From contig CAWEJX010000007.1 in assembly GCA_963809485.1 (NCBI GenBank), positions 726,673 to 790,672 on the forward strand: a stretch of DNA of 64,000 bases. The letters are read 5' to 3'. The first letter of the stretch is position 1. Each line of letters begins with the position of its first letter. Below the pieces are notes generated by a model. The model did not search any database and was not told the DNA's origin. It saw only the letters and a list, made by a program, of their open reading frames with translations. The stretch is from an uncultured Acidobacteriota bacterium (GTDB taxonomy: Bacteria > Acidobacteriota > UBA6911). The position numbers and the translations under genes are program-made. Below are positions 1 through 64,000 of the stretch, piece after piece.

Positions 1-183
<183 letters not shown>

Positions 184-257
184 TCATTCTAGCATAATGG
201 TAAGAGAGAGACCCGGAGCGGCGTTTAGCGCCGGGATAGACGGCTGTATGTGGAAGG

Positions 258-317
258 TGGAACGTGAAACGTGGAAAATTCGTTCAAACGTTCAACGTTC
301 AAACGTTTCCACGTTCA
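258..317. repeat. Family B AACGTT-based short tandem array
   Basis: ggaacgtgaaacgtgg...cgttcaaacgttcaacgttcaaacgtttccacgttc. Confidence 0.8.
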
Positions 318-328
318 CGGATGCGATT

Positions 329-1396
329 ATGGCTACGCTGGGGGAAGTGCTTCAGCAATACACAGTCCTGGGGGACTTATTCGAAACGCTGGACGGCGGG
401 CGGGTGCGGTGCTTTGCCTGCGCGCACCGCTGCACCATCGCGAACGGGGAGACGGGATTCTGCCGTCTGCGCGTCAACCGCGCAGGCAAGCTCTACGTGC
501 CTTTCGGGTACGTGTCGGGCGCTCAATGCGACCCGGTGGAGAAAAAACCTTTCTTTCACGTGCGTCCCGGCGCTGCCGCTTACAGCTTCGGCATGCTGGG
601 ATGCAATTTCCACTGCAGTTTCTGCCAGAACTGGGTGACCTCGCAGGCGTTGCGCGAATCCATCGCGGTCTCCCCTCCCTTCCGGACGACGCCCGACGAG
701 CTTGTCCGGTCGGCTCTCGATCACGGGGCGGAGATCGTCGTCAGCACCTATAACGAACCGCTGATCACCAGCGAGTGGGCTGTGGCGGTGTTCCGGAAAG
801 CCCGGGCCGCCGGTCTGTTGACGGCTTATGTTTCCAACGGATATGCAACCCGGGAATCGCTCGAATACCTGCGTCCCTGGCTGGACCTTTATAAAGTCGA
901 CCTGAAGAGTTTCGACGAAGGCCGTTACCGGCGCCTGGGAGGACAGCTGCAGCCGATCCTCGAAACCATTCGCAGCCTTTACGAGATGGGATTATGGGTG
1001 GAGATCGTTACCCTGCTCATACCGGGATTCAACGATTCCGAGGAAGAACTGATCCGCCTGACGGAGTTTATCGGCGGAGTCTCTCCCGATATCCCGTGGC
1101 ACGTTACCGCCTTCCACAAGGACTACAAAATGACCGGTCCGGAAAACACCGTTCCCGGAGACCTTGCCCGAGCCGCCGCAATCGGACGGAAAAGCGGGCT
1201 GCGGTATATTTATGCTGGAAACCTGCCCGGAAGATCGGGGACCTCGGAGAACACCTACTGTCCCGGGTGCAGCCAACTGCTGGTGGAGCGCTACGGATAC
1301 CGCATCCTCAAGAACCGGCTGACCCCCGAAGGCGTCTGTCCCTCGTGCAGCCTGGCTATCCCCGGCAGGTGGGCGGACCGCTCCGCTACTCGATGA
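329..1396 (+). CDS. amrS: AmmeMemoRadiSam system radical SAM enzyme
   Basis: CFACAHRC..GFCRLR, DPVEKKP, GCNFHCSFCQNW (CxxxCxxC), YNEP, C-terminal CPGC/CPSC; start set at ATG 329 because the upstream part of the ORF translates repeat B. Confidence 0.9.
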   Translation: MATLGEVLQQYTVLGDLFETLDGGRVRCFACAHRCTIANGETGFCRLRVNRAGKLYVPFGYVSGAQCDPVEKKPFFHVRPGAAAYSFGMLGCNFHCSFCQNWVTSQALRESIAVSPPFRTTPDELVRSALDHGAEIVVSTYNEPLITSEWAVAVFRKARAAGLLTAYVSNGYATRESLEYLRPWLDLYKVDLKSFDEGRYRRLGGQLQPILETIRSLYEMGLWVEIVTLLIPGFNDSEEELIRLTEFIGGVSPDIPWHVTAFHKDYKMTGPENTVPGDLARAAAIGRKSGLRYIYAGNLPGRSGTSENTYCPGCSQLLVERYGYRILKNRLTPEGVCPSCSLAIPGRWADRSATR

Positions 1397-1643
1397 GATA
1401 AAAAATATCCACGCCGTCCCGGCATCCCTCGAGCGCACTGTTCAGCATGGAAATCAGGTCGCCGTCCGCGCCCTTTTCCTTCAGATGTTCCAGCGTGTCG
1501 GAGCTGAGAAAGTATTCCTCGTCCTCGTCAAACTCTTCCTCGAGGTTGTCGATCAGGAAGTCCAGTTGCTGTTCCGTTATCTTTCCCAGAACCTCACGCT
1601 CATAGGTGTCGCAGTCCTGCTTATAAAGCCGTATCGTGTCCAT
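1386..1643 (-). CDS. Small acidic hypothetical protein
   Basis: 85-aa ORF MDTIRLYKQ...ITEQQLDFLIDNLEEE, convergent with amrS. Confidence 0.65.
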   Translation of the reverse strand: MDTIRLYKQDCDTYEREVLGKITEQQLDFLIDNLEEEFDEDEEYFLSSDTLEHLKEKGADGDLISMLNSALEGCRDGVDIFYLIE

Positions 1644-1706
1644 CCTGTTTCCCCAAAAATGAATCCACAATATCTATATATTTCCCCATAGTAGAAATCA
1701 ATGCTG

Positions 1707-1787
1707 TAACGCCGACGGACGCTGACAAAAAATAAATATATATGTTGTCGGCGTGCGTCGGCGTTTTTGTCGGCGTATGTCAGCGTT
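1707..1787. repeat. Family A palindromic repeat (ACGCYGAC arms, AT-rich centre)
   Basis: taacgccgacggacgctgacaaaaaataaatatatatgttgtcggcgtgcgtcggcg...gtcagcgtt; abuts the anSME stop codon. Confidence 0.9.
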
Positions 1788-3070
1788 CAGACCGATTTGC
1801 CCATGCAGCATTTCTTATATTTGAGGCCGCTGCCGCAGGGGCAGGGATCGTTGCGGCCCGGTGTTGCCGCGCGCGCCGGGCTGCGGGCCCGCGCGAGCCC
1901 GGCGACTTTGTCGAAGAACGGGCGGCTGTAGGTGAAGAATCTCTTGTAGCCCCGGCAGAGGTAATTCAGTCCCGGTTCCCCGTCCGGTGTGAGCAGGAAA
2001 CGGTCCTTGGGGCAGCCGCCATTGCACATATCCAGGACCTCGCACTCTCGGCAAAAGCGCGGCAGCGCATCCCGTTTGGCCGCGCCGAAGGATTTCTGCT
2101 CCGGGCTCTCGAGCATTTCCGTCAACAGCTTCTCCCGTATATTGCCGAGGCGGTGCTTTTCGTCCACATAGTGATCGCAGGAATAGAAATCCCCGTTGCG
2201 CTCGACCACCGGGATGTCGCCGCAGGTTTCGCGGAAAATGCAAAGGGAATGATCCTGCCCCTGGGACGGCCGGGCCGCCTCCTCGAATATCTGAACGGCG
2301 ACGCGGCCGATGTCGCGTTGAGTCCATTCGCCGAAAATCGCGCACAGGAACTCCCCGTAAGCATCCGCCGGCACATTATAATCGGGCGAGCCTGAGGTAT
2401 TTCCCTGCGGCCGGTTGACAATGGGAAGGAAGCTCAAATACGTTGCGCCGGCCTCTTTGAAATATCGATAGACTTCGAGCGGATGTCCCACGTTCCTGTC
2501 ATGCACGGCGCACAGGATGTCGCAGGGGACGCCGCGCACTTTCAGGTTTTCAAACGCGCGCACAGCCGCCGCGTGTGTGGGCCCGCCGCCGCGTGTGACG
2601 CGGCAGCAGTCGTGCAGTTCCGGCGGGCCGTCCAGGCTCAGGCCCACGCTGAATTTTTCCGCGGCCAGGAAACGGCACCACTCGTCGTCGAGCAGGGTGC
2701 CGTTGGTCTGAATGCCGTTGAAAATGCGCTTGTTGCGCGGCAGGTGCCGGCGTTGCAGAGCCACGAGGCCGCGAAAATAATCCAGACCCGCGAGGGTTGG
2801 CTCGCCGCCATGCCAGGAGAAGGAGATTACGGGGCCGGGCGACGCCTGGATATGCCGGATGACGTAATCCTCCAGGATCGCCTGGGGCATGCGGAATCCT
2901 TCATCCGCTCCTCCACCAGGCTGTTTGCCGATGTAGTAGCAGTAACGGCAGTCCAGGTTGCAGAGCGGGCCCACGGGTTTGGCGAAAACCTGGAATTCAC
3001 GGGATGCCGAGAATTTCCCGGAGCTCGCCTTCGATCCCCGGGGCGCAGACGATGCAGTGCTTAGCGTCAA
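1787..3070 (-). CDS. Anaerobic sulfatase maturase (radical SAM/SPASM) with C-terminal SEC-C motif
   Basis: CNLDCRYCYY, WHGGEP, QTNG, SPASM Cys pattern (CIFRETC, YSCDH, CRECEVLDMCNGGCP), PGRNDPCPCGSGLKYKKCC; start uncertain. Confidence 0.9.
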   Translation of the reverse strand: MTLSTASSAPRGSKASSGKFSASREFQVFAKPVGPLCNLDCRYCYYIGKQPGGGADEGFRMPQAILEDYVIRHIQASPGPVISFSWHGGEPTLAGLDYFRGLVALQRRHLPRNKRIFNGIQTNGTLLDDEWCRFLAAEKFSVGLSLDGPPELHDCCRVTRGGGPTHAAAVRAFENLKVRGVPCDILCAVHDRNVGHPLEVYRYFKEAGATYLSFLPIVNRPQGNTSGSPDYNVPADAYGEFLCAIFGEWTQRDIGRVAVQIFEEAARPSQGQDHSLCIFRETCGDIPVVERNGDFYSCDHYVDEKHRLGNIREKLLTEMLESPEQKSFGAAKRDALPRFCRECEVLDMCNGGCPKDRFLLTPDGEPGLNYLCRGYKRFFTYSRPFFDKVAGLARARSPARAATPGRNDPCPCGSGLKYKKCCMGKSV

Positions 3071-3764
3071 TTCGGTTGTCTCCCCCTTTTGTCAGAAACC
3101 GCGCCCCGCATTCCTGCGCGACGACCTGGACGGGGGCGTAGTCCCACTCCATGCCGCGTCCGCTCAACCAGATATCCGCCTTGCCTCTCGCCAGCATGAT
3201 GACGTCGTAACAGCCGCCGTAACAGCGGACGGTCCAGCATTTTTGCGTGAGCAGGCGAACGGCTTCCGGCGGCCAGGAGTTCCATGCCTCTTTGAACCCG
3301 CTCACCATGAGGACGGATTTGTCCACTCTTGATATGCGGGACGCGCTCACACGCCCGCCATTCCAGAAACAGCCCTTGCCGTCGGCCGCGTGCAGCGTTT
3401 CATCCAGGCAGGGACAATGAATCACACCCAGGACGACCTGCGAACCGGCCTGCAGCGCCAGCTGCACCGACCAGAACGCGTTGCGGCGGACGAAATCCCG
3501 AGTGCCGTCAATCGGGTCGATGATCCAGCGGCGGCCGGACCGGGAAGGCACGCGCGCACCCTCTTCGCCCAGGATTCCGTCGTCGGGGAATTGTTCGTTC
3601 AGGGCGCCGCAGATGAGTTTTTCGCACTCACGGTCCGCCACGGTCACAGGCGAAGCGTCGGATTTTTCTTCAGCCGGCACCGACCGGTCAAAGTAATACA
3701 TCGCCTTCTCGCCGGCTTTGCGCGCAATTTGAATCGCCGTCTCAAGTTCGCCGTCGTATGTCAT
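2997..3764 (-). CDS. Inositol monophosphatase family protein (HisN-like)
   Basis: SPVTVADRE, GILGEE, WIIDPIDGT, WDYAP. Confidence 0.88.
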   Translation of the reverse strand: MTYDGELETAIQIARKAGEKAMYYFDRSVPAEEKSDASPVTVADRECEKLICGALNEQFPDDGILGEEGARVPSRSGRRWIIDPIDGTRDFVRRNAFWSVQLALQAGSQVVLGVIHCPCLDETLHAADGKGCFWNGGRVSASRISRVDKSVLMVSGFKEAWNSWPPEAVRLLTQKCWTVRCYGGCYDVIMLARGKADIWLSGRGMEWDYAPVQVVAQECGARFLTKGGDNRIDAKHCIVCAPGIEGELREILGIP

Positions 3765-3822
3765 AGAAGCCCCGACCAATATGCCACAACAGGCTGCAGG
3801 TGTCCAAGTCGACGCATCCTGG

Positions 3823-3900
3823 TCGACGCACGCTGACAAAAAAATTAAATATATAAATTGTCGGCGTGCGTCGGCGTTTTGTCAGCGTCTGTCAGCGTTT
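3823..3900. repeat. Family A palindromic repeat
   Basis: gacgcacgctgacaaaaaaattaaatatataaattgtcggcgtgcgtcggcgttttgtcagcgtctgtcagcgtt. Confidence 0.9.
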
Positions 3901-3915
3901 AATTTTTATCCTGCG

Positions 3916-6294
3916 CTATTTTTTCATTTCGACAAGAGTGGAGCCGCCGCTGCCCTGGCCGGGCGGCGCGAGGCTGAAGCGCTCCACCTGGGGGTGGCCG
4001 GACAGGAACTGCGCAATCGCTTTGCGCAGGATGCCTTTGCCGTGCCCGTGAATAATGCGCACATTTTCAGTGCCGGCAAGAAAAGCCTGGTCCAAAAACT
4101 TGTCGACCCGCTCGATCGCTTCGTCCGCCGTCAGGCCGATCACTTTGAGTTCGGAAACAGCCGGCTCATTCAGGTCGTCGTCCGCCGGCAAAGGACGCGC
4201 CGGCGGGGAAGGCACGGCCGCTGCACCGCGGATTTTGGCCAGGTCGTCGCGGCCGGCACGGTAGCGCAAGGCGCCGACGATCACGACGTAGGTGCTGTCG
4301 CGGATGGTTTCCACCGTGCCATCCCGATCCAGGGACCGTATCCGGACCCGGTCCCCTTCCAGGATCTCTTCCGTGCCCGTGTCGGCGGCAGCCTCTTCAC
4401 GCCCGGAATCCGGAAAATTGGCAGTCCGGCGCAGTGCCGCGGATTTCCTGCGCAGCTCGGCTGCCTGGTTTTCGGCGCTCCTTTTGATCCTGGCGGCCTC
4501 GATCCTGTCTTTGACCGAACGCACCGCGCGTTCACTTTCGGTTTTGAACTCGGCGACCACGCGGGCAAGCGCCGCGTCGAACTCCGCACGGCGAGCCTGC
4601 TCGCGGTCGGCGAATTCGGCATCCAGCTTCGAATATTTTTCGGCGACGGCCGCACGCTCCTCTTCCAGCGAAGCCCGGAGGTTTTCCATCCCGTCCAGGG
4701 TCTCTTTCAGCCTGAGCAGGTATTCGCGCGCCTGGGCGTGGCTCGGCTCCACGAGCGCGGCCGCTGCCGCCAGAATCTCTTCGGTCACATTCATCCTTCT
4801 CGCGATTTCCAGCCCGGAGGAGGCCCCGGCGATTCCGAGTATCAGCCGGTAGGTGGGCCGGAGCGTCCGTTCGTCAAACTCGACGGAAGCGTTCCTTACC
4901 CCTTCCGTCTGCGAAGCCCACATCTTCAGCCCCGGGTAATGCGTGGAGGCGACGGTCATGGCGCCGGTCCGGCGGAAATAGTCCACGATCGCAACCGCCA
5001 GGGCGGCTCCCTCGTCGGGATCCGTTCCGGTCCCCACTTCGTCGAGCAGTATGAGCGCCGCGGGCCGCACGCTCTGCGCCATCCCGCCGATGTTGCGCAT
5101 GTGCGCCGTGAAGGTGGAGAGGTTGGCGGCGATGGACTGCTGGTCGCCTATGTCGGCGAATACCTGGTCGAAGACCGGCAGGACCGCTTCACGGGCGGGC
5201 ACGTGAAACCCCATCTGCGCCATGAGCGAAACGAGCCCGAGCGTTTTGAGCACGACCGTTTTCCCGCCTGCGTTGGGCCCGCTGATGACCAGCACCCTGC
5301 AGTTCCCGTCCAGCTCGAGCGAAATCGGCACCGCGCTCCCGCCCGAGGCGCGCAACGAGTGCTCGAGCAGGATGTGCCGGGCATCGCGCAGCATCAATTC
5401 CTTCCCGCCCGAAATCTGCGGCGCCGTGCACTGGAATTCCATTGCGAAGCCGGCCCTGGCCTGCACGACGTCCAGTTCCGTCAGGACCTCGATCGTCACG
5501 CGGATCGCGTCGAGGTGCTCCCTCAGGGATTGCGTGATCGAAAGTAGAATCCGGGACACCTCGATCTCTTCCTGCTCCCGCAGCCGCACGAGATCGTTGT
5601 TCTGGTTGATGACCGTCATCGGTTCGACAAAGGTTGTCTGGCCGCTCGACGAGAGTCCGTGCACGACGCCGGGCACCTGGCCGCGCGAATCGGTCCGCAC
5701 CGGGATGACGAAACGGCCGTTGCGGAACGTGATGAGGTCTTCCTGGACCGCCTGCGCCTGTGCCCGCAGGATGGATTCCAGCGCGCGGTGTATGCGCATC
5801 CTGCGGCTGGTGAGATCGCGGCGCAGATCGCGGAGCTCGGGGCTGGCGTTGTCGTCGATTTCCCCGTTGGGAAGTATTTTGCCGTGGATGGCCGCCAGCA
5901 GGAGTTTCAGGTCCGGGATGCGGGAAGCCGCGCCCAGCAGATGCGCATAGAGCCCCCCGGATGCGGCGGCCCGGATCTGCTCGCGCACCTCCCTGCCGAC
6001 GAAGAGAATGCGCTCGAGCGCAAGGATCTGTTTGGGTTCCAGCGCGGACCCTTCTATGTGCAGCTGGGCCAGGATCGGCGCCGGATCCTCGATGCCCGAC
6101 AGGCCGAACCGCCCCTGCGTGGACAGGTAGGAGATGCATTCACCCGTTGTTTCAAGCTCGCGCAGAATGTCGGGGCGGGAGGCGGAAGGTCGCAGGTTCA
6201 TCATCCGCATGCGCCCCGGCTCCGTCTGCACGTGCCGCGCCGCCAGCGCGATAAGGCCCTTAAGCTCCAGAGTGTCGAATGTGCGCTCATCCAT
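3916..6294 (-). CDS. mutS2: Endonuclease MutS2
   Basis: GVVHGLSSSGQT, ISGPNAGGKT, DIGDQQSIAANLSTF, LDEVGTGTDP, C-terminal Smr IIHGHGKGILR. Confidence 0.95.
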   Translation of the reverse strand: MDERTFDTLELKGLIALAARHVQTEPGRMRMMNLRPSASRPDILRELETTGECISYLSTQGRFGLSGIEDPAPILAQLHIEGSALEPKQILALERILFVGREVREQIRAAASGGLYAHLLGAASRIPDLKLLLAAIHGKILPNGEIDDNASPELRDLRRDLTSRRMRIHRALESILRAQAQAVQEDLITFRNGRFVIPVRTDSRGQVPGVVHGLSSSGQTTFVEPMTVINQNNDLVRLREQEEIEVSRILLSITQSLREHLDAIRVTIEVLTELDVVQARAGFAMEFQCTAPQISGGKELMLRDARHILLEHSLRASGGSAVPISLELDGNCRVLVISGPNAGGKTVVLKTLGLVSLMAQMGFHVPAREAVLPVFDQVFADIGDQQSIAANLSTFTAHMRNIGGMAQSVRPAALILLDEVGTGTDPDEGAALAVAIVDYFRRTGAMTVASTHYPGLKMWASQTEGVRNASVEFDERTLRPTYRLILGIAGASSGLEIARRMNVTEEILAAAAALVEPSHAQAREYLLRLKETLDGMENLRASLEEERAAVAEKYSKLDAEFADREQARRAEFDAALARVVAEFKTESERAVRSVKDRIEAARIKRSAENQAAELRRKSAALRRTANFPDSGREEAAADTGTEEILEGDRVRIRSLDRDGTVETIRDSTYVVIVGALRYRAGRDDLAKIRGAAAVPSPPARPLPADDDLNEPAVSELKVIGLTADEAIERVDKFLDQAFLAGTENVRIIHGHGKGILRKAIAQFLSGHPQVERFSLAPPGQGSGGSTLVEMKK

Positions 6295-6311
6295 AAAAAG
6301 CCCTTTTAAAG

Positions 6312-6335
6312 CCTGTAACCTGCAACCTGTAACCT
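6312..6335. repeat. 7-bp periodic microrepeat (cctgtaa/cctgcaa)
   Basis: cctgtaacctgcaacctgtaacct between argF and mutS2; related caggttacaggttg at ~48350. Confidence 0.5.
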
Positions 6336-6345
6336 TCAACCGGAA

Positions 6346-7263
6346 TTATTGCATGAGCGCGAGGAGGATGGCTTTCTGGGCGTGGAGACGGTTCTCCGCC
6401 TGCCGGAAAACGACCGAATGCTCCGAGTCCATGACGGACGCCGAGACTTCCTCGCCCCGATGTGCGGGGAGACAGTGCATGAAGACGTAGTCGGGCTTGG
6501 CGCGCCGGGCAACGGCGTCGTTCACCTGGAAGGAACGGAAAATTTTCTTCCTTTTGGCCGCCTCGGATTCCAGGCCCATGCTTGCCCAGACATCCGTGTA
6601 AAGCACGTCCGCCCCGTCCGCCGCGGCCAAAGGATCGTGCAGAATTTCGAGTTTGCACCCGCTATCGGATGCGTTGTTCCGGGCCCATTCCACCACCCCG
6701 GCGTCGGGTTCGTACCCTCTGGGAGTGGCGACGGCCAGGCGCGATCCGAAGCGGGCGGCCGCATAAATCAGCGAGTGGGCAACATTGTTCCCGTCGCCGA
6801 TGTAGGCAATCTTCACTTTCCGCAGATTCCCCTTTTCTTCGAAGATCGTCATATAGTCGGCCATCGCCTGGCAGGGATGGCTGAAATCGGTGAGCCCGTT
6901 GATGACCGGAATCCCGGCGGCTTCGGCCATCTCTTTCACATTATCGTGGCTGAAAGTGCGGATCATGATCCCCTGGACCATGCGCTCGAGGTTTTTCGCC
7001 ACGTCGCTCACGGCTTCCCGCTTGCCGAGGCTGATTTCGGCCTGGCCCAGGTGCACGCTGAATCCGCCCAGCTGATGGATCCCGACATCGAAGGAAACCC
7101 GCGTCCGCAGGGAAGGCTTTTCAAAAATCATGGCGAGAGCCTTGCCGGCGAGCTTTTTGGCGTATTTGGCCGGATCGGCCTTGACCGCAAGCGCCGTGGA
7201 GAGCAGTTTGTTCAAATCATGGGCCGGCCAGTCCCGGATGGAAATAAAATCTTTGTTCTTCAT
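6346..7263 (-). CDS. argF: Ornithine carbamoyltransferase
   Basis: FEKPSLRTR, HPCQ, GDGNN, TDVWASMG, HCLPAHRGEE, AENRLH. Confidence 0.97.
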   Translation of the reverse strand: MKNKDFISIRDWPAHDLNKLLSTALAVKADPAKYAKKLAGKALAMIFEKPSLRTRVSFDVGIHQLGGFSVHLGQAEISLGKREAVSDVAKNLERMVQGIMIRTFSHDNVKEMAEAAGIPVINGLTDFSHPCQAMADYMTIFEEKGNLRKVKIAYIGDGNNVAHSLIYAAARFGSRLAVATPRGYEPDAGVVEWARNNASDSGCKLEILHDPLAAADGADVLYTDVWASMGLESEAAKRKKIFRSFQVNDAVARRAKPDYVFMHCLPAHRGEEVSASVMDSEHSVVFRQAENRLHAQKAILLALMQ

Positions 7264-7343
7264 GTGTTTCACCTGTCAAAGGTCGAAACCACATAGTTTA
7301 TCGAAAAACCTGTGCCCAAGCCACATTTACCGTCCGTCAAATT

Positions 7344-7442
7344 TAACGCTGACGCACGCCGATAGACGCTGACGCACGCTGAAAAACTATCAAATAAGTC
7401 TGTCAGCGTCTGTCGGCGTTTGGTCCTCGTATGTCGGCGTTA
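7344..7442. repeat. Family A palindromic repeat
   Basis: ttaacgctgacgcacgccga...gtcggcgtta; the outer end supplies the TAA stop of qor. Confidence 0.9.
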
Positions 7443-8411
7443 CATCGTTTCAAGCAGGACCTTGCCGGCGGTCTTCCTGGACTCCAGGGCTTCCTGGGCC
7501 TGCGCGGCTTTGCTGAGGGGATAAACGTGGTGGATGCGGATCTTCAGGCTTCCCTCGGCAATCCATCTCAGCACGTCGCCGGCACGCCACAACAGCTCTT
7601 CGCGCGTGGCAGTGTAGTGGCCCATGCTGGGGCGGGTCAGGTACAACGACCCCCTGGGATTCAGGATATTCGGATCCAGGGGCGGGACGGGGCCGCTGGA
7701 CTGCCCGAAAAGGACCATCATCCCCCTCCGCCTCAGGCAGTTCAGGCTCCTGTCGAACGTGGCCCTGGCGACCGAGTCATAAACCACATCGACGCCCGCG
7801 CCGGCGGTGATCCTCTTCACCTCCTGCTCAAAATCGATCTGGCTGTAAAGAATCACGTGATGGGCCCCGGCGTTGCGCGCAAGCTCGGCTTTTTCCTCCG
7901 TGGACACCGTGCCGATGACGGTGGCGCCGATATTGCGGGCCATCTGCGTCAGCAGAAGGCCGACTCCCCCGGCCGCCGCGTGCAGCAGCACCGTTTCGCC
8001 GGCCTTCAGCGGATAGGTCGAGTGTGTCAGATAATGAGCCGTCATGCCCTGCAGCATCGCGGCTGCCGCCTTCTGAAAACTGATCCCGTCGGGCAATTTC
8101 ACCAGCTGCCCGGCGTCGACCAGGGAGTATTGGGCGTAGGATCCCATTACGCCGGCATACGCGACCCTGTCGCCCGGCTTGAGTTCCGTCACGTCCGGGC
8201 CCACGGACTCGACGATGCCGGCCGCCTCGTTCCCGGGAGTGAAGGGCAGAGCGGTTTTATACAGTCCCGTCCGGAAATAGATGTCGATGAAATTGAGCCC
8301 GGCGGCATGGACCTTTACCAGCGCCTGGCCCGGTCCCGGCCTGGGGAGCGAAATCTCCTCATAGACCAGCTTTTCAAGACCCCCGGTTTCATGGATTCGA
8401 ATGGCCTTCAT
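7440..8411 (-). CDS. qor: NADPH:quinone oxidoreductase (zeta-crystallin/MDR family)
   Basis: [51 protein letters not shown]. Confidence 0.92.
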
Positions 8412-8611
8412 AGGATTTGCCCCTCTCCTGTTTTTATTCACCTCTGTAATGTAGATTAACCCGCATCGGTGCGAAGAGTAAAGCGACGGCCTCGCGGATT
8501 CGGGGCAAAGCGGTGTCATTTGCTGCATCCTCTTCACACGGGCGGTATCGCAGGCGTAGAATGCCGGAAGTCGGAAACAGGCCAAAACAGTTCACAGCGG
8601 GAGGAAAAGAC

Positions 8612-9616
8612 ATGAAGCGGCGATCGATTAGGGGATTGTTGATGGCGGCCTTGCTGGCGGCCGCGATCCCGGTTTTGCGGGCGGAGGTAAAAACCGAGGA
8701 GAAAAGCCAGATGAAGATGGAAGGGATGATGGGCAGCATGATGGGCATGTTTGGCGGCAAGGCAGCCAAGGAAGGCCTGGTAAACACGGTCGCCGTCAAG
8801 GGCAACCGCAAAATGACGGTCAGTGAAGAAAACGGCGAGATCATCGACCTTGACGAGCAGAAGGTCTACAGCCTGAACATGAAAAAGAAAAACTACGAGG
8901 TGGTCACGTTCGACGAAATGCGCCGGCGCCTCGAGGAAGCGCGGAAAAAGGCTGCTGAGTCCTCCGGGAAGGATGCCGGGGAGGAATCCGAGCAGCAGAT
9001 GGAATTCGATTTTTCCCTGAAAGAATCCGGCCAGACCCGATCGATCAACGGCTACGATTGCCGCGAGGTAATCATGGCAATCACGGGTCACCAGAAGGGG
9101 AAGACGCTGGAAGAGGCCGGCGGCATGGTAATCACGTCCCACATGTGGCTCGGGCCGGAGATCCACGCAATGAAGGAAATCGCCGATTTCGATCAGCGCT
9201 ATGCAAGGGCCCTGAACATGATCGGCGGCATGGTGGGAGGGGCGGACCAGATGGCGATGGCCATGGCGCTGTACCCCGGGATGAAAAGCATGATCGGCAA
9301 GATGGAGGCGGAAAACGTCAATTTGAAGGGCGCCCAGATTCTTACGGAAATGGTCATGGAGGCGGTGCAGAACCCGTCTCAGGCGTCGGAGAAGCCCAAG
9401 GAGGAATCCGGGGGCTCGGGCGGGATGTCATCCATCGGGGGACTGGGAGGCATGCTGGGCCGCAGGATGTCTGGCAAGAAAGATAAGCAGGGGGAGGCAG
9501 CCCAGGCGACCGGGCGCGCGACCATCATGACCGTCAATCATGAACTGCTGAAAATCTACGAGAGCGTCTCGCCCTCGGACCTTGAAATCCCCGCCGGCTT
9601 TAAAGAGAAGAAGTAG
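8612..9616 (+). CDS. Secreted hypothetical protein
   Basis: GGAGG RBS before ATG 8612; signal peptide MKRRSIRGLLMAALLAAAIPVLRA; ends EIPAGFKEKK. Confidence 0.8.
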   Translation: MKRRSIRGLLMAALLAAAIPVLRAEVKTEEKSQMKMEGMMGSMMGMFGGKAAKEGLVNTVAVKGNRKMTVSEENGEIIDLDEQKVYSLNMKKKNYEVVTFDEMRRRLEEARKKAAESSGKDAGEESEQQMEFDFSLKESGQTRSINGYDCREVIMAITGHQKGKTLEEAGGMVITSHMWLGPEIHAMKEIADFDQRYARALNMIGGMVGGADQMAMAMALYPGMKSMIGKMEAENVNLKGAQILTEMVMEAVQNPSQASEKPKEESGGSGGMSSIGGLGGMLGRRMSGKKDKQGEAAQATGRATIMTVNHELLKIYESVSPSDLEIPAGFKEKK

Positions 9617-9629
9617 CTTCACGGCTCGG

Positions 9630-9725
9630 AAACGCTGACATACGCTGAAAGGACGCCGATGAAGGCCGACAAAAAATATAAAAAATCAGCGTAGGTCGGC
9701 GTTTTGTCGGCGTATGTCAGCGTTC
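9630..9725. repeat. Family A palindromic repeat
   Basis: aacgctgacatacgctga...aaaaatataaaaaatcagcgtaggtcggcg...gtcagcgtt. Confidence 0.9.
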
Positions 9726-9732
9726 ATACGCT

Positions 9733-10846
9733 TCAGGATAACCCGCTGCCGTAGACTTCCAGGGTTTTCTGCGCCGCAAGATCCCACGTCATCCGGGCGG
9801 CGCGCTCCAGGCCGCGTATGCGCAGTCCGGCGCGCAGTCCTTCGTCCTCGAGGACGCTCTCCAAAACCGCAGAAATGGACGCCGTGCTGGACGCGTCGAA
9901 AAACAGCGCGGCGTCCCCGGCAACCTCGCGCAGGCTCGGGATGTCGGAACACGCCACGGGTGTGCGGCACGCCATCGCTTCCAGCGGCGGCAGGCCGAAG
10001 CCTTCGTAAGCGCTGGGAAAAACAAATGCGCGCGCGTTGCCGTAAAGGAAGGGCAGGTCGGCTTCCGGGATGGTCCCCAGGAAGCGCACGCGGCCGCGCA
10101 AGGCCGAGCATCTCGACGCGGTGGCGCGCCTCCGGGTAGCGCGGATCCTTCGCTCCCGCCAGCAATAGCGACGGCGCGCCGCGCAGGCGGGCGTAAGCGT
10201 CGATGAGCGCGGGAAGGTTTTTGTGCGGCTTGTTGCTGCCCACATAGAGAAGATAGTTTTTCGGCAACGCATACTTTGCGCGCACATATGCGGACTCTTC
10301 CTCCGTGCATGGCCGGAAGGTCCTCCCGACGCCTTCGTGGATGACGGAAACACGGGCGCGCATGCCCGGGAAGGCGGCTTTCAGGTCGGATTGGGTCGCT
10401 TCCGACACGCAGATCACGCAGGCTGCGGCGCGCAATGCAAACGCGAGCGAAATGCGGTACCAGGCTCGCTGCCAGGGTGTGAAATATTGGGGAAGGCGCA
10501 GGGGAATGATGTCGTGGACCGTCAGCACGAAGGGGCGCGGCGACGCATAGGGCACGTTCCAGTGAAGGAAATGTGTCCGCTCAGGCGCCAGCCGCCGCAG
10601 GCTGCGGGGCAGGTGCACCTGCTCGCGCACCGAGAAGGGAGTCGCAGACGTGTGCACCAGCCGGACATTTTCTTCCGACGCAATCGCGGCGAGATTGTAG
10701 CGCGTGTTCGCCAGTCCCGGATTGTGCACCAGCACCAGTTCGCCCCGGTTTTTCTGGCGCGCCAGCGCGCTCACCAGGTGATAGGCATAGCGCCCGATGC
10801 CCGGGAAATGGTCGCTGATGGTGCGCACATCAATGACGGTCCGCAT
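9733..10846 (-). CDS. Glycosyltransferase family 4 (one frameshift near 10099)
   Basis: N-part PGIGRY, TVHDIIP, VGSNKPHKN in one frame; FVFPSAYEGFGLPPLEAMAC in another. Confidence 0.85.
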
Positions 10847-10854
10847 GTCTCGCC

Positions 10855-10975
10855 TTCAACGATTGAAGGTTGAACGTTAGCACGTTTACACGTTGAACGT
10901 TTGAACGTTGAACGTTAAAACGATTAGAGATTCCAACGTTCCAACGTTGAAACGTTCAAACGTTCAACGTTCAGC
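10855..10975. repeat. Family B AACGTT array (inverted bipartite)
   Basis: ttgaacgttag..ttgaacgtttgaacgttgaacgtt...aacgttccaacgtt..aaacgttcaaacgttcaacgttc; overlaps the wzx stop. Confidence 0.85.
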
Positions 10976-12418
10976 GTTCTTCCAATACTGTACCAGATCC
11001 CGCACCGTAATGGACCGGCATGCCAGCAGGGCGGTGCCGTAGAGAATCAGCAGAAGGGCTTTCAGCCCGAGGTCCCGCATCAGGGATCCCGTATGCACAT
11101 GGGGCGCCAGGATCACCACGGCGGCGGCGATCAGCACCGTTGCTGTCAGCTTCATGCGCTCGTAGGGAATCGGCAGAATGCGCTGCGAAAGCGCATACAG
11201 TCCCAGAAGGGCCGCCAGGTGCCCGAGGCCCGTGGCCACCGCCGCTCCCACGATTCCGTAAGGGGGAATCAGCAGGAAATTGAGCAACGTGTTCAGGGCG
11301 GCCGCCGCGCACATCGTGAAGGCAATCACCCCCGTCCGCCGGGCAATGTATATGCCTGTCTGCACCACGAAATACATCGAGCTGAACAGCGTGCCCATCG
11401 CCAGCGGGCCTATGCAGGGCGCGGCCCCGGACCAGTTCTTGTGCGTATAGGCATTGATAACCAGAAGCGCCTCGGGCGCAAACAGCGTCCCGGCAACCGC
11501 GATGGCGGCGGCAACGGCTGTGAACAACGTCAGCGTGCGTCCGTAAATTTTTTCCGATCCCTCCCTCCCGATGATGGAAAAGGCGAACGGCTGCCAGGCG
11601 TTCCGGAACGCCCCGATGAGAAGAGCCATCATGCCGACCGCGCCACTCGCGATTGCATACAGGCCGATGTCGTCCGCCGAAACCCAGTGCACGAGAATCG
11701 GCCGGTTGACAAAGCCGATCAGCCACAGGGCCGAACCGGAAACGACCAGCGGCAGCCCTATGCCCAGCAGTTCCCGCAGCCTGGCCCAGTCGGGAAGGGC
11801 GAATGTCTCCCTCCGGTTCAGGACCATGCCCGCAACGGCCGTGGCCAGGTTTCCCGCGATGAACCCGGTCAGCATGCCCGCGGCCCCCAACCTGAATACC
11901 AGGATCGCGGCGATGCCTATAAGCGATGCCGCCACCAGGTTGCCGATCATGAGCAGGTTGAAGGCGTGCACGCGCCGCTCCAGGCGCAGCACCACCATCT
12001 GCACCCCGTTGGCCATCATGCAGGGCATCGCGACCAGCGCCAGCCGCAGGTAGAGGACGTAGCGGGGATCCTGGTAGAGCCACAGGGCCAGGGGGCTCGA
12101 AACGGCCAGCAGGATGGCGACCGCGGCCAGCGTGAAAATCATTATCGCGGCAAAAACCGTCGCCACCAGGCGCCTGCGCTGCGCCGCGTTTTCATGTTCG
12201 TAGTAGAAGCGCGCTAAGGCCGTGTCGAGGCCGATGAAGAACACGACCGCAAGCAGGCTGGTTACGCTGAAGATGACGTCGAGCCGGCCGTACTCATCCT
12301 TGCTGAGAAGAATCGGATAGATCAGGGCAACGATGATGCCGAGGACACGGTTCACCGCGGCGCCTACGCCGTAGCCGACCACCTCGTTCACAAGGGTCCT
12401 CAGGCTGATCTGCGACAT
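10964..12418 (-). CDS. Oligosaccharide flippase (Wzx-like)
   Basis: Multi-TM 484 aa; LSKDEYG, GLDTALARFY, IGLYAIA, LLIPPYGIVGAAVAT. Confidence 0.88.
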   Translation of the reverse strand: MSQISLRTLVNEVVGYGVGAAVNRVLGIIVALIYPILLSKDEYGRLDVIFSVTSLLAVVFFIGLDTALARFYYEHENAAQRRRLVATVFAAIMIFTLAAVAILLAVSSPLALWLYQDPRYVLYLRLALVAMPCMMANGVQMVVLRLERRVHAFNLLMIGNLVAASLIGIAAILVFRLGAAGMLTGFIAGNLATAVAGMVLNRRETFALPDWARLRELLGIGLPLVVSGSALWLIGFVNRPILVHWVSADDIGLYAIASGAVGMMALLIGAFRNAWQPFAFSIIGREGSEKIYGRTLTLFTAVAAAIAVAGTLFAPEALLVINAYTHKNWSGAAPCIGPLAMGTLFSSMYFVVQTGIYIARRTGVIAFTMCAAAALNTLLNFLLIPPYGIVGAAVATGLGHLAALLGLYALSQRILPIPYERMKLTATVLIAAAVVILAPHVHTGSLMRDLGLKALLLILYGTALLACRSITVRDLVQYWKNAER

Positions 12419-12475
12419 CCATCCCCCGTCGATCCGCCGGCAATTGTACCCGATCCCATGCGCTGCCCAAAGCTG

Positions 12476-12558
12476 TAACGCTGACGGACGCTGACAAAAC
12501 CGCTGACGGACGCTGATAATTTTTATATTTATTTTTCAGGTCAGCGTAGTCAGCGTTA
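12476..12558. repeat. Family A palindromic repeat
   Basis: taacgctgacggacgctgacaaaaccgctgacggacgctgataatttttatattt...gtcagcgtagtcagcgtta. Confidence 0.88.
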
Positions 12559-12608
12559 CCAAAAGGGTTGATCTGATTTGAGCGAACCTTTATTCTCAAG
12601 GCTCGCTT

Positions 12609-13721
12609 ATGAGAGTGGTGCACGTTTTTAAAGACTGTTATCCGCCGACTACGGGGGGGATTGAGCAGCACATGAGCCTGCTGTGCCGCAGGCTTGCGCG
12701 GACCGTGGACGCGAGGATCCTGGCGCCCAGCCGCTCCCGGCGCCGGGTGGAAGAGGATATCGACGGCGTCCGCATCGTCCGCATCCCCGAGTTCGGGCGT
12801 TACGCTTCCGTGCCGCTCTGTCCCACGGCGCCCCTGGAATTGCGCCGCCTGCACCCGGACATCGTCCACCTGCATTTCCCGAACCCGATGGGGGATCTGT
12901 CCTACCTTGCCTCCGCACCGGGGAAACCTCTGGTTGTGACCTATCACGCAGACATCATCAAGCAGAAAGCCTTCCTCCCGCTCTATCGCCCGGTGTTGAA
13001 CCTGATCTTTAAGAAAGCTCGCAAAATTATCTTCAGCGCAGAGGAAAATATTCCGCTTTCCTCCGTACCGCCCGCGTGCCGGCACAAGTGCGCGGTGATT
13101 CCGTTCGGCATCGAGCCGGAAGCTTTTTTGCTGCGCGGCGGGGAAGGTGCCGAAGCCGAGGCGCTGCGCCAACAATGCGCCGGGCCGATTGTGCTCTTTG
13201 TCGGCGCCGCAAGGTATTACAAGGGACTCGATGTTCTGCTGAGGGCGATGGTCCCGTTGAAGGGCCGCCTGATCCTGGCGGGGCGCGACACCCAGAGCGG
13301 GTCTCTCGCCAGCCTGGCAGCCGGGCTGGGCGTTCAGGACAAGGTCGTTGCCTGCGGGGAAGTGTCCGAATCGCGCCTGCGCGTCCTGCTCAATGCGGCG
13401 GATATTTTTGTATTGCCTTCAATTGACCGCTGTGAGACATTCGGAATCGGTCAGCTCGAGGCTATGGCTTGCGCCAAGCCGGTGGTTTCCACGGACCTGC
13501 CCACCGGAGTCCGATCCGTGAACCGGCATGGAGTGACCGGCCTGGTGGTGCCTCCTGCTGATGCCGATGCGCTGTCGGGCGCCCTGAACCTGCTGCTGTC
13601 CGATCCCGGCCTCCGTGCCGAATTCGGCCGGAACGCACGCAGCCGGGTTGAGCTCGAGTTCAGCGCCGGGCGCATGGTGTCGAAAACGCTTGAGGTTTAT
13701 GGTGAAGTCCTCCACAGATAG
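12609..13721 (+). CDS. Glycosyltransferase family 4
   Basis: GGIEQH, HLHFPNP, YYKGLDVL, LPSIDRCETFGIGQLEAMAC. Confidence 0.92.
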   Translation: MRVVHVFKDCYPPTTGGIEQHMSLLCRRLARTVDARILAPSRSRRRVEEDIDGVRIVRIPEFGRYASVPLCPTAPLELRRLHPDIVHLHFPNPMGDLSYLASAPGKPLVVTYHADIIKQKAFLPLYRPVLNLIFKKARKIIFSAEENIPLSSVPPACRHKCAVIPFGIEPEAFLLRGGEGAEAEALRQQCAGPIVLFVGAARYYKGLDVLLRAMVPLKGRLILAGRDTQSGSLASLAAGLGVQDKVVACGEVSESRLRVLLNAADIFVLPSIDRCETFGIGQLEAMACAKPVVSTDLPTGVRSVNRHGVTGLVVPPADADALSGALNLLLSDPGLRAEFGRNARSRVELEFSAGRMVSKTLEVYGEVLHR

Positions 13722-14355
13722 CCAGAAATTCCGGCCGGACGGCGGGGAATTTCTCAAACGCTGCTTCGACGTTCTCCTATCCGGGTTCGGTCTGATTGCG
13801 TCCTCCCCCCTCTGGGCGCTGATAAGCGCCGCCATCGTCCTCGAGGACGGGCTGCCGGTCTTTTTCCGTCAGAGCCGCTGGGGAAAAGGCGGGAGCCATT
13901 TCCCCGCGCTCAAGTTCCGCACCATGTGGAAGGGCTCCGAAAAGGAGCGCTCGGTGCAGGCGGGACATTCCGATCCCCGCATAACCCGCGTCGGGCGAGT
14001 GCTGCGCGCGTGCGCCATGGATGAGCTTCCCCAGCTGTGGAACATCTTCCGGGGCGACATGAGTTTCGTCGGGCCGCGCGCCCTGCCGATCAACGAAATA
14101 CAGTCCGCCGAAGCAGGCGGCGATTTGCCGGACGAGGCGATTGCGGGTTTCAAGGAACGTCTCGCAGTCCGTCCCGGTTTGACGGGGATTGCGCAGATTT
14201 ATGCGGACCGCGACACGACGCGCGCCCGCAAGTTCCGTTACGACCTGTTTTACATAAGCCGCCGCAATTTCTGGCTGGACCTCCGGCTCATCCTCCTCTC
14301 CTTTTATATAAGTTTCAGGGGCAGGTGGGAGGTGAGGGGGGAGAAACTGAAATAA
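13699..14355 (+). CDS. Bacterial sugar transferase (initiating phosphoglycosyltransferase)
   Basis: LKRCFD, LKFRTM, DPRITRVG, DELPQLWNIFRGDMSFVGPR, RPGLTG. Confidence 0.92.
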   Translation: MVKSSTDSQKFRPDGGEFLKRCFDVLLSGFGLIASSPLWALISAAIVLEDGLPVFFRQSRWGKGGSHFPALKFRTMWKGSEKERSVQAGHSDPRITRVGRVLRACAMDELPQLWNIFRGDMSFVGPRALPINEIQSAEAGGDLPDEAIAGFKERLAVRPGLTGIAQIYADRDTTRARKFRYDLFYISRRNFWLDLRLILLSFYISFRGRWEVRGEKLK

Positions 14356-14684
14356 ACGTTGAACGTTGAACGTGGAACGTTGAACGTTGAACGTTGAACG
14401 TTGAAAAACACGGCCGGGTTGGCGGGGATGTTCGGGTTGGGTGTCAATGGAAGTGGAACGTTGAACGTTTGAACGTTGAACGTTGAACGTTGAAAAACAG
14501 GGCCGGGTTGACGGGGATGTTCGGGTTGGGTGTCAATGGAAGTGGAACGTTGAACGTTTGAACGTTGAACGTTGAAAAACACGGCCGGGTTGGCGGGGAT
14601 GTGCGGATTGGGTGTCAATGGACGTGAAACGTTGAACGTGTAAACGTGTAAACGTTCCAACGTGTAAACGTGCAAACGTTCAAC
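14356..14684. repeat. Composite tandem repeat: three ~56-bp G-rich cores separated by family B arrays
   Basis: Core ttgaaaaacacggccgggttggcggggatgttcgggttgggtgtcaatgg at ~14401, ~14490 and ~14572. Confidence 0.92.
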
Positions 14685-14688
14685 GTCT

Positions 14689-15846
14689 TTGGAGAGTGAT
14701 TTGAGAGACGTAATCGTTATCGGGGGCGGACCGGCGGGGCTGCACGCAGCCCGTTGCCTCGCAGCCAACGGCTATGATGTCGAAGTGCTCGAGGAGCACA
14801 TGTCGGCCGGTGTGCCCGTGCATTGCACCGGCATCATCGCTCCGGAAGTCTTCGATGAATTTGCCGTCCCCCGGTCTTCCATCCTCAACGATCTGCGCCG
14901 GGTGCGCATCCACTCGCCCGGAGGGCAGGTCGTTCAGTATCTCACCGAGCGGGTGGAAGCCGTCGTCGTCGACCGCCGCCTGTTTGACCGCAGCCTCCGC
15001 GACCTGGCCGCAGCGTCGGGCGCACAGATTTCCATGGGCAGCAGGGTGACGGGAGTCGAAACCGGGGAAAAGTTCGCGGCCGTGCGCTGCGCCGGGGGAG
15101 AGGAGCGTAAGGCCCGCGTCTGCGTGCTTGCCACAGGGGCTGCCTACGCGCTGCACCGCGACCTGGGCCTGGGATTCCCGCCGCTGTTTCTCAATTGCGC
15201 GCAGGCCGAATTGCCCGCCGATCTCACACCGGATGTCGAAATCCACACCGGCCAGGCGATCGCGCCCAAAGGCTTCGCCTGGCTTGTTCCTGTGCGGAGA
15301 AACGCGGGACAGCACTCCCGCGTGGGATTGATGTGCGAAGGGAATGCCGGCGCATATTTCGAACAGCTCCTGCTCCGCTTGAAGCGTCTCGATCCCCAAG
15401 CAGCCCGCGACGTAAAGCCGCGCTTGGGCATGCTTCCCCTGGCTCCCATACGCAAAACCTACGGAAACCGCTTTCTGGTCGCCGGCGACGCTGCCGGACT
15501 GGTGAAGCCCACCACCGGTGGAGGCATTTTCTACGGCATGATCAGCGCCGATATCGCCGCCGCAGTCCTGTCCGAGGCGCTGCGCCTCGACCGTCTCGAC
15601 GACAACCGGCTCTCGCGCTACCAGGACCTGTGGAAAAGCCGCCTCATGGAAGAGATCGAAGCGCAACTGACGCTGCGCCTGCTCATGCAGAAATTGACCG
15701 ACAGCGAAATGGAGGACATCTTCGACCTGTGGGCGACCGACGGTCTGATGCCCCTCATCCGCAAAACCGTCACCTTCAACCATTACCGCAAAGTCATCGC
15801 TGCGGTGACCAGGTATCCGGCGATGCGGAAGATACTATTTCATTAA
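14689..15846 (+). CDS. Geranylgeranyl reductase family FAD-dependent oxidoreductase
   Basis: DVIVIGGGPAG, GVPVHCTG, VAGDAAGLVKPTTGGGIFYG. Confidence 0.88.
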   Translation: MESDLRDVIVIGGGPAGLHAARCLAANGYDVEVLEEHMSAGVPVHCTGIIAPEVFDEFAVPRSSILNDLRRVRIHSPGGQVVQYLTERVEAVVVDRRLFDRSLRDLAAASGAQISMGSRVTGVETGEKFAAVRCAGGEERKARVCVLATGAAYALHRDLGLGFPPLFLNCAQAELPADLTPDVEIHTGQAIAPKGFAWLVPVRRNAGQHSRVGLMCEGNAGAYFEQLLLRLKRLDPQAARDVKPRLGMLPLAPIRKTYGNRFLVAGDAAGLVKPTTGGGIFYGMISADIAAAVLSEALRLDRLDDNRLSRYQDLWKSRLMEEIEAQLTLRLLMQKLTDSEMEDIFDLWATDGLMPLIRKTVTFNHYRKVIAAVTRYPAMRKILFH

Positions 15847-15848
15847 CG

Positions 15849-15930
15849 TAACGCGGACATACGCTGACAGGACGCCGACGAACGCCGAAAAAACATATAT
15901 AAAAATTTTGTTCAGCGTGGGTCGGCGTTC
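15849..15930. repeat. Family A palindromic repeat
   Basis: taacgcggacatacgctgacaggacgccgacgaacgccgaaaaaacatatataaaaattttgttcagcgtgggtcggcgtt. Confidence 0.85.
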
Positions 15931-15939
15931 AACCTACAT

Positions 15940-18900
15940 ATGCACTCGAAACTGGGGATGTGGTGCGGGGCGTTGATGGAGGCGGCGTGGCTCGCTGCGG
16001 CTGCCGCCACACCCCTGTTTTTCAATATCTCCTCAAGCCAGGTCTTTGAGCCGGACAAAATGCTCGTGCTCAAGTTCTTCGCCATCCTCTCCGGCGCCGC
16101 CTGCGTTGTGAAAATAGCGGACTCGGCCCGGCAGCGCCGCGTCGAGGAAGAAATGCCCCACGGCCGGATTTTATCCAATCCCATCGCGATCGCCGTGATC
16201 TGCCTCGCCGCAGTCTGGACCCTGAGCTCAATCTTCTCCATCCTGCCGGCGCGCAGCTGGCAGGGTTCTTTTGAGCGCGCCCAGGGGACTTTCGCCCTCT
16301 ATGCCTACGTCATTCTATTTCTTGTCGTGCTGTTCGAACTGCGGTCCGCGGCGCAGCTGAGACGTCTGCAATTTGCTTTTATTTTACCTGCTTTCCCTAT
16401 CAGTGCTTATGCAATACTTCAATATTTAGGATCCGATCCGATGCCCTGGAGCAATCCGGTCGCAGGCCGGTCTTCGGCAAGCATGGGGAATCCGATTTTC
16501 CTCGGCGCGTACCTGATCCTGGTGATTCCCCTGACCGTCAGCGCAATCGCGGATGCGGCCGGCATGATACGGTCAGGCGGCAAAAAGCCCGGGAAAATCT
16601 TTACGCTTTGCTGCAGCGCGGGCCTGGCGCTCCAGCTCATTGCGCTTCTGTGCACCCAGAGCCGGGGACCGGTGATGGGTCTGGCGGCCGCCGCTTATCT
16701 GTGCCTTTTCGTTCTCCTTGCCATGAAACGCAATGCACGCAAGGCGCCTTCGCTGAAATGGACCGGAGCCGCCGCCCTGGCAACCGCCGCGCCTGTGCTC
16801 GTGTTGGCCGCAGCATGGTTTATGGGAGGAACGAAGGCGATTTCCTCTCTCGGCCGCGAGGCCCAGGAGGCCGAGGCGACGGTCAGCGTGCGCGTTTGCC
16901 TGTGGCAGACGGCGGTCAGCGCGCTGCGCTCCCCTTTTTCATCCTCCTCTCCGTCCGGCGTCGCGCCGCCTCCATTTCACTCCCTGCGGCCCGTAATCGG
17001 TTACGGTCCCGAATGCATCGTATATCCGGCCAGCCTGAATGCTGTGCCCGGGCTGGTGAAACTTCACGCGGGCCAAACCGTTGACCGCTTGCACAATGAA
17101 ATATTCGACAGCCTGATATCAACCGGGCTCTTGGGCGCAATTGCGATCCTCTTCCTGTTCGCGGCTGCTTTTTACTGTGCGCTTCGGTACCTGGGTTTTC
17201 CCTGCAGCGGCGCCCGCAGGTTTTTATTTCCGGTTTTCGCCGTTGCCGGCATTGTCGCCGGGGTTGTGTTGCCCTGGGCGTTGGGCGCGCCTCATTTTGC
17301 GGGCATAGGAACCCAGGTGGGGCTGCTGGCCGGTGTGTTTGCGTTTGCAGCCTGGAGCTCATTCCGCAACCTGATCACGGGTTCAGCCGGCAGCCGCAGG
17401 ACTCTGGTGCTCTGCCTGCTGGCCGCCCTCACGGCTCATTTCGTTGAAACCGGCGTGGGCATCGCGGTCACTCCGACCCGCACCTGCCTTTTCCTGGCGC
17501 TCGCCGTTCTGGCTGTCCTGACGTCCCGCGAGCTTAAGGGCGATGAGGCGGTGAAACGCCGGGCTTCCAGGGCGGCGCGCTGGTCCCGGAATCCTTTGCT
17601 GCCGATGGCGGCCGCGGCCTGCATTGTCCTTCTGCTCGAAGCCTGGTGCTTCGTCATAAACACCGGGGACGAGCAGAGCGCCCTGTCGCTGTTTCTGCAG
17701 ACGTGGTTCAGCCGTCCTCCCGGGAGCAGATTCCTTCTTCCCGGCACTCTGACTCTGCTGGTGCTTACGGTCTTCGGCAGTCTCGGCCTGATGGCCGGTG
17801 AAAACCCGCGCCTCGAAGCGCTGCGCCTCAAATTCCGGCAGGCTGCGGTCGCGCCCACACTCTCCATGATTTTCACCTGGCTGGCCGGCGGCCTGCTTGC
17901 GGCAGTCTTCTGGACGGCTCTGGATGCGGACGCCGCCACGCCGCTGCACGTGTCCGCGCGCGCGGAAGCGCGCATGACCTATTTGCTCTGCGCCCTTCTG
18001 CTGCTGTGGATTGGGGCCGCGCTCAGCCTGATCGCCGCAGCTGCGGACGACTCGCGCAATCCCGCGTCCTCCGCCGGCGGCATGCGCAGGCTGTGGCCCG
18101 CACTGCTGCTGGCCATTTGCGCCCTGGCTGCAATCTCCGAACTGATCCTCCGGCCCGCCCGGTCGGACATCGCGCGGCGCATCGCCTCGATTTGTGAAGC
18201 TTCCGGAAATTACCCCGGCGCGGCTCAGGTCTACGAAAGAGCGGTTGAATTGTCGCCGCGCACGGTTGCGAATCACCTGTCGCTCGGGCTCGCCCGGAGC
18301 CGGGCTGCAATGGCCGAAACAGGCCGGGGCAGGGATGCGCATTATGATGCCGCCGCGCAATCCTACGCCCGGGCGCTGGAGCTCAATCCGCTGGATCCGG
18401 CTGCGCATAGGGCCGCGGGATCTTTTTACGCCCAGACGGGCGAAAGCCTGCCCGACCCATCGGAAAGGGCCGCGCGGATTCGCAGAGCCCTGCCGTACTT
18501 TGAACAGGCCACGCGCCTGGCGCCCGGTTATCCCGACGCCTATGCAGAATTGGGCCGCTGCCATTTTCTGCTCGGGGAAGAGGCTAAGGCCGGGGAGCTA
18601 TACAACAAGGCCCTCCAGCTGAACCCGCTGTTTTCACGCACCCACATGTTCATTGGGGAGATGCATTACCGGCGCAAAAACTACCGGCAGGCCCTGGATA
18701 GTTTCCTGCAGGCATCGCAGAATGACTTGCAGAATCTCGATGCGAGCAAGAGTGCCGCAGCCATGCTGGTGCTGCTCGGCCGCAGGCAGGAAGCGGTTGA
18801 GATTTATCTGAAAGCGCTGGCAATATGGCCGAAGGACCCGGACCTCCTGAGGCGGCTGGCTTCGCTTTACTTCAGCCTGGACGACTACAGCTCCGGCGTC

Positions 18901-18996
18901 ACCTATGCCCGCCGCGCCCACGCCGCCCTCCCGCCCAACGCCGCCGGCAGCTTCGACTCTTTTATCGAGCAGCTTCGTAACGCGGACCTACGCTGA
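15940..18996 (+). CDS. O-antigen ligase-like membrane protein with C-terminal TPR repeats
   Basis: SMGNPIFLGAYL, TQSRG, GYGPE, DRLHNEIFD; TPR-like repeats after ~aa 760; C-terminus RNADLR is encoded by repeat A. Confidence 0.82.
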   Translation: MHSKLGMWCGALMEAAWLAAAAATPLFFNISSSQVFEPDKMLVLKFFAILSGAACVVKIADSARQRRVEEEMPHGRILSNPIAIAVICLAAVWTLSSIFSILPARSWQGSFERAQGTFALYAYVILFLVVLFELRSAAQLRRLQFAFILPAFPISAYAILQYLGSDPMPWSNPVAGRSSASMGNPIFLGAYLILVIPLTVSAIADAAGMIRSGGKKPGKIFTLCCSAGLALQLIALLCTQSRGPVMGLAAAAYLCLFVLLAMKRNARKAPSLKWTGAAALATAAPVLVLAAAWFMGGTKAISSLGREAQEAEATVSVRVCLWQTAVSALRSPFSSSSPSGVAPPPFHSLRPVIGYGPECIVYPASLNAVPGLVKLHAGQTVDRLHNEIFDSLISTGLLGAIAILFLFAAAFYCALRYLGFPCSGARRFLFPVFAVAGIVAGVVLPWALGAPHFAGIGTQVGLLAGVFAFAAWSSFRNLITGSAGSRRTLVLCLLAALTAHFVETGVGIAVTPTRTCLFLALAVLAVLTSRELKGDEAVKRRASRAARWSRNPLLPMAAAACIVLLLEAWCFVINTGDEQSALSLFLQTWFSRPPGSRFLLPGTLTLLVLTVFGSLGLMAGENPRLEALRLKFRQAAVAPTLSMIFTWLAGGLLAAVFWTALDADAATPLHVSARAEARMTYLLCALLLLWIGAALSLIAAAADDSRNPASSAGGMRRLWPALLLAICALAAISELILRPARSDIARRIASICEASGNYPGAAQVYERAVELSPRTVANHLSLGLARSRAAMAETGRGRDAHYDAAAQSYARALELNPLDPAAHRAAGSFYAQTGESLPDPSERAARIRRALPYFEQATRLAPGYPDAYAELGRCHFLLGEEAKAGELYNKALQLNPLFSRTHMFIGEMHYRRKNYRQALDSFLQASQNDLQNLDASKSAAAMLVLLGRRQEAVEIYLKALAIWPKDPDLLRRLASLYFSLDDYSSGVTYARRAHAALPPNAAGSFDSFIEQLRNADLR

Positions 18997-19054
18997 AAAA
19001 ATATAAATAAATGATCAGCGTGCGTCGGCGTTTTATCAGCGTAAGTCAGCGTTA
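18978..19054. repeat. Family A palindromic repeat
   Basis: taacgcggacctacgctgaaaaaatataaataaatgatcagcgtgcgtcggcg...gtcagcgttaa. Confidence 0.88.
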
Positions 19055-19058
19055 AAGT

Positions 19059-19625
19059 CTATTTAGCTTCTTTCGGGGCCTGCACATTGTCGGGAGGGAT
19101 GTCGGCGTGGACGACGCGGCGCAGGAATTTCCAGCGGCCGTTTTCCTTCACGAAAGTATCCTCGTAGTGCCCGAGGTAGACGGGTTGCGGGCGCCCGCCT
19201 TCGCCCTGCACCACGAACATCCACTTCGTCGTCCCCGAAGCCCGGTCCCCGTCAAGGTCGAAAATCTGGTTGGTGAATACGTGGAAGTTGGGCGGCCCGG
19301 GTTTCCCCGTGTCCCTGCCGATCGAATCTTCCATCAGCTTGCGTATGGCCTGCGGGCCTTTGGCGCTGCCCATGCCCCCGACCCATTCGCCATCCTTCTC
19401 GGCGTAAAGCGCGGAAAAGGCCACCCAGTCCCTCTTGTCCAGATAGCGTCCGTAATCCATCGTCAACTGCCGTATCTCCTCGCGGTCCTCCAGGGCCTGG
19501 ATGCGCTTGCCGGCGGCGTCCTGCGCTTCTGTGGAAGGGGCCCGGTTGCAGCCCGAGACCATAGTGAACGCGAGGGCTGCGGCGATGCAGCCTGCCAATG
19601 CTCTCAGTAGCATACGTTTTTGCAT
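19059..19625 (-). CDS. SnoaL/NTF2-like family protein, probable lipoprotein
   Basis: Lipobox MVSG-C; LEDREEIRQL..YGRYLD; GHYEDTFVKENGRWKFLRR. Confidence 0.82.
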   Translation of the reverse strand: MQKRMLLRALAGCIAAALAFTMVSGCNRAPSTEAQDAAGKRIQALEDREEIRQLTMDYGRYLDKRDWVAFSALYAEKDGEWVGGMGSAKGPQAIRKLMEDSIGRDTGKPGPPNFHVFTNQIFDLDGDRASGTTKWMFVVQGEGGRPQPVYLGHYEDTFVKENGRWKFLRRVVHADIPPDNVQAPKEAK

Positions 19626-19665
19626 ATGGGTCAACCTCGCTATGGATGCCCGAGTATACCACTTC

Positions 19666-19770
19666 ACGCTGACGTACGCGGGCAAAACGCTGACTTACGC
19701 TGACAAAAAAATATATATATATTTTTTTAGTCGGCGTGAGTCGGCGTCCTGTCAGCGTACGTCAGCGTTA
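19666..19770. repeat. Family A palindromic repeat
   Basis: acgctgacgtacgcg..aaaacgctgacttacgctgacaaaaaaatatatatatattttttt..gtcagcgtacgtcagcgttaa. Confidence 0.92.
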
Positions 19771-20344
19771 ATCTTATGTCGGTGGCGAGCATGCCGGCTT
19801 TGCGGGCGGCTTCGAGGCCGAGGTCGCCGTCTTCGAACACCTGGCATAATTCCGGGGCGACGCCGATTTGCCGGGCGGCTTCCAGGAAAATTTCGGGCGA
19901 GGGCTTGGGCTGAATGTCGTCGTCGGCCGTCACGATAGCCTGGAAGCAGTCCTGAATGCCCAGGGCCCGTAGCTCGAGATCGACGTTGTCCCGTACGCCT
20001 CCCGATGCGACGGCCATGGGGAGGATGCCGCGGTACCTCCTCACGACATCTATTACGTGCGGGATGGGTTCGAATCCGCCGGGGTGCGCGCGAAAAAAGG
20101 CGTGCTTGGCCCTCACGACTTCAGCAGGATCGAGCGAAACTCCGTAGTGCCTGTTGTAATGGCCGACGATCACCTCCTCCGGCATCCCTTTTTTGGGAAT
20201 AAAAAATTCCGGATCCCACTTTCCCCCGTGCGACGTAATGGTGTGTTCCCACGCGCTCATGTGAAGCGGCATGGAATCCACCAGCGTCCCGTCGCAGTCG
20301 AAGATGAGCCCCCTAATGTATTCCGGCACTGCAATTCTGCACAT
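19727..20344 (-). CDS. HAD family phosphatase (YqaB/beta-PGM-like)
   Basis: FDCDGTLVDS, KPSPEIF, FEDGDLG; tail [13 protein letters not shown] derives from repeat A. Confidence 0.9.
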   Translation of the reverse strand: MCRIAVPEYIRGLIFDCDGTLVDSMPLHMSAWEHTITSHGGKWDPEFFIPKKGMPEEVIVGHYNRHYGVSLDPAEVVRAKHAFFRAHPGGFEPIPHVIDVVRRYRGILPMAVASGGVRDNVDLELRALGIQDCFQAIVTADDDIQPKPSPEIFLEAARQIGVAPELCQVFEDGDLGLEAARKAGMLATDIRLTLTYADRTPTHAD

Positions 20345-20359
20345 GATTTTTGTTCTCTC

Positions 20360-20391
20360 AACTGGAAACTGGGAACTGGAAACTGGGAACT
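20360..20391. repeat. 7-bp periodic microrepeat (aactggR)
   Basis: aactggaaactgggaactggaaactgggaact. Confidence 0.6.
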
Positions 20392-20395
20392 CTAT

Positions 20396-21876
20396 TCAAA
20401 ACGGATTCTCGCTCGGGTATAACATTTTCCTCGAACGATTATGATGAACGTCGTCCACGCCGAGCATTCTGCAGGCGGCGAAAAGCGTTTTGCCGGCATG
20501 CTTGAATGCTATGGCCGTATGATGCGGAAAGCGTTTCTCGATCAGGACGTGCCGATAAAAACGCCCCATTTCCTTCACGGCGAAAACGCCGATGGATCCG
20601 AAGGACCTTGGATTGATTTCGAGCACCTCCCCGTTCGCCACGTAGGCCTGGATGCGCGCTTCGGGCGTCGACTGGATGCGGAAGATGGAGATCGGCCCGG
20701 ACTTGATCCGTCCTTCCAGCGTTCCTCGCGTGATATCGGGATCGCGGCCCGGTTCCTGCAGGCGGTGCATGATCAGCTGATACTGCATGGACGGATTCAT
20801 CAGGCAGGCGGACGATGTGTTGCCGCAATGAAAGCCCATCCACAGGTCGCTGAGCGCGTAGTCGCCCACCTGCCTTTTTGCATTCTTCGTACATGTCCTT
20901 GGGAACGGAGTTGTTGATGTCCAGGATGGCGGGCGGCAATTCCGTCGCGCAGACGGACATGTATTCGCTCAGCGCTCCGTAGATATCGGCTTCGCAGGCC
21001 ACGGGGATGCCTTTCGCCGCCAGCCGCGAGTTCATGTAGCAGGGAACATGGCCGAAATATTTCTCGAATGCCGGCCAGCACTTATTGGCAAACGCCACGT
21101 ACCGGGAAGCTCCCAGGTTCGCCTGCATGAACTTCTCGAGGGCGCATTCGTACTGGGCCATTTTCTCCAGCAGATCCGGATAGGTATTGCCCTTGCCCAG
21201 TTCCTGCGCTATCTTCCGGCGGCGCGTTTCACTTCGGGCTCGCCCTTTTCGGCCTGCACCAGGTCCAGAAAGATCCAGTTCGCTGTTTTCCATGATCTCG
21301 ACACCCAGGTCGAACAGCGGCTGAATCGGCGCGTGGCAGGTCAAAAAATCAAACGGCCGCGGACCGAAGGAAATGATCTTCAGATTGCGGACGCCGAGGA
21401 CAGTGCGCGCCACCGGCAAAAACTCCGCCAGCATCGCGGCGATATCTTCCGGATCTCCGATGGGGTATTCCGGAATGTACGGCCGGAGGCGCCGCAGTCC
21501 GATGTTGTAGGATGCGCTGAGCAGTCCGCAATAGGCGTCGCCGCGGCCATTGATCAGGTCTTTGCCGCTATCTTCCGCGGCCGCCACGAACATGACCGGG
21601 CCGGCAAATCTCTGGGCCAGCAGCGTCGTGGGCCCTTCCGGGCCGAAATTGCCCAGGTAGATCGCCAGCGCGTTGATGCCTTTCTGCTTCATCTCGTCCA
21701 GGGCTTTGAGCACATCCTGCTCATTCTCGATGATCGTTTCGATCTCGATGACCGGCACGTGGAGCTCCCTGCAGGCGGCAACCACGTTGCTCCGGCGCTT
21801 GCGGCGAAAGCTCGATCGGGAAACAGTCCCGGCTGACGGCAACGATACCAAGTTTGACATCAGGTATGTTTTGCAT
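20396..21876 (-). pseudogene. L-fucose-isomerase-like sugar isomerase, several frameshifts (or sequencing errors)
   Basis: Manual N-terminus MQNIPDVKLGIVAVSRDCFPIELS; LGNFGPEGP, RGDAYCG, CEADIYGALSE; C-terminal RFPHHTAIAF..ENPF lies in another frame. Confidence 0.75.
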
Positions 21877-21882
21877 GAATGT

Positions 21883-22582
21883 TCATCCTTGTTTTTTCTG
21901 GCCGTAATAGGCATTCGGCCCGTGTTTTCGTTGATAATGCTTCTCCTGAATATGCGCGGGCAGCGCGGAAATCGCGGGATTCAGCTGGAGGGATCCGAGA
22001 GCCATCTGGGCGATCTTCTCCAGGATAAGCCGTTTCTGTACGGCATCCGCGCAATTCTTCCCCCAGACAAAGGGAGCATGTCCGGCCACCAGCACGCCCG
22101 GGGTGGCCAGCGGATCCAGGCCGGCAAAACGCTCGATGATGACGGTCCCCGTCGCGCGCTCATACCCTTCGCGACTTCCTCTGCGGTAAGGAAGCGTGTC
22201 ACGGCACGGGCCCGTTGAAGTGATCGGCGTGGGTCGTTCCGAGGCACGGAATCTCACGGCACGCCTGCGCAAACATGGTCGCATACTCGCTGTGCGTGTG
22301 GACGATGCCGCCGATGGCGGGGAAAGCCTTGTAAAGCTCGAGGTGCGTCGGCGTATCCGAAGAGGGACGAAGATGTCCGTCAACGACATTGCCCTCCAGG
22401 TCCACGACGATCATGTCTCCAGCAGTCATGGATTCGTATTCGACGCCGCTGGGCTTGATTACGACGCGCCGGTCCGAGCGGCTGATGCCGCTGACATTTC
22501 CCCACGTCAGCGTCACCAGGCCCATAGCGCACCAGGTCCATATTGGCCTGAAAAACCTCTTCCTTAAGCTGGTCTCGAACAT
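21883..22582 (-). pseudogene. araD: L-ribulose-5-phosphate 4-epimerase, frameshifted
   Basis: [57 protein letters not shown] spread over 2-3 frames. Confidence 0.85.
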
Positions 22583-22584
22583 CA

Positions 22585-24310
22585 GTCAGTGCTCTCCGCA
22601 CCTCGTCCCGGATATCCAGCAGGTCTTTCATGACGTTGAACATGCGTCCCGACCACTGCCGGGTGCCAAAAGCATCATGCAACTGGCGGTAGAGCGCGTA
22701 CAGCTTTCGATAAATCACGATGGTGTTCGCGGCGGGCCGGTATTCCCTGCCGATTCCGACCATGGCCTTCTGCGCGTCCGCAGCCGAGTCGTATCCTCCC
22801 GCTGCCGCGCCCGCAGCGACGGCCGCAAAAACGGCGGCCCCCAGGGCCGGCGTCTGTTCGCTGCGCGAGATCTTCATGGGACGGCCGGTGATGTCGGCGT
22901 AGATCTGCATCATCAGCGGGCATTTTCGCAGGCCAGGCCGCCGCAGTTGACCACATCTTGATCGGCACGCCGTATTCCTCGATCCGATCGATGATGACCA
23001 GTGCTCCGAATCCGGTCGCTTCGAGCAGCGCCCGGTAAATCTCATGCGGCTGCGTGTGCAGCGTCTGGCCGATCAGCAGGCCCGAAAGCCGCACATCGAC
23101 CAGGATGGTGCGGTTCCCGTTGTTCCAGTCGAGCGCGAGCAGCCCGCTCTCGCCGGGCTCGAGCGCCGCCGCGGCCTTCTCGAGATTCGCAAACTGTTCG
23201 TCCTGGGTCCTGCCGTACTTCGCCGGGACCAGCGTGTTCACGAACCAGAGAAAAATGTCGCCGACGGCCGACTGTCCCGCTTCGATGCCGTAGTACCCGG
23301 CCATGACGGATCCGTCCACGATGCCGCAGACGCCCGGGAATATCCTGCAGCGGCTCATCGTTCGGGTGGATCATGATATCGCACGTGCTCGTCCCGATGA
23401 TTTTCACCAGCGTTCCCGGGGAAATCCCGGCGCCCACCGCGCCCATGTGCGCGTCGAAGGCACCCACGGCGATCGCGACGGAAGGAGAGAGCCCGAGCTG
23501 CCGCGGCCCATTCGGCGCGAAAGCGTGCCGGCGCGATGATCGGCAGTATATGCCGTGTCGTACAGTCGCGGGCGCGAGCGATCCGAGTCCCGGGGAGAAG
23601 CTGGTCGAGAAATTCGCTGTCCGGCAAGTCCGTGCCAGTGCCGGATTGAAGATGCGCCTTGTGCCCGGCCGCGCAGACGCTGCGCTTCATGCGTTCTGCG
23701 GCGACAAGCTCGCCGGTCAGGACGGCGGGAATCCAGTCGCAGATTTCAACCCAGCTGGCGGCGGCATCGAATACATCCTTCGCGACGTTTTTGCAGTGCA
23801 GGATTTTGCTCCACCACCACTCGGACGAGTAGGTGCCGCCGATTTTCGAGAGGTACTGCGGGCGCATTTCCGACGCCAGTCTGCGTGAATCTGCGCGGCT
23901 TCTTTGTAGCTCGGTGTGATCCTTCCAGAGCCACACCATTGCGGCGGGATTGTCTTTGGAATCTCTCCTGGAAACAAAGAGCCTGCCCCTCTTCATCCAC
24001 CGGCATCGGACTGCTTCCGGTGGTGTCGACTCCGATGCCGATGATGTCGGCCGGACTGAAAATCCGGATCGGCTCCTTCCCTTTTTGAATGAGCGCCCTT
24101 GATCGTTGCCTCGATGCCGAGGAGATAATCCGCCGGATTTTGCCTGGCCAGATTGGGATCCGAAGCATCGAGTAATGACGCCGTCGCTTCCCGAAGGGTA
24201 CGGGAAGACATGGCTGGCCAGTCTTCCTGTGCCCGAAGTCACGTCCACCAGCAAGCGAACGGCAGGAATTCGTGCCGAAATCCGACGAACGCCAATGATC
24301 AGCGTAGTCG
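22585..24310 (-). pseudogene. araB: Ribulokinase, heavily frameshifted
   Basis: [64 protein letters not shown] spread over 5 or more frame segments. Confidence 0.85.
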
Positions 24311-24329
24311 CGGACAGTGTGCGTCAGCG

Positions 24330-26095
<1,766 letters not shown>

Positions 26096-26116
26096 GCAAT
26101 GTTCTCCTCTTACAAG

Positions 26117-27275
26117 CTATTTGGTCGAAAATTGATAGATGGTAGTCTGACGATACATTTGTCCCGGCCTCAGCGTCACAGACGGGAATTGCGGCTTGTT
26201 CGGCGAATCGGGAAAAGCCTGGGTTTCCAGGCAGAGCCCGCTTCTGTGCTGATAGGCGACGCCGTTTTTCCCTTTCGCCGATCCGTCAAGGAAGTTGCCG
26301 GAGTAGAACTGAAGCCCCGGCTGATCGGTGAAGACGGTCATCATGCGCCCGCTGCCGACTTCATACAGCTCCGCGACCTTGCGCACACTGCCGGCGCTGC
26401 CTTTCAGGACCCAGTTGTGATCGTAGCCCTTGCCAAACGCCAGCTGCTCATTCGGCGTCGTTGATGTGCGCTCCGATCGCCATGGGAGTGCGGAAATCCA
26501 TCGGCGTGTTCGCCACATTCATCAATCTGCCCGGTCGGAATGAGTCCCTTGTCCACCGGAGTGATAGCCGTCCGCCTCGATCATCAACAGGTGATCGAGA
26601 ATCGTGTTGTCGAACGAGCCGGAGAGATTGAAATAGGAATGCTGCGTCGGATTCAGTATCGTGGGCTGGTCCGTCGTTCCTTCGTAGTCGATGCGCAGTT
26701 CGTTTTTGTCCGTCAGCGTATAGGTGACTTTCAGCGTCACCGTCCCGGGATATCCTTCTTCCCCGTCCCGGCTGACATATTGCAGCTCGAGCGACGGTTC
26801 GGCGGAATCGCTCAGAATCTTTGCATCCCATAGGACTTTGTTGAAACCGGTTTTCCCGCCGTGGAGGTGGTTCTCGCCGTCGTTGACCGTCAGCTGGTAT
26901 TGCTTTCCCGTCCAGCTGGAACTGCCCTTTGCCGATGCGGTTGCCGTAGCGTCCCACGATGGCCCCGAAATAGGCGGTGCCTTCGACGTATCCCTCCAGG
27001 GAATCGTAGCCGAGGACCACGTCCTCCATCTTGCCGTTCCGGTCGGGGACGATGAGCGACGTGACCGTCGCGCCATAGTTGATGATCCCTGCCGTGAGAC
27101 CGGAGCGGTTTTTAAGCGTGTATTGGTGCACCTCGCGTCCGTCAGGGAGTTTGCCGAAGACCGATTGCGTCATGGAGGCCGGCTCCTTTCGCTCTGTTTT
27201 CGTGGTTTCTTTGCGGCACGATGCCGCGCAAAAAATCGGGATGATGGCAAGGCAGAGAAGCGGGATACTCTTCAT
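26117..27275 (-). pseudogene. galM: Aldose 1-epimerase (mutarotase) with lipoprotein-like signal, frameshifted
   Basis: YFGAIVGRYGNRI, NHLHGG, NPTQHSYFNL, GYDHNW, PGLQFYSGNFL, CLETQ in three frames. Confidence 0.88.
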
Positions 27276-27359
27276 AGTCCATGCTCCGCGAATGGCGTTT
27301 TTTCGTTATAGGGTGAATGCGCAGTTTCGCATAACATCCGGCAGAGGGCAAATCCTAAA

Positions 27360-27427
27360 AAACGTTGAACGTTTGAACGTTTGAACGTTCAACGTTCCAA
27401 CGTTCCAACGTTCCACCTTCCACGTTT
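27360..27427. repeat. Family B AACGTT array
   Basis: aacgttgaacgtttgaacgtttgaacgttcaacgttccaacgttccaacgttcc. Confidence 0.85.
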
Positions 27428-27504
27428 TATATGGTGGAAGCGAGGATTGAAGGATGGAATAATAGGAAAACGAAAATCGACATCTGATAAAGGAGGCAGC
27501 AGAA

Positions 27505-28440
27505 ATGGCAAGAACCAAAGAATTTGCTCATCTTATGAAACCGATCCTCATTCAAAATCCTCCTGCAGGACTTTACCCCGAACCGCGCATGTGGATGGAG
27601 GCGAAGGACCTCGAGGGATTCGACGCACACTTCAGTTACGGGTTTATCCAGAAACCGTCCGTGATGCACCCGCTGGAAGGCTCGCTCATTCATCCTTATG
27701 ACGAACTATTGGTTTTCGTCGGCTACAAAGACGGCGATATCATGAAACTGGGTGCGGAAATATCGGTGGAGCTCGGCGAAGAGCGTGAAGAGCACGTGTT
27801 CGACAAGCCTTCGGTGATCCTGGTCCCGAAAGGCACCCCGCACGGACCGGTTACCGTCCGGAAACTCGATAATCCCATCGTTCATTACAGCATCGGCCTG
27901 GGCCCCGAATACAAGGCTTCCGCCTTGCCGAAAAAGGCCAAAACTTCCGGGACCAAACACGCCCATCTCATCAAGAGAATGCTGACCTACAAGGATCCCA
28001 ACGACACATCGGGATTCGCAAGAGTTACCGACGAAAAAGGCATCATGCACCCCGCCGAACTGGGAGTCGGGCCGGGCAACGGCGACCAGATCGTGTGGCT
28101 CTACGGCCGCGACCTCGAGGGGATGAACGTAAACTTCACCTGGGGCCTTTACAGCAGGTGTGGCAAATGGCACCGCGGAGGCGAAGCCCATACCCATCCC
28201 GAAGCCGAGATCCTCTGCTTTGTCGGCCTCGACCCCAGCGACCTCAACTACCTTGGCGCCGAACTCGAGCTGGGCATGGGCCCGGATTACGAACGGCACG
28301 TTTTCAACAAGCCGACCGTAGCCATCTGCCCGCAGGCCTTCCCCCATCTGCCGCTCATTACGCGGTGGGTCGACAAGCCCTACGGCTTCATGGTGATCTG
28401 CCTCAGCGGCGAACACGATTCGCCCTGGGTCGAGGCGTAG
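27505..28440 (+). CDS. Hypothetical protein with two internally duplicated cupin-like domains
   Basis: AGGAGG RBS; HPYDELLVFVG..LGAEI..HVFDKP..PHGP is repeated as HTHPEAEILCFVG..LGAEL..HVFNKP..PHLP. Confidence 0.75.
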   Translation: MARTKEFAHLMKPILIQNPPAGLYPEPRMWMEAKDLEGFDAHFSYGFIQKPSVMHPLEGSLIHPYDELLVFVGYKDGDIMKLGAEISVELGEEREEHVFDKPSVILVPKGTPHGPVTVRKLDNPIVHYSIGLGPEYKASALPKKAKTSGTKHAHLIKRMLTYKDPNDTSGFARVTDEKGIMHPAELGVGPGNGDQIVWLYGRDLEGMNVNFTWGLYSRCGKWHRGGEAHTHPEAEILCFVGLDPSDLNYLGAELELGMGPDYERHVFNKPTVAICPQAFPHLPLITRWVDKPYGFMVICLSGEHDSPWVEA

Positions 28441-28521
28441 CGTGGAAGGTGGAACGTGGAAGGCTGAATGCATTATGGCCAACCACCGCCTCTGGCGCCG
28501 CGACTCAAAGAGTTTGACAGC

Positions 28522-28645
28522 TCCGTATTTTGAAACGCTGACGTACGCTGACATGACGCTGACGTACGCTGAAAAAATATATAAATTTTTTTCGGCGTGG
28601 GTCGGCGTCCGTTCAGCGTAAGTCAGCGTTCAAGACCGGCGTAAC
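28522..28645. repeat. 124-bp exact direct repeat, copy 1 (family A element plus flanks)
   Basis: Identical to 29810-29933 by eye. Confidence 0.9.
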
Positions 28646-28719
28646 TAGTCCAACCGTTTTGAGCGGTTCAAATCCTTCAAGCCTCCGGCTTTGCCGGAGG
28701 TACCTGACTGAGGCCAGTA

Positions 28720-29829
28720 TTGCAATATCGTAAATTCGGCAGGCTTGATTGGGAAGCATCTGCGCTGGGTCTGGGCTGCGGGATGCTTCCCGATGATGCC
28801 GGCGAATCGATCGCGCTGATACGTTGCGCCATCGACAGTGGCGTGAATTACCTGGATCTGGGGCATCCCTATGATCTCGGACGCCACCAACGCGCAGCCG
28901 TGGCTGTCGGCGCCGCGCTTGCGGACGGGTACCGCAAAAAAGTCAAAGTCGCCCTGACGCTGCCCGTCCATCTCATCCATTCGAAAGCGGACCTGGAGGC
29001 GGAATTCTCCCGGCAGCTCAGCCTGATGGGCGCCGAGCGGGTGGACTTCTGCCTGTTCGGGAGTCTGAACCGCGAGAACTGGCCCGTCCTGCGTGGGCTG
29101 GGCGCGCTGGAATGGATGGAAGCCGCCCTGAAGGACGGCAGGGCCGGCTATGCCGGCTTCGCCTTCCATGACCATTATCAGCCGCTCAAGAGCATCGTGG
29201 AATCCTGGGACCGATGGTCGCTTTGCCGGTTTCAGTTCAGCTACATGGATGTCGCCCACGATCCCGGCATCACCGGCATACGGTACGCGGCCCGGAAGGG
29301 ACTCGCCGCGGTCGTGACGGAGCCCATGAAAGGGAGCCGGCTGGAACACCTGCCCGGGCCGGCTGCCGGCATGCTGGCCGGCGTGGAGAACCGCAGCCCC
29401 GCAGAATGGGCTCTGCGCTTTGTCTGGAATTTCGGGGAAATATCGACCGTCGTCCTCGACGCGAATTCCGTTGCGGGGCTGAAGAAGGCTGTGGAGCTTG
29501 CCGGCCGTTGCGGGCCGGACAGCCTGACGGTTCAGGAAGAGGTGCTGATCGGCAAAGTAAGGGATGCGCTCATGGCCCTGCGCGACATCCCGTGCCCCTC
29601 ATGCCGGGCCTGCATGCCCTGTCCCGTGGAAATCGACGTGCCGCGCATATTCGAGCTGTACAACGACGCATTCATGTACGGCGACGTGGAGAGCGCGCGT
29701 CTTATTTACCAGGATGAAGGGCACCAGCCCGGCCTGTGCACGGAATGCGGCTACTGCGAAAAAAACTGCGCCAAACGCCTCCCCGTCCTCGACCTCCTCA
29801 AGAAAGCCGTCCGTATTTTGAAACGCTGA
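28720..29829 (+). CDS. Aldo/keto reductase with C-terminal 4Fe-4S dicluster (COG1453-like)
   Basis: MQYRKFG..SALGLG, GFAFHD, EPMKG, CPSCRACMPCP, CTECGYCEKNC. Confidence 0.88.
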   Translation: MQYRKFGRLDWEASALGLGCGMLPDDAGESIALIRCAIDSGVNYLDLGHPYDLGRHQRAAVAVGAALADGYRKKVKVALTLPVHLIHSKADLEAEFSRQLSLMGAERVDFCLFGSLNRENWPVLRGLGALEWMEAALKDGRAGYAGFAFHDHYQPLKSIVESWDRWSLCRFQFSYMDVAHDPGITGIRYAARKGLAAVVTEPMKGSRLEHLPGPAAGMLAGVENRSPAEWALRFVWNFGEISTVVLDANSVAGLKKAVELAGRCGPDSLTVQEEVLIGKVRDALMALRDIPCPSCRACMPCPVEIDVPRIFELYNDAFMYGDVESARLIYQDEGHQPGLCTECGYCEKNCAKRLPVLDLLKKAVRILKR

Positions 29830-29933
29830 CGTACGCTGACATGACGCTGACGTACGCTGAAAAAATATATAAATTTTTTTCGGCGTGGGTCGGCGTCCGT
29901 TCAGCGTAAGTCAGCGTTCAAGACCGGCGTAAC
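29810..29933. repeat. 124-bp exact direct repeat, copy 2
   Basis: Identical to 28522-28645; supplies the stop codons of both the AKR and the S9 peptidase. Confidence 0.9.
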
Positions 29934-32092
29934 CCCTCCAACCGCTTTGACTTTCCACCAAATAGCGGTTCAGCCAGTCGAGGACTGTGCGGTAAAACAA
30001 CTCCGCGTTGAGCGGCTTCAGCACCCAGTGCCCTTCGTCGGGGAAGGATAGGAGTTTTGATTCGACTCCGCGCCTCTGCAGGGCGGTGAACATGGCCAGG
30101 CCTTCCGAGATCGGGACCCTGTAATCGAGCTCGCCGTGCGTCACCAGCTGCGGTGTTTTGAAATTTTTGACGTATCGGCTGGGGGAGAGGGCATCGTGCA
30201 GCGGCTGGTTTTCGTAGGGCGGGCCGCCCATTTCCCACTCGGGGAACCACAGTTCTTCGGTGACGTAGTAGCTGCTGGACTGGTCGAAATCACCCGCATG
30301 CCCGACCAGCGCTTTGAACCGGTCCGTGTGCCCCTGGAACCAGTTGATCATGAAGCCGCCGAAGGAGGCTCCCGCGGCGCCCATCCTATTGCCGTCGACA
30401 TAGGGAAGCTTCGCAACGTAATCCGCGGCCAGCATCAGGTCGCGGAAGCAGCGGCCGCCCCAGTCGCGGTTGATTTCGTCGATGAACTGCTGCCCGTAGC
30501 CCGTGGACCCGCGCGGATCGGGCATGAAGACGACGTAGCCCGCGGCGGCGTACATCTGCGGATTCCAGCGATAGCCCCAGTTGTCCCCCCACGAGCCCTG
30601 CGGCCCGCCGTGAACGAGCATGAGCGCAGGATATTTTTTAGACGGATCAAAGCGCGGCGGTTTGAGAATCCACATGTGGGCTTTGGGGATGTCGAGAGCC
30701 TTTTGCGCCGGCATCGCGGCCTCCAGCTGGACGGGGTCGATGAATCCCGCCACCGCGGCCGGATCGGTCTTCGGCCCGCCCGACGAGGGAGACGCGTCGT
30801 GCCAGTATTCCTCCGCGCGGTTCATGTCGAGTCCGGCCAGCAGAGCGTCGTTGTGGTGCGTCAGCGCCGTTGCCTGGGATCCGTCCGTTCGGACGGAATA
30901 AACTTCCGCGGGCTGATGCATCGACGACCGGGTGAAGACCAGCGTTCGCCCGTCCGGCGTCACTCCGATGTCGCCGGAGGAGTTTTCGGCGTAGATGCGC
31001 CGGATCGCGCCTCCCGCAACCGGGACCTCAAATATCGGGGTGCGGCCGCGGTCTTCGGCCAGAAAATATATCCTGCTCGAATCCGGCGCCCAGGCGAAAG
31101 AGTCGACCCAGCGGTCGAGTGCATCCGTCAGGCTGCGGCGCCTTCCCGTGGAGCGGTCGTAGATCATCAGCCGCAGGCGGTCGCTCTCGTATCCGGGGCG
31201 GGCCTGGGCGCGGTAGGCGATGTAGCGAGCGTCGGGCGAATACAGGGGAGACCCGTCGTAAGCGGGGTTTTCGGTGATTTTTTTTGTTTCACCCGTGGCG
31301 GTTGACCGTAAACAGGTCCGAGTTTGTCGACCGGGCTTCGTCGCGGTCGTGCTTCGAGGCGTAGCAGACTTCCTTGCCGTCGGGCGAGAAGGCGTAGTCG
31401 TCGGGGCCGCCCAGGGAAAACGGGGGGACGTCGTAATCGCCGGGCGTCAGGTCGCGCGGCGGCTGCGAGCCGTCCTTAGGGACGAGGAAAAGGTGGGACC
31501 GCCGGCCGTCGCTCCAGCTGCTCCAGTGGCGGAACAGCAGGCGGGTGGCGACGTGCGCCTTGACCCTGGCGTTGTCGGCCGCACTCTTCCGGCCGGCGTT
31601 GCACTCCATCGCCTTTTGCCCATCGGCGTCCGAGCATTCCGGGTAAACGTCCGACGTGAAGAGCAGGTGCTTCCCGTCGGGGCTGTAGAGCACGCCGCCG
31701 GCTTCCGTCGCGACGGATGTGACCTGGACCGCCTCGCCTCCCTCGAGAGGCAGGATGTAGACCTGGGCCCCGTCCCTCGCGGAGACAAATGCAATTTCCC
31801 TGCTGTCCGGCGACCAGCGCGGGCGCGCGTCGCTCTGTGCGGAGCGGGTGAGGCGGCGCGCCTCCCCGCCTGAAACGGGCAGGAGCCAGATGTCGGTGTT
31901 GCTGCGGTTCTTCTCTTTGTCGACCGCGGTGACCGTGTAGGCGATCCATTTGCCGTCCGGCGAGATCTGCGGGTCGCCGACGCGCTGCATCTTCATTAAA
32001 TCATCGAACCCGAGCGGCCGCTTTTCCGCGGCATCCAGGCAGATGCCCATGCTCAGGACAGTGGCGAGCAGGGCGTGAACGAAATGACGCAT
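29911..32092 (-). CDS. S9 family (acylaminoacyl/dipeptidyl) peptidase, one frameshift near 31300
   Basis: Signal peptide, PD40-like SPDG repeats, VHGGPQ, GASFGG, HGELDYRV, DEGH; manual bridge TATGETKKITENPAYDGSPLYSPD joins the two ORFs. Confidence 0.88.
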
Positions 32093-32129
32093 GTTGCCTC
32101 CATAATTATGGGCGACTATTCTATCACTA

Positions 32130-32228
32130 TAACGCTGACGTACGCCGAAGGACGCTGATGAACGCTGAAAAAATATATATATAAATTGTTTCGGCGTGTG
32201 TCAGCGTTTTGTCAGCGTAAGTCAGCGG
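32130..32228. repeat. Family A palindromic repeat
   Basis: taacgctgacgtacgccga...aaaaatatatatataaattgtttcggcgtgtgtcagcg...gtcagcg. Confidence 0.9.
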
Positions 32229-32311
32229 ATAAATTCATGAATGGGCTTTCGCCGGGATTGGTGTAATAATGCTTCGTTTTTGCGCGTTCTGTTGATGCCG
32301 AAGGTTGAACG

Positions 32312-35300
32312 ATGAATATATCTGCGATTTTTATCAAACGCCCCGTCATGACCACGCTGGTGATGCTCGGGATTGTAATTTTCGGGATTGTCGGCTACCG
32401 CACTCTTCCGGTCAGCGATCTTCCCAACGTGGATTTTCCGACCATACAGGTGAGCGCCGGCCTCCCCGGCGCCAGCCCCGAGCTGATGGCGGCCTCGGTG
32501 GCGACCCCGCTCGAGAAGCAGTTCTCCACTATTTCGGGCGTCGATTCCATGACCTCCTCCAGCTCTCTCGGCCAGACCAGCATCACCCTTCAATTTTCGC
32601 TGGACCGCGATCTCGACGCGGCCGCCCAGGACGTTCAGATCGCAATTGCCTCTGCGCAGCGTCTGCTGCCGCCGGGCATGCCGACTCCGCCCAACTTCCG
32701 CAAGGTCAACCCGGCCGACCAGCCCATCCTGATTTTGTCGCTGAATTCGCCGACCCTGCCGCTGTCCACGCTCGACAGCTACGCCGAAAACATGATCGCG
32801 CAGCGCATCTCGATGATATCCGGCGTGGCGCTGGTCAATGTCTGGGGCTCGACCAAATATGCCGTGCGGGCTCAGGTCGATCCGAACCTCCTGGCCGCCC
32901 GGGGAATTGCCCTGAGCGAAATCGAGGCGGCCATCGATCAGCACAACGTCAACATGCCGAGCGGCACGCTCTGGGGGGCGCGGCAGGCCTACACGGTCAA
33001 GTCGACGGGGCAACTCACGGACGCGGAGCAGTACGGCAACATTGTGGTTACCTATCGCAACGGCTCGCCTGTTCGCCTGCGCGAGCTGGGGCGCGTCATC
33101 GACAGCATACAGAACGACAAGACCGCGGCGTGGTTCAACAACGGCGGGTCGGATATCCGCTCCATCATTCTTGCGGTCCAGAAACAGCCGGGCACCAACA
33201 CGGTGCAGGTCGTCGACTCCATCAAGGACCAGCTGCGCACTCTCCGCGAGCTGCTTCCGCCCTCGGTGAACCTGGGCCTCCTGATCGACCGCTCCCAAAC
33301 CATCCGCGAATCGGTGAATGACGTGAAATTCACCCTGTTGCTGACGGTCATGCTGGTGGTCCTGGTCATCTTCATTTTTCTGCGCAATGTCTCGGCCACC
33401 ATCATTCCCAGCCTGGCGTTGCCCATGTCGATCGTCGGCACGTTTGCGGCCATGTCTCTGCTCGGCTACACGATGGATAACCTCTCGCTCATGGCGCTCA
33501 CGCTTTCCGTGGCCTTCGTCGTGGACGACGCCATCGTCATGCTCGAAAACATCGTCCGCCACATGGAAATGGGGCAGTCGCGCATGGAGGCGGCGTTCAC
33601 CGGCGCGAAGGAAATCGGTTTTACCATTCTGTCCATGACCATCTCGCTGACCGCAGTGTTCATTCCCGTGCTGTTCATGGGCGGGATCATGGGCCGGCTG
33701 TTTCACGAATTCGCCGTGGTGATCATGGTCGCCATCCTGATATCGGGCGTGGTGGCCCTGAGCCTCACGCCGATGCTCTCGAGCCGCATGCTGAATCCGC
33801 AGACGGAGGATCCGCACACTTTCTACCGCGTGACGGAAAAAGGCTTCCAGGCGGCGCGCAATTTCTACGGCTGGACTTTGAGGGGAGTGCTGCGTCACCG
33901 GTTTATCACGCTCCTGTTCGCCTTCGGCACCCTGGCCGCCACGGTCTATCTGTACGGCTTTGTGCCCAAGGGCTTCGTCCCCAGCCAGGATCAGGGCATG
34001 CTCTCAGGCTCAACGGAAGGGCCGCAGGATGTTTCCTTCGAGGCGATGGCCCAAATGCAGCAGCAAATGAACAAGGTGCTCCGTTCCAGTCCCCACATCG
34101 ACGCCTTTATGTCCTTTGCTCAGGGCGGCAATGCCGGCCGCTTCATGATCCGGCTGAAACCGCGGAGCGAGCGCAAACTGACTCCCGAAGAAATCATTGA
34201 GACCCTTCGGCCAAAACTGAACGCCCTCCCGTCGATCCGGACCTATCTGCAGAACCCTCCCCTGATACGGATTGGCGGCATGCAGACCCGGAGCCAGTAT
34301 CAGTTCACGCTGCAAAGCCCCGATCTCGAGCAGCTGTACCGTGTGGGGGCGGATTTCCAAACTCGCATGCGGGACATCCCCGAGCTGGTGGATGTGACCA
34401 GCGATCTCCAGCTCAACAATCCCGAGGTAACGGTCAGGATCGACCGCGATATGGCCTCCTCTTTGAATGTCGCGCCGGACCTGATCGAAAGCACTCTTTT
34501 CGCCGCCTACGGGTCCAAACAGGTCTCCATGATCTATACCTCCACCGACAACTATTACGTCATCCTGGAGGTGTTGCCCCAGTTTCAGCGCGACCCCAAT
34601 GCGCTGAGCCTGCTTTACGTGAAATCGCGGGCAGGGAAGCTGGTGCCACTGAGCCAGCTCGCCAGCCTGGAAACCGGCATTGGGCCCCTGTCGGTGGCCC
34701 ATTACGGCCAGTTCCCGGCTGTGACCCTGTCTTTCAACATGCAGCCCGGCGTTTCGCTCGGGCAGGCGGTCGAGTCCATTCAGGAAGTGGCGCGCACCAG
34801 CCTGCCGGCCGGAATCACGACCATGTTCCAGGGCATGGCCGCTGCCTACGAGGCGTCATTGAAAGGCATGGGCATGCTGCTGATCCTGGCGATTCTCGTG
34901 ATTTACATGGTCCTGGGAATTCTCTACGAGAGCTTCATCCATCCCATCACGATTCTTTCCGGATTGCCCTCGGCCGGCCTCGGGGCTCTGGCTACGCTCC
35001 TCGTGTTCCGGCAGGAGCTGAATATTTATTCCTTTGTGGGCATCATCATGCTGGTTGGGATCGTGAAAAAGAACGGGATCATGATGATCGATTTTGCGAT
35101 CGAGGCCCAGCGGACGCAGGGCCTTTCTCCGGCGGACGCCATCCACCAGGCCTGCCTGGTGCGCTTCCGCCCCATCATGATGACGACGATGGCGGCGCTG
35201 GTGGGGACTCTGCCGATCGCCCTCGGGATGGGAGCCGGGTCGGAGGCGCGCCGGCCGCTCGGCCTGGCGGTGGAAGGCGGGCTGCTGGTTTCCCAGCTGC

Positions 35301-35374
35301 TCACGTTATACATTACGCCGGTGATTTATGTTTACCTGGAGAAAGCGCGCCATCTTGTGCATAGGGAACGCTGA
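32312..35374 (+). CDS. RND efflux permease (MdtB/MdtC-like)
   Basis: FIKRPVMT, LPNVDFPTI, VVDDAIVMLENI, IVKKNGIMMIDFA, RFRPIMMTT. Confidence 0.95.
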   Translation: MNISAIFIKRPVMTTLVMLGIVIFGIVGYRTLPVSDLPNVDFPTIQVSAGLPGASPELMAASVATPLEKQFSTISGVDSMTSSSSLGQTSITLQFSLDRDLDAAAQDVQIAIASAQRLLPPGMPTPPNFRKVNPADQPILILSLNSPTLPLSTLDSYAENMIAQRISMISGVALVNVWGSTKYAVRAQVDPNLLAARGIALSEIEAAIDQHNVNMPSGTLWGARQAYTVKSTGQLTDAEQYGNIVVTYRNGSPVRLRELGRVIDSIQNDKTAAWFNNGGSDIRSIILAVQKQPGTNTVQVVDSIKDQLRTLRELLPPSVNLGLLIDRSQTIRESVNDVKFTLLLTVMLVVLVIFIFLRNVSATIIPSLALPMSIVGTFAAMSLLGYTMDNLSLMALTLSVAFVVDDAIVMLENIVRHMEMGQSRMEAAFTGAKEIGFTILSMTISLTAVFIPVLFMGGIMGRLFHEFAVVIMVAILISGVVALSLTPMLSSRMLNPQTEDPHTFYRVTEKGFQAARNFYGWTLRGVLRHRFITLLFAFGTLAATVYLYGFVPKGFVPSQDQGMLSGSTEGPQDVSFEAMAQMQQQMNKVLRSSPHIDAFMSFAQGGNAGRFMIRLKPRSERKLTPEEIIETLRPKLNALPSIRTYLQNPPLIRIGGMQTRSQYQFTLQSPDLEQLYRVGADFQTRMRDIPELVDVTSDLQLNNPEVTVRIDRDMASSLNVAPDLIESTLFAAYGSKQVSMIYTSTDNYYVILEVLPQFQRDPNALSLLYVKSRAGKLVPLSQLASLETGIGPLSVAHYGQFPAVTLSFNMQPGVSLGQAVESIQEVARTSLPAGITTMFQGMAAAYEASLKGMGMLLILAILVIYMVLGILYESFIHPITILSGLPSAGLGALATLLVFRQELNIYSFVGIIMLVGIVKKNGIMMIDFAIEAQRTQGLSPADAIHQACLVRFRPIMMTTMAALVGTLPIALGMGAGSEARRPLGLAVEGGLLVSQLLTLYITPVIYVYLEKARHLVHRER

Positions 35375-35381
35375 CGTACGA

Positions 35382-35507
35382 GTGAGGGACGGCTCCCCGG
35401 AGACCGTCCTGTAAGAAGAAGAATCGTGAGGACGGCTCTCCAGAGCCGTCCGATGGGGGAATATCAAGCAATAGCTTAATCGGACGGGTCTGGAGACCCG
35501 TCCTCAC
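35382..35507. repeat. Family C REP-like cluster (two direct hairpins plus one inverted)
   Basis: gtgaggacggctctccagagccgtcc ... ggacgggtctggagacccgtcctcac. Confidence 0.85.
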
Positions 35508-35515
35508 GAAAATAG

Positions 35516-36778
35516 ATGGATGCTGGGAGGGGAATTATGTTGAGGGCCGGCAATAAGTGCGGATTGGCCCGTCATTTTACCTGGGCTATTTTGCTGTGTA
35601 TCTCATTCTCTCTGGCGGCGCAGGGATGCAGGGGCCGTTCTGAATCGCAGGAGACTCCGTCCAAAGGAGGGATGCGCGGCGGTGCGGTTACGGTTGTTGC
35701 CGCCATAGCCGTCCAGAAAGACGTGCCGATCAACATCCAGGCTGTCGGCCGCATCGAGAGCTCTGCCACGGTCACCCTGAAATCCCAGATGAGCGGGGAA
35801 CTGATGCAGGTGCTTTTCCGCGAAGGAGATTTTGTCAAACAGGGGCAGGAGCTTTTCAGGGTCGATTCGCGCACCTACGAGGCGCAACTGACCCAGGCGC
35901 AGGCCAACCTGTCGAAGGATGAAGCCGCACTCGCCCAGATGGAGGCGAACCTGGCGCGCGATCTTGCCCAGCAGAAATACGCGGAATCGCAGGCCGCACG
36001 CGACCGCAGCCTCCTGGGGAAAAATCTCGTTTCGAAGGAGCAGGCGGAGCAGTCGGCCGCCAGCGCGGAAGCGGCTGCCGCGACGGTCCGGGCCGACCAG
36101 GCGGCGGTCCTGAGCGCCCGCGCCTCGATCGAAGCCACTAAAGCCGAGATCGCCAACGCCCGCATCCTGCTCGGCTACGCCAGCATCCGCTCGCCCATCA
36201 GCGGCCGGACCGGGAGCCTCCTCATCCAGCAGGGCAACCTGGTCGGCCCCAACACGGAGCTCATGACCATAAACCAGATCGAGCCGGTTTACGCCGCCTT
36301 CTCCGTGCCCGAAAATCAGCTGCCTTCCGTGAAGAAGGGGCAGGCCGTATCGATTTCGAAAGACGCGGGCCCGTCAACGTTTGAGGACGGCAAGCTTTTC
36401 TTTATCGATAACGCCGTGGATGAATCGACGGGAACCATCCTCGTCAAAGCCGCCTTTGCAAACCGCAGCCACCAGCTTTGGCCGGGCGAGTTTGTCCGCG
36501 TGGTCCTGAGGCTTGGAACCCGGGCGGGCGCTCTGGTAGTGCCCGGCCAGGCCGTGCAGGCGGGCCAGGAAGGATCGTTCGTGTTCGTCGTGAAGCCGGA
36601 CCAGACCGTCGAATCGCGCCCCGTCGTCCCCGGGATGCACGTCGATGGGCAAATTGTGATAGAAAAAGGCCTGGAACCCGGCGAAACGGTTGTCACCGAA
36701 GGCCAGCTCCGTCTCACGGCCGGCAGCAAGGTTCAGGTAACGCTGACAAACGCCGACAAAAACGCTGACGTACGCTGA
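35516..36778 (+). CDS. RND periplasmic adaptor subunit (MdtA-like)
   Basis: FREGDFVKQG, IRSPISGRTG, DNAVDESTGT, LWPGEFV; tail TLTNADKNADVR derives from repeat A. Confidence 0.92.
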   Translation: MDAGRGIMLRAGNKCGLARHFTWAILLCISFSLAAQGCRGRSESQETPSKGGMRGGAVTVVAAIAVQKDVPINIQAVGRIESSATVTLKSQMSGELMQVLFREGDFVKQGQELFRVDSRTYEAQLTQAQANLSKDEAALAQMEANLARDLAQQKYAESQAARDRSLLGKNLVSKEQAEQSAASAEAAAATVRADQAAVLSARASIEATKAEIANARILLGYASIRSPISGRTGSLLIQQGNLVGPNTELMTINQIEPVYAAFSVPENQLPSVKKGQAVSISKDAGPSTFEDGKLFFIDNAVDESTGTILVKAAFANRSHQLWPGEFVRVVLRLGTRAGALVVPGQAVQAGQEGSFVFVVKPDQTVESRPVVPGMHVDGQIVIEKGLEPGETVVTEGQLRLTAGSKVQVTLTNADKNADVR

Positions 36779-36860
36779 TATTTTTAGTAACGCCGACTTA
36801 CGCTGACAAAACCGCGGACGAACGCCGACAGATAGGATACGGGTCAGCGTATATCGGCGG
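36738..36860. repeat. Family A repeat (two left arms plus a degenerate right arm)
   Basis: taacgctgacaaacgccgacaaaaacgctgacgtacgctga..taacgccgacttacgctgac..gtcagcgtatatcggcg. Confidence 0.8.
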
Positions 36861-36898
36861 CTAAGATTGCTGGAGCTTAAAAAAGCACTGTGGATGTT

Positions 36899-37135
36899 TC
36901 ATAATTGATGGGTGCGGCCAAGGTCGGCTTCATCCCATTCCCGCAGCAAGGACTGTTCTTCCGGATTCGCTGCCAGGAATTCCTCATAGGATACCGCCGC
37001 CCGTGAGAGCCTTCGCCGGGCCAGGTCCTTTCGCAGGACATCCCGGATATACGCGGAAATACTCATAGCTTCCGGCTTCACCGCCTCCAACTCATTGAGC
37101 AGTTCCCCTTCTATCTTTACAGTAGTAGCCTTCAT
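36899..37135 (-). CDS. Small ribbon-helix-helix/CopG-like protein (probable orphan antitoxin)
   Basis: MKATTVKIEGELLNEL..SISAYIRDVL, acidic C-terminus EWDEADL. Confidence 0.6.
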   Translation of the reverse strand: MKATTVKIEGELLNELEAVKPEAMSISAYIRDVLRKDLARRRLSRAAVSYEEFLAANPEEQSLLREWDEADLGRTHQL

Positions 37136-37167
37136 TCCAATATTCTACTTTATCCGCAGTATGAACT

Positions 37168-37260
37168 CAACCTTCCACGTTCCACGTTCCACGTTCAAAC
37201 GTTCAAACGTTCAAAACGTTCAACGTTCAAACGTTCGAACGTTCCAGGTTCCACGTTTCA
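37168..37260. repeat. Family B AACGTT array
   Basis: ccacgttccacgttccacgttcaaacgttcaaacgttcaaaacgttcaacgttcaaacgttcg. Confidence 0.85.
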
Positions 37261-37293
37261 GTTTGAACAGGTATAATCAGTCCGGGGTAACTG

Positions 37294-38397
37294 GTGAAAC
37301 GGAAACTGCTGCTTGCGCTCTGTGTGCTGATCGTCATAGGATATTTGATTGTCGGCCTGTGGCCCTTCGAGTTCAATCCCGACAACCGGGTGGCGTGGTC
37401 CTTAGACGGCCAGGGGATCGCCCTGAGCCATCCGTCGATCCTGTACAGTGAGAAGCCTGTCGATTTGAGAAACAGCGGGGGAAACGTCAGCGTCGAAGTG
37501 TGTCTGCAGCCGGCAGAGGAGCCCGCCTGGGGATTCACCAAAATCCTGTCCCTGTCCGAAGAAAGTGTGCGCAGGAACCTGTTTGTGGCGCAGCGGGAAA
37601 AAAATCTTTGGCTGCAGCTTCCGATATGGGACAAAGGCAGATGGAATGCCTACGACCAGGTATGGGTCAAGGGAGTGCTGCAGCGGGGCGTGCGGCGCTT
37701 TGTGGCGGTGACTGCCGGAACCGAGGGAACGGATTTTTACGTGGATGGAGTGCTGGCGCGGAGCTATCCGAAACTGAAGCCGAGGCCCAATGTGCTGCGC
37801 GGCTATGTGGTGCTGGGGGGAATCGGGAGCGGGAACCGAAACTGGGAAGGGCGGCTGTACGGCGCCGCGATATTCGACCGGACGCTTTCGGCGTCGGACA
37901 TCGCGCGCCACTACAGCCTGTGGAGCGGCGCTGAACGGCGGAAAATTGCGGAAGAGGACGGACTATCGGCGCTTTATTTTTTTGATGAAAAAGGCGGGAG
38001 CGTCGTCCGGGACCACGGACCGGCGGGTGCGACGATGCGGATCGGCGCCAAGTACCAACTGCGGGACCGCAGCGTGTTTCCGGCGTTTTGGAGGGGCGGG
38101 TACAGCCGCGTCGACATCGCCATCAACCTGCTCGGTTTCGTCCCGTTCGGCTTGTGCTATTTCCTATACAGGAAGCGGACACATCCGGGGCGGCTTTGGG
38201 GCAATATTTTCGTAACGCTCATTATTGCCGCGGCCGTCAGCGCCACGATCGAAACGCTCCAAATCTGGCTTCCGGTCCGATCCCCGTCCTACCTGGATCT
38301 CATCTGCAACATTTCGGGGGCTGCGGCAGGGTTGATTTTAACGCTGACGTACGCTGACAGAACGCCGACCCACGCTGAAAAACAAAAAATATACTGA
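37294..38397 (+). CDS. VanZ family protein with LamG-like jelly-roll domain
   Basis: LWPFEF N-terminus; FYVDG..WEGRLYGAAIFDRTLS; DIAINLLGFVPFG..IETLQIWLPVRSPSYLDLICN. Confidence 0.85.
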   Translation: MKRKLLLALCVLIVIGYLIVGLWPFEFNPDNRVAWSLDGQGIALSHPSILYSEKPVDLRNSGGNVSVEVCLQPAEEPAWGFTKILSLSEESVRRNLFVAQREKNLWLQLPIWDKGRWNAYDQVWVKGVLQRGVRRFVAVTAGTEGTDFYVDGVLARSYPKLKPRPNVLRGYVVLGGIGSGNRNWEGRLYGAAIFDRTLSASDIARHYSLWSGAERRKIAEEDGLSALYFFDEKGGSVVRDHGPAGATMRIGAKYQLRDRSVFPAFWRGGYSRVDIAINLLGFVPFGLCYFLYRKRTHPGRLWGNIFVTLIIAAAVSATIETLQIWLPVRSPSYLDLICNISGAAAGLILTLTYADRTPTHAEKQKIY

Positions 38398-38912
38398 AAT
38401 ATTTGAGCCGGTAGCGAAACAATTCCGGTATGGAACTGAAATATTCCGAAACTACCGGGCCATTGATCGACCTTTTTTTCGACGTATACAAAACGCTAGG
38501 ATATGGATTTCTGGAACGGGTTTATGGAAAAGCCATGACGGTAGCGGGACCGAAGTATGGGCTCATAATCAAGCCGGAAGTCAAAATTAGGGTGTTTTTT
38601 GAAGGCATAGAGGTTGGCAAATACGAGCCGGATCTGATTGTGAATGATGCCGTGATTGTGGAGCTGAAAACATGCCAGGCGATCCTCAAAGAACATGAGG
38701 CTCAGCTGTTGAACTACCTCAAGGCCACGAAGTACGAAGTCGGCTTTCTGTTTAACTTTGGCCCCATCGCGCGATATAAGCGCATGGTTTTTGAAAACGC
38801 GCGCAAGGGCACTCTTTCATGGATCCAGCCGCAGCCCGATCCGGCAACATTGCCATAGCAGGCTGGATTTTTTCAGCGTGTGTCGGCGTCCGGTCAGCGT
38901 GCGTCAGCGTTA
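38338..38912 (+). mobile_element. Putative GxxExxY element: family A left arm + GxxExxY gene + family A right arm
   Basis: Left arm 38338-38385 ttaacgctgacgtacgctgacagaacgccgacccacgctgaaaaa; right arm 38868-38912 ttttttcagcgtgtgtcggcgtccggtcagcgtgcgtcagcgtta; the arms are inverted relative to each other. Confidence 0.6.
38430..38858 (+). CDS. GxxExxY protein (PDDEXK_3-type nuclease fold)
   Basis: LGYGFLERVY (GxxExxY), PDLIVNDAVIVELK, HEAQLLNYLKAT..VGFLFNFG. Confidence 0.95.
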   Translation: MELKYSETTGPLIDLFFDVYKTLGYGFLERVYGKAMTVAGPKYGLIIKPEVKIRVFFEGIEVGKYEPDLIVNDAVIVELKTCQAILKEHEAQLLNYLKATKYEVGFLFNFGPIARYKRMVFENARKGTLSWIQPQPDPATLP

Positions 38913-39814
38913 TTCAGATACCACCGGTAAGTGGCCTCTATGCCCTGGCGCAACGGGATTTTGGGTTGCCAGCCGAGATAGCGGAGGCGCGAGACGTCCA
39001 TGAGCTTGCGCGGCGTGCCGTCGGGCATCGCCGGATCGAACTCGATGTCACCCTCATACCCCACCACCTCGCGCACCATCTCGCACAGCTCGCGTATCGT
39101 CAGGTCCTCGCCCGTCCCCACGTTGATGATCTCTTCCTGATCGTAGCGCTCCATCAGGAATACCAACGCGTCGGCGAGGTCGTCGACGTGCAGGAACTCC
39201 CGCCTCGGCGTCCCCGTCCCCCACACCTTGACGCTCGGCGTGCCCGCCGCTTTGGCGTCGTGGAATTTCCGCAGCAGCGCAGGAAGCACGTGCGACGTCT
39301 GCAAATCGAAGTTGTCCCCCGGCCCGTACAGGTTGGTCGGCATGGCGCTGATGGCGGCAAACCCGTACTGGCGGCGGTAGGCCTGGCAAAGCTTGATGCC
39401 GGCGATCTTGGCGATGGCGTACCACTCGTTGGTCGGCTCGAGCGGCCCGGTCAGCAGGTGCTCTTCGCGCAGCGGCTGCGGCGCCAGTTTCGGGTAAATG
39501 CACGACGAGCCCGTAAAGAGCAGCTTCTTGACTCCGCAGCGCCACGCTGCGTGGATGACGTTCGCCTCGATCATCAGGTTCTGGTAAATGAATTCCGCCG
39601 GGTAAGCATTGTTGGCCTGTATCCCGCCGACGCGCGCCGCGACCAGGTACACCTGCTCCGGCCGCTCTTTTTCGAAGAAAGCGTTTGCAGCCCGCTGGTC
39701 CATCAGGTCCAGTTCATCGATCGTCCGGACCAGCAGCCCCTCAGGTCCGCCCAGCCGCCGCACAATCGCGGAACCTACGAGACCCGTGTGGCCCGCAACA
39801 TAGATCTTCGTCAT
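38894..39814 (-). CDS. fcl: GDP-L-fucose synthase
   Basis: [49 protein letters not shown]. Confidence 0.96.
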
Positions 39815-39828
39815 AGATTCGCCTTTCT

Positions 39829-40869
39829 TCAAACTCCTCGCCTCACCGAAACCTTATGCCCGGCATTGCGCAGCGTGCATTCCTGTTTGGCCAGTTCCAT
39901 GTCATGGTCGACCATCATGCGCACGAGCTCCTTGAAGCTCACCTTGGGCTTCCAGCCGAGTCTGGCCCGCGCTTTGGAGCTGTCGCCTTCCAGATGATCG
40001 ACTTCCGTCGGACGGAAGTAGCGCGTATCCTTTTCGACCAACACTTTCCAGTCGACGCCGGCATAGCCGGCGGCTTCATCCAGAAATTCCCGCACCGTGT
40101 GCGTCTCGCCCGTGGCGATGACGTAGTCGTCGGGGGCGGGCTGCTGCAGCATGAGCCACATGGCCTCGACGTAGTCGCCGGCGAATCCCCAGTCGCGCTT
40201 CGCCTCGAGGTTGCCGAGGTAGAGCTTCGTCTGCAGGCCTTGCTTGATGCGCCCGAGTGCGCGGGTGATCTTGCGCGTGACGAAAGTCTCGCCGCGCTGC
40301 GGCGATTCGTGGTTGAAGAGGATGCCGTTGCAGATGAAAAGCCCGTAAGCTTCGCGGTAGTTCACGGCGTACCAGTGGGCGGCCACTTTGCTCACTCCGT
40401 AGGGGCTGCGCGGATAGAAGGGCGTCGTCTCGCTCTGCGGCGGCGCGGCCTTGCCGAACATTTCCGAGGAGCCGGCCTGATAGAAGCGTATGGGTTCGTG
40501 CGAGCCGGCGCCGTAATCGTGTATGGCTTCGAGCATGCGCAGAGTGCCGGTCGCCACGGCGTCGGCGGTGTATTCCGGCTGGTCGAACGACACGCGCACG
40601 TGCGACTGCGCCCCGAGGTTGTAGACTTCGTCCGGGGCCGTCTTTTCCAGGATGCGCCTCAGGCTGGTCGCGTCCGTCAGGTCGCCGTAATGCAGAAAAA
40701 TGCGGCTGCCCGATTCATGCGGGTCGAGGTAAATGTCGTCGATGCGGTCGGTGTTGAAGGTGCTCGTCCTGCGCATGATGCCGTGGACTTCGTAACCCTT
40801 CGACAGCAATAGCCGGGCCAGGTAGGATCCGTCCTGGCCCGTCACCCCCGTAATCAACGCTTTCTTCAT
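39829..40869 (-). CDS. gmd: GDP-mannose 4,6-dehydratase
   Basis: [48 protein letters not shown]. Confidence 0.97.
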
Positions 40870-40892
40870 GGTTCGTCCTTCCTGAAAATCAT

Positions 40893-40990
40893 TGAACGCT
40901 GACACACGCTGACAAAACGCTGACGCACGCCGAAATTTTATATATTTTTTTCAGCGTGTGTCGGCGTTTTGTCAGCGTACGTCAGCGTTA
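40893..40990. repeat. Family A palindromic repeat
   Basis: tgaacgctgacacacgctgacaaaacgctgacgcacgccgaaattttatatatttttttcagcg...gtcagcgtta. Confidence 0.92.
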
Positions 40991-42764
40991 TGCTTTGCCA
41001 TGCTTTCGCGTACTTGCCGTTTTTTGCGACTAGCTCTGCGTGCGTACCCGTTTCGACAATTCTACCCTGGTCCATAACATATATTACATCCGCATGACGC
41101 GCCGTGGTGAATCTGTGAGTTATGAGGATCGTCGTTCTGCCGGAGACGGCGGAACGGAAGCGGGTCAGCCAGGCGGCTTCAGCCCACGGGTCCATGGCGC
41201 TGGTCGGCTCGTCGAGTATGATGACGGGCGCGGGCCGCAGGAACGCACGGGCCAGGCCCAGGCGCTGCCACTCGCCGGCGCTGAGATCGGTCCCGTCTTC
41301 GAACCAGGTGCCGAGGATGGAGTCGTATCCCGAAGGCAGCCGGCTGATGACTTCGTCCGCGCCGGAGCTTTTGGCGGCTTTCTGCAGACGCGCTGCGCCG
41401 GGCGCCGACGCGTGATCGCCGAGGGCGATATTTTCGGCCGCGGTGGCGTTATAGGGCACGGCGGGCTGGAAGAGGGCCGTGATGTGCCGGCGCAGGTCTT
41501 CGGCGGCGAGAGCGCGCAGGTCGGTCCCGCCCAGCTCGATGCGTCCCGACTGGGGATCGTAGAAACGGCAGAGCAGCTTCACCAGGGTGCTCTTGCCGGC
41601 GCCGTTGGTCCCGACCACCGCAACGATTTTCCCCGCGGGAATGGACAGGCTGACGCGGTCCAGCACCAGCCGCCGGCTGCCGGGGTAGTGGAACGTGACG
41701 TCGCGGAATTCGATGCCGAGCGGTCCTTGGCCAGCTTCCGGCAGCAGCGCAGGTTTTTCAGGATCTTTGATCCCCGGCTGAAGGGCGAGGAACTGGAACA
41801 GGTCGCCGAGGAAGAGGCTGTTGCTGTAAATCTGCCCGGCGTTTTCCAGCAGCGAGCGCATGAGCCCCTGGCCCTGGCTGAAGGCCTGGTAAAAGAGCGC
41901 GAGGTCGCCCAGAGTTGCCTGTCTCTGCAGGGCGCGCCAGCCGATCCACGCCATGGCCGCGCCGGCCACGGCAAGGGCTGCGGCGCCGGCGGCCAGCTGG
42001 GCGAGCGCCTGTTTGCGGGCCATGTCGAGGCGTTCGCCGCGCAGGCGGCTGCGCAGCGCCTGGTAGGCGCCGCGGAAACGGCCTCCGAGGTCGAACAGGC
42101 GCAGTTCGGCCGCGCATTCGCGCGCGGTGACAAGCCAGTCATAGTACCAGGTGCGCCGCTCGTCGGCGGTGGTGCGCAGGCGCCAGGCGTGCTGCAGCAG
42201 CGTGTAGCGCACGACGACGTAGAGCGCCGGCATCGTGCCGGCCAGCAGCGCAATCGGCAGCCACAGGCCGTACGGGGCAAGGATCACCAGCATGGCAGCC
42301 AGCGTGATGCCGTTCTGCAGCATGCTGCCGATGCTTTCGAGCAGCGCGATCGGCCGGTAGCCGGCTTCGCTGCGCGCGCGGTGCAGATGGTCGAAATATT
42401 CCGGCAGGTCGTAGAACGCGAGGTCGACTTCCACCGACTTGCGGTGGATCAGGGAATTGATGTGGTCCTGGACCAGTTCGGACTGCACGGCGCGTATCCA
42501 GCCGATCGCGCCGCGCAGCAGTTCGCCGAGCAGGAGGATGGCCGCCATCGCCGCGGCCAGCATGACGGACAGGCGGATGTCGCGCGCCACCAGCGCATTC
42601 ACGAGCGCGCGTGTCAGGTAGACCGTAGCGGCCGGCAGCAGTCCCTGCACGACAAGCAGAATCCCCCACGCCACCGTCCAGCCCCGCGCCCCGTCCCAGA
42701 CGAGGCCCAGGGCTCTGGGCAAATGAGGAATAGTCCGACGAATTCTATCGCTAACTTCAGTCAT
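40938..42764 (-). CDS. ABC exporter (fused TMD + NBD)
   Basis: [27 protein letters not shown]; tail [16 protein letters not shown] derives from repeat A. Confidence 0.93.
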
Positions 42765-42770
42765 GGGTCA

Positions 42771-42847
42771 AAACGTTGAACGTTAGCACGTTAAACGTTG
42801 AACGTTCTAACGTTTAAACGTTCCAACGTTCAACGTTCAACGTTCAA
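42771..42847. repeat. Family B AACGTT array
   Basis: aaacgttgaacgttag..aaacgttgaacgttctaacgtttaaacgttccaacgttcaacgttcaacgttc. Confidence 0.85.
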
Positions 42848-44140
42848 CAAGTGCATCACATTGTCGCCGCCCGCGGCAACTTCGGAGGCGATGATGCCGT
42901 CCCGGTCGACGACAACGGCGGATGGTGTGCCGCTGACGCCAAATGCATGCGCGGTGGCGAATTCGGCGTCCAGGACCACAGGCGATCGGAAACCCTGCGC
43001 GCGGTTTTCATCGGCGCTTCCGGTGGAAACAATCAGCAGTTTGGGCGCATCGCGGTTTTCGGATTCCCACGCGCGGACTCGATCGAGCACCTGTTGGCAG
43101 TAGCCGCAGTTGGGATTCCAGAAGAGGATGGCGGTCGGGCTGCCGCGAAAGGACGCCAGATCGACGGTCTTGCCGTCCAGGCCGGGCAGGCGCACTTCGG
43201 GCGCGCGGTCGCCCTTCTTCGCCGCCGGGGGCAGGGCAGCCTGGCGCACAAGTTCGCGTATACGGTCGGATCCGGCGGCCACGGCGCTCGCGATCGTGCC
43301 GTCGGCGTTTATGAGCACGGCTCCCGGCGTGCCGCCGTACTGGTACGCTTCGGCGACGGGGTGTGTGGCGCCCGTTTCGCTGATGACCTGGATGGTCAGG
43401 CGGCCGGCGTGGCGCGTCAGCCAATCTTGTATTTCGGGCTGCAGCGCCTGGCACGGCGTGCAGTCGGGCTCGACAAAGATCAGCAGCACAGGCTTGTTCG
43501 CAGCGAGCAGGCTTTTCAGCGTCACGTTTTCGTGCGTGAAATCGGGCGCCGGCGAGCCCTGCGGCAGTCCGAGGGGAGGCGGGGCCGGGGCTTCGATGCC
43601 GAGCTTCGATTCGAGAGTTTCGATGCGCAGCATCAGGCGGCCGTTCTGCCGCAGCAGGTAGATCAAAATCCACAGGTTCAGCGCCGCCAGGGCTGCGATG
43701 GCCGGCCACCAGCCGATTTCGGGCTGCGGGTAGGCGGGTCCGCGCCACAGTATGAAAAGAGCGGCCGCGGCCAGCGCGTAATTGCGCGCCAATGTTTTCC
43801 AGCCGATGGGCGACGAGTGGATCTGCCCGAAGCAGTGGCAATCGGGCTTGCGGCCGAGTGCGAGGTTGAGGGAAATGCCCGCGATAAAGACCAGCAGCAG
43901 CGCGAGAGCCAGCGCCGCGCCATACCAGCCCGTGCGGCCGGGAACAAGCGCCGCCGCCGCAATCAGCTCGACAACAGGCACGGCGAGCCCGAAGAATCCC
44001 GCCAGGATCTTCGGGACCCCGAAGTCCCGCATCGACTTGCGCGAGCCCGCACGGTCCGCCAGCTTCGCAATCCCCGCCACCGCAAATACAGCACTTACGA
44101 TTACTCTCAGCAAGACAATGAATGCATTTATATATTCCAT
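42830..44140 (-). CDS. MauE/DoxX membrane domain fused to two thioredoxin-like (redoxin) domains
   Basis: AGIAKLAD..PDCHCFG..LARN; APDF..EPDCTPC..GTPGAVLI; GDRAPE..WNPNCGYC..GTPSAVVV. Confidence 0.88.
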   Translation of the reverse strand: MEYINAFIVLLRVIVSAVFAVAGIAKLADRAGSRKSMRDFGVPKILAGFFGLAVPVVELIAAAALVPGRTGWYGAALALALLLVFIAGISLNLALGRKPDCHCFGQIHSSPIGWKTLARNYALAAAALFILWRGPAYPQPEIGWWPAIAALAALNLWILIYLLRQNGRLMLRIETLESKLGIEAPAPPPLGLPQGSPAPDFTHENVTLKSLLAANKPVLLIFVEPDCTPCQALQPEIQDWLTRHAGRLTIQVISETGATHPVAEAYQYGGTPGAVLINADGTIASAVAAGSDRIRELVRQAALPPAAKKGDRAPEVRLPGLDGKTVDLASFRGSPTAILFWNPNCGYCQQVLDRVRAWESENRDAPKLLIVSTGSADENRAQGFRSPVVLDAEFATAHAFGVSGTPSAVVVDRDGIIASEVAAGGDNVMHLLNVER

Positions 44141-44186
44141 TTTTTTTCAGCGTGTGTCGGCGTTCTGTCAGCGTACGTCAGCGTTC
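44130..44186. repeat. Family A half element
   Basis: ttttttttcagcgtgtgtcggcgttctgtcagcgtacgtcagcgttc. Confidence 0.85.
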
Positions 44187-45485
44187 AAAGTTTTTCCCGC
44201 CATTATCGATGCAATCATGGTTGCGCAAAGCGCGTTTGCCGGCGCATAGAAATTGAAATTATACGTGCAATGGATCAGAAATGCCGCAAATCCTCCGATG
44301 CAGGCGATGGCCAGGGCGCCCTCTTCCGACGCGGGATCCTTCAGCGCGCGGCGAAATGCCGGGCGCAGAACGGCTGTCACAAGAACGACGCCGATAAGAA
44401 ATCCCACGATCCCCAGTTCCACGAGCAGCTGCAGGTAATCGTTGTGCGCGTAGTCGATCAGCCGGTCATGCATGATGTCGCTCGTGCGGTAAAGCGCGGA
44501 TTCAAAGCCGCCCAGCCCGCAGCCGAAGAAGGAGTAGTAGGGAAAAGCTTTGAGCGTCTCGCCCCAGAGCGCCGGACGCGATCCTTCGCCGAGCCGGGAT
44601 TCCCCGGCAAACCGCTCGACCACCGGGTCGGGCGGAATCAGCATAAACCCCATGATCGTCAGGGCAAGGACGGCGACGGCCGCTGCCCAGCGCCATCCGG
44701 GCCTCACCCTGCGGCTCATAAGCAGGATGCCCATGAAGCAGAGCGACGCCAGGCAGGAGATGAAGCCTCCGCCGGAGAGCGAAAAGGTGATGGCAAGGAA
44801 AATGGCCGCAGCCGCGGCGAGCAGGACGATGCCGGCGAAGGTTGATCCGCGGGTGGATTCGGAGCGTTTTTCGCGGCGCGCGAAGGTGACGGCATACATG
44901 ATGGCGAAGGGGAGCGCCATGCCCAGCAGGTCGGCGTAGTGGCTGTGATTGGGGTAGGTTCCCTGGGCCATGCGGGTTCCGCCGGTGCCTTCCCAGTATT
45001 GCAGCAGGCCGAGGACGGCCTCGAGGGTGGCGACGACGAGGATGGGGATGGCCGCGCCCCAGCCTTTGATGCGGCGCATGGTCAGGAAGACGAGCGTATA
45101 GGCGATGACGCGGAACAGGTGTCCCAGGGTCGCGCCGGGCAGGACGCTGATCGATGCCCAGTTCATGGGCGGCAATAGATTGCCCAGGGCGTCCACGTGC
45201 TCGGCCCGCACCGGCGACAACACACGCAGGGCGGCGACGGGGACGGGCACGGTCTGCAGGATGATGTAGCAGGGAAGCAGGACCAGCGGCCAGAAAATCC
45301 AGCGGTCCAGCGGGAGCGCGTCTTTGCGGGCGAAGCGCCCAGTAAACGAGCGAAAGCAGCCCGATCGCGAGCAGGCTGTAGTTCAGCTCCCGCTCGAGAA
45401 ATCCCCCATGCGCATACGCCGTGTACCCCAGCACCAGCGTCATCCCGCCCAGGTAGATGCCCCTTAATCGAGACGAATAGTCCAT
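44168..45485 (-). CDS. O-antigen ligase family protein, one frameshift near 45325
   Basis: GTYPNHSHYA, SLSGGG, GCGLGGF, YAHNDYLQLLVELG; hydrophobic N-terminus lies in another frame. Confidence 0.82.
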
Positions 45486-45494
45486 ATTGTTTCT

Positions 45495-45598
45495 TTAACG
45501 CTGACGTACGCCGACAAAACGCTGACACACGCCGAAAAAATTTATATATATATATTTTTTCAGCGTAAGTCAGCGTCCTTCAGCGTAAGTCAGCGTTA
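45495..45598. repeat. Family A palindromic repeat
   Basis: ttaacgctgacgtacgccgacaaaacgctgacacacgccgaaaaaatttatatatatatatttttt..gtcagcgtta. Confidence 0.92.
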
Positions 45599-46730
45599 TA
45601 TCATCGAGCCACACGCGCCCCTTAATCAGGTTATCGAATTTCTCGGACTTGTCGCGGACGACTTCGATGCGCACTCTCTCGGTATCTTCCCCGACCACCA
45701 ATTGCGCACCCAATTCGGTCCAGCCGTTGGTTCCCGTCAGCTGTTCGGTACGGTAATTCAGGCGGCCGGGCGAATCGGCGTCGTAGATACGCAGCGCGAT
45801 GCCCTTGTCGGTCGAGATATCTTCCGTGCGCACGAAGGCGCGGAAGCGGTAAGCTCCCATGCCGAGCAGGGTATCCTGGGCCACGTGGCGGAAGGCGACG
45901 TTGGTGTCGCCGGAAAATTCGATGCGCAGCGAATATTTGCCTGAATGAGCGGTGTCGATATCGCGGGCGGCTTCCACTCCTTTGGCGCGGCTGATTCTCC
46001 AGTCGAAGAGGGAGCCGGACGGCTCGTCCTCGAATCCTCCGTTGTAGATAAACTCCGTTGACAGGTAATTGCCGCGCTGAGTGCCCAGGGTGGCAAGCCG
46101 CAGTTCGCGCGCCTGGCCGTAATCCTGAATCCTTACGAGGTAATCGATGTAGAGGTCGGTCAGTTCGCGGTCGGGAATATTGCGTTCGGAGAGCCATGTC
46201 CAGGCCTGGCGGATCGTCTCGGGTTCGTTGCTCCGCAGGAGAATGCGGAAATAGGCACACGCGATAGGGGGATCGTCGGGCAGGCCGTAGTTGAGGGTGT
46301 CGATCAGCCGGTAACTGCTCGAGGTATAGGATTCGAGGATGCTCTGGGCGTAGGAGGGGGCGAGGTGGAGGATGCGGGCGGAGCATTTCAATGATTCGGT
46401 GCGTTCCCCGATGCGGTCGTAGAAGCGCGAGACTAGGGACAAATTGGAAACGAGGTTCGGCCCCAGGACCAGGGCGCGTTCGAAGCACGTCCGGGCGTCT
46501 TCGACGTAGCCGTTATCGAGCAGGGCGGCGCCCAGTTCGCACCAGCGGAAGGGCGACGCGGGATTGCGCGCAAGCGCCTGCGGCAGAAGTTCGGGGCGTT
46601 CCGAGGCCATTTCGGCCAGACGTTCGTCCGACCAGCTGACGGCGCTGATCCTCGGCGGCTCGAGTATGCGGGCGAGGGCGAACCCAGAGAGGACCGCTGC
46701 CAGGAAAATGCAGGTTGCTTTAAAGATCAT
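45570..46730 (-). CDS. TPR-containing protein with C-terminal carbohydrate-binding-like beta domain
   Basis: ALARNPASPFRWCELG..CFERALVLGP; IYNGGFE..FDW..AHSGKYSLRI..GRVWLDDI. Confidence 0.72.
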   Translation of the reverse strand: MIFKATCIFLAAVLSGFALARILEPPRISAVSWSDERLAEMASERPELLPQALARNPASPFRWCELGAALLDNGYVEDARTCFERALVLGPNLVSNLSLVSRFYDRIGERTESLKCSARILHLAPSYAQSILESYTSSSYRLIDTLNYGLPDDPPIACAYFRILLRSNEPETIRQAWTWLSERNIPDRELTDLYIDYLVRIQDYGQARELRLATLGTQRGNYLSTEFIYNGGFEDEPSGSLFDWRISRAKGVEAARDIDTAHSGKYSLRIEFSGDTNVAFRHVAQDTLLGMGAYRFRAFVRTEDISTDKGIALRIYDADSPGRLNYRTEQLTGTNGWTELGAQLVVGEDTERVRIEVVRDKSEKFDNLIKGRVWLDDITLTYAEGR

Positions 46731-46825
46731 TCTGTCCCGAAACATTTTCCGGTGCCAAGATTGGCCCCAAAATTTTTTAACGCAGAATATGTTTTCCATC
46801 GATAAGGAGGTTCAGGAGGAAAACC

Positions 46826-47329
46826 ATGTCCGACCGCTTTCTCGATGACATTTCGCGCATCCTGGCAAGCCCGATGCCCAGGCGCCGCATGGTGAAGCTG
46901 ATTGCGGGAGGATTCGGGGCTGCTGCCGCCGCCATCGTCGGGGGCAGGGAAGCCAGGGCTGCATGCAAGCCGATTGAGGCCAACTGCGGCAACCTGTGCT
47001 GCAAGAAGAGCGAAATGTGCGTCACGGAAAAGGGCGTAAAGGTCTGCAGGCCCAAAGGCCTCACATGGAATTTCGCGTCCACTGCCGGAACCGTGGGAGC
47101 GTCCGGCGGCGCGGTTTTCGGCGCCGTGGCGGGAGGGCAAGGCTGCAAGAAGAACGAGGTTGTTTGCGGCCAGATCTGCTGTCCGCACGGGCACGTGTGC
47201 ACAAGCCCTGGAAACTGCTGCCCGCCCGGGCATGTTTGCGGCAATCTCTGCTGCCCGACGGGGAACAGCTGCGTTTATGAAAACGGTGCGTATCGCTGCG
47301 AGCCCAAGCATCCCTCAGCCTCGAAATAA
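46826..47329 (+). CDS. Cys-rich (18 Cys) exported protein with twin-Arg-type leader
   Basis: AGGAGG RBS; leader LDDISRILASPMPRRRMVKLIAGG..EARA; repeated C-x-CG-x-CC-P units. Confidence 0.85.
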   Translation: MSDRFLDDISRILASPMPRRRMVKLIAGGFGAAAAAIVGGREARAACKPIEANCGNLCCKKSEMCVTEKGVKVCRPKGLTWNFASTAGTVGASGGAVFGAVAGGQGCKKNEVVCGQICCPHGHVCTSPGNCCPPGHVCGNLCCPTGNSCVYENGAYRCEPKHPSASK

Positions 47330-47475
47330 TAACGAATTGCGAATTGGATTTTTCGCAAATTATTTGTAATACAAACTGCATACAAAAATCTCACTTCAGC
47401 GATAAATAATGCTGTGTCTGCCGGCTCCAATTTCATAGAATATCAACATATAGATTTGCCATTTGGAGGCAAGAC

Positions 47476-47805
47476 ATGGCCGCCGACAGACTGCTCGATA
47501 CCATTTCGCGTACCCTTGCTTCGCCGATTCCGCGCCGGAGCGCGGTGAAACTGATTGCGGGGGGCATAGGGGCTGCGGCCGCGGCATTTTTCAGCGGCAG
47601 GGAAGCGCGCGCGGAGTGCAAGAAGAACGAGATCGTTTGCGGCCAGAGCTGCTGCCCGCACGGGCATGTTTGTACGAGCCCTGGGGTCTGCTGTCCGCCG
47701 GGGCACGTATGCGGCAACCTGTGCTGCCCGACGGGAAACAGCTGCGTCGAGGAAAACGGCCGGTATCACTGCCGGTCGAAAAAACCCTCGAAGAGCGACC
47801 GATAA
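47476..47805 (+). CDS. Cys-rich (12 Cys) exported protein, paralog of 46826-47329
   Basis: GGAGG RBS; leader LLDTISRTLASPIPRRSAVKLIAGG..EARA; mature CKKNEIVCGQSCCPHGHVC.. is nearly identical to the C-terminal half of the paralog. Confidence 0.85.
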   Translation: MAADRLLDTISRTLASPIPRRSAVKLIAGGIGAAAAAFFSGREARAECKKNEIVCGQSCCPHGHVCTSPGVCCPPGHVCGNLCCPTGNSCVEENGRYHCRSKKPSKSDR

Positions 47806-47882
47806 AACGTTGAACGTTTGAACGTTTGCACGTTATAACGTTCCAACGTTCCAACCTTTCACGTTTCACGTTTCACGTTCCA
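47804..47882. repeat. Family B AACGTT array
   Basis: aaacgttgaacgtttgaacgtttg..aacgttccaacgttccaacctttcacgtttcacgtttcacgttc. Confidence 0.85.
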
Positions 47883-48341
47883 CATTATTTCATACGCCCG
47901 GAGCACCTCCATATCGGGCCGGCAATCTCTTTTTGTGATGAGGATATCTGAGGCTTTTTCCGCCGACATGGAATAGGTCTTCATAAGGTAAGCGGCGGCG
48001 ACGGTGGGGCTGCGGATGATGCCTGCGGAGCAGTGCAGGTAGAGTCTGGCCCAGGCGGGGGCGAGGGCGGCTTCGACGACGGAGACGCAGGTCGGCAGCT
48101 GGAGCGTGAGGTCTGCGCGGTTGAACTCCTCGACGGGCACCCATCGGATATCGATGCTGACGTCTTCGAGGGCGCGTACGAGCTTGTCCTGGGATATGCC
48201 GTATCGTTTAAGGTCGGCCTCGGTCTGGAGGCTGACGACGATGGTGATGCCCATGCGCTGCAGCTGCCGGGCGTCGCCCGGCCGCGCCACGCACCCCACC
48301 CACAGCCTCCCGTCGATGATCTGGTTGTAGTCAGCAAGCAT
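47859..48341 (-). CDS. Dual-specificity protein phosphatase family
   Basis: LYLHCSAGIIRSPT (HCx5R), LWVG, VVSLQ. Confidence 0.88.
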   Translation of the reverse strand: MLADYNQIIDGRLWVGCVARPGDARQLQRMGITIVVSLQTEADLKRYGISQDKLVRALEDVSIDIRWVPVEEFNRADLTLQLPTCVSVVEAALAPAWARLYLHCSAGIIRSPTVAAAYLMKTYSMSAEKASDILITKRDCRPDMEVLRAYEIMWNVKRET

Positions 48342-48486
48342 GATGGTTCCAGGTTACAGGTTGAACGTCGAACGTGGAATCCCCGACGCAACCCCTGCGG
48401 CGCAGATTTTTTGTTCGGATCCCGTACTCCAGGCCTGTCCGGCTTTCTCTGAATCTTACACTCGCAACGTTCAAGGGTACCAACGT

Positions 48487-48822
48487 TCAGTATATGCAGG
48501 CGTCAAGAACGGCGAGAACTTCGTCCATCATGCCATGAGAAGCTGTGCCTATAGGACTGGCTTGGCGGGCTCGAAAATCGATGGACTTGACCTGTTCAAC
48601 CATTACAAATCCGGTTACTTTGGATTTGTCTTCTATGGGGATATGGAAGGGGAAACGGCGGTTGGAGCCTGTTATGGGGCAAACGATCGCGAGGCCGGTG
48701 CGTTCGTTGAACAGCGTGTTGCTCACGACCAGCGCGGGCCGACGGCCCTTCTGTTCATGGCCGGACTGAGGATCCAGGGTGACGGCGATGAAGTCTCCTT
48801 TTTGCGGGACATAGCGGGACAT
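48487..48822 (-). CDS. mazF: PemK/MazF family toxin
   Basis: YVPQKGD..DPQSGHEQKGRRPALVVS..CPIT..EQVKSID. Confidence 0.93.
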   Translation of the reverse strand: MSRYVPQKGDFIAVTLDPQSGHEQKGRRPALVVSNTLFNERTGLAIVCPITGSNRRFPFHIPIEDKSKVTGFVMVEQVKSIDFRARQASPIGTASHGMMDEVLAVLDACIY

Positions 48823-49071
48823 TTACCAGACCTCGCCCCCGACCGGCTTTCCCCAGTCGATTTCATCCGCTTTATAGCTCTTGGGGATGCGGGACACCAG
48901 GTTTTGCAGGCTTTGCTTGCCCCGCACCCTGCGGAGGGGCGCGATGACGATCATGCCCTCGCGGGCGGTCACGTCAACCTCGTCGCCAACCAGGATGCGC
49001 GCACCCTCAAGCACCTGTTTGGCGATGCAGAGCCCCTGACTGTTCCCCCATTTCCTGATTTTAGTCACCAT
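48823..49071 (-). CDS. mazE: AbrB/MazE family antitoxin
   Basis: MVTKIRKWGNSQGL..IDWGKPVGGEVW; AGGAG RBS. Confidence 0.92.
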   Translation of the reverse strand: MVTKIRKWGNSQGLCIAKQVLEGARILVGDEVDVTAREGMIVIAPLRRVRGKQSLQNLVSRIPKSYKADEIDWGKPVGGEVW

Positions 49072-49134
49072 CGGCGCTCCTCCTAAGTCTATACAATGTA
49101 TAGACCAAATTCTGAATTCGGTCAACTCGCCTCT

Positions 49135-49300
49135 ACTGTTTCGCCGCCGACCCTTTTATTTCACCGGAATTGCGGATAAGTTTTGGTGAGGACGGGTTTC
49201 CAGCACCGTCCTTCCTGGGGCAGTGGATTTTTCCCGCAAGCGAGTCTTGACGAGCAGGTCTCCTGTTCGCTTAGTGGGGGAGAAAAGCGCCAAAGAAGCC
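49135..49300 (-). pseudogene. Rpn upstream module + REP-like hairpin + Rpn N-terminal remnant
   Basis: tactgtttcgccgccg... matches the sequence upstream of the Rpn genes (59486, 61376); KRTGDLLVKTR resembles Rpn KRTGDLLAK. Confidence 0.55.
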
Positions 49301-49301
49301 T

Positions 49302-49385
49302 GTAACGCTGACCTACGCCGACAAAACGCCGACGTACGCTGAAAAGGCATTTAAATATTTTTTTGTCAGCGTCTGTCAGCGTTCA
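49302..49385. repeat. Family A palindromic repeat
   Basis: gtaacgctgacctacgccgacaaaacgccgacgtacgctgaaaaggcatttaaatattt..gtcagcgtt. Confidence 0.9.
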
Positions 49386-49542
49386 TTCCACGTTTCACGC
49401 TTCTGAAGGGAATCTCCAAAACTCCCACTCGCCTCCTGCTAAAAATCGCCTGACCCTCGCTCCCGAAACCTCCGACCATTTTTTCGGCTGCAAACGTTTT
49501 TATCTTGGAGCTGCTATATAATACGCAAAGGAGGTTTTAACC

Positions 49543-49797
49543 ATGCGACTCATCCCCTACACGAGCGAACTGTTTGAGGAAGACGGACAGGTTGTGGCGC
49601 TATGTCCGGAACTGAATGTATCGAGTTATGGCGACACTTCAGTGGAAGCGCTCAATTCGCTAAAGGAGGCGGTGGAGCTTTTTCTGGAGGAATGTCGGAG
49701 AATGGGCACGCTGGATATAGTTTTGGAAGAGGCCGGGTACCGTCGTGAACCGGGCAACAGTGATCGGTATTTTGAGTTGCTTGACCAGATAAAATAG
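49543..49797 (+). CDS. HicB family antitoxin (no adjacent HicA)
   Basis: GGAGG RBS; VVALCPELNVSSYGDTSVEALNSLKEAVELFLE. Confidence 0.88.
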   Translation: MRLIPYTSELFEEDGQVVALCPELNVSSYGDTSVEALNSLKEAVELFLEECRRMGTLDIVLEEAGYRREPGNSDRYFELLDQIK

Positions 49798-49894
49798 TGC
49801 CCTGACCCTATCAGCTAATCCCGAGCCCGTCTATTTACAGCTTTTCAGCGCCCTCTATTATTTCGCAACCATCAGGCAAGGTCAGCGGGAGACG

Positions 49895-50000
49895 CAAAAT
49901 CGAGCACCCGTTTATTGGGGAAGCGGATTTCTCCCGGAAGCGAGTCTTGACGAGCAGGTCTCCTGTTCGCTTTGCGGCGAGAAATGCGCCCAAAAAGCCC
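49895..50000 (-). pseudogene. Second internally deleted Rpn remnant
   Basis: KRTGDLLVKTRFREK joined directly to tttattggggaagcggattt, which matches Rpn at ~59082 (IRFPNK codons). Confidence 0.55.
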
Positions 50001-50001
50001 G

Positions 50002-50102
50002 TAACGCTGACGCACGCTGACAAAACACCGACGAACGCTGAAAAAAACTATATATATTTTGGGTCGGCGTGCGTCCGCGTTTTGTCAGCGTATGTCAGCG
50101 TT
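50002..50102. repeat. Family A palindromic repeat
   Basis: taacgctgacgcacgctgacaaaacaccgacgaacgctgaaaaaaactatatatatttt..gtcagcgtt. Confidence 0.9.
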
Positions 50103-50307
50103 CTTTCCACGTTCAACGCTTTTTATTGTTGCGCAGCCATCAGGCCAGGGGGCTTGCAGATGCGTTGATAGAGCTGATGTTTTTTGTTTACCATACCGTC
50201 ATTTTACGCCGTTTTTCGACGTCAAACCATGCATCCTTCCCAGCCTCCGACTTTTTAGAGCGTCAACCTGCCGATGTGTAATGCAAAACGCCGTAAGAAT
50301 TAGAATC

Positions 50308-50389
50308 GTGAGGACGGCTCTCCAGAGCCGTCCGATGGGCGAATGACTGGTAGTCGCCTAATCGGACGGGTCTGGAGACCCGTCCTCAC
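50308..50389. repeat. Family C REP-like inverted doublet
   Basis: gtgaggacggctctccagagccgtccgatggg..aatcggacgggtctggagacccgtcctcac; arms identical to 35426-35507. Confidence 0.88.
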
Positions 50390-50404
50390 GAAAAACTTAC
50401 CAAG

Positions 50405-50806
50405 CTATTTTGCCCAATTCCCGATTTTCAGATCCGGCACGCGACGGAACTCTTTTTCATTGTTGGTGACGAGCGTGCAAGGGATTGAGAGCGCGTGAGC
50501 GGCGATCAGCATATCGAGTGAGCCCATGGGCGTACTCTGTTTTTCCAGATGGGCTCTCAGATCGCCGTAGCATAGAGCGGCTTCATCGTCATAGGGCGCG
50601 ATCTCCAGCGGCGCAACAAACTGGGTCAAGGCCATCAGGTTCTGTTGAGGCCTGGAGCTCTTTGAAACACCGTAATAGAGCTCGCTCAGGGTAATGGACG
50701 AAATGCCGATTTGCGAAATTGCAGATCGTTTAAAGCGTCTTATCACATCCGGGGGAGCGCCCTTGATGATGTATATACAGGTGTTTGTATCAAGCATGAA
50801 CTCCAT
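50405..50806 (-). CDS. vapC: VapC PIN toxin
   Basis: MLDTNTCIYI, ITLSELYYG, DMLIAAHA, LVTNNEKEF. Confidence 0.95.
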   Translation of the reverse strand: MEFMLDTNTCIYIIKGAPPDVIRRFKRSAISQIGISSITLSELYYGVSKSSRPQQNLMALTQFVAPLEIAPYDDEAALCYGDLRAHLEKQSTPMGSLDMLIAAHALSIPCTLVTNNEKEFRRVPDLKIGNWAK

Positions 50807-51039
50807 CAGAATCGCTCGCGGGGATGCTGATGGGGTTGATTTCTGTTTTCCAGGTAGTCGTCGGTAAACTGGTCAAGGCTATGGATGAGTGGGGACCAGG
50901 GATCGTCTGCCGGAAGGAGGACGACCATCCTGCCGATTTTTTTTACATAGACATCTTTCCCGGAAAACCTGAGATCTTTCGGCAACCTTACCGCCTGGCT
51001 GCGGCCATTCGTGAATATCCTAGCCGTCCGCATGACCAT
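50806..51039 (-). CDS. vapB: VapB antitoxin (AbrB type)
   Basis: TARIFTNGRSQAVRLPK. Confidence 0.93.
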   Translation of the reverse strand: MVMRTARIFTNGRSQAVRLPKDLRFSGKDVYVKKIGRMVVLLPADDPWSPLIHSLDQFTDDYLENRNQPHQHPRERF

Positions 51040-51112
51040 TCTCCGTTTCCATGATATATACCAAAGTATATATCAAATCCTGAGCTTTGTCAAAACCGGT
51101 TGCCTGTGCCCC

Positions 51113-51214
51113 TAACGCTGACATACGCTGACAAAACGCTGACATACGCTGAAAAGGCATTTAAATATTTTTTTGTCGGCGTGTGTCGGCGTTTTGTCAG
51201 CGTACGTCAGCGTT
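51113..51214. repeat. Family A palindromic repeat
   Basis: taacgctgacatacgctgacaaaacgctgacatacgctgaaaaggcatttaaatatt..gtcagcgtt. Confidence 0.92.
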
Positions 51215-51371
51215 CATTCCACGTTCCACATTTCAGACCATCGAAGTATTTCAGGCTATTGCTGATACGGCCCCTTCATAAATCCTGAGCCATTCTCCTA
51301 TCTTTTGACCTTTTTTAGCACAATCGTAAAATGGTCAAGACCATTTTACGATACCGGCTATTTTCGTTGGC

Positions 51372-53024
51372 TCAACCTTCTGACCGCGCTGATTTGATTC
51401 TGTAACGCTGACATACGCCGAAAAAACGCCGACGTACGCTGAAAAGGAATTTATATATTTTTTTGTCGGCGTGTGTCGGCGTTTTGTCAGCGTACGTCAG
51501 CGTTACGGGGATTTCTTCCAGTTGATATTCCATGATGAGGCGGCGCCGGCCATCCGGGAGAGTGAAGTTATTGGAAATCTTCGCTCCCTGCAGGCGGTGT
51601 GTTATGACAACCTTCCTGTTGTCCTCATCGACCTCCAGACGGAGTTGCTTTGCCCCGAGCCGGCGCATCAAAGAGATAAACGCCTGAAGCAGGACGATGG
51701 AGGCCGAAGGATGCCGTCTTTGAGGATGCCAGCACCAATATTCAATCCGGTTCCCGGATTGCACGATATAGCCGTTCTCGATCCCTGCGACTGAAAGGGC
51801 TCTCCATCTTAAAAGGAGATCCTGCAGCAGCTTTGGATGGAAGACCAATGAAGTGGTTGTCCCCGCCAGCAAGTATAAAAAATGCCGCTTGAGGTTCGCC
51901 ATATGCTCGGCAGTATCCTGCGATCCCGAAATAAAGCCAAGAATGTTGCCGCTGTTATCTTCGGCACATAAGACAATGCTGTTCTTCTCGTTCAGCAGCA
52001 ATTTGTAGTAGCGGGTGAGGAATGAAACGCCGAGACTCTGAAAAAGGCTTTGGGCATTGTTTACACCGCAGAGATGGTGAAGCTCTGCGATCTGCCTGGC
52101 ATCCCGGGGTTTCGCCAGACGGATACGCAAGCCTGTCCCTTTTGGCTCTTGCCTGATCGCCGGGTCCTTATTCTCCGGGCGAAAACCCACGAGCGCTTCG
52201 CTCCTATGCCACAATTGCTCTGCGTTCGCTTCCACGTACGAAATCTCCGACGAGCGAATTTCCCTGCACTGGTAGAAATATTTGCCCGTGATCCCTTCCA
52301 CGCTCGGTGAGGTCGCAAGGAAGGTAATCGTTTTCGCGCCCTCTTCGGGACTGAGCATGCTGCGCACCAGCAGGTTGCGCAGCCTTGTTTTGAGCCAATT
52401 CACATTGCTGCCGATGTTCGTGGCAACCGCGCCGGGGTGAAGCGCGTTAACCGTAATGCGCGTGCCTTGCAGGCGGCGCGCAAGCGCATAGGTGAAAAGC
52501 AGGTTTGCGAGTTTGGATTGCCCATAGGCCCGGAGGCGGTCGTAGTCGTGTTCGGACTGGAGATCGTCGAAATTGACGGTGGAATTTCTGTGAGCCTCGG
52601 AGGAGACCACAACGATCCTTGCGGAGGCGCTTTTGTTCAGTTGATCCAGGAGCAGGCTGGTCAGCAGAAAATAGCTCAAATGGTTGAGGGCAAGGTTCAT
52701 TTCGAGCCCGTCGACGCTGACCTCCCGCTTTCCAAAATAGGCTCCGGCATTGTTGATCAACACATCGAGCCGTGCATAGCGCGCTGCAAACTCTCCCGCG
52801 AGGCGCCGTATCTGTTGTTGGGATGAAAGGTCGGCAACCACATAATCCAGACGCGCATTGGGAGCGGTCCGTCTGATCGCATCGATCCGGCGAACGCATT
52901 TGCGGGCGTTGCGGCCCACAATCACCACGGTGCCTCCGAACGATGCCAGCTGTTGTGCAGCAGCCGCACCGATGCCGGAAGTGCCTCCGGTAATCAAATA
53001 AATCCTATCGGCGATTTCGGTCAT
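51372..53024 (-). CDS. SDR (retinol-dehydrogenase-like) fused to a GNAT-like domain
   Basis: ITGGTSGIG, INNAG, YGQSK, LHPG; then IRLAKPRDARQIAELH..LRLEVDEDN; the last ~44 aa read through a whole repeat A. Confidence 0.82.
   Translation of the reverse strand: MTEIADRIYLITGGTSGIGAAAAQQLASFGGTVVIVGRNARKCVRRIDAIRRTAPNARLDYVVADLSSQQQIRRLAGEFAARYARLDVLINNAGAYFGKREVSVDGLEMNLALNHLSYFLLTSLLLDQLNKSASARIVVVSSEAHRNSTVNFDDLQSEHDYDRLRAYGQSKLANLLFTYALARRLQGTRITVNALHPGAVATNIGSNVNWLKTRLRNLLVRSMLSPEEGAKTITFLATSPSVEGITGKYFYQCREIRSSEISYVEANAEQLWHRSEALVGFRPENKDPAIRQEPKGTGLRIRLAKPRDARQIAELHHLCGVNNAQSLFQSLGVSFLTRYYKLLLNEKNSIVLCAEDNSGNILGFISGSQDTAEHMANLKRHFLYLLAGTTTSLVFHPKLLQDLLLRWRALSVAGIENGYIVQSGNRIEYWCWHPQRRHPSASIVLLQAFISLMRRLGAKQLRLEVDEDNRKVVITHRLQGAKISNNFTLPDGRRRLIMEYQLEEIPVTLTYADKTPTHADKKIYKFLFSVRRRFFGVCQRYRIKSARSEG
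51403..51505. repeat. Family A palindromic repeat (inside the 3' end of the CDS)
   Basis: taacgctgacatacgccg..gtcagcgtacgtcagcgtta. Confidence 0.92.
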
Positions 53025-53164
53025 CTGGCTTTGTCCGCTCCATAACTCAAATACTCCGCCGCCTCCGGGGGCGCGTGCTCACCGGCCGATGATGGGCCTG
53101 GCGCCAAGCGGCGGACCCGGAGCTTCGGAACCCTTACCCATTGACTCATTCCGGGGGAGGTGCT

Positions 53165-54148
53165 ATGTCTATGAGCAAGATACCTATGGAGTTTACCAAA
53201 GACGTTCTAAAAATCGACTGCGAATCCGAGGCCGAAAGGATATCCGCGTTCATCAAAGACCAGATGCGTTCCATGCATCGGGAAGGGATCGTCATCGGTC
53301 TGAGCGGCGGCGTGGATTCGGCCCTGGCGGCAGCTTTGTCGGTTAAGGCAATCGGCAGGGAGAAGGTCCTGGGTCTGCTGCTTCCTGATAAGGAATCGAG
53401 CCCTCAGAGCGCTGAATTTGCCCTGAAGCAGGCTGCGCAACTCGGCATAGGGACACAATTGTCCGACATCACCCCGGTCCTGGAGGCATTCGGGAGCTAC
53501 GGGAAGCGGGATGCCGTAGCGAGGTCGATCTACCCCGAATTTGCCGAAGGGCATAAGCTGAAGATCACCCTGCCCTCGGACCTCCTGAACAGGGAAAGCC
53601 TCAACTACTTTACCCTGACGGTCGTCGCTCCCGACGGGAGCACGCGAAGCACGCGCCTCGACAGCGAGCACGCGCGGGGCATCATCGCCGCAACCTGCAC
53701 CAAGCACAGGACGCGGATGATGACCCAGTACTATTTCGCCGAAACGATGAACTACCTGGTCTGCGGCACGACGAACCGGAGCGAAGCCGCGCAGGGGCTG
53801 TTCGTCAAATATGGCGACGGGGGAGTGGATATCGAGCCCATCGTCCATCTTTACAAGAACCAGGTATTTCAACTGGCGGAGCATCTGGGCGTCATCCGCG
53901 AAATACTCGAACGCGCCCCGTCCCCGGATACCTACAGCGCGCCCACTACGGACGAAGAATGGTATTTCCGCATGCCCTTCGCGAAGCTCGATCTATTGCT
54001 CTATGCCTGGGAGAACCAGGTCGAAATTTCCGAGATCTGCCGGGTCATGGAGCTGACCGAGCAGCAGGTGAAGAGGGTTTTCAGGGATTTCGCCAACAAA
54101 CATAACGCAACCAGGCATCTTCGCGGCATGCCGCCGGCCCTGGAGTAG
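53165..54148 (+). CDS. nadE: NH3-dependent NAD+ synthetase-like protein
   Basis: GLSGGVDS, KHRTRM, GTTNRSE, FVKYGDG, HLYK, PSPDTYS. Confidence 0.85.
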   Translation: MSMSKIPMEFTKDVLKIDCESEAERISAFIKDQMRSMHREGIVIGLSGGVDSALAAALSVKAIGREKVLGLLLPDKESSPQSAEFALKQAAQLGIGTQLSDITPVLEAFGSYGKRDAVARSIYPEFAEGHKLKITLPSDLLNRESLNYFTLTVVAPDGSTRSTRLDSEHARGIIAATCTKHRTRMMTQYYFAETMNYLVCGTTNRSEAAQGLFVKYGDGGVDIEPIVHLYKNQVFQLAEHLGVIREILERAPSPDTYSAPTTDEEWYFRMPFAKLDLLLYAWENQVEISEICRVMELTEQQVKRVFRDFANKHNATRHLRGMPPALE

Positions 54149-54193
54149 CGGAGGCCGGTCGTGGGCGGGTCGGTTGGCGCCTGCTCCCCGTGT

Positions 54194-55213
54194 TCATTCC
54201 TTTTCCCGTTCGGCATTCAGTCCGTAGATCTCCGGAACCTCCCTGGCCAGAATGGGAGCGAGGTGCAGGTATCGTGTCGCCGCGCGCTTTTTCTCGATAT
54301 CCCTGTAGATGGAGCCGACGCGTTCCGGCGAAAGGCCTGTGCGCCGCCCGACATCCTCCGGGCTGAGGCCGTGGTTTTTCCCGTAAAGGCAGACGTCCAG
54401 GACCTCATAGGGAACGGAAAAGTAGAACTCGTCCTGGCTCTGCGGCAGGGAATACGTATCTGTCGTCGGAGCTCTCCGGATGATGGCTTCCGGCAGACCC
54501 ATATGCCGGGCCAGCTGGTAGACCTGGGTTTTATACAGGTGGGCGATAGGCTTGACGTCGGCCGCCCCGTCGCCCAGCTTGACGAAGAACCCCTGGTCGT
54601 ATTCCAGGCGGTTTTGTGTGCCGGCGACGGCATAGTTGTTCAAGTCGGCGTAATAATACTCGAGCATCTTCCTGGTCCGCTGCTTGAAATTGGTCGCCGC
54701 GACGATGGCCAGGTAGGACTTCAGATCCAGCCGCTGCTTCACCACCCGGCCGTCCGGCGGCGAGGCTACGATGGAGAACAGGGAGTAGGGGCGGTCCTCG
54801 GATATATCCGGCAGCACAATCTTGGATCGCCAATCCCGGCCGTAGCCGGGGATGACGGCCCGGACGGCCTCATCGTATTTTTCGTAATATCCGGCCGCTT
54901 CGAGCATGGCGGTGATGTCCAGGTGGACGGTCTGGATCCCGAGATGCCCGGCGATCATGGAGCTGAGCTCCGCCGTGTCGTTCGCCGATTGCCTTTCGGG
55001 CATCTGGAGGCCGAGGACCCGGTCCTTGCCGACGGCCGCGGCGCACAGCGCGGCCGTGACGCTGCTGTCGATGCCTCCCGAGATGCCCAGCACCAGGCCC
55101 CGTTTATGAAGCAGGTCTCTCAGCGCCTGTCTTACCGACTGCGATATCGCCGCGGCTTCGGCCGCGCAATCGATCTCGAGCAGGCCGGGCGCGACGGAGC
55201 GCTCATTGCCCAT
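54194..55213 (-). CDS. nadE: NH3-dependent NAD+ synthetase-like protein (second paralog)
   Basis: GISGGIDS, ATNFKQRTRK, GTQNRLE, FFVKLGDG, HLYK, PTTDTYS. Confidence 0.88.
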   Translation of the reverse strand: MGNERSVAPGLLEIDCAAEAAAISQSVRQALRDLLHKRGLVLGISGGIDSSVTAALCAAAVGKDRVLGLQMPERQSANDTAELSSMIAGHLGIQTVHLDITAMLEAAGYYEKYDEAVRAVIPGYGRDWRSKIVLPDISEDRPYSLFSIVASPPDGRVVKQRLDLKSYLAIVAATNFKQRTRKMLEYYYADLNNYAVAGTQNRLEYDQGFFVKLGDGAADVKPIAHLYKTQVYQLARHMGLPEAIIRRAPTTDTYSLPQSQDEFYFSVPYEVLDVCLYGKNHGLSPEDVGRRTGLSPERVGSIYRDIEKKRAATRYLHLAPILAREVPEIYGLNAEREKE

Positions 55214-55448
55214 GTTTCTTCCTCAGAAACGCGCAGATGCTGGAGATCGAGTCGAGGTTCTCCGGAAGCAGCTCATCGTCATTCACTTTGATGTGGTAGG
55301 TGTTTTCGAGAAAGGAAATGAGCTCGAGGACGCCGGTGGAGTCCATGGTCCCCGTGCCCATCATCGAATCATCGGGCTTAAGTCTGGTGTCGTCACCGAG
55401 CAGGAACTTGTCCACGATAAATTTCCGGATTTCGGTTTCATATTGCAT
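55203..55448 (-). CDS. Acyl carrier protein
   Basis: GTMDSTGVLELISFLE..ENLDSI; overlaps the nadE start. Confidence 0.92.
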   Translation of the reverse strand: MQYETEIRKFIVDKFLLGDDTRLKPDDSMMGTGTMDSTGVLELISFLENTYHIKVNDDELLPENLDSISSICAFLRKKHGQ

Positions 55449-55486
55449 AGTGGTTGCCTTTGATCTGCAGATGCCTGCGCATAATC

Positions 55487-57055
55487 CTATTCATGCACTT
55501 CGTGCATATATATTTGGATAGCCCTTTTTCGGTCCGGTTTCCCGCTGGTCATCTTGGGGATGGCTTCGACGAGTTTCAGGCTGTCGGGGACCTTGTGCCT
55601 GGGAAGCCTGGCTGCGCAGAACTTGAGGATGGCCGCCAGCGTATCCCGGGACGGGCGGACAGGGACGGCCAGTCCGGCCAGCCGTTGTTCCTTTAACGGA
55701 TCAGGAACCCCGAAAATCAGGCACTCGGCGGCCAGGCCGGATTCGATGATCTTATCCTCGATCTCCTGGGGATCGACCCGGTGCCCGGCGATCTTGAGTT
55801 GATCGTCCTTGCGGCCCGTAATGAAAAAGTAATTGTCATTGTCCCGATAGCCCAGGTCTCCCGTATGGTAGCCGTGGGAACCGAGAGCCTTTTTGGTCGC
55901 ATGCCCGTCTTTGAAGTATCCGAGCATTATGTTATCGCCCCGCGCGACCAGTTCGCCTGTTTCGCCGGGGCCCAGGATTTTTCCATCGGGCGAGATTACG
56001 CTCAAGGTGACCCCGGCTATGGGGATGCCGATCGAATCGATCTTGTAGGTGAGGCGCTCCGGCGGGACGTAGGTCAGCCGGGCGGAGGCTTCCGTCGCTC
56101 CATACATGACGAAGAGGCGTGTATGGGGCGGCAGGATCTTCAGGAGCTCGAGTTTGATGTGCGTGGGCATGTGGCCGCCCGCCTGGGAGACATACCGGAG
56201 TTTGGGCAGCTTGTCACGATAGGCGGCAAGGGGCGACCGGAATAAAAGGTGGGCGTAGGTGGAGGGGACTCCGGAGAATCCTGTGACGCCTTCCTCGGCC
56301 ATCTGTCTCAAAACGGCGGCGGTGTAGGCGAATGCGTTATTGATGACGATGGATCCGCCGGCCGCGAAGTGGGTATTGAGGAGGGACCGGCCCATGACAT
56401 AAAAGAATGGCAGAACGACCATCTGGACATCATCGGGCGTGAGGCTCAGGTATTCGACGATAGAGCGGGTATTGGCCTCGATATTGGCGTGGGAGAGCAT
56501 GACGCCCTTCGGCTTGCCCTGCGATCCGGACGTGTAGATGATTTCGCTGCAGGATTGCGGGCTGATATCCACGCCGGGATTGCTGTCGGTTTGGGCGGCC
56601 AGCTCCTCCTGGAAGGACGAGGCGGATCCGGATGCCGCTGCCGGGGGATTTTGGCTCAGGGCCAACAGGCGGCAGTGCCGAAAGAGCGACGGGTCGAGCG
56701 CCTGAACGGTCTTTTCCAATTGGGGCGAAGCGATCAGGGCTTTGGGCTCCAGCTCCTTCAGCAGAATTGCCAGGCCTTCGGGTTTGATATCCGTGTCGAG
56801 GGCGACGGCCGTTGCGCCGGATTTGAGTATGCCGTAGTAGCAGAAGACGTGTTCGATGCTGTTCTCGCATAGGAGGACGATGCGGTCTTCCGGGCGGACG
56901 CCTGCCGCAATGAGGACCCGGGCCAGGCGGTTGGCCCATCCGTTGATCCAGGCAAAATCCACCCTGCGCTTCGCCTGGACGACGGCGATCTTCCGGGGGA
57001 AGAGTTCGGCGCTCCGTTCAAGAAAATGGTGTACAAGGCGCGGTGTGGGTTTCAT
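55487..57055 (-). CDS. Class I adenylate-forming enzyme (acyl-CoA/acyl-ACP ligase)
   Basis: IYTSGSQGKPKG, YGATE, TGDLG, GRKDD, PKMTSGK. Confidence 0.92.
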   Translation of the reverse strand: MKPTPRLVHHFLERSAELFPRKIAVVQAKRRVDFAWINGWANRLARVLIAAGVRPEDRIVLLCENSIEHVFCYYGILKSGATAVALDTDIKPEGLAILLKELEPKALIASPQLEKTVQALDPSLFRHCRLLALSQNPPAAASGSASSFQEELAAQTDSNPGVDISPQSCSEIIYTSGSQGKPKGVMLSHANIEANTRSIVEYLSLTPDDVQMVVLPFFYVMGRSLLNTHFAAGGSIVINNAFAYTAAVLRQMAEEGVTGFSGVPSTYAHLLFRSPLAAYRDKLPKLRYVSQAGGHMPTHIKLELLKILPPHTRLFVMYGATEASARLTYVPPERLTYKIDSIGIPIAGVTLSVISPDGKILGPGETGELVARGDNIMLGYFKDGHATKKALGSHGYHTGDLGYRDNDNYFFITGRKDDQLKIAGHRVDPQEIEDKIIESGLAAECLIFGVPDPLKEQRLAGLAVPVRPSRDTLAAILKFCAARLPRHKVPDSLKLVEAIPKMTSGKPDRKRAIQIYMHEVHE

Positions 57056-57078
57056 GCCTGTTTCGGCCAAATTTATGA

Positions 57079-57182
57079 TTAACGCTGACGTACGCCGACA
57101 AAACGCCGACCTACGCCGAAAAAGAATTTATATATTTTTTTGTCGGCGTACGTCGGCGTCTTGTCAGCGTAAGTCAGCGTTA
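57079..57182. repeat. Family A palindromic repeat
   Basis: ttaacgctgacgtacgccgacaaaacgccgacctacgccgaaaaagaatttatatattttt..gtcagcgttaa. Confidence 0.92.
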
Positions 57183-57205
57183 ATATCATCCGTAACGTTC
57201 CGCGT

Positions 57206-57607
57206 TCAACTCAGTATGTGCGCGCCGATCCGTTGTATGGCGCGGAAGCGCTGATCATAGGTAATGACGGTGGCCCCTTCTCTTGCCGCGACGGAAGCGA
57301 TCCATATGTCGTTGGTGGGCAGGGGCGTGCCGGCCCGGCGAAGCGCCACGATTATTTCGGAATAAATGCGGGAGGCGGCATCATCCACGTCGAGGACCCG
57401 GACCAGCGGATGGCCGAGGAACCGGCTCAATTCGTCTTCATTTTCCTGTGCGCGCCCTCCGAGGAGAAAGCCCGTCCTCAGTTCTCCCAATACAACCGAA
57501 GGGATACCCACCCATTTTGCGGCTGCGATGATGGAAACGGCGGAGGAGTCTCCGCGCATGAAGTGGCTATAGGCGGATGTGTCCAGGCAAACGCGGTTCA
57601 TTGCCAA
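57206..57607 (-). CDS. vapC: VapC PIN toxin
   Basis: CLDTSAYS, VLGELRTG, PTNDIWIA, TYDQRF. Confidence 0.92.
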   Translation of the reverse strand: MAMNRVCLDTSAYSHFMRGDSSAVSIIAAAKWVGIPSVVLGELRTGFLLGGRAQENEDELSRFLGHPLVRVLDVDDAASRIYSEIIVALRRAGTPLPTNDIWIASVAAREGATVITYDQRFRAIQRIGAHILS

Positions 57608-57861
57608 TGTTCTTCGTCGATGCGTTCGAAAACGGCTGTTGCCTTCTCAAAGTCGTCGAATTCCTTCTGATTCCAGGAGCCGGCAAGTTTTTCGAGGCCA
57701 TTTCCGCCTTTTGAGGACCATCCCAGATTCAAAGCTTGTTTCAGCAATTCGATCACGGTTTGATTCATGGACTTACCGCGGCGGTTCTTTTCCTCCTGCA
57801 GCGCCTTGGCCACTTCCTCCGGCAGCTCTCGAATTGTCAGGTAGCTCATATATGGTGTCAC
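57598..57861 (-). CDS. Antitoxin (FitA-like RHH)
   Basis: LTIRELPEEV..KSMNQTVIELL..LAGSW..IDEEHW; overlaps vapC. Confidence 0.85.
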   Translation of the reverse strand: MTPYMSYLTIRELPEEVAKALQEEKNRRGKSMNQTVIELLKQALNLGWSSKGGNGLEKLAGSWNQKEFDDFEKATAVFERIDEEHWQ

Positions 57862-57935
57862 CCGCCCAATGCATTCAACATATGCATTCTATGACTACAT
57901 ATAATTGTAGTCAACAATAATTTTTTAACGCTGAC

Positions 57936-58319
57936 CTACGCCGACAAAACGCCGACGTACGCGGCGAGCAGCGTGATGAGCAGGGCGGGTTTGGGTTTGC
58001 GCCAGGAGGCATTGCCGAAGCGTATTTTCTCGGACCAGTCATCCGCGGGCAATCCCAGCATTCTTCTGCTCCTGTCGGACGCGTAGGTGCCGTCGCGCAG
58101 GAGGGCGGCCCAGTGGGAGCCCGGGAAAGCTCCCGGGTCCTCGTACAGTCCGGAGAGAGCGGCGCTGAAGGGCAGGAGAAAGTTTTCCGGGACGTTGGCT
58201 TCGCGCGCCCGGACCAGGGCGTTGATGTGCCGCAGCGTTTTGAAGCTCTCGCCGCGCAGCATCTTCCCGTGCTTCCGAACCAGCTCAACAATAATCTCGC
58301 CCTGTAGGGTGGTGATCAT
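57936..58319 (-). CDS. Hypothetical protein (possibly truncated)
   Basis: 127-aa ORF between repeats B and A; ends inside a family A arm (57925-57965). Confidence 0.5.
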   Translation of the reverse strand: MITTLQGEIIVELVRKHGKMLRGESFKTLRHINALVRAREANVPENFLLPFSAALSGLYEDPGAFPGSHWAALLRDGTYASDRSRRMLGLPADDWSEKIRFGNASWRKPKPALLITLLAAYVGVLSA

Positions 58320-58373
58320 AGAAGCTCATTGAACGTTTGAACGTGTGAACGTTCAACGTTCCAACGTTCCAGC

Positions 58374-58540
58374 GCTGATTTGTGCTGGGAAACGCAGAAT
58401 AGCGCTTATCACGAATGTGGTTTTGTCGGCGTTTGTCAGCAGGGGTCAGCGTTCGTCAGCGTTAAATTATTTCCTTCCCGAATGCCACCATGCCACTTCC
58501 ACGAAACATCCCGAGCGCCGTGCAACGTTCCAACGTTCAA
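58374..58540. repeat. ~165-bp conserved downstream module, copy 1
   Basis: Degenerate family A + aaattatttccttcccga..catcccgagcgccgtgcaacgttc; highly similar to 62446-62620. Confidence 0.85.
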
Positions 58541-59466
58541 CGTTTCTTGGTTTCTCTCATCCACTGCGTGAGGTCATCGATCGAGGAGAAATCGAGCAGC
58601 GCTTCTGCGAGGCCTTCGAGTTTCCGGGTGGAGAGTTTGCGGACCGCTTTCTCCTGTGAAGTGGACAAGGCCCCCAGTCGCCGGGCAAGTTGTCTTATTA
58701 CAATCTCCGCTTCACCTTCCCGCCGACCTTGCCGCAGACCCTCATACTTTCCCATTTCAATAAACGGATTTGTCAGATTCATAACCGCCTCTCTTGCGGA
58801 ATCTGGTTTAACTTTACCGAGTTTGCGCCTTAATTGCAAAGTTTGCTGAGGGGTCAACGTTTGGTACTTCGCAAAAAAATTGGTTACAAGTTTCTGATCC
58901 TCTTCTTCGATGGGTGTCTCTGCCAGGCTTACGATAAAGTCACGAGTCAAGCGAACGGACTCCTGGGGATTGCTCTTCATTCTGGCGGCAAGCGCGAGGG
59001 CGGCCGGATTATGCATCTGCACAAACGATCCGGCATCCATTTTTGGCAGGTCGATCACATCATAGTCGAATTGCAGCACTCGTTTATTGGGGAAGCGGAT
59101 TTCCAGCGGAGCATCTAAGCCGGCAACGGATTGTTTATGGCTTAAAACGGCAATTGGGTATACCGGCAGGTCATATTCCCGCCAGTCAAGCAGCCAATAC
59201 TCCAGCATTCTTCGGGCAAGATCGGGATCGGGTTGTGCCTGGTGTTCAAAATGGATGAGAAATCCGGCCGTTTCTCCCCGAAAGCAGGCTTTGGCGAGCA
59301 GATCTCCGGTTCTTTTCCTGCCGTCGGCTGTTATTCGCTCTTTGTCAACGAATTCCAGGCTGCCAAAATCAATAAATTCGCCAACTTGCGGCAAAAACGC
59401 GTCAAAGAAGCCTTTAAAAATTGCCGGCCGCTTGAGCAGTGTCTTAAAAAGCGCATCGTGGTTCAT
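58537..59466 (-). CDS. Rpn-family (Transposase_31-like) nuclease with C-terminal DUF4351-like domain
   Basis: HDALFKTLL, RTGDLLAK..LIHFEHQ, PVYPIAV, EGxREG repeats, LEGLAEALLDFSSIDDLTQW. Confidence 0.88.
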   Translation of the reverse strand: MNHDALFKTLLKRPAIFKGFFDAFLPQVGEFIDFGSLEFVDKERITADGRKRTGDLLAKACFRGETAGFLIHFEHQAQPDPDLARRMLEYWLLDWREYDLPVYPIAVLSHKQSVAGLDAPLEIRFPNKRVLQFDYDVIDLPKMDAGSFVQMHNPAALALAARMKSNPQESVRLTRDFIVSLAETPIEEEDQKLVTNFFAKYQTLTPQQTLQLRRKLGKVKPDSAREAVMNLTNPFIEMGKYEGLRQGRREGEAEIVIRQLARRLGALSTSQEKAVRKLSTRKLEGLAEALLDFSSIDDLTQWMRETKKR

Positions 59467-59537
59467 GGCAACACTCCGATGCACTTACTGTTTCGCCGCC
59501 GCCTCTCCTATTTTACTCAAAACAACCAATAGGTTTA

Positions 59538-59615
59538 GTGAGGGCGGGTCTCCAGACCCGTCCGGTAAACGCTAACCAGCCATTCCCCCATCGGACGGCT
59601 CTGGAGAACTGTCCT
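59538..59615. repeat. Family C REP-like inverted doublet
   Basis: gtgagggcgggtctccagacccgtcc..atcggacggctctggagaactgtcc. Confidence 0.8.
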
Positions 59616-59665
59616 TCACATGAAATGGCGGGAGCTGCTCCGTTCAACGTTCAAATCTGTCTGTG

Positions 59666-59998
59666 TTAGGGCAAGAGTTCAATCAGTTTGTCTCCTGCCG
59701 CCAGCCTTTGCAGGATAGAATCAAGGGCAGATGAAAAGGTGATCAGCAATGTGGATTTTCGACAATTTCCCAGACGAACCCAAATTATGGGAGGCGCGCA
59801 TAACCCCAAAGCAGCCAGGACTCCAAAATCCGCATCCTTGGTGATGATCACAAATTTGTTTTGGTCGGCGTGATCAACAATGGCTTGATCGGGGGCCTGA
59901 TCAAGGTTGAGATCCGATACATGACGCGCCTCAAAACCGCTCTCCTCGAGGAATGCTCTGAGGGCAATGGGAAGTTGTTGGTCTATGAGGAACTTCAT
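59666..59998 (-). CDS. DUF5615 PIN-like toxin
   Basis: MKFLIDQQLP..DQAI..IITKDADF..IIWVRLGN. Confidence 0.9.
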   Translation of the reverse strand: MKFLIDQQLPIALRAFLEESGFEARHVSDLNLDQAPDQAIVDHADQNKFVIITKDADFGVLAALGLCAPPIIWVRLGNCRKSTLLITFSSALDSILQRLAAGDKLIELLP

Positions 59999-60237
59999 CC
60001 TACCTTCAGGAGTGTATGATTGGATTGAGCGGCGGCATAGGCGAGGGCAGCTCGAATATCATCCGCTTCCAGGAACTCGTAGTCCGCGAGTATCTCCTCT
60101 TCGGTCGCACCGGATGCCAGCAACTCGAGCACATCACTTACGCGCATGCGCATTCCCCGAATGCATGGTCGTCCCCCACATTTGCCGGGCTCTATAGTAA
60201 TTCTGTCCAAAAGTCTTTCTGAATCCTTCATTGGCAT
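59995..60237 (-). CDS. DUF433 antitoxin
   Basis: RITIEPGKCGGRPCIRGMR..EEILADY..DDIRAALAYA. Confidence 0.92.
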   Translation of the reverse strand: MPMKDSERLLDRITIEPGKCGGRPCIRGMRMRVSDVLELLASGATEEEILADYEFLEADDIRAALAYAAAQSNHTLLKVG

Positions 60238-60438
60238 ATTATACCCCACTCCGAACAATGGGATCGTGCGGATTATGCTTGCTATAAATACATAAAGTTA
60301 CGAATTGAAAAATAATCGGCGGCCTTTTTAGGCGTCTTTTCTACGTGGCAACATCCATAACTTTTACTTCCCGAGCTTTTTCCAATCCGCCCCATCAGCA
60401 CATCCCGAGCGCCGTGCAACGTTCAAACATGCCAACGT

Positions 60439-61356
60439 TCAACGTTTCCTGTTGTCTCTCATCCACTGCGTGAGGTCATCGATCGAGGAGAAATCGAGCA
60501 GCGCTTCTGCGAGGCCTTCGAGTTTCCGGATGGAGAGTTTGCGGACCGCTTTCTCCTGTGAAGTGGACAAAGCCCCCAGTCGCCGGGCGAGCAGTTTTAT
60601 AACAATCTCCGCTTCACCTTCCCGCCGACCCTCATACTTTCCCATTTCAATAAACGGATTTGTCAGATTCATAACCGCCTCTCTTGCGGAATCTGGTTTT
60701 ACTTTACCGAGTTTGCGCTTTAATTGCAAAGTCTGCTGTGGGGTCAACGTTTGGTACTTCGCAAAAAAATTGGTTACAAGTTTCTGATCCTCTTCTTCGA
60801 TGGGTGTCCCTGCCAGGCTTACGATAAAGTCACGAGTCAAGCGAACGGACTCCTGGGGATTAATCTTCATTCTGGCGGCAAGCGCGAGGGCGGCCGGGTT
60901 ATGCATCTGCACAAACGATCCGGCATCCATTTTTGGCAGGTCGATCACATCATAGTCGAATTGCAGCACTCGTTTATTGGGGAAGCGGATTTCCAGTGGA
61001 GCAGCTAAACCGGGAACGGATCGTTTATGGCTTAAAACGGCAATTGGGTATACCGGCAGGTCATATTCCCGCCAGTCAAGCAGCCAATATTCCAGCATTC
61101 TTCGGGCAAGATCGGGATCGGGTTGTGCCTGGTGTTCAAAATGGATGAGAAATCCGGCCGTTTCTCCCCGAAAGCAGGTTTTGGCGAGCAGATCCCCGGT
61201 TCTTTTTCTGCCGTCGGCTGTTATTCGTTCTTTGTCAACGAATTCCAGGCTGTTAAAATCAATAAATTCGCCAACTTGCGGCAAAAACGCGTCAAAGAAG
61301 CCTTTAAAAATTGCAGGACGCTTGAGCAGTGTTTTAAAAAGCGCATCGTGGTTCAC
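60439..61356 (-). CDS. Rpn-family/DUF4351 protein, second near-identical copy
   Basis: Aligns end to end with 58537-59466 with a few substitutions and a 12-bp (LRQG) deletion; GTG start. Confidence 0.88.
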   Translation of the reverse strand: MNHDALFKTLLKRPAIFKGFFDAFLPQVGEFIDFNSLEFVDKERITADGRKRTGDLLAKTCFRGETAGFLIHFEHQAQPDPDLARRMLEYWLLDWREYDLPVYPIAVLSHKRSVPGLAAPLEIRFPNKRVLQFDYDVIDLPKMDAGSFVQMHNPAALALAARMKINPQESVRLTRDFIVSLAGTPIEEEDQKLVTNFFAKYQTLTPQQTLQLKRKLGKVKPDSAREAVMNLTNPFIEMGKYEGRREGEAEIVIKLLARRLGALSTSQEKAVRKLSIRKLEGLAEALLDFSSIDDLTQWMRDNRKR

Positions 61357-61426
61357 GGCAACACTCCGATGCACTTACTGTTTCGCCACCGCCTATCTTA
61401 TTTCACCAAAACAACTAATAAGTTTA

Positions 61427-61452
61427 GTGAGGACGGGTCTCCAGACCCGTCC
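61427..61452. repeat. Family C REP-like hairpin
   Basis: gtgaggacgggtctccagacccgtcc. Confidence 0.85.
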
Positions 61453-61665
61453 TCCTCCTGTGGCTAATAAATCCGGCATCGTGGCCCCGACAAAGGTGCT
61501 TGATTAGCAGGGCGAGCATGGAGGCAGTCGTTAAACATGAAGCATTGACAGCTCTGGAGACCCTGTCTTAAAAATCGAAAGGGAATCGATCTGAGGGCCG
61601 AATGCCCGGCACTTAATGCGTGTGCCGCCCTCACCAGGAATGGCGCAAACCGCTCCGTGCAACGT

Positions 61666-61911
61666 TCAACGTTTCTTGGTTTCTCTCATCCACTGCGTGA
61701 GGTCATCGATCGAGGAGAAATCGAGCAGCGCTTCTGCGAGGCTTTCGAGTTTCCGGGTGGAGAGTTTGCGGACCGCTTTCTCCTGTGAAGTGGACAAAGC
61801 CCCCAGTCGCCGGGCGAGCAGTTTTATAACAATCTCCGCTTCACCTTCCCGCCGACCTTGCCGCAGACCCTCATACTTTCCCATTTCAATAAACGGATTT
61901 GTCAGATTCAT
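61666..61911 (-). CDS. Stand-alone Rpn C-terminal (DUF4351-like) 81-aa protein
   Basis: MNLTNPFIEMG..TQWMRETKKR preceded by AGAGAGG-cggtt-ATG; the Rpn homology stops ~25 nt upstream of this ATG. Confidence 0.7.
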   Translation of the reverse strand: MNLTNPFIEMGKYEGLRQGRREGEAEIVIKLLARRLGALSTSQEKAVRKLSTRKLESLAEALLDFSSIDDLTQWMRETKKR

Positions 61912-61934
61912 AACCGCCTCTCTTGCGGAATCTG

Positions 61935-62148
61935 GACTCAAATTTGCTTCGTGGGAGACCGGACTGCCGGATTATGGATAGAAGTGTTCCCAATCGAAGC
62001 TCAGCATGGTCGGGCACGGGAACGGTGACTGTTGTATCGGGAAGAGCTTTTTGCATTACGATGTGAATGCCTCGCCTGCGCACTTCCGTGAACCCATGGT
62101 GTGCGAGGATCAAACCTGCATCCCTGAGAGGATGCGCAGCTTACCCAA
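61935..62148 (-). pseudogene. hicA: HicA toxin, frameshifted
   Basis: TTG start GKLRILSGMQV then TGA; continues in another frame as ILAHHGFTEVRRRGIHIVM..VPVPDH..GTLLSIIRQSGL; 3' end runs into the Rpn fragment. Confidence 0.8.
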
Positions 62149-62362
62149 CGGCTACCTCCAGGCGTGTGATGTAAATCCCCTCGTGCAGTCGCTGGTTGAT
62201 CTCTTGAGGTGAGGCGGACTCGAAAAAGAGCTCGACAGCTTCGCGAAGATTGTCGCGCGCAGACTGGATTGTGTCTCCCTGACTGGCAATGTCCAATTCC
62301 GGACAATGGGCAACGTATCCGTTTCCTTCGCGTTCTATGATAGCTGTAAGTTCCTTGGTCAC
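62141..62362 (-). CDS. hicB: HicB family antitoxin
   Basis: TAIIEREGNGYVAHCPELDIASQGDTIQSARDNLREAVELF. Confidence 0.92.
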   Translation of the reverse strand: MTKELTAIIEREGNGYVAHCPELDIASQGDTIQSARDNLREAVELFFESASPQEINQRLHEGIYITRLEVAVG

Positions 62363-62445
62363 TTAAAACGCCTCCCTTCGGCATTGCTGTAGACTGAAGT
62401 GCGGCGGGATGTCACGACTCGATGATAACTTTAGCATGAAATGCT

Positions 62446-62620
62446 GCTGATTTACGCTGAGAAACGCGGAATAACGCTCATCAGGAATTTGTTTTTGTCG
62501 GCGTTTGTCGGCGGCGTTCAGCGTTCGTCAGCGTTAAATTATTTCCTTCCCGACCGCCACCATGCCACCCCTACGAAACATCCCGAGCGCCGTGCAACGT
62601 TCAAACGTTCCAACGTTCAA
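62446..62620. repeat. ~165-bp conserved downstream module, copy 2
   Basis: Similar to 58374-58540. Confidence 0.85.
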
Positions 62621-62627
62621 CCTCTTC

Positions 62628-62828
62628 TCACGCCACTTCAAATTGCATCTGCTTGAGGCTGGCCAATGGGATGCGGTTTTTAACGCGGAGGACTTCAACG
62701 CCGACGACTTCATTCTGCTTATTGAAATCGAGGATAATGCCCGGGTGCACTTCCTCGGATTCCACCACCTCGGACTCATCGAACCTGAGGTAGATTGCGT
62801 CGGCCTTCTCGTCGAACTGGACTCTCAT
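62628..62828 (-). CDS. DUF2283 domain protein (putative antitoxin)
   Basis: MRVQFDEKADAIYLRF..ESEEV..IILDF..VVGVEVL. Confidence 0.88.
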   Translation of the reverse strand: MRVQFDEKADAIYLRFDESEVVESEEVHPGIILDFNKQNEVVGVEVLRVKNRIPLASLKQMQFEVA

Positions 62829-63100
62829 AATATCCTGCCGGCTTTGCGATCAAAGAATGCGGTAATTACGGCCCACGGCTTCACGGTTTCATTATAAACC
62901 ACCCGAAGTATCCTGTCAGCCCGTTCCGGAATGCGTCCAAGGGCGTGGCATAAATCCGGATCTTCCCGATCCTTCTCTATTCGCAGAGGATGTTCAAGCA
63001 CTCGACGGATCCAGGATGTCGATATGCCCCGTTCGACTATCATTTTTTGAGCGTGTGCCGTAAGATGGAAACCTGCGCTACCGTTATTGGTGTTTCTCAC
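62825..63100 (-). CDS. DUF4258 domain protein (putative toxin)
   Basis: LTAHAQKMIVERGI..RILRVVYN..VITAFFDR; overlaps DUF2283 (ATGA). Confidence 0.85.
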   Translation of the reverse strand: MRNTNNGSAGFHLTAHAQKMIVERGISTSWIRRVLEHPLRIEKDREDPDLCHALGRIPERADRILRVVYNETVKPWAVITAFFDRKAGRIL

Positions 63101-63155
63101 ACCAACATTGTTTCATCCGGCCTCGTTTTATCTCACCGAAATGAAGAATATTTTA

Positions 63156-63275
63156 GTGAGGCCGGGTCTCCAGCCCCGTCCTGTAAGAAAATGAATAGTG
63201 AGGACGGGTCTCCAGATCCGTCCGGTAAACGCTAACCAGCCATTCCCCCATCGGACGGCTCTGGAGAACTGTCCT
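63156..63275. repeat. Family C REP-like cluster (two direct plus one inverted)
   Basis: gtgaggccgggtctccagccccgtcc-tgtaagaaaatgaata-gtgaggacgggtctccagatccgtcc..; same architecture as 35382-35507. Confidence 0.8.
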
Positions 63276-63325
63276 TCACATGAAATGGCGGGAGCTGCTC
63301 CGTTCAACGTTCAAATCTGTCTGTG

Positions 63326-63527
63326 TTAGGGCAAGAGTTCAATCAGTTTGTCTCCTGCCGCCAGCCTTTGCAGGATAGAATCAAGGGCAGATGAAAAGGT
63401 GATCAGCAATGGCTTGATCGGGGGCCTGATCAAGGTTGAGATCCGATACATGACGCGCCTCAAAACCGCTCTCCTCGAGGAATGCTCTGAGGGCAATGGG
63501 AAGTTGTTGGTCTATGAGGAACTTCAT
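63326..63527 (-). pseudogene. DUF5615 PIN toxin copy with a 131-bp internal deletion
   Basis: gatcagcaat|ggcttgatc junction, compared with 59740-59882 in the intact copy. Confidence 0.9.
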
Positions 63528-63766
63528 CCTACCTTCAGGAGTGTATGATTGGATTGAGCGGCGGCATAGGCGAGGGCAGCTCGAATATCATCCGCTTCCA
63601 GGAACTCGTAGTCCGCGAGTATCTCCTCTTCGGTCGCACCGGATGCCAGCAACTCGAGCACATCACTTACGCGCATGCGCATTCCCCGAATGCATGGTCG
63701 TCCCCCACATTTGCCGGGCTCTATAGTAATTCTGTCCAAAAGTCTTTCTGAATCCTTCATTGGCAT
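63524..63766 (-). CDS. DUF433 antitoxin, duplicate copy
   Basis: Same protein sequence as 59995-60237. Confidence 0.9.
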   Translation of the reverse strand: MPMKDSERLLDRITIEPGKCGGRPCIRGMRMRVSDVLELLASGATEEEILADYEFLEADDIRAALAYAAAQSNHTLLKVG

Positions 63767-64000
63767 ATTATACCCCACTCCGAACAATGGGATCGTGCGG
63801 ATCATGCTTGCTATAAATACATAAAGTTACGAATTGAAAAATAATCGGCGGCCTTTTTAGGCGTCTTTTCTACGTGGCAACATCCATAACTTTTACTTCC
63901 CGAGCTTTTTCCAATCCGCCCCATCAGCACATCCCGAGCGCCGTGCAACGTTCAAACATGCCAACGTTCAACGTTTCCTGTTGTCTCTCATCCACTGCGT

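Follow-up and report, generated by a model that had tools for sequence, protein, structure and literature searches.

Positions 38339-38912 of the 64-kb stretch of DNA analysed here (the window) are occupied by a split element situated between a vanZ-like gene and fcl. It consists of two inverted arms of 44 nt each, 91% complementary to one another, and of the 486 nt between them, in which the GxxExxY gene is the sole family-supported ORF. A sequence-only reading of the window had described a palindromic element split around this gene and nothing else, and that element proved to be real. Both arms have the same order of variable bases (T,T,C,T) and both extend into neighbouring coding sequence: the left arm doubles as the 3' end (~19 codons) of the vanZ-like ORF, and the right arm provides fcl with its last 5 codons and TGA stop.

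The split element and the family A repeat

The arms belong to a repeat, family A, which is dispersed throughout the window (Table 1). Counting both strands, ACGCYGAC matches 130 times, whereas 100 shuffles gave 5.44 +/- 2.18 (maximum 13), and units on the same strand are 10 nt apart in 70 cases and 11 nt apart in 25. We counted 19 compact palindromes and ~5 partial elements, so the earlier figure of about 25 was fair; the description of ACGCYGA(C) units at 10-11-bp spacing around an AT-rich centre of ~20 bp was likewise borne out. Most compact palindromes have 3-4 units per arm and a few have 1-2. Their centres are 17-27 nt long and 73-100% A+T in 18 of 19 cases, the exception being the degenerate copy 62454-62534 with a centre of 37 nt and 59% A+T. 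Two near-identical copies lie within a 141-nt repeat found on both sides of an aldo/keto reductase gene, and the A+T-rich centre of the solo arm 44147-44184 contains the start codon of a gene on the minus strand. TA is frequent on both sides of the window palindromes and, being itself palindromic, makes a target-site duplication undecidable at these copies.

The window holds a large population of arm-only palindromes, and within these 64 kb a gene is carried by 1 of ~20 family A palindromes. This gene-bearing copy has full-length, near-consensus arms: identity to the family consensus arm is 95% on the left and 91% on the right (0.95 and 0.91), against a median of 0.82 for 38 gene-less arms, 7 of which reach at least 0.90. 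The inner flank that follows the left arm starts with sequence resembling the left half of gene-less palindrome centres. A scan of 38200-39000 revealed no promoter-like or terminator-like sites, with no sigma-70-like promoter in 38383-38429. Rfam gave nothing above the gathering score in the whole window, including no rRNA, and nothing in 38200-39050. A second apparent split pair (57919-57945 and 58445-58471, pair I25) was rejected as a split element: its right arm has its own degenerate left arm at ~58380-58420, as seen by comparison with the 88% copy at 62446-62610, and its left arm is a solo arm.

Table 1. Features of the split element, the family A copies and the other genes discussed in the text (window positions).
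Feature	Position	Strand	Remarks
vanZ-like ORF	37294..38397		
Left arm	38339..38382	+	pair I4; four inward units ACGCTGAC, ACGCTGAC, ACGCCGAC, ACGCTGA, starting at 38341, 38351, 38362, 38372; outer end TAAC
Inner flank/short leader	38383..38429	+	A+T-rich; from left arm to ATG
GxxExxY gene	38430..38858	+	142 aa; PD-(D/E)XK fold
Right arm	38869..38912	-	pair I4; inverted copy of left arm; four units
fcl	38894..39832	-	
Compact palindrome without gene	40896..40988		4+4 units; 17-nt centre, 100% A+T; pair I8
Compact palindrome without gene	57082..57180		4+4 units; 23-nt centre; pair I2
Compact palindrome without gene	51115..51213		4+4 units; centre variant common to 49305..49382
Compact palindrome without gene	51405..51503		4+4 units
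Compact palindrome without gene	45498..45596		4+4 units
Twin palindromes without gene	28535..28630, 29823..29918		near-identical
Palindrome without gene	19666..19768		pair I5
Palindrome without gene	50004..50101		pair I3
Palindrome without gene	7346..7440		
Palindrome without gene	32132..32218		
Palindrome without gene	9632..9723		pair I17
Palindrome without gene	1709..1786		short left arm
Palindromes like 1709..1786	3830..3898, 12478..12556, 15861..15928, 18990..19052, 49305..49382, 62454..62534		
Solo right arm with half centre	44147..44184	-	
Partial or solo arms (~5)	24299..24330, 36740..36850, 44147..44184, 57928..57955, 58380..58466		
Gene starting in centre of solo arm	42830..44140	-	
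Rpn-family genes, full	58537..59484, 60439..61374		
Rpn-family gene, partial	61660..61935		

The GxxExxY protein and its relatives

The protein matches TIGR04256 (GxxExxY; 1.6e-31, 109 bits, cut-off 35) and PF13366 (PDDEXK_3; 9.4e-34, 116.7 bits, cut-off 22), both above the curated cut-offs, in agreement with the family assigned to it from its motifs GFLERVY (residues 26-32) and PDLIV...VELK. Residues E29, D68, E78, K80 and Q92xxxY96 are invariant among 29 aligned relatives. An AF2 model (pLDDT 89, pTM 0.81) was searched with Foldseek, for which the best matches were Cas4 SSO0001, lambda exonuclease and Hjc, with Cas4 4ic1 at E 1e-4 and 3ijm also matched; model and matches together predict a restriction-endonuclease-like fold. 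Searching PDB sequences with the family profile yielded 0 matches and no solved relative. PADLOC and PHROGs returned only weak Cas4/endonuclease matches (E ~0.005), and the protein was therefore assigned to no known defence family.

An hmmsearch of the window found this one GxxExxY ORF and no other. Its GC3 is 0.58, compared with 0.72-0.83 in the neighbouring genes. The protein has at least 6031 matches at E <= 0.001, and at least 592 of the 603 matched stretches listed from reference genomes encode relatives. The closest protein homologue (P0001) has 91% identity, and among the loci analysed at the DNA level the best match reaches only 55% protein identity. Of 171 candidates, 7 are longer or fused forms that look like read-through into neighbouring genes, and the tails of many close homologues read into an outward-starting unit, with 21 of 120 ending in A[DE]xR. 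No match was obtained by tblastn in the phage collection. The plasmid collection contained 8 records at 27-41% identity, all typed as non-mobilizable; among the six of these distant members that were inspected, one has clear arms and two have partial arms.

The one survey found (PMC3424549) gives the function of PF13366/TIGR04256 as unknown. The literature searched, which lies outside ~1.7 million uncovered PMC articles and subscription journals, yielded no paper on GxxExxY function by name; PDDEXK_3, PF13366 and TIGR04256 are mentioned there only in the table of that survey and in one unrelated paper, and six 18-nt arm strings occur in none of its papers. No prior description of an arm-bracketed nuclease cassette was found in the literature on intervening sequences (IVS) and four-helix-bundle genes, REPIN/RAYT or foldback elements, and this kind of cassette looks undescribed.

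Arms around GxxExxY genes in other genomes

Gene and arms occur together across phyla and constitute one conserved cassette of ~0.55 kb. Inverted arms were called at a flank-to-flank inverted-repeat score of at least 16, which was reached by 51 of 75 GxxExxY loci from many phyla (median 18.5; the other 24 fall below), by 16 of 747 other ORFs (2.1%) and by 0 of 1500 random positions (median 9.0). Of the 16 other ORFs above the threshold, six are selfish genes, known or suspected: four four-helix-bundle genes, one more GxxExxY gene and one IS200/RAYT-like gene with REP-like flanks (L076), the last of which is a positive control for the flank test. It had been proposed that GxxExxY genes would be bracketed by the arms of each genome's most abundant palindrome: the bracketing is found, but the abundance is not, with 8 gene-less compact palindromes in ~1.16 Mb of other loci against 18 in the 64-kb window, where they are ~40-fold denser. 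In other genomes the arms go with the gene, and copies lacking it are few.

Each arm is built of 2-5 units of the form AC[GA]CNGA(T/C) that point inward and are spaced 9-11 bp apart (10 nt in 90 cases, 9 nt in 41 and 11 nt in 7); the outer heads, the window's own included, are TAAC, GGAC or GAAC. The unit consensus across loci is tGAAC[GA]C[GTA]GAT, of which ACGCYGAC is the window variant, and the core stays constant despite host base compositions of 32-68% GC. Among the enriched flank words, ACACGGA has 89 copies (100-fold), CGCGGAT 84 and ACGCGGA 73, and the inward to outward ratio for ACGCGGA is 73:4. Only inward-pointing units are present on both sides at 42 of 74 loci, no strict units at 6, and complete palindromes on both sides at 7 and on one side at 8. 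Split ACRCNGA arrays number 28 in 1.22 Mb, including the window's own; 26 enclose a GxxExxY ORF, and no other cargo was seen within them. Inverted unit arrays, built of other units, also accompany four-helix-bundle (S23p-like) genes at the loci analysed.

The unit motif was also expected to co-vary with GxxExxY phylogeny, and it does: the variant at unit position 3 requires 9 changes on the protein tree against 15.2 +/- 1.8 when shuffled (1 of 1000 shuffles as low), and within Chloroflexota 3 changes against 9.8, a signal that could come from simple co-inheritance.

The cassettes sit tightly between host genes, such as between fabD and fabG or after radA, with median gaps of 61 nt upstream and 48.5 nt downstream of the GxxExxY gene. 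The gene has the same direction as its upstream neighbour at 59 of 71 loci and as its downstream neighbour at 59 of 70, against a baseline of 536 of 762 adjacent ORFs. Its codon composition looks foreign: in 74 of 79 loci its GC3 is lower than that of the neighbours. Target-site duplications are absent: apparent lengths of 0, 1, 2 and 3 nt occur at 26, 14, 1 and 1 of 42 split loci, with no excess over shuffled pairs (29.2, 9.8, 2.1 and 0.6).

A candidate selfish cassette, its alternatives and known systems

The reading that we favour, plausible although a little short of an even call, is that of a selfish cassette with a RecB/Cas4-like nuclease that recognises the arms around its own gene and with non-autonomous derivatives amplified in this genome. 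Several nuclease protomers would bind the phased units of the two arms, most likely when the DNA is folded back or forms a hairpin, and the nuclease would cut at the arms, after which host repair, replication or ligation may complete the movement of the cassette or its maintenance. The palindromes without a gene would have arisen by internal deletion, have retained the binding sites and be mobilised in trans, by a logic possibly like that of REPIN/RAYT or foldback elements but depending on another enzyme. Counterpoints include the inability of a 142-aa hydrolytic nuclease to rejoin DNA alone, the single filled palindrome among ~20 in the window, the 24 of 75 loci below the arm threshold, the differing arm architectures and the scarcity of clear arms among the distant members.

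Alternatively, compact palindromes came first and the nuclease cuts their A+T-rich centre when the arms adjoin; repair from a filled copy via arm homology would then insert the gene, and separated arms would protect the filled copy. Such a homing-type invader, which we regard as unlikely, is in keeping with a filled element that reads as a compact copy with ~470 nt inserted in its centre, whose inner flanks, GAAAAAC AAAAAATATA... on one side and ...TTTTTTCAGCGT on the other, correspond to the halves of gene-less centres, and with the absence of target-site duplication; the 44-nt arms could act as homology. Elsewhere, however, compact targets are rare relative to the GxxExxY-enclosing split arrays (26, one of them the window's own), a filling of ~1/20 in the window is the opposite of efficient homing, and the unit core is conserved together with the gene across phyla.

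The arms could also act at the RNA level, in an IVS-like cassette, by pairing in a read-through transcript and insulating the gene from the host operon, the stem being cut by RNase III or masking the ribosome-binding site and the protein being unrelated to the arms. The co-directional neighbours with short gaps, the absence of promoter-like and terminator-like sites around the window gene and the inverted unit arrays of the four-helix-bundle genes would all suit this explanation. A precedent is the Coxiella 23S rRNA IVS, in which, according to PMC4990558, RNase III excises an ORF enclosed by a terminal stem of 28 bp. The mismatches between arms nevertheless make an RNA role improbable. They affect 12.3% of unit columns and 22.9% of spacer columns and have no sense-strand wobble bias (G.T 95 against A.C 104), and wobble-type mismatches (199 of 531) are at about the one-third expected by chance. 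Units within one element match hardly better in register (0.636) than out of register (0.606), compared with 0.432 to the units of other loci; the unit sequence itself is conserved beyond complementarity over the whole range of host GC content; and no Rfam family matched, a search of 13 short loci giving only sub-threshold miRNA-hairpin look-alikes on the palindromes of locus L059.

That the arms belong to another enzyme, either the Rpn/YhgA-like nucleases of the window or a host recombinase, with GxxExxY as cargo or bystander, is a poor prospect. Solo and degenerate family A arms do lie near the Rpn-family genes, but the Rpn copies are bounded by family B unit arrays and family C hairpins rather than by family A, and Rpn genes were rejected as family A mobilisers on this lack of association; moreover, nearly all split ACRCNGA arrays enclose GxxExxY (26 of 28), and other cassette genes have other units. 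Finally, coincidence, in which two independent half-elements enclose an ordinary small gene that lies between convergent ones, can be dismissed as extremely improbable: solo arms exist in the window (44147-44184 and 57928-57955) and one split pair proved false, but both arms here are full-length, 91% complementary and identical in unit order, in a layout shared by 51 of 75 unrelated loci but by only 2.1% of other ORFs.

The conserved DNA word tied to the gene provides biochemistry with a concrete substrate and may also explain the occurrence of GxxExxY genes as single-gene insertions within housekeeping operons. Should the nuclease act on the arms, REP-like palindromes would be generated by a new pairing of enzyme and repeat, with consequences for the spread of small repeats through bacterial genomes, for the annotation of ORFs whose ends enter the arms and possibly for sequence-specific DNA tools. 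More broadly, we tentatively suggest that GxxExxY cassettes may be a new class of prokaryotic mobile DNA that extends across phyla, in which a stand-alone RecB/Cas4-like PD-(D/E)XK nuclease of ~130 aa recognises arrays of the conserved 8-nt word in the inverted arms around its gene and propagates itself and arm-only palindromes. This possibility, if true, would assign a first function to a family numbering thousands of proteins and would place a second class of enzyme alongside the RAYTs as a source of REP-like repeats; the four-helix-bundle (S23p-like) genes, with unit arrays of their own, would then be a sister case built on the same principle.

The sequence-only reading had likened the element to RAYT/REPIN and IS/MITE pairs. 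The likeness stands for the layout, but not for IS/MITE, where target-site duplication would be expected, nor for RAYT, which is a different enzyme. With REPIN/RAYT the element shares a dispersed palindrome family, a gene flanked by inverted copies of it, many gene-less copies that may be moved in trans and the lack of a target-site duplication. It differs in encoding a PD-(D/E)XK hydrolase and no IS200-like HUH/Y1 transposase, in having arms of 2-5 phased 8-nt units instead of one REP hairpin, and in that the GxxExxY gene usually lies between the two arms of a single element. A REP unit, as described in PMC3733652, is a single imperfect palindrome of 20-40 bp with a conserved GTAG or CGTC head; the present arms are arrays of 8-nt units with TAAC, GGAC or GAAC heads and do not fit this definition. 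IS200/IS605 elements are similarly small, without target-site duplication and with hairpin-forming ends recognised by structure and sequence, but they require a Y1 TnpA, absent here, and have asymmetric subterminal hairpins where the window element ends in symmetric arrays. Like MITEs and other elements with terminal inverted repeats, the family comprises a putatively autonomous copy and short gene-less copies, without a DDE transposase and without target-site duplication in the 42 split loci.

The 23S rRNA IVS is a selfish element of similar make, ~0.4-0.6 kb with one small ORF and complementary termini (PMC4990558). The window element lies outside rRNA, in a window without rRNA, encodes another protein family, and has arms that are conserved in sequence, not free to vary, with no wobble signature.

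Eukaryotic foldback (FB) transposons have long inverted arms composed of short tandem subrepeats, and most copies consist of arms only, with few carrying coding sequence between them. They are much larger, are found in eukaryotes and encode unrelated proteins, and their likeness to the cassette is architectural only.

On the protein side, the E...D...ExK...QxxxY motif set and the fold match those of RecB-family nucleases (Cas4, lambda exonuclease and the AddAB/AdnAB domains) and of TnsA of Tn7; Cas4 profiles match GxxExxY weakly, and the top structural matches are within the RecB family. GxxExxY differs from these in its length of ~130 aa, without Fe-S cysteines or partner genes, and in being stand-alone. 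Cas4 cuts DNA overhangs in a sequence-specific manner, and TnsA is a PD-(D/E)XK nuclease of transposition.

The split element and repeats of the window

The two arms of the split element, the family-A copy whose arms enclose the GxxExxY gene, are 91% complementary and 486 nt apart, with the variable-base unit order T, T, C, T common to both and four spacer bases differing between left and right. The sequence-only reading that the same left and right arms enclose only the GxxExxY gene at this locus held, with a single family-supported ORF between them, which matched TIGR04256 with 109 bits (cut-off 35) and PF13366 (PDDEXK_3) with 116.7 bits. No further GxxExxY ORF was found in the window. Identity to the family-A consensus arm was 0.95 and 0.91 in the filled copy, against a median of 0.82 in 38 gene-less arms, seven of which were at 0.90 or above. 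The element occupies the entire gap between two convergent genes; a VanZ/LamG-like ORF has its last ~19 codons in the left arm, and a GDP-L-fucose synthase gene has its last 5 codons and TGA stop in the right arm. GC3 was 0.58 for the GxxExxY gene versus 0.72-0.83 for its neighbours, and a scan of the locus found no promoter-like or terminator-like sites. Reading frames entering family-A arms end at a unit TGA or stop further downstream, so the repeats rewrite protein C-termini (tails include ...LTNADKNADVR and ...NNADAR).

ACGCYGAC had 130 matches on both strands of the window, compared with 5.44 ± 2.18 in shuffled sequence, and the spacing of same-strand units was 10 nt in 70 cases and 11 nt in 25. 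The 19 compact palindromes, mostly with 3-4 units per arm, have centres of 17-27 nt and 73-100% A+T in all but a degenerate one (37 nt, 59% A+T), and their outer ends read (T)AACGCTGAC...GTCAGCGTT(A). Together with about five partial or solo arms they agree with the earlier estimate of about 25 elements in 64 kb. The gene-less copies have expanded in the window: a scan of 1.22 Mb found 26 compact palindromes, of which the 64 kb of the window account for 18 and the remaining ~1.16 Mb for 8. With so few outside the window, the expectation that the arms are each genome's most abundant short palindrome did not stand. Another apparent split, at 57919/58471, was rejected since a degenerate left arm already accompanies the right one, which leaves only a solo left arm opposite.

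Two other repeat families occur in the window. Family B is a separate dispersed family of palindromes, built of (A)ACGTT(G/C)AACGTT units at a spacing of about 7-8 nt, and shares with family A the design of a unit array in both orientations; family C has the arm TCGTGAGGACGGCTCTCCAGAGCCGTCCGAT and a 24-nt spacer. The Rpn/YhgA-like nuclease genes sit in repeated segments whose boundaries are family-B AACGTTSAACGTT unit arrays, at the 3' end of the gene, and a family-C hairpin (GTGAGGACGGGTCTCCAGACCCGTCC) upstream; this is a second repeat-and-nuclease association in the window. Toxin-antitoxin-like pairs (PIN + MazE-like, PIN + RHH, DUF5615/PIN-like + DUF433) alternate with repeats and Rpn genes, and the 57-64 kb region, with its lower GC3, looks like a mobile-gene island. 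Elsewhere, ORFs without family matches lie beside two gene pieces, a 127-aa fragment of a class II aldolase and the C-terminal part of an FGGY kinase, and an aldose 1-epimerase is spread over two ORFs that cover profile positions 63-180 and 202-299; pseudogenes or frameshifts may account for these.

Coordinates of features in the window and, where prefixed by L, in reference-genome loci carrying relatives of the window GxxExxY gene
Feature	Coordinates	Strand	Remark
Left arm of split element	38339-38382		44 nt
Right arm of split element	38869-38912		44 nt
GxxExxY ORF	38430-38858	+	142 aa; sole family-supported ORF between arms
ORFs ending inside family-A arms	35516-36778, 37294-38397, 38894-39832, 40938-42764		four host ORFs
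141-nt repeat	28522-28662 and 29810-29950		97% identical copies, each a family-A palindrome plus flanks, on either side of an aldo/keto reductase gene (28720-29829)
Family B palindromes	10858-10977, 14629-14686, 42788-42843, 47805-47866, 58330-58372
Family C inverted repeats	35424-35509 and 50306-50391		two identical, 31-nt arms
Family-C-related hairpins	59518-59563, 61407-61452, 63136-63223
Rpn/YhgA-like nuclease genes	58537-59484 (-), 60439-61374 (-), 61660-61935		PF04754 + DUF4351; two full, one partial
Toxin-antitoxin-like cluster	49543-51039, 57206-57861, 59666-60258, 63524-63805
Apparently split genes	22199-24254 and 26117-27076
TIGR02436 four-helix-bundle gene	L001:4983-5357	-
TIGR02436 four-helix-bundle gene	L002:7431-7838	+
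TIGR02436 four-helix-bundle gene	L038:5330-5662	+
TIGR02436 four-helix-bundle gene	L054:11972-12352	+

A conserved module of gene and arms

The best 80 of at least 592 relatives in reference genomes were taken, with 45-55% identity and belonging to one subfamily; the source genome of the window is absent among these loci, and ORFs in them were called mechanically. Their hosts belong to Chloroflexota, Acidobacteriota, Bacteroidota, Ignavibacteriota, Planctomycetota, Nitrospirota, Gemmatimonadota and other phyla. A flank score was defined as the best local alignment of the 250 nt upstream with the reverse complement of the 250 nt downstream, and was computed for 75 loci, the other five being without flank or stop codon. 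The gene and its arms form a conserved module, bracketed by inverted arms far beyond random genes as had been predicted: the median score was 18.5 (at least 16 in 51 loci, 20 in 32 and 25 in 18; 34 for the window gene), versus 9.0 for 1500 random positions of equal span, none of which reached 16. The 747 other ORFs of at least 80 aa in the same loci also had a median of 9.0, with 16 scoring at least 16 and nine at least 20; small ORFs reached 16 in 7 of 235 cases. Among the 16 were four TIGR02436 genes, one further GxxExxY gene and one IS200/RAYT-like gene, whose REP-like flanks serve as a positive control. Six more distant members (27-41% identity, on plasmids or chromids) included one with clear arms, in Bacteroides finegoldii, two with partial arms (Treponema and Gemmatirosa) and three with direct repeats or no arms.

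The arms are arrays of a single unit and not arbitrary inverted repeats. The most enriched arm 7-mers were ACACGGA (89 copies, 100-fold), CGCGGAT (84), ACGCGGA (73), ACGCTGA (43) and ACGCAGA (32), oriented inward on either side (73:4 for ACGCGGA), and the unit spacing was 10 nt in 90 cases, 9 nt in 41 and 11 nt in 7. Position weights from 284 units gave the consensus tGAAC[G/A]C[G>T,A]GAT, informative only at variable and flanking positions because the collecting pattern fixes A1, C2, C4, G6 and A7. The core is present in hosts of 32% to 68% GC, and ACGCYGAC of the window is a variant with C replacing T at position 8. Architectures were assigned to 74 loci, those with 160 nt of flank or more; in the other six the flanks were too short. 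Of the 74, 42 had only inward units on either side, 5 had inward units closest to the gene plus additional outer units, 7 had complete palindromes on both sides and 8 on one side, 6 lacked the strict unit (several with variant units) and 6 were of other form. The arms are specific for the gene. When split pairs were defined as a plus array of at least two units followed 61-2000 nt on by a minus array, 26 of the 28 found in 1.22 Mb enclosed a GxxExxY ORF, the others being the false pair of the window and an ordinary gene between two complete palindromes (L071).

At one reference locus (L001:780-1400) the GxxExxY 3' tail and the start of the next palindrome recur upstream of the left arm, which suggests tandem duplication of arm-gene modules. 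The four TIGR02436 genes, which share their family with the 23S rRNA IVS protein and Avd-like proteins, are likewise bracketed by inverted short-tandem-unit arrays with differing units (TTCGAGA, GGTGATTA, GTAAGWA and TTGATTG) and may represent a parallel cassette class.

The protein and its genomic setting

Six residues, E29, D68, E78, K80, Q92 and Y96, do not vary between the window protein and 28 aligned relatives, whose identity to it in the alignment is 49-88%; they are the E...D...ExK...QxxxY set of RecB-family PD-(D/E)XK nucleases. The AlphaFold model is confident (pLDDT 89, pTM 0.81); its best structural matches reached modest TM-scores of 0.4-0.5 and comprised Cas4 SSO0001 (E 1e-4), a Spirosoma restriction-endonuclease-like protein, lambda exonuclease, AdnAB/AddAB nuclease domains and Hjc. 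A sequence search found no relatives of solved structure, and in Pfam, PADLOC and PHROGs the profile matches, to Cas4 or endonucleases, were all weak. With at least 6031 matches of near length, the family is large, and it is stand-alone; longer forms, 7 among 171 candidates, look like read-through fusions.

The cassette gene looks foreign in composition, one of several signs of selfish insertion: in 74 of 79 loci its GC3 is lower than the neighbours' (mean difference -0.135). Median gaps to the host neighbours are 61 and 48.5 nt, and the gene is co-directional with 59 of 71 upstream and 59 of 70 downstream neighbours, against 536 of 762 adjacent ORFs (p = 0.019 for the upstream count). Among the more distant members, two interrupt strings of housekeeping genes: that of a Sphingomonas chromid (L086) lies in fabD-[GxxExxY]-fabG-acpP-fabF with intergenic gaps of 3-33 nt, and that of B. 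finegoldii (L085) between radA and an FAD protein with gaps of 44-59 nt. Neighbouring ORFs frequently run on into the arms, as four do in the window. Of 120 close homologues, 50 have R as their last residue and 21 finish with A[DE]xR, which is the unit translated as far as its TGA. No target-site duplication was found in 42 split loci and no GxxExxY match in the phage sequences searched; plasmid matches were few and on non-mobilizable replicons.

Mechanism, alternatives and known systems

We tentatively propose, at somewhat less than even confidence, that the nuclease would bind the phased units, several protomers per arm and probably on folded-back DNA, and would cut at the bound arms; host functions would then complete movement or maintenance of the cassette, and arm-only derivatives would be mobilised in trans. 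Homing into palindromes already present is unlikely: the filled copy does resemble a compact copy with a central insertion, but the arms accompany the gene even in genomes poor in gene-less copies.

About as improbable as homing is an IVS-like stem of RNA that insulates a gene expressed by read-through. The co-directional gene, the lack of a promoter at the locus and the precedent of the 23S IVS (PMC4990558) speak for it. However, among the 61 elements with a flank score of at least 16 there was no wobble bias of a sense RNA (95 G.U-type versus 104 A.C-type mismatches, p = 0.57), wobble-type mismatches being 199 of 531, near the one third expected by chance, and the unit sequence itself is conserved. 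The arms of these 61 elements mismatch at 12.3% of unit columns (134/1092) and at 22.9% of spacer columns (397/1730). Variable positions in 38 loci matched at 0.636 between left and right units in register, 0.606 out of register in the same element and 0.432 between loci, a comparison in which strict unit calling may shift the register. Since units of one element match in or out of register, complementarity comes mainly from an array of the element's own unit type in both orientations, and what is kept is not position-specific pairing between the arms. An RNA stem fits these data less well than phased binding sites on DNA.

Co-variation of the motif with GxxExxY phylogeny, as anticipated, was also seen. 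Labels for unit position 3 required at least three units with at least 75% in one state and were given to 45 of 80 loci (23 G, 22 A; 35 unlabelled). On the 80-protein tree the state changed 9 times versus 15.2 ± 1.8 in 1000 shuffles (one as low), and in Chloroflexota alone (29 loci) 3 times versus 9.8 (none of 1000 as low), a signal that is by itself no proof of co-evolution. So few changes show that gene and arms are inherited as a single module. That another enzyme owns the arms, such as the Rpn genes of the window, is quite improbable, as the repeats that bound these belong to families B and C and not to A, and chance is hardly credible.

In the literature searched, subscription journals and about 1.7 million PMC articles being outside its coverage, GxxExxY genes were nowhere described as cassettes bounded by phased-unit arms, and we found no paper on the function of 'GxxExxY' and no match to six arm strings; one survey table enters PF13366 as 'Unknown' (PMC3424549). 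The cassette is closest to REPIN/RAYT in its proposed way of working and resembles foldback elements in architecture. It differs from RAYT in having neither a Y1 enzyme nor a GTAG/CGTC-headed REP, from MITE/DDE pairs in having neither target-site duplication nor DDE, and from the 23S IVS in lying outside rRNA with a different ORF, and it does not group with IS200/IS605. We rate it as a candidate for selfish DNA with non-autonomous derivatives, a known kind, whose enzyme and end architecture are new.
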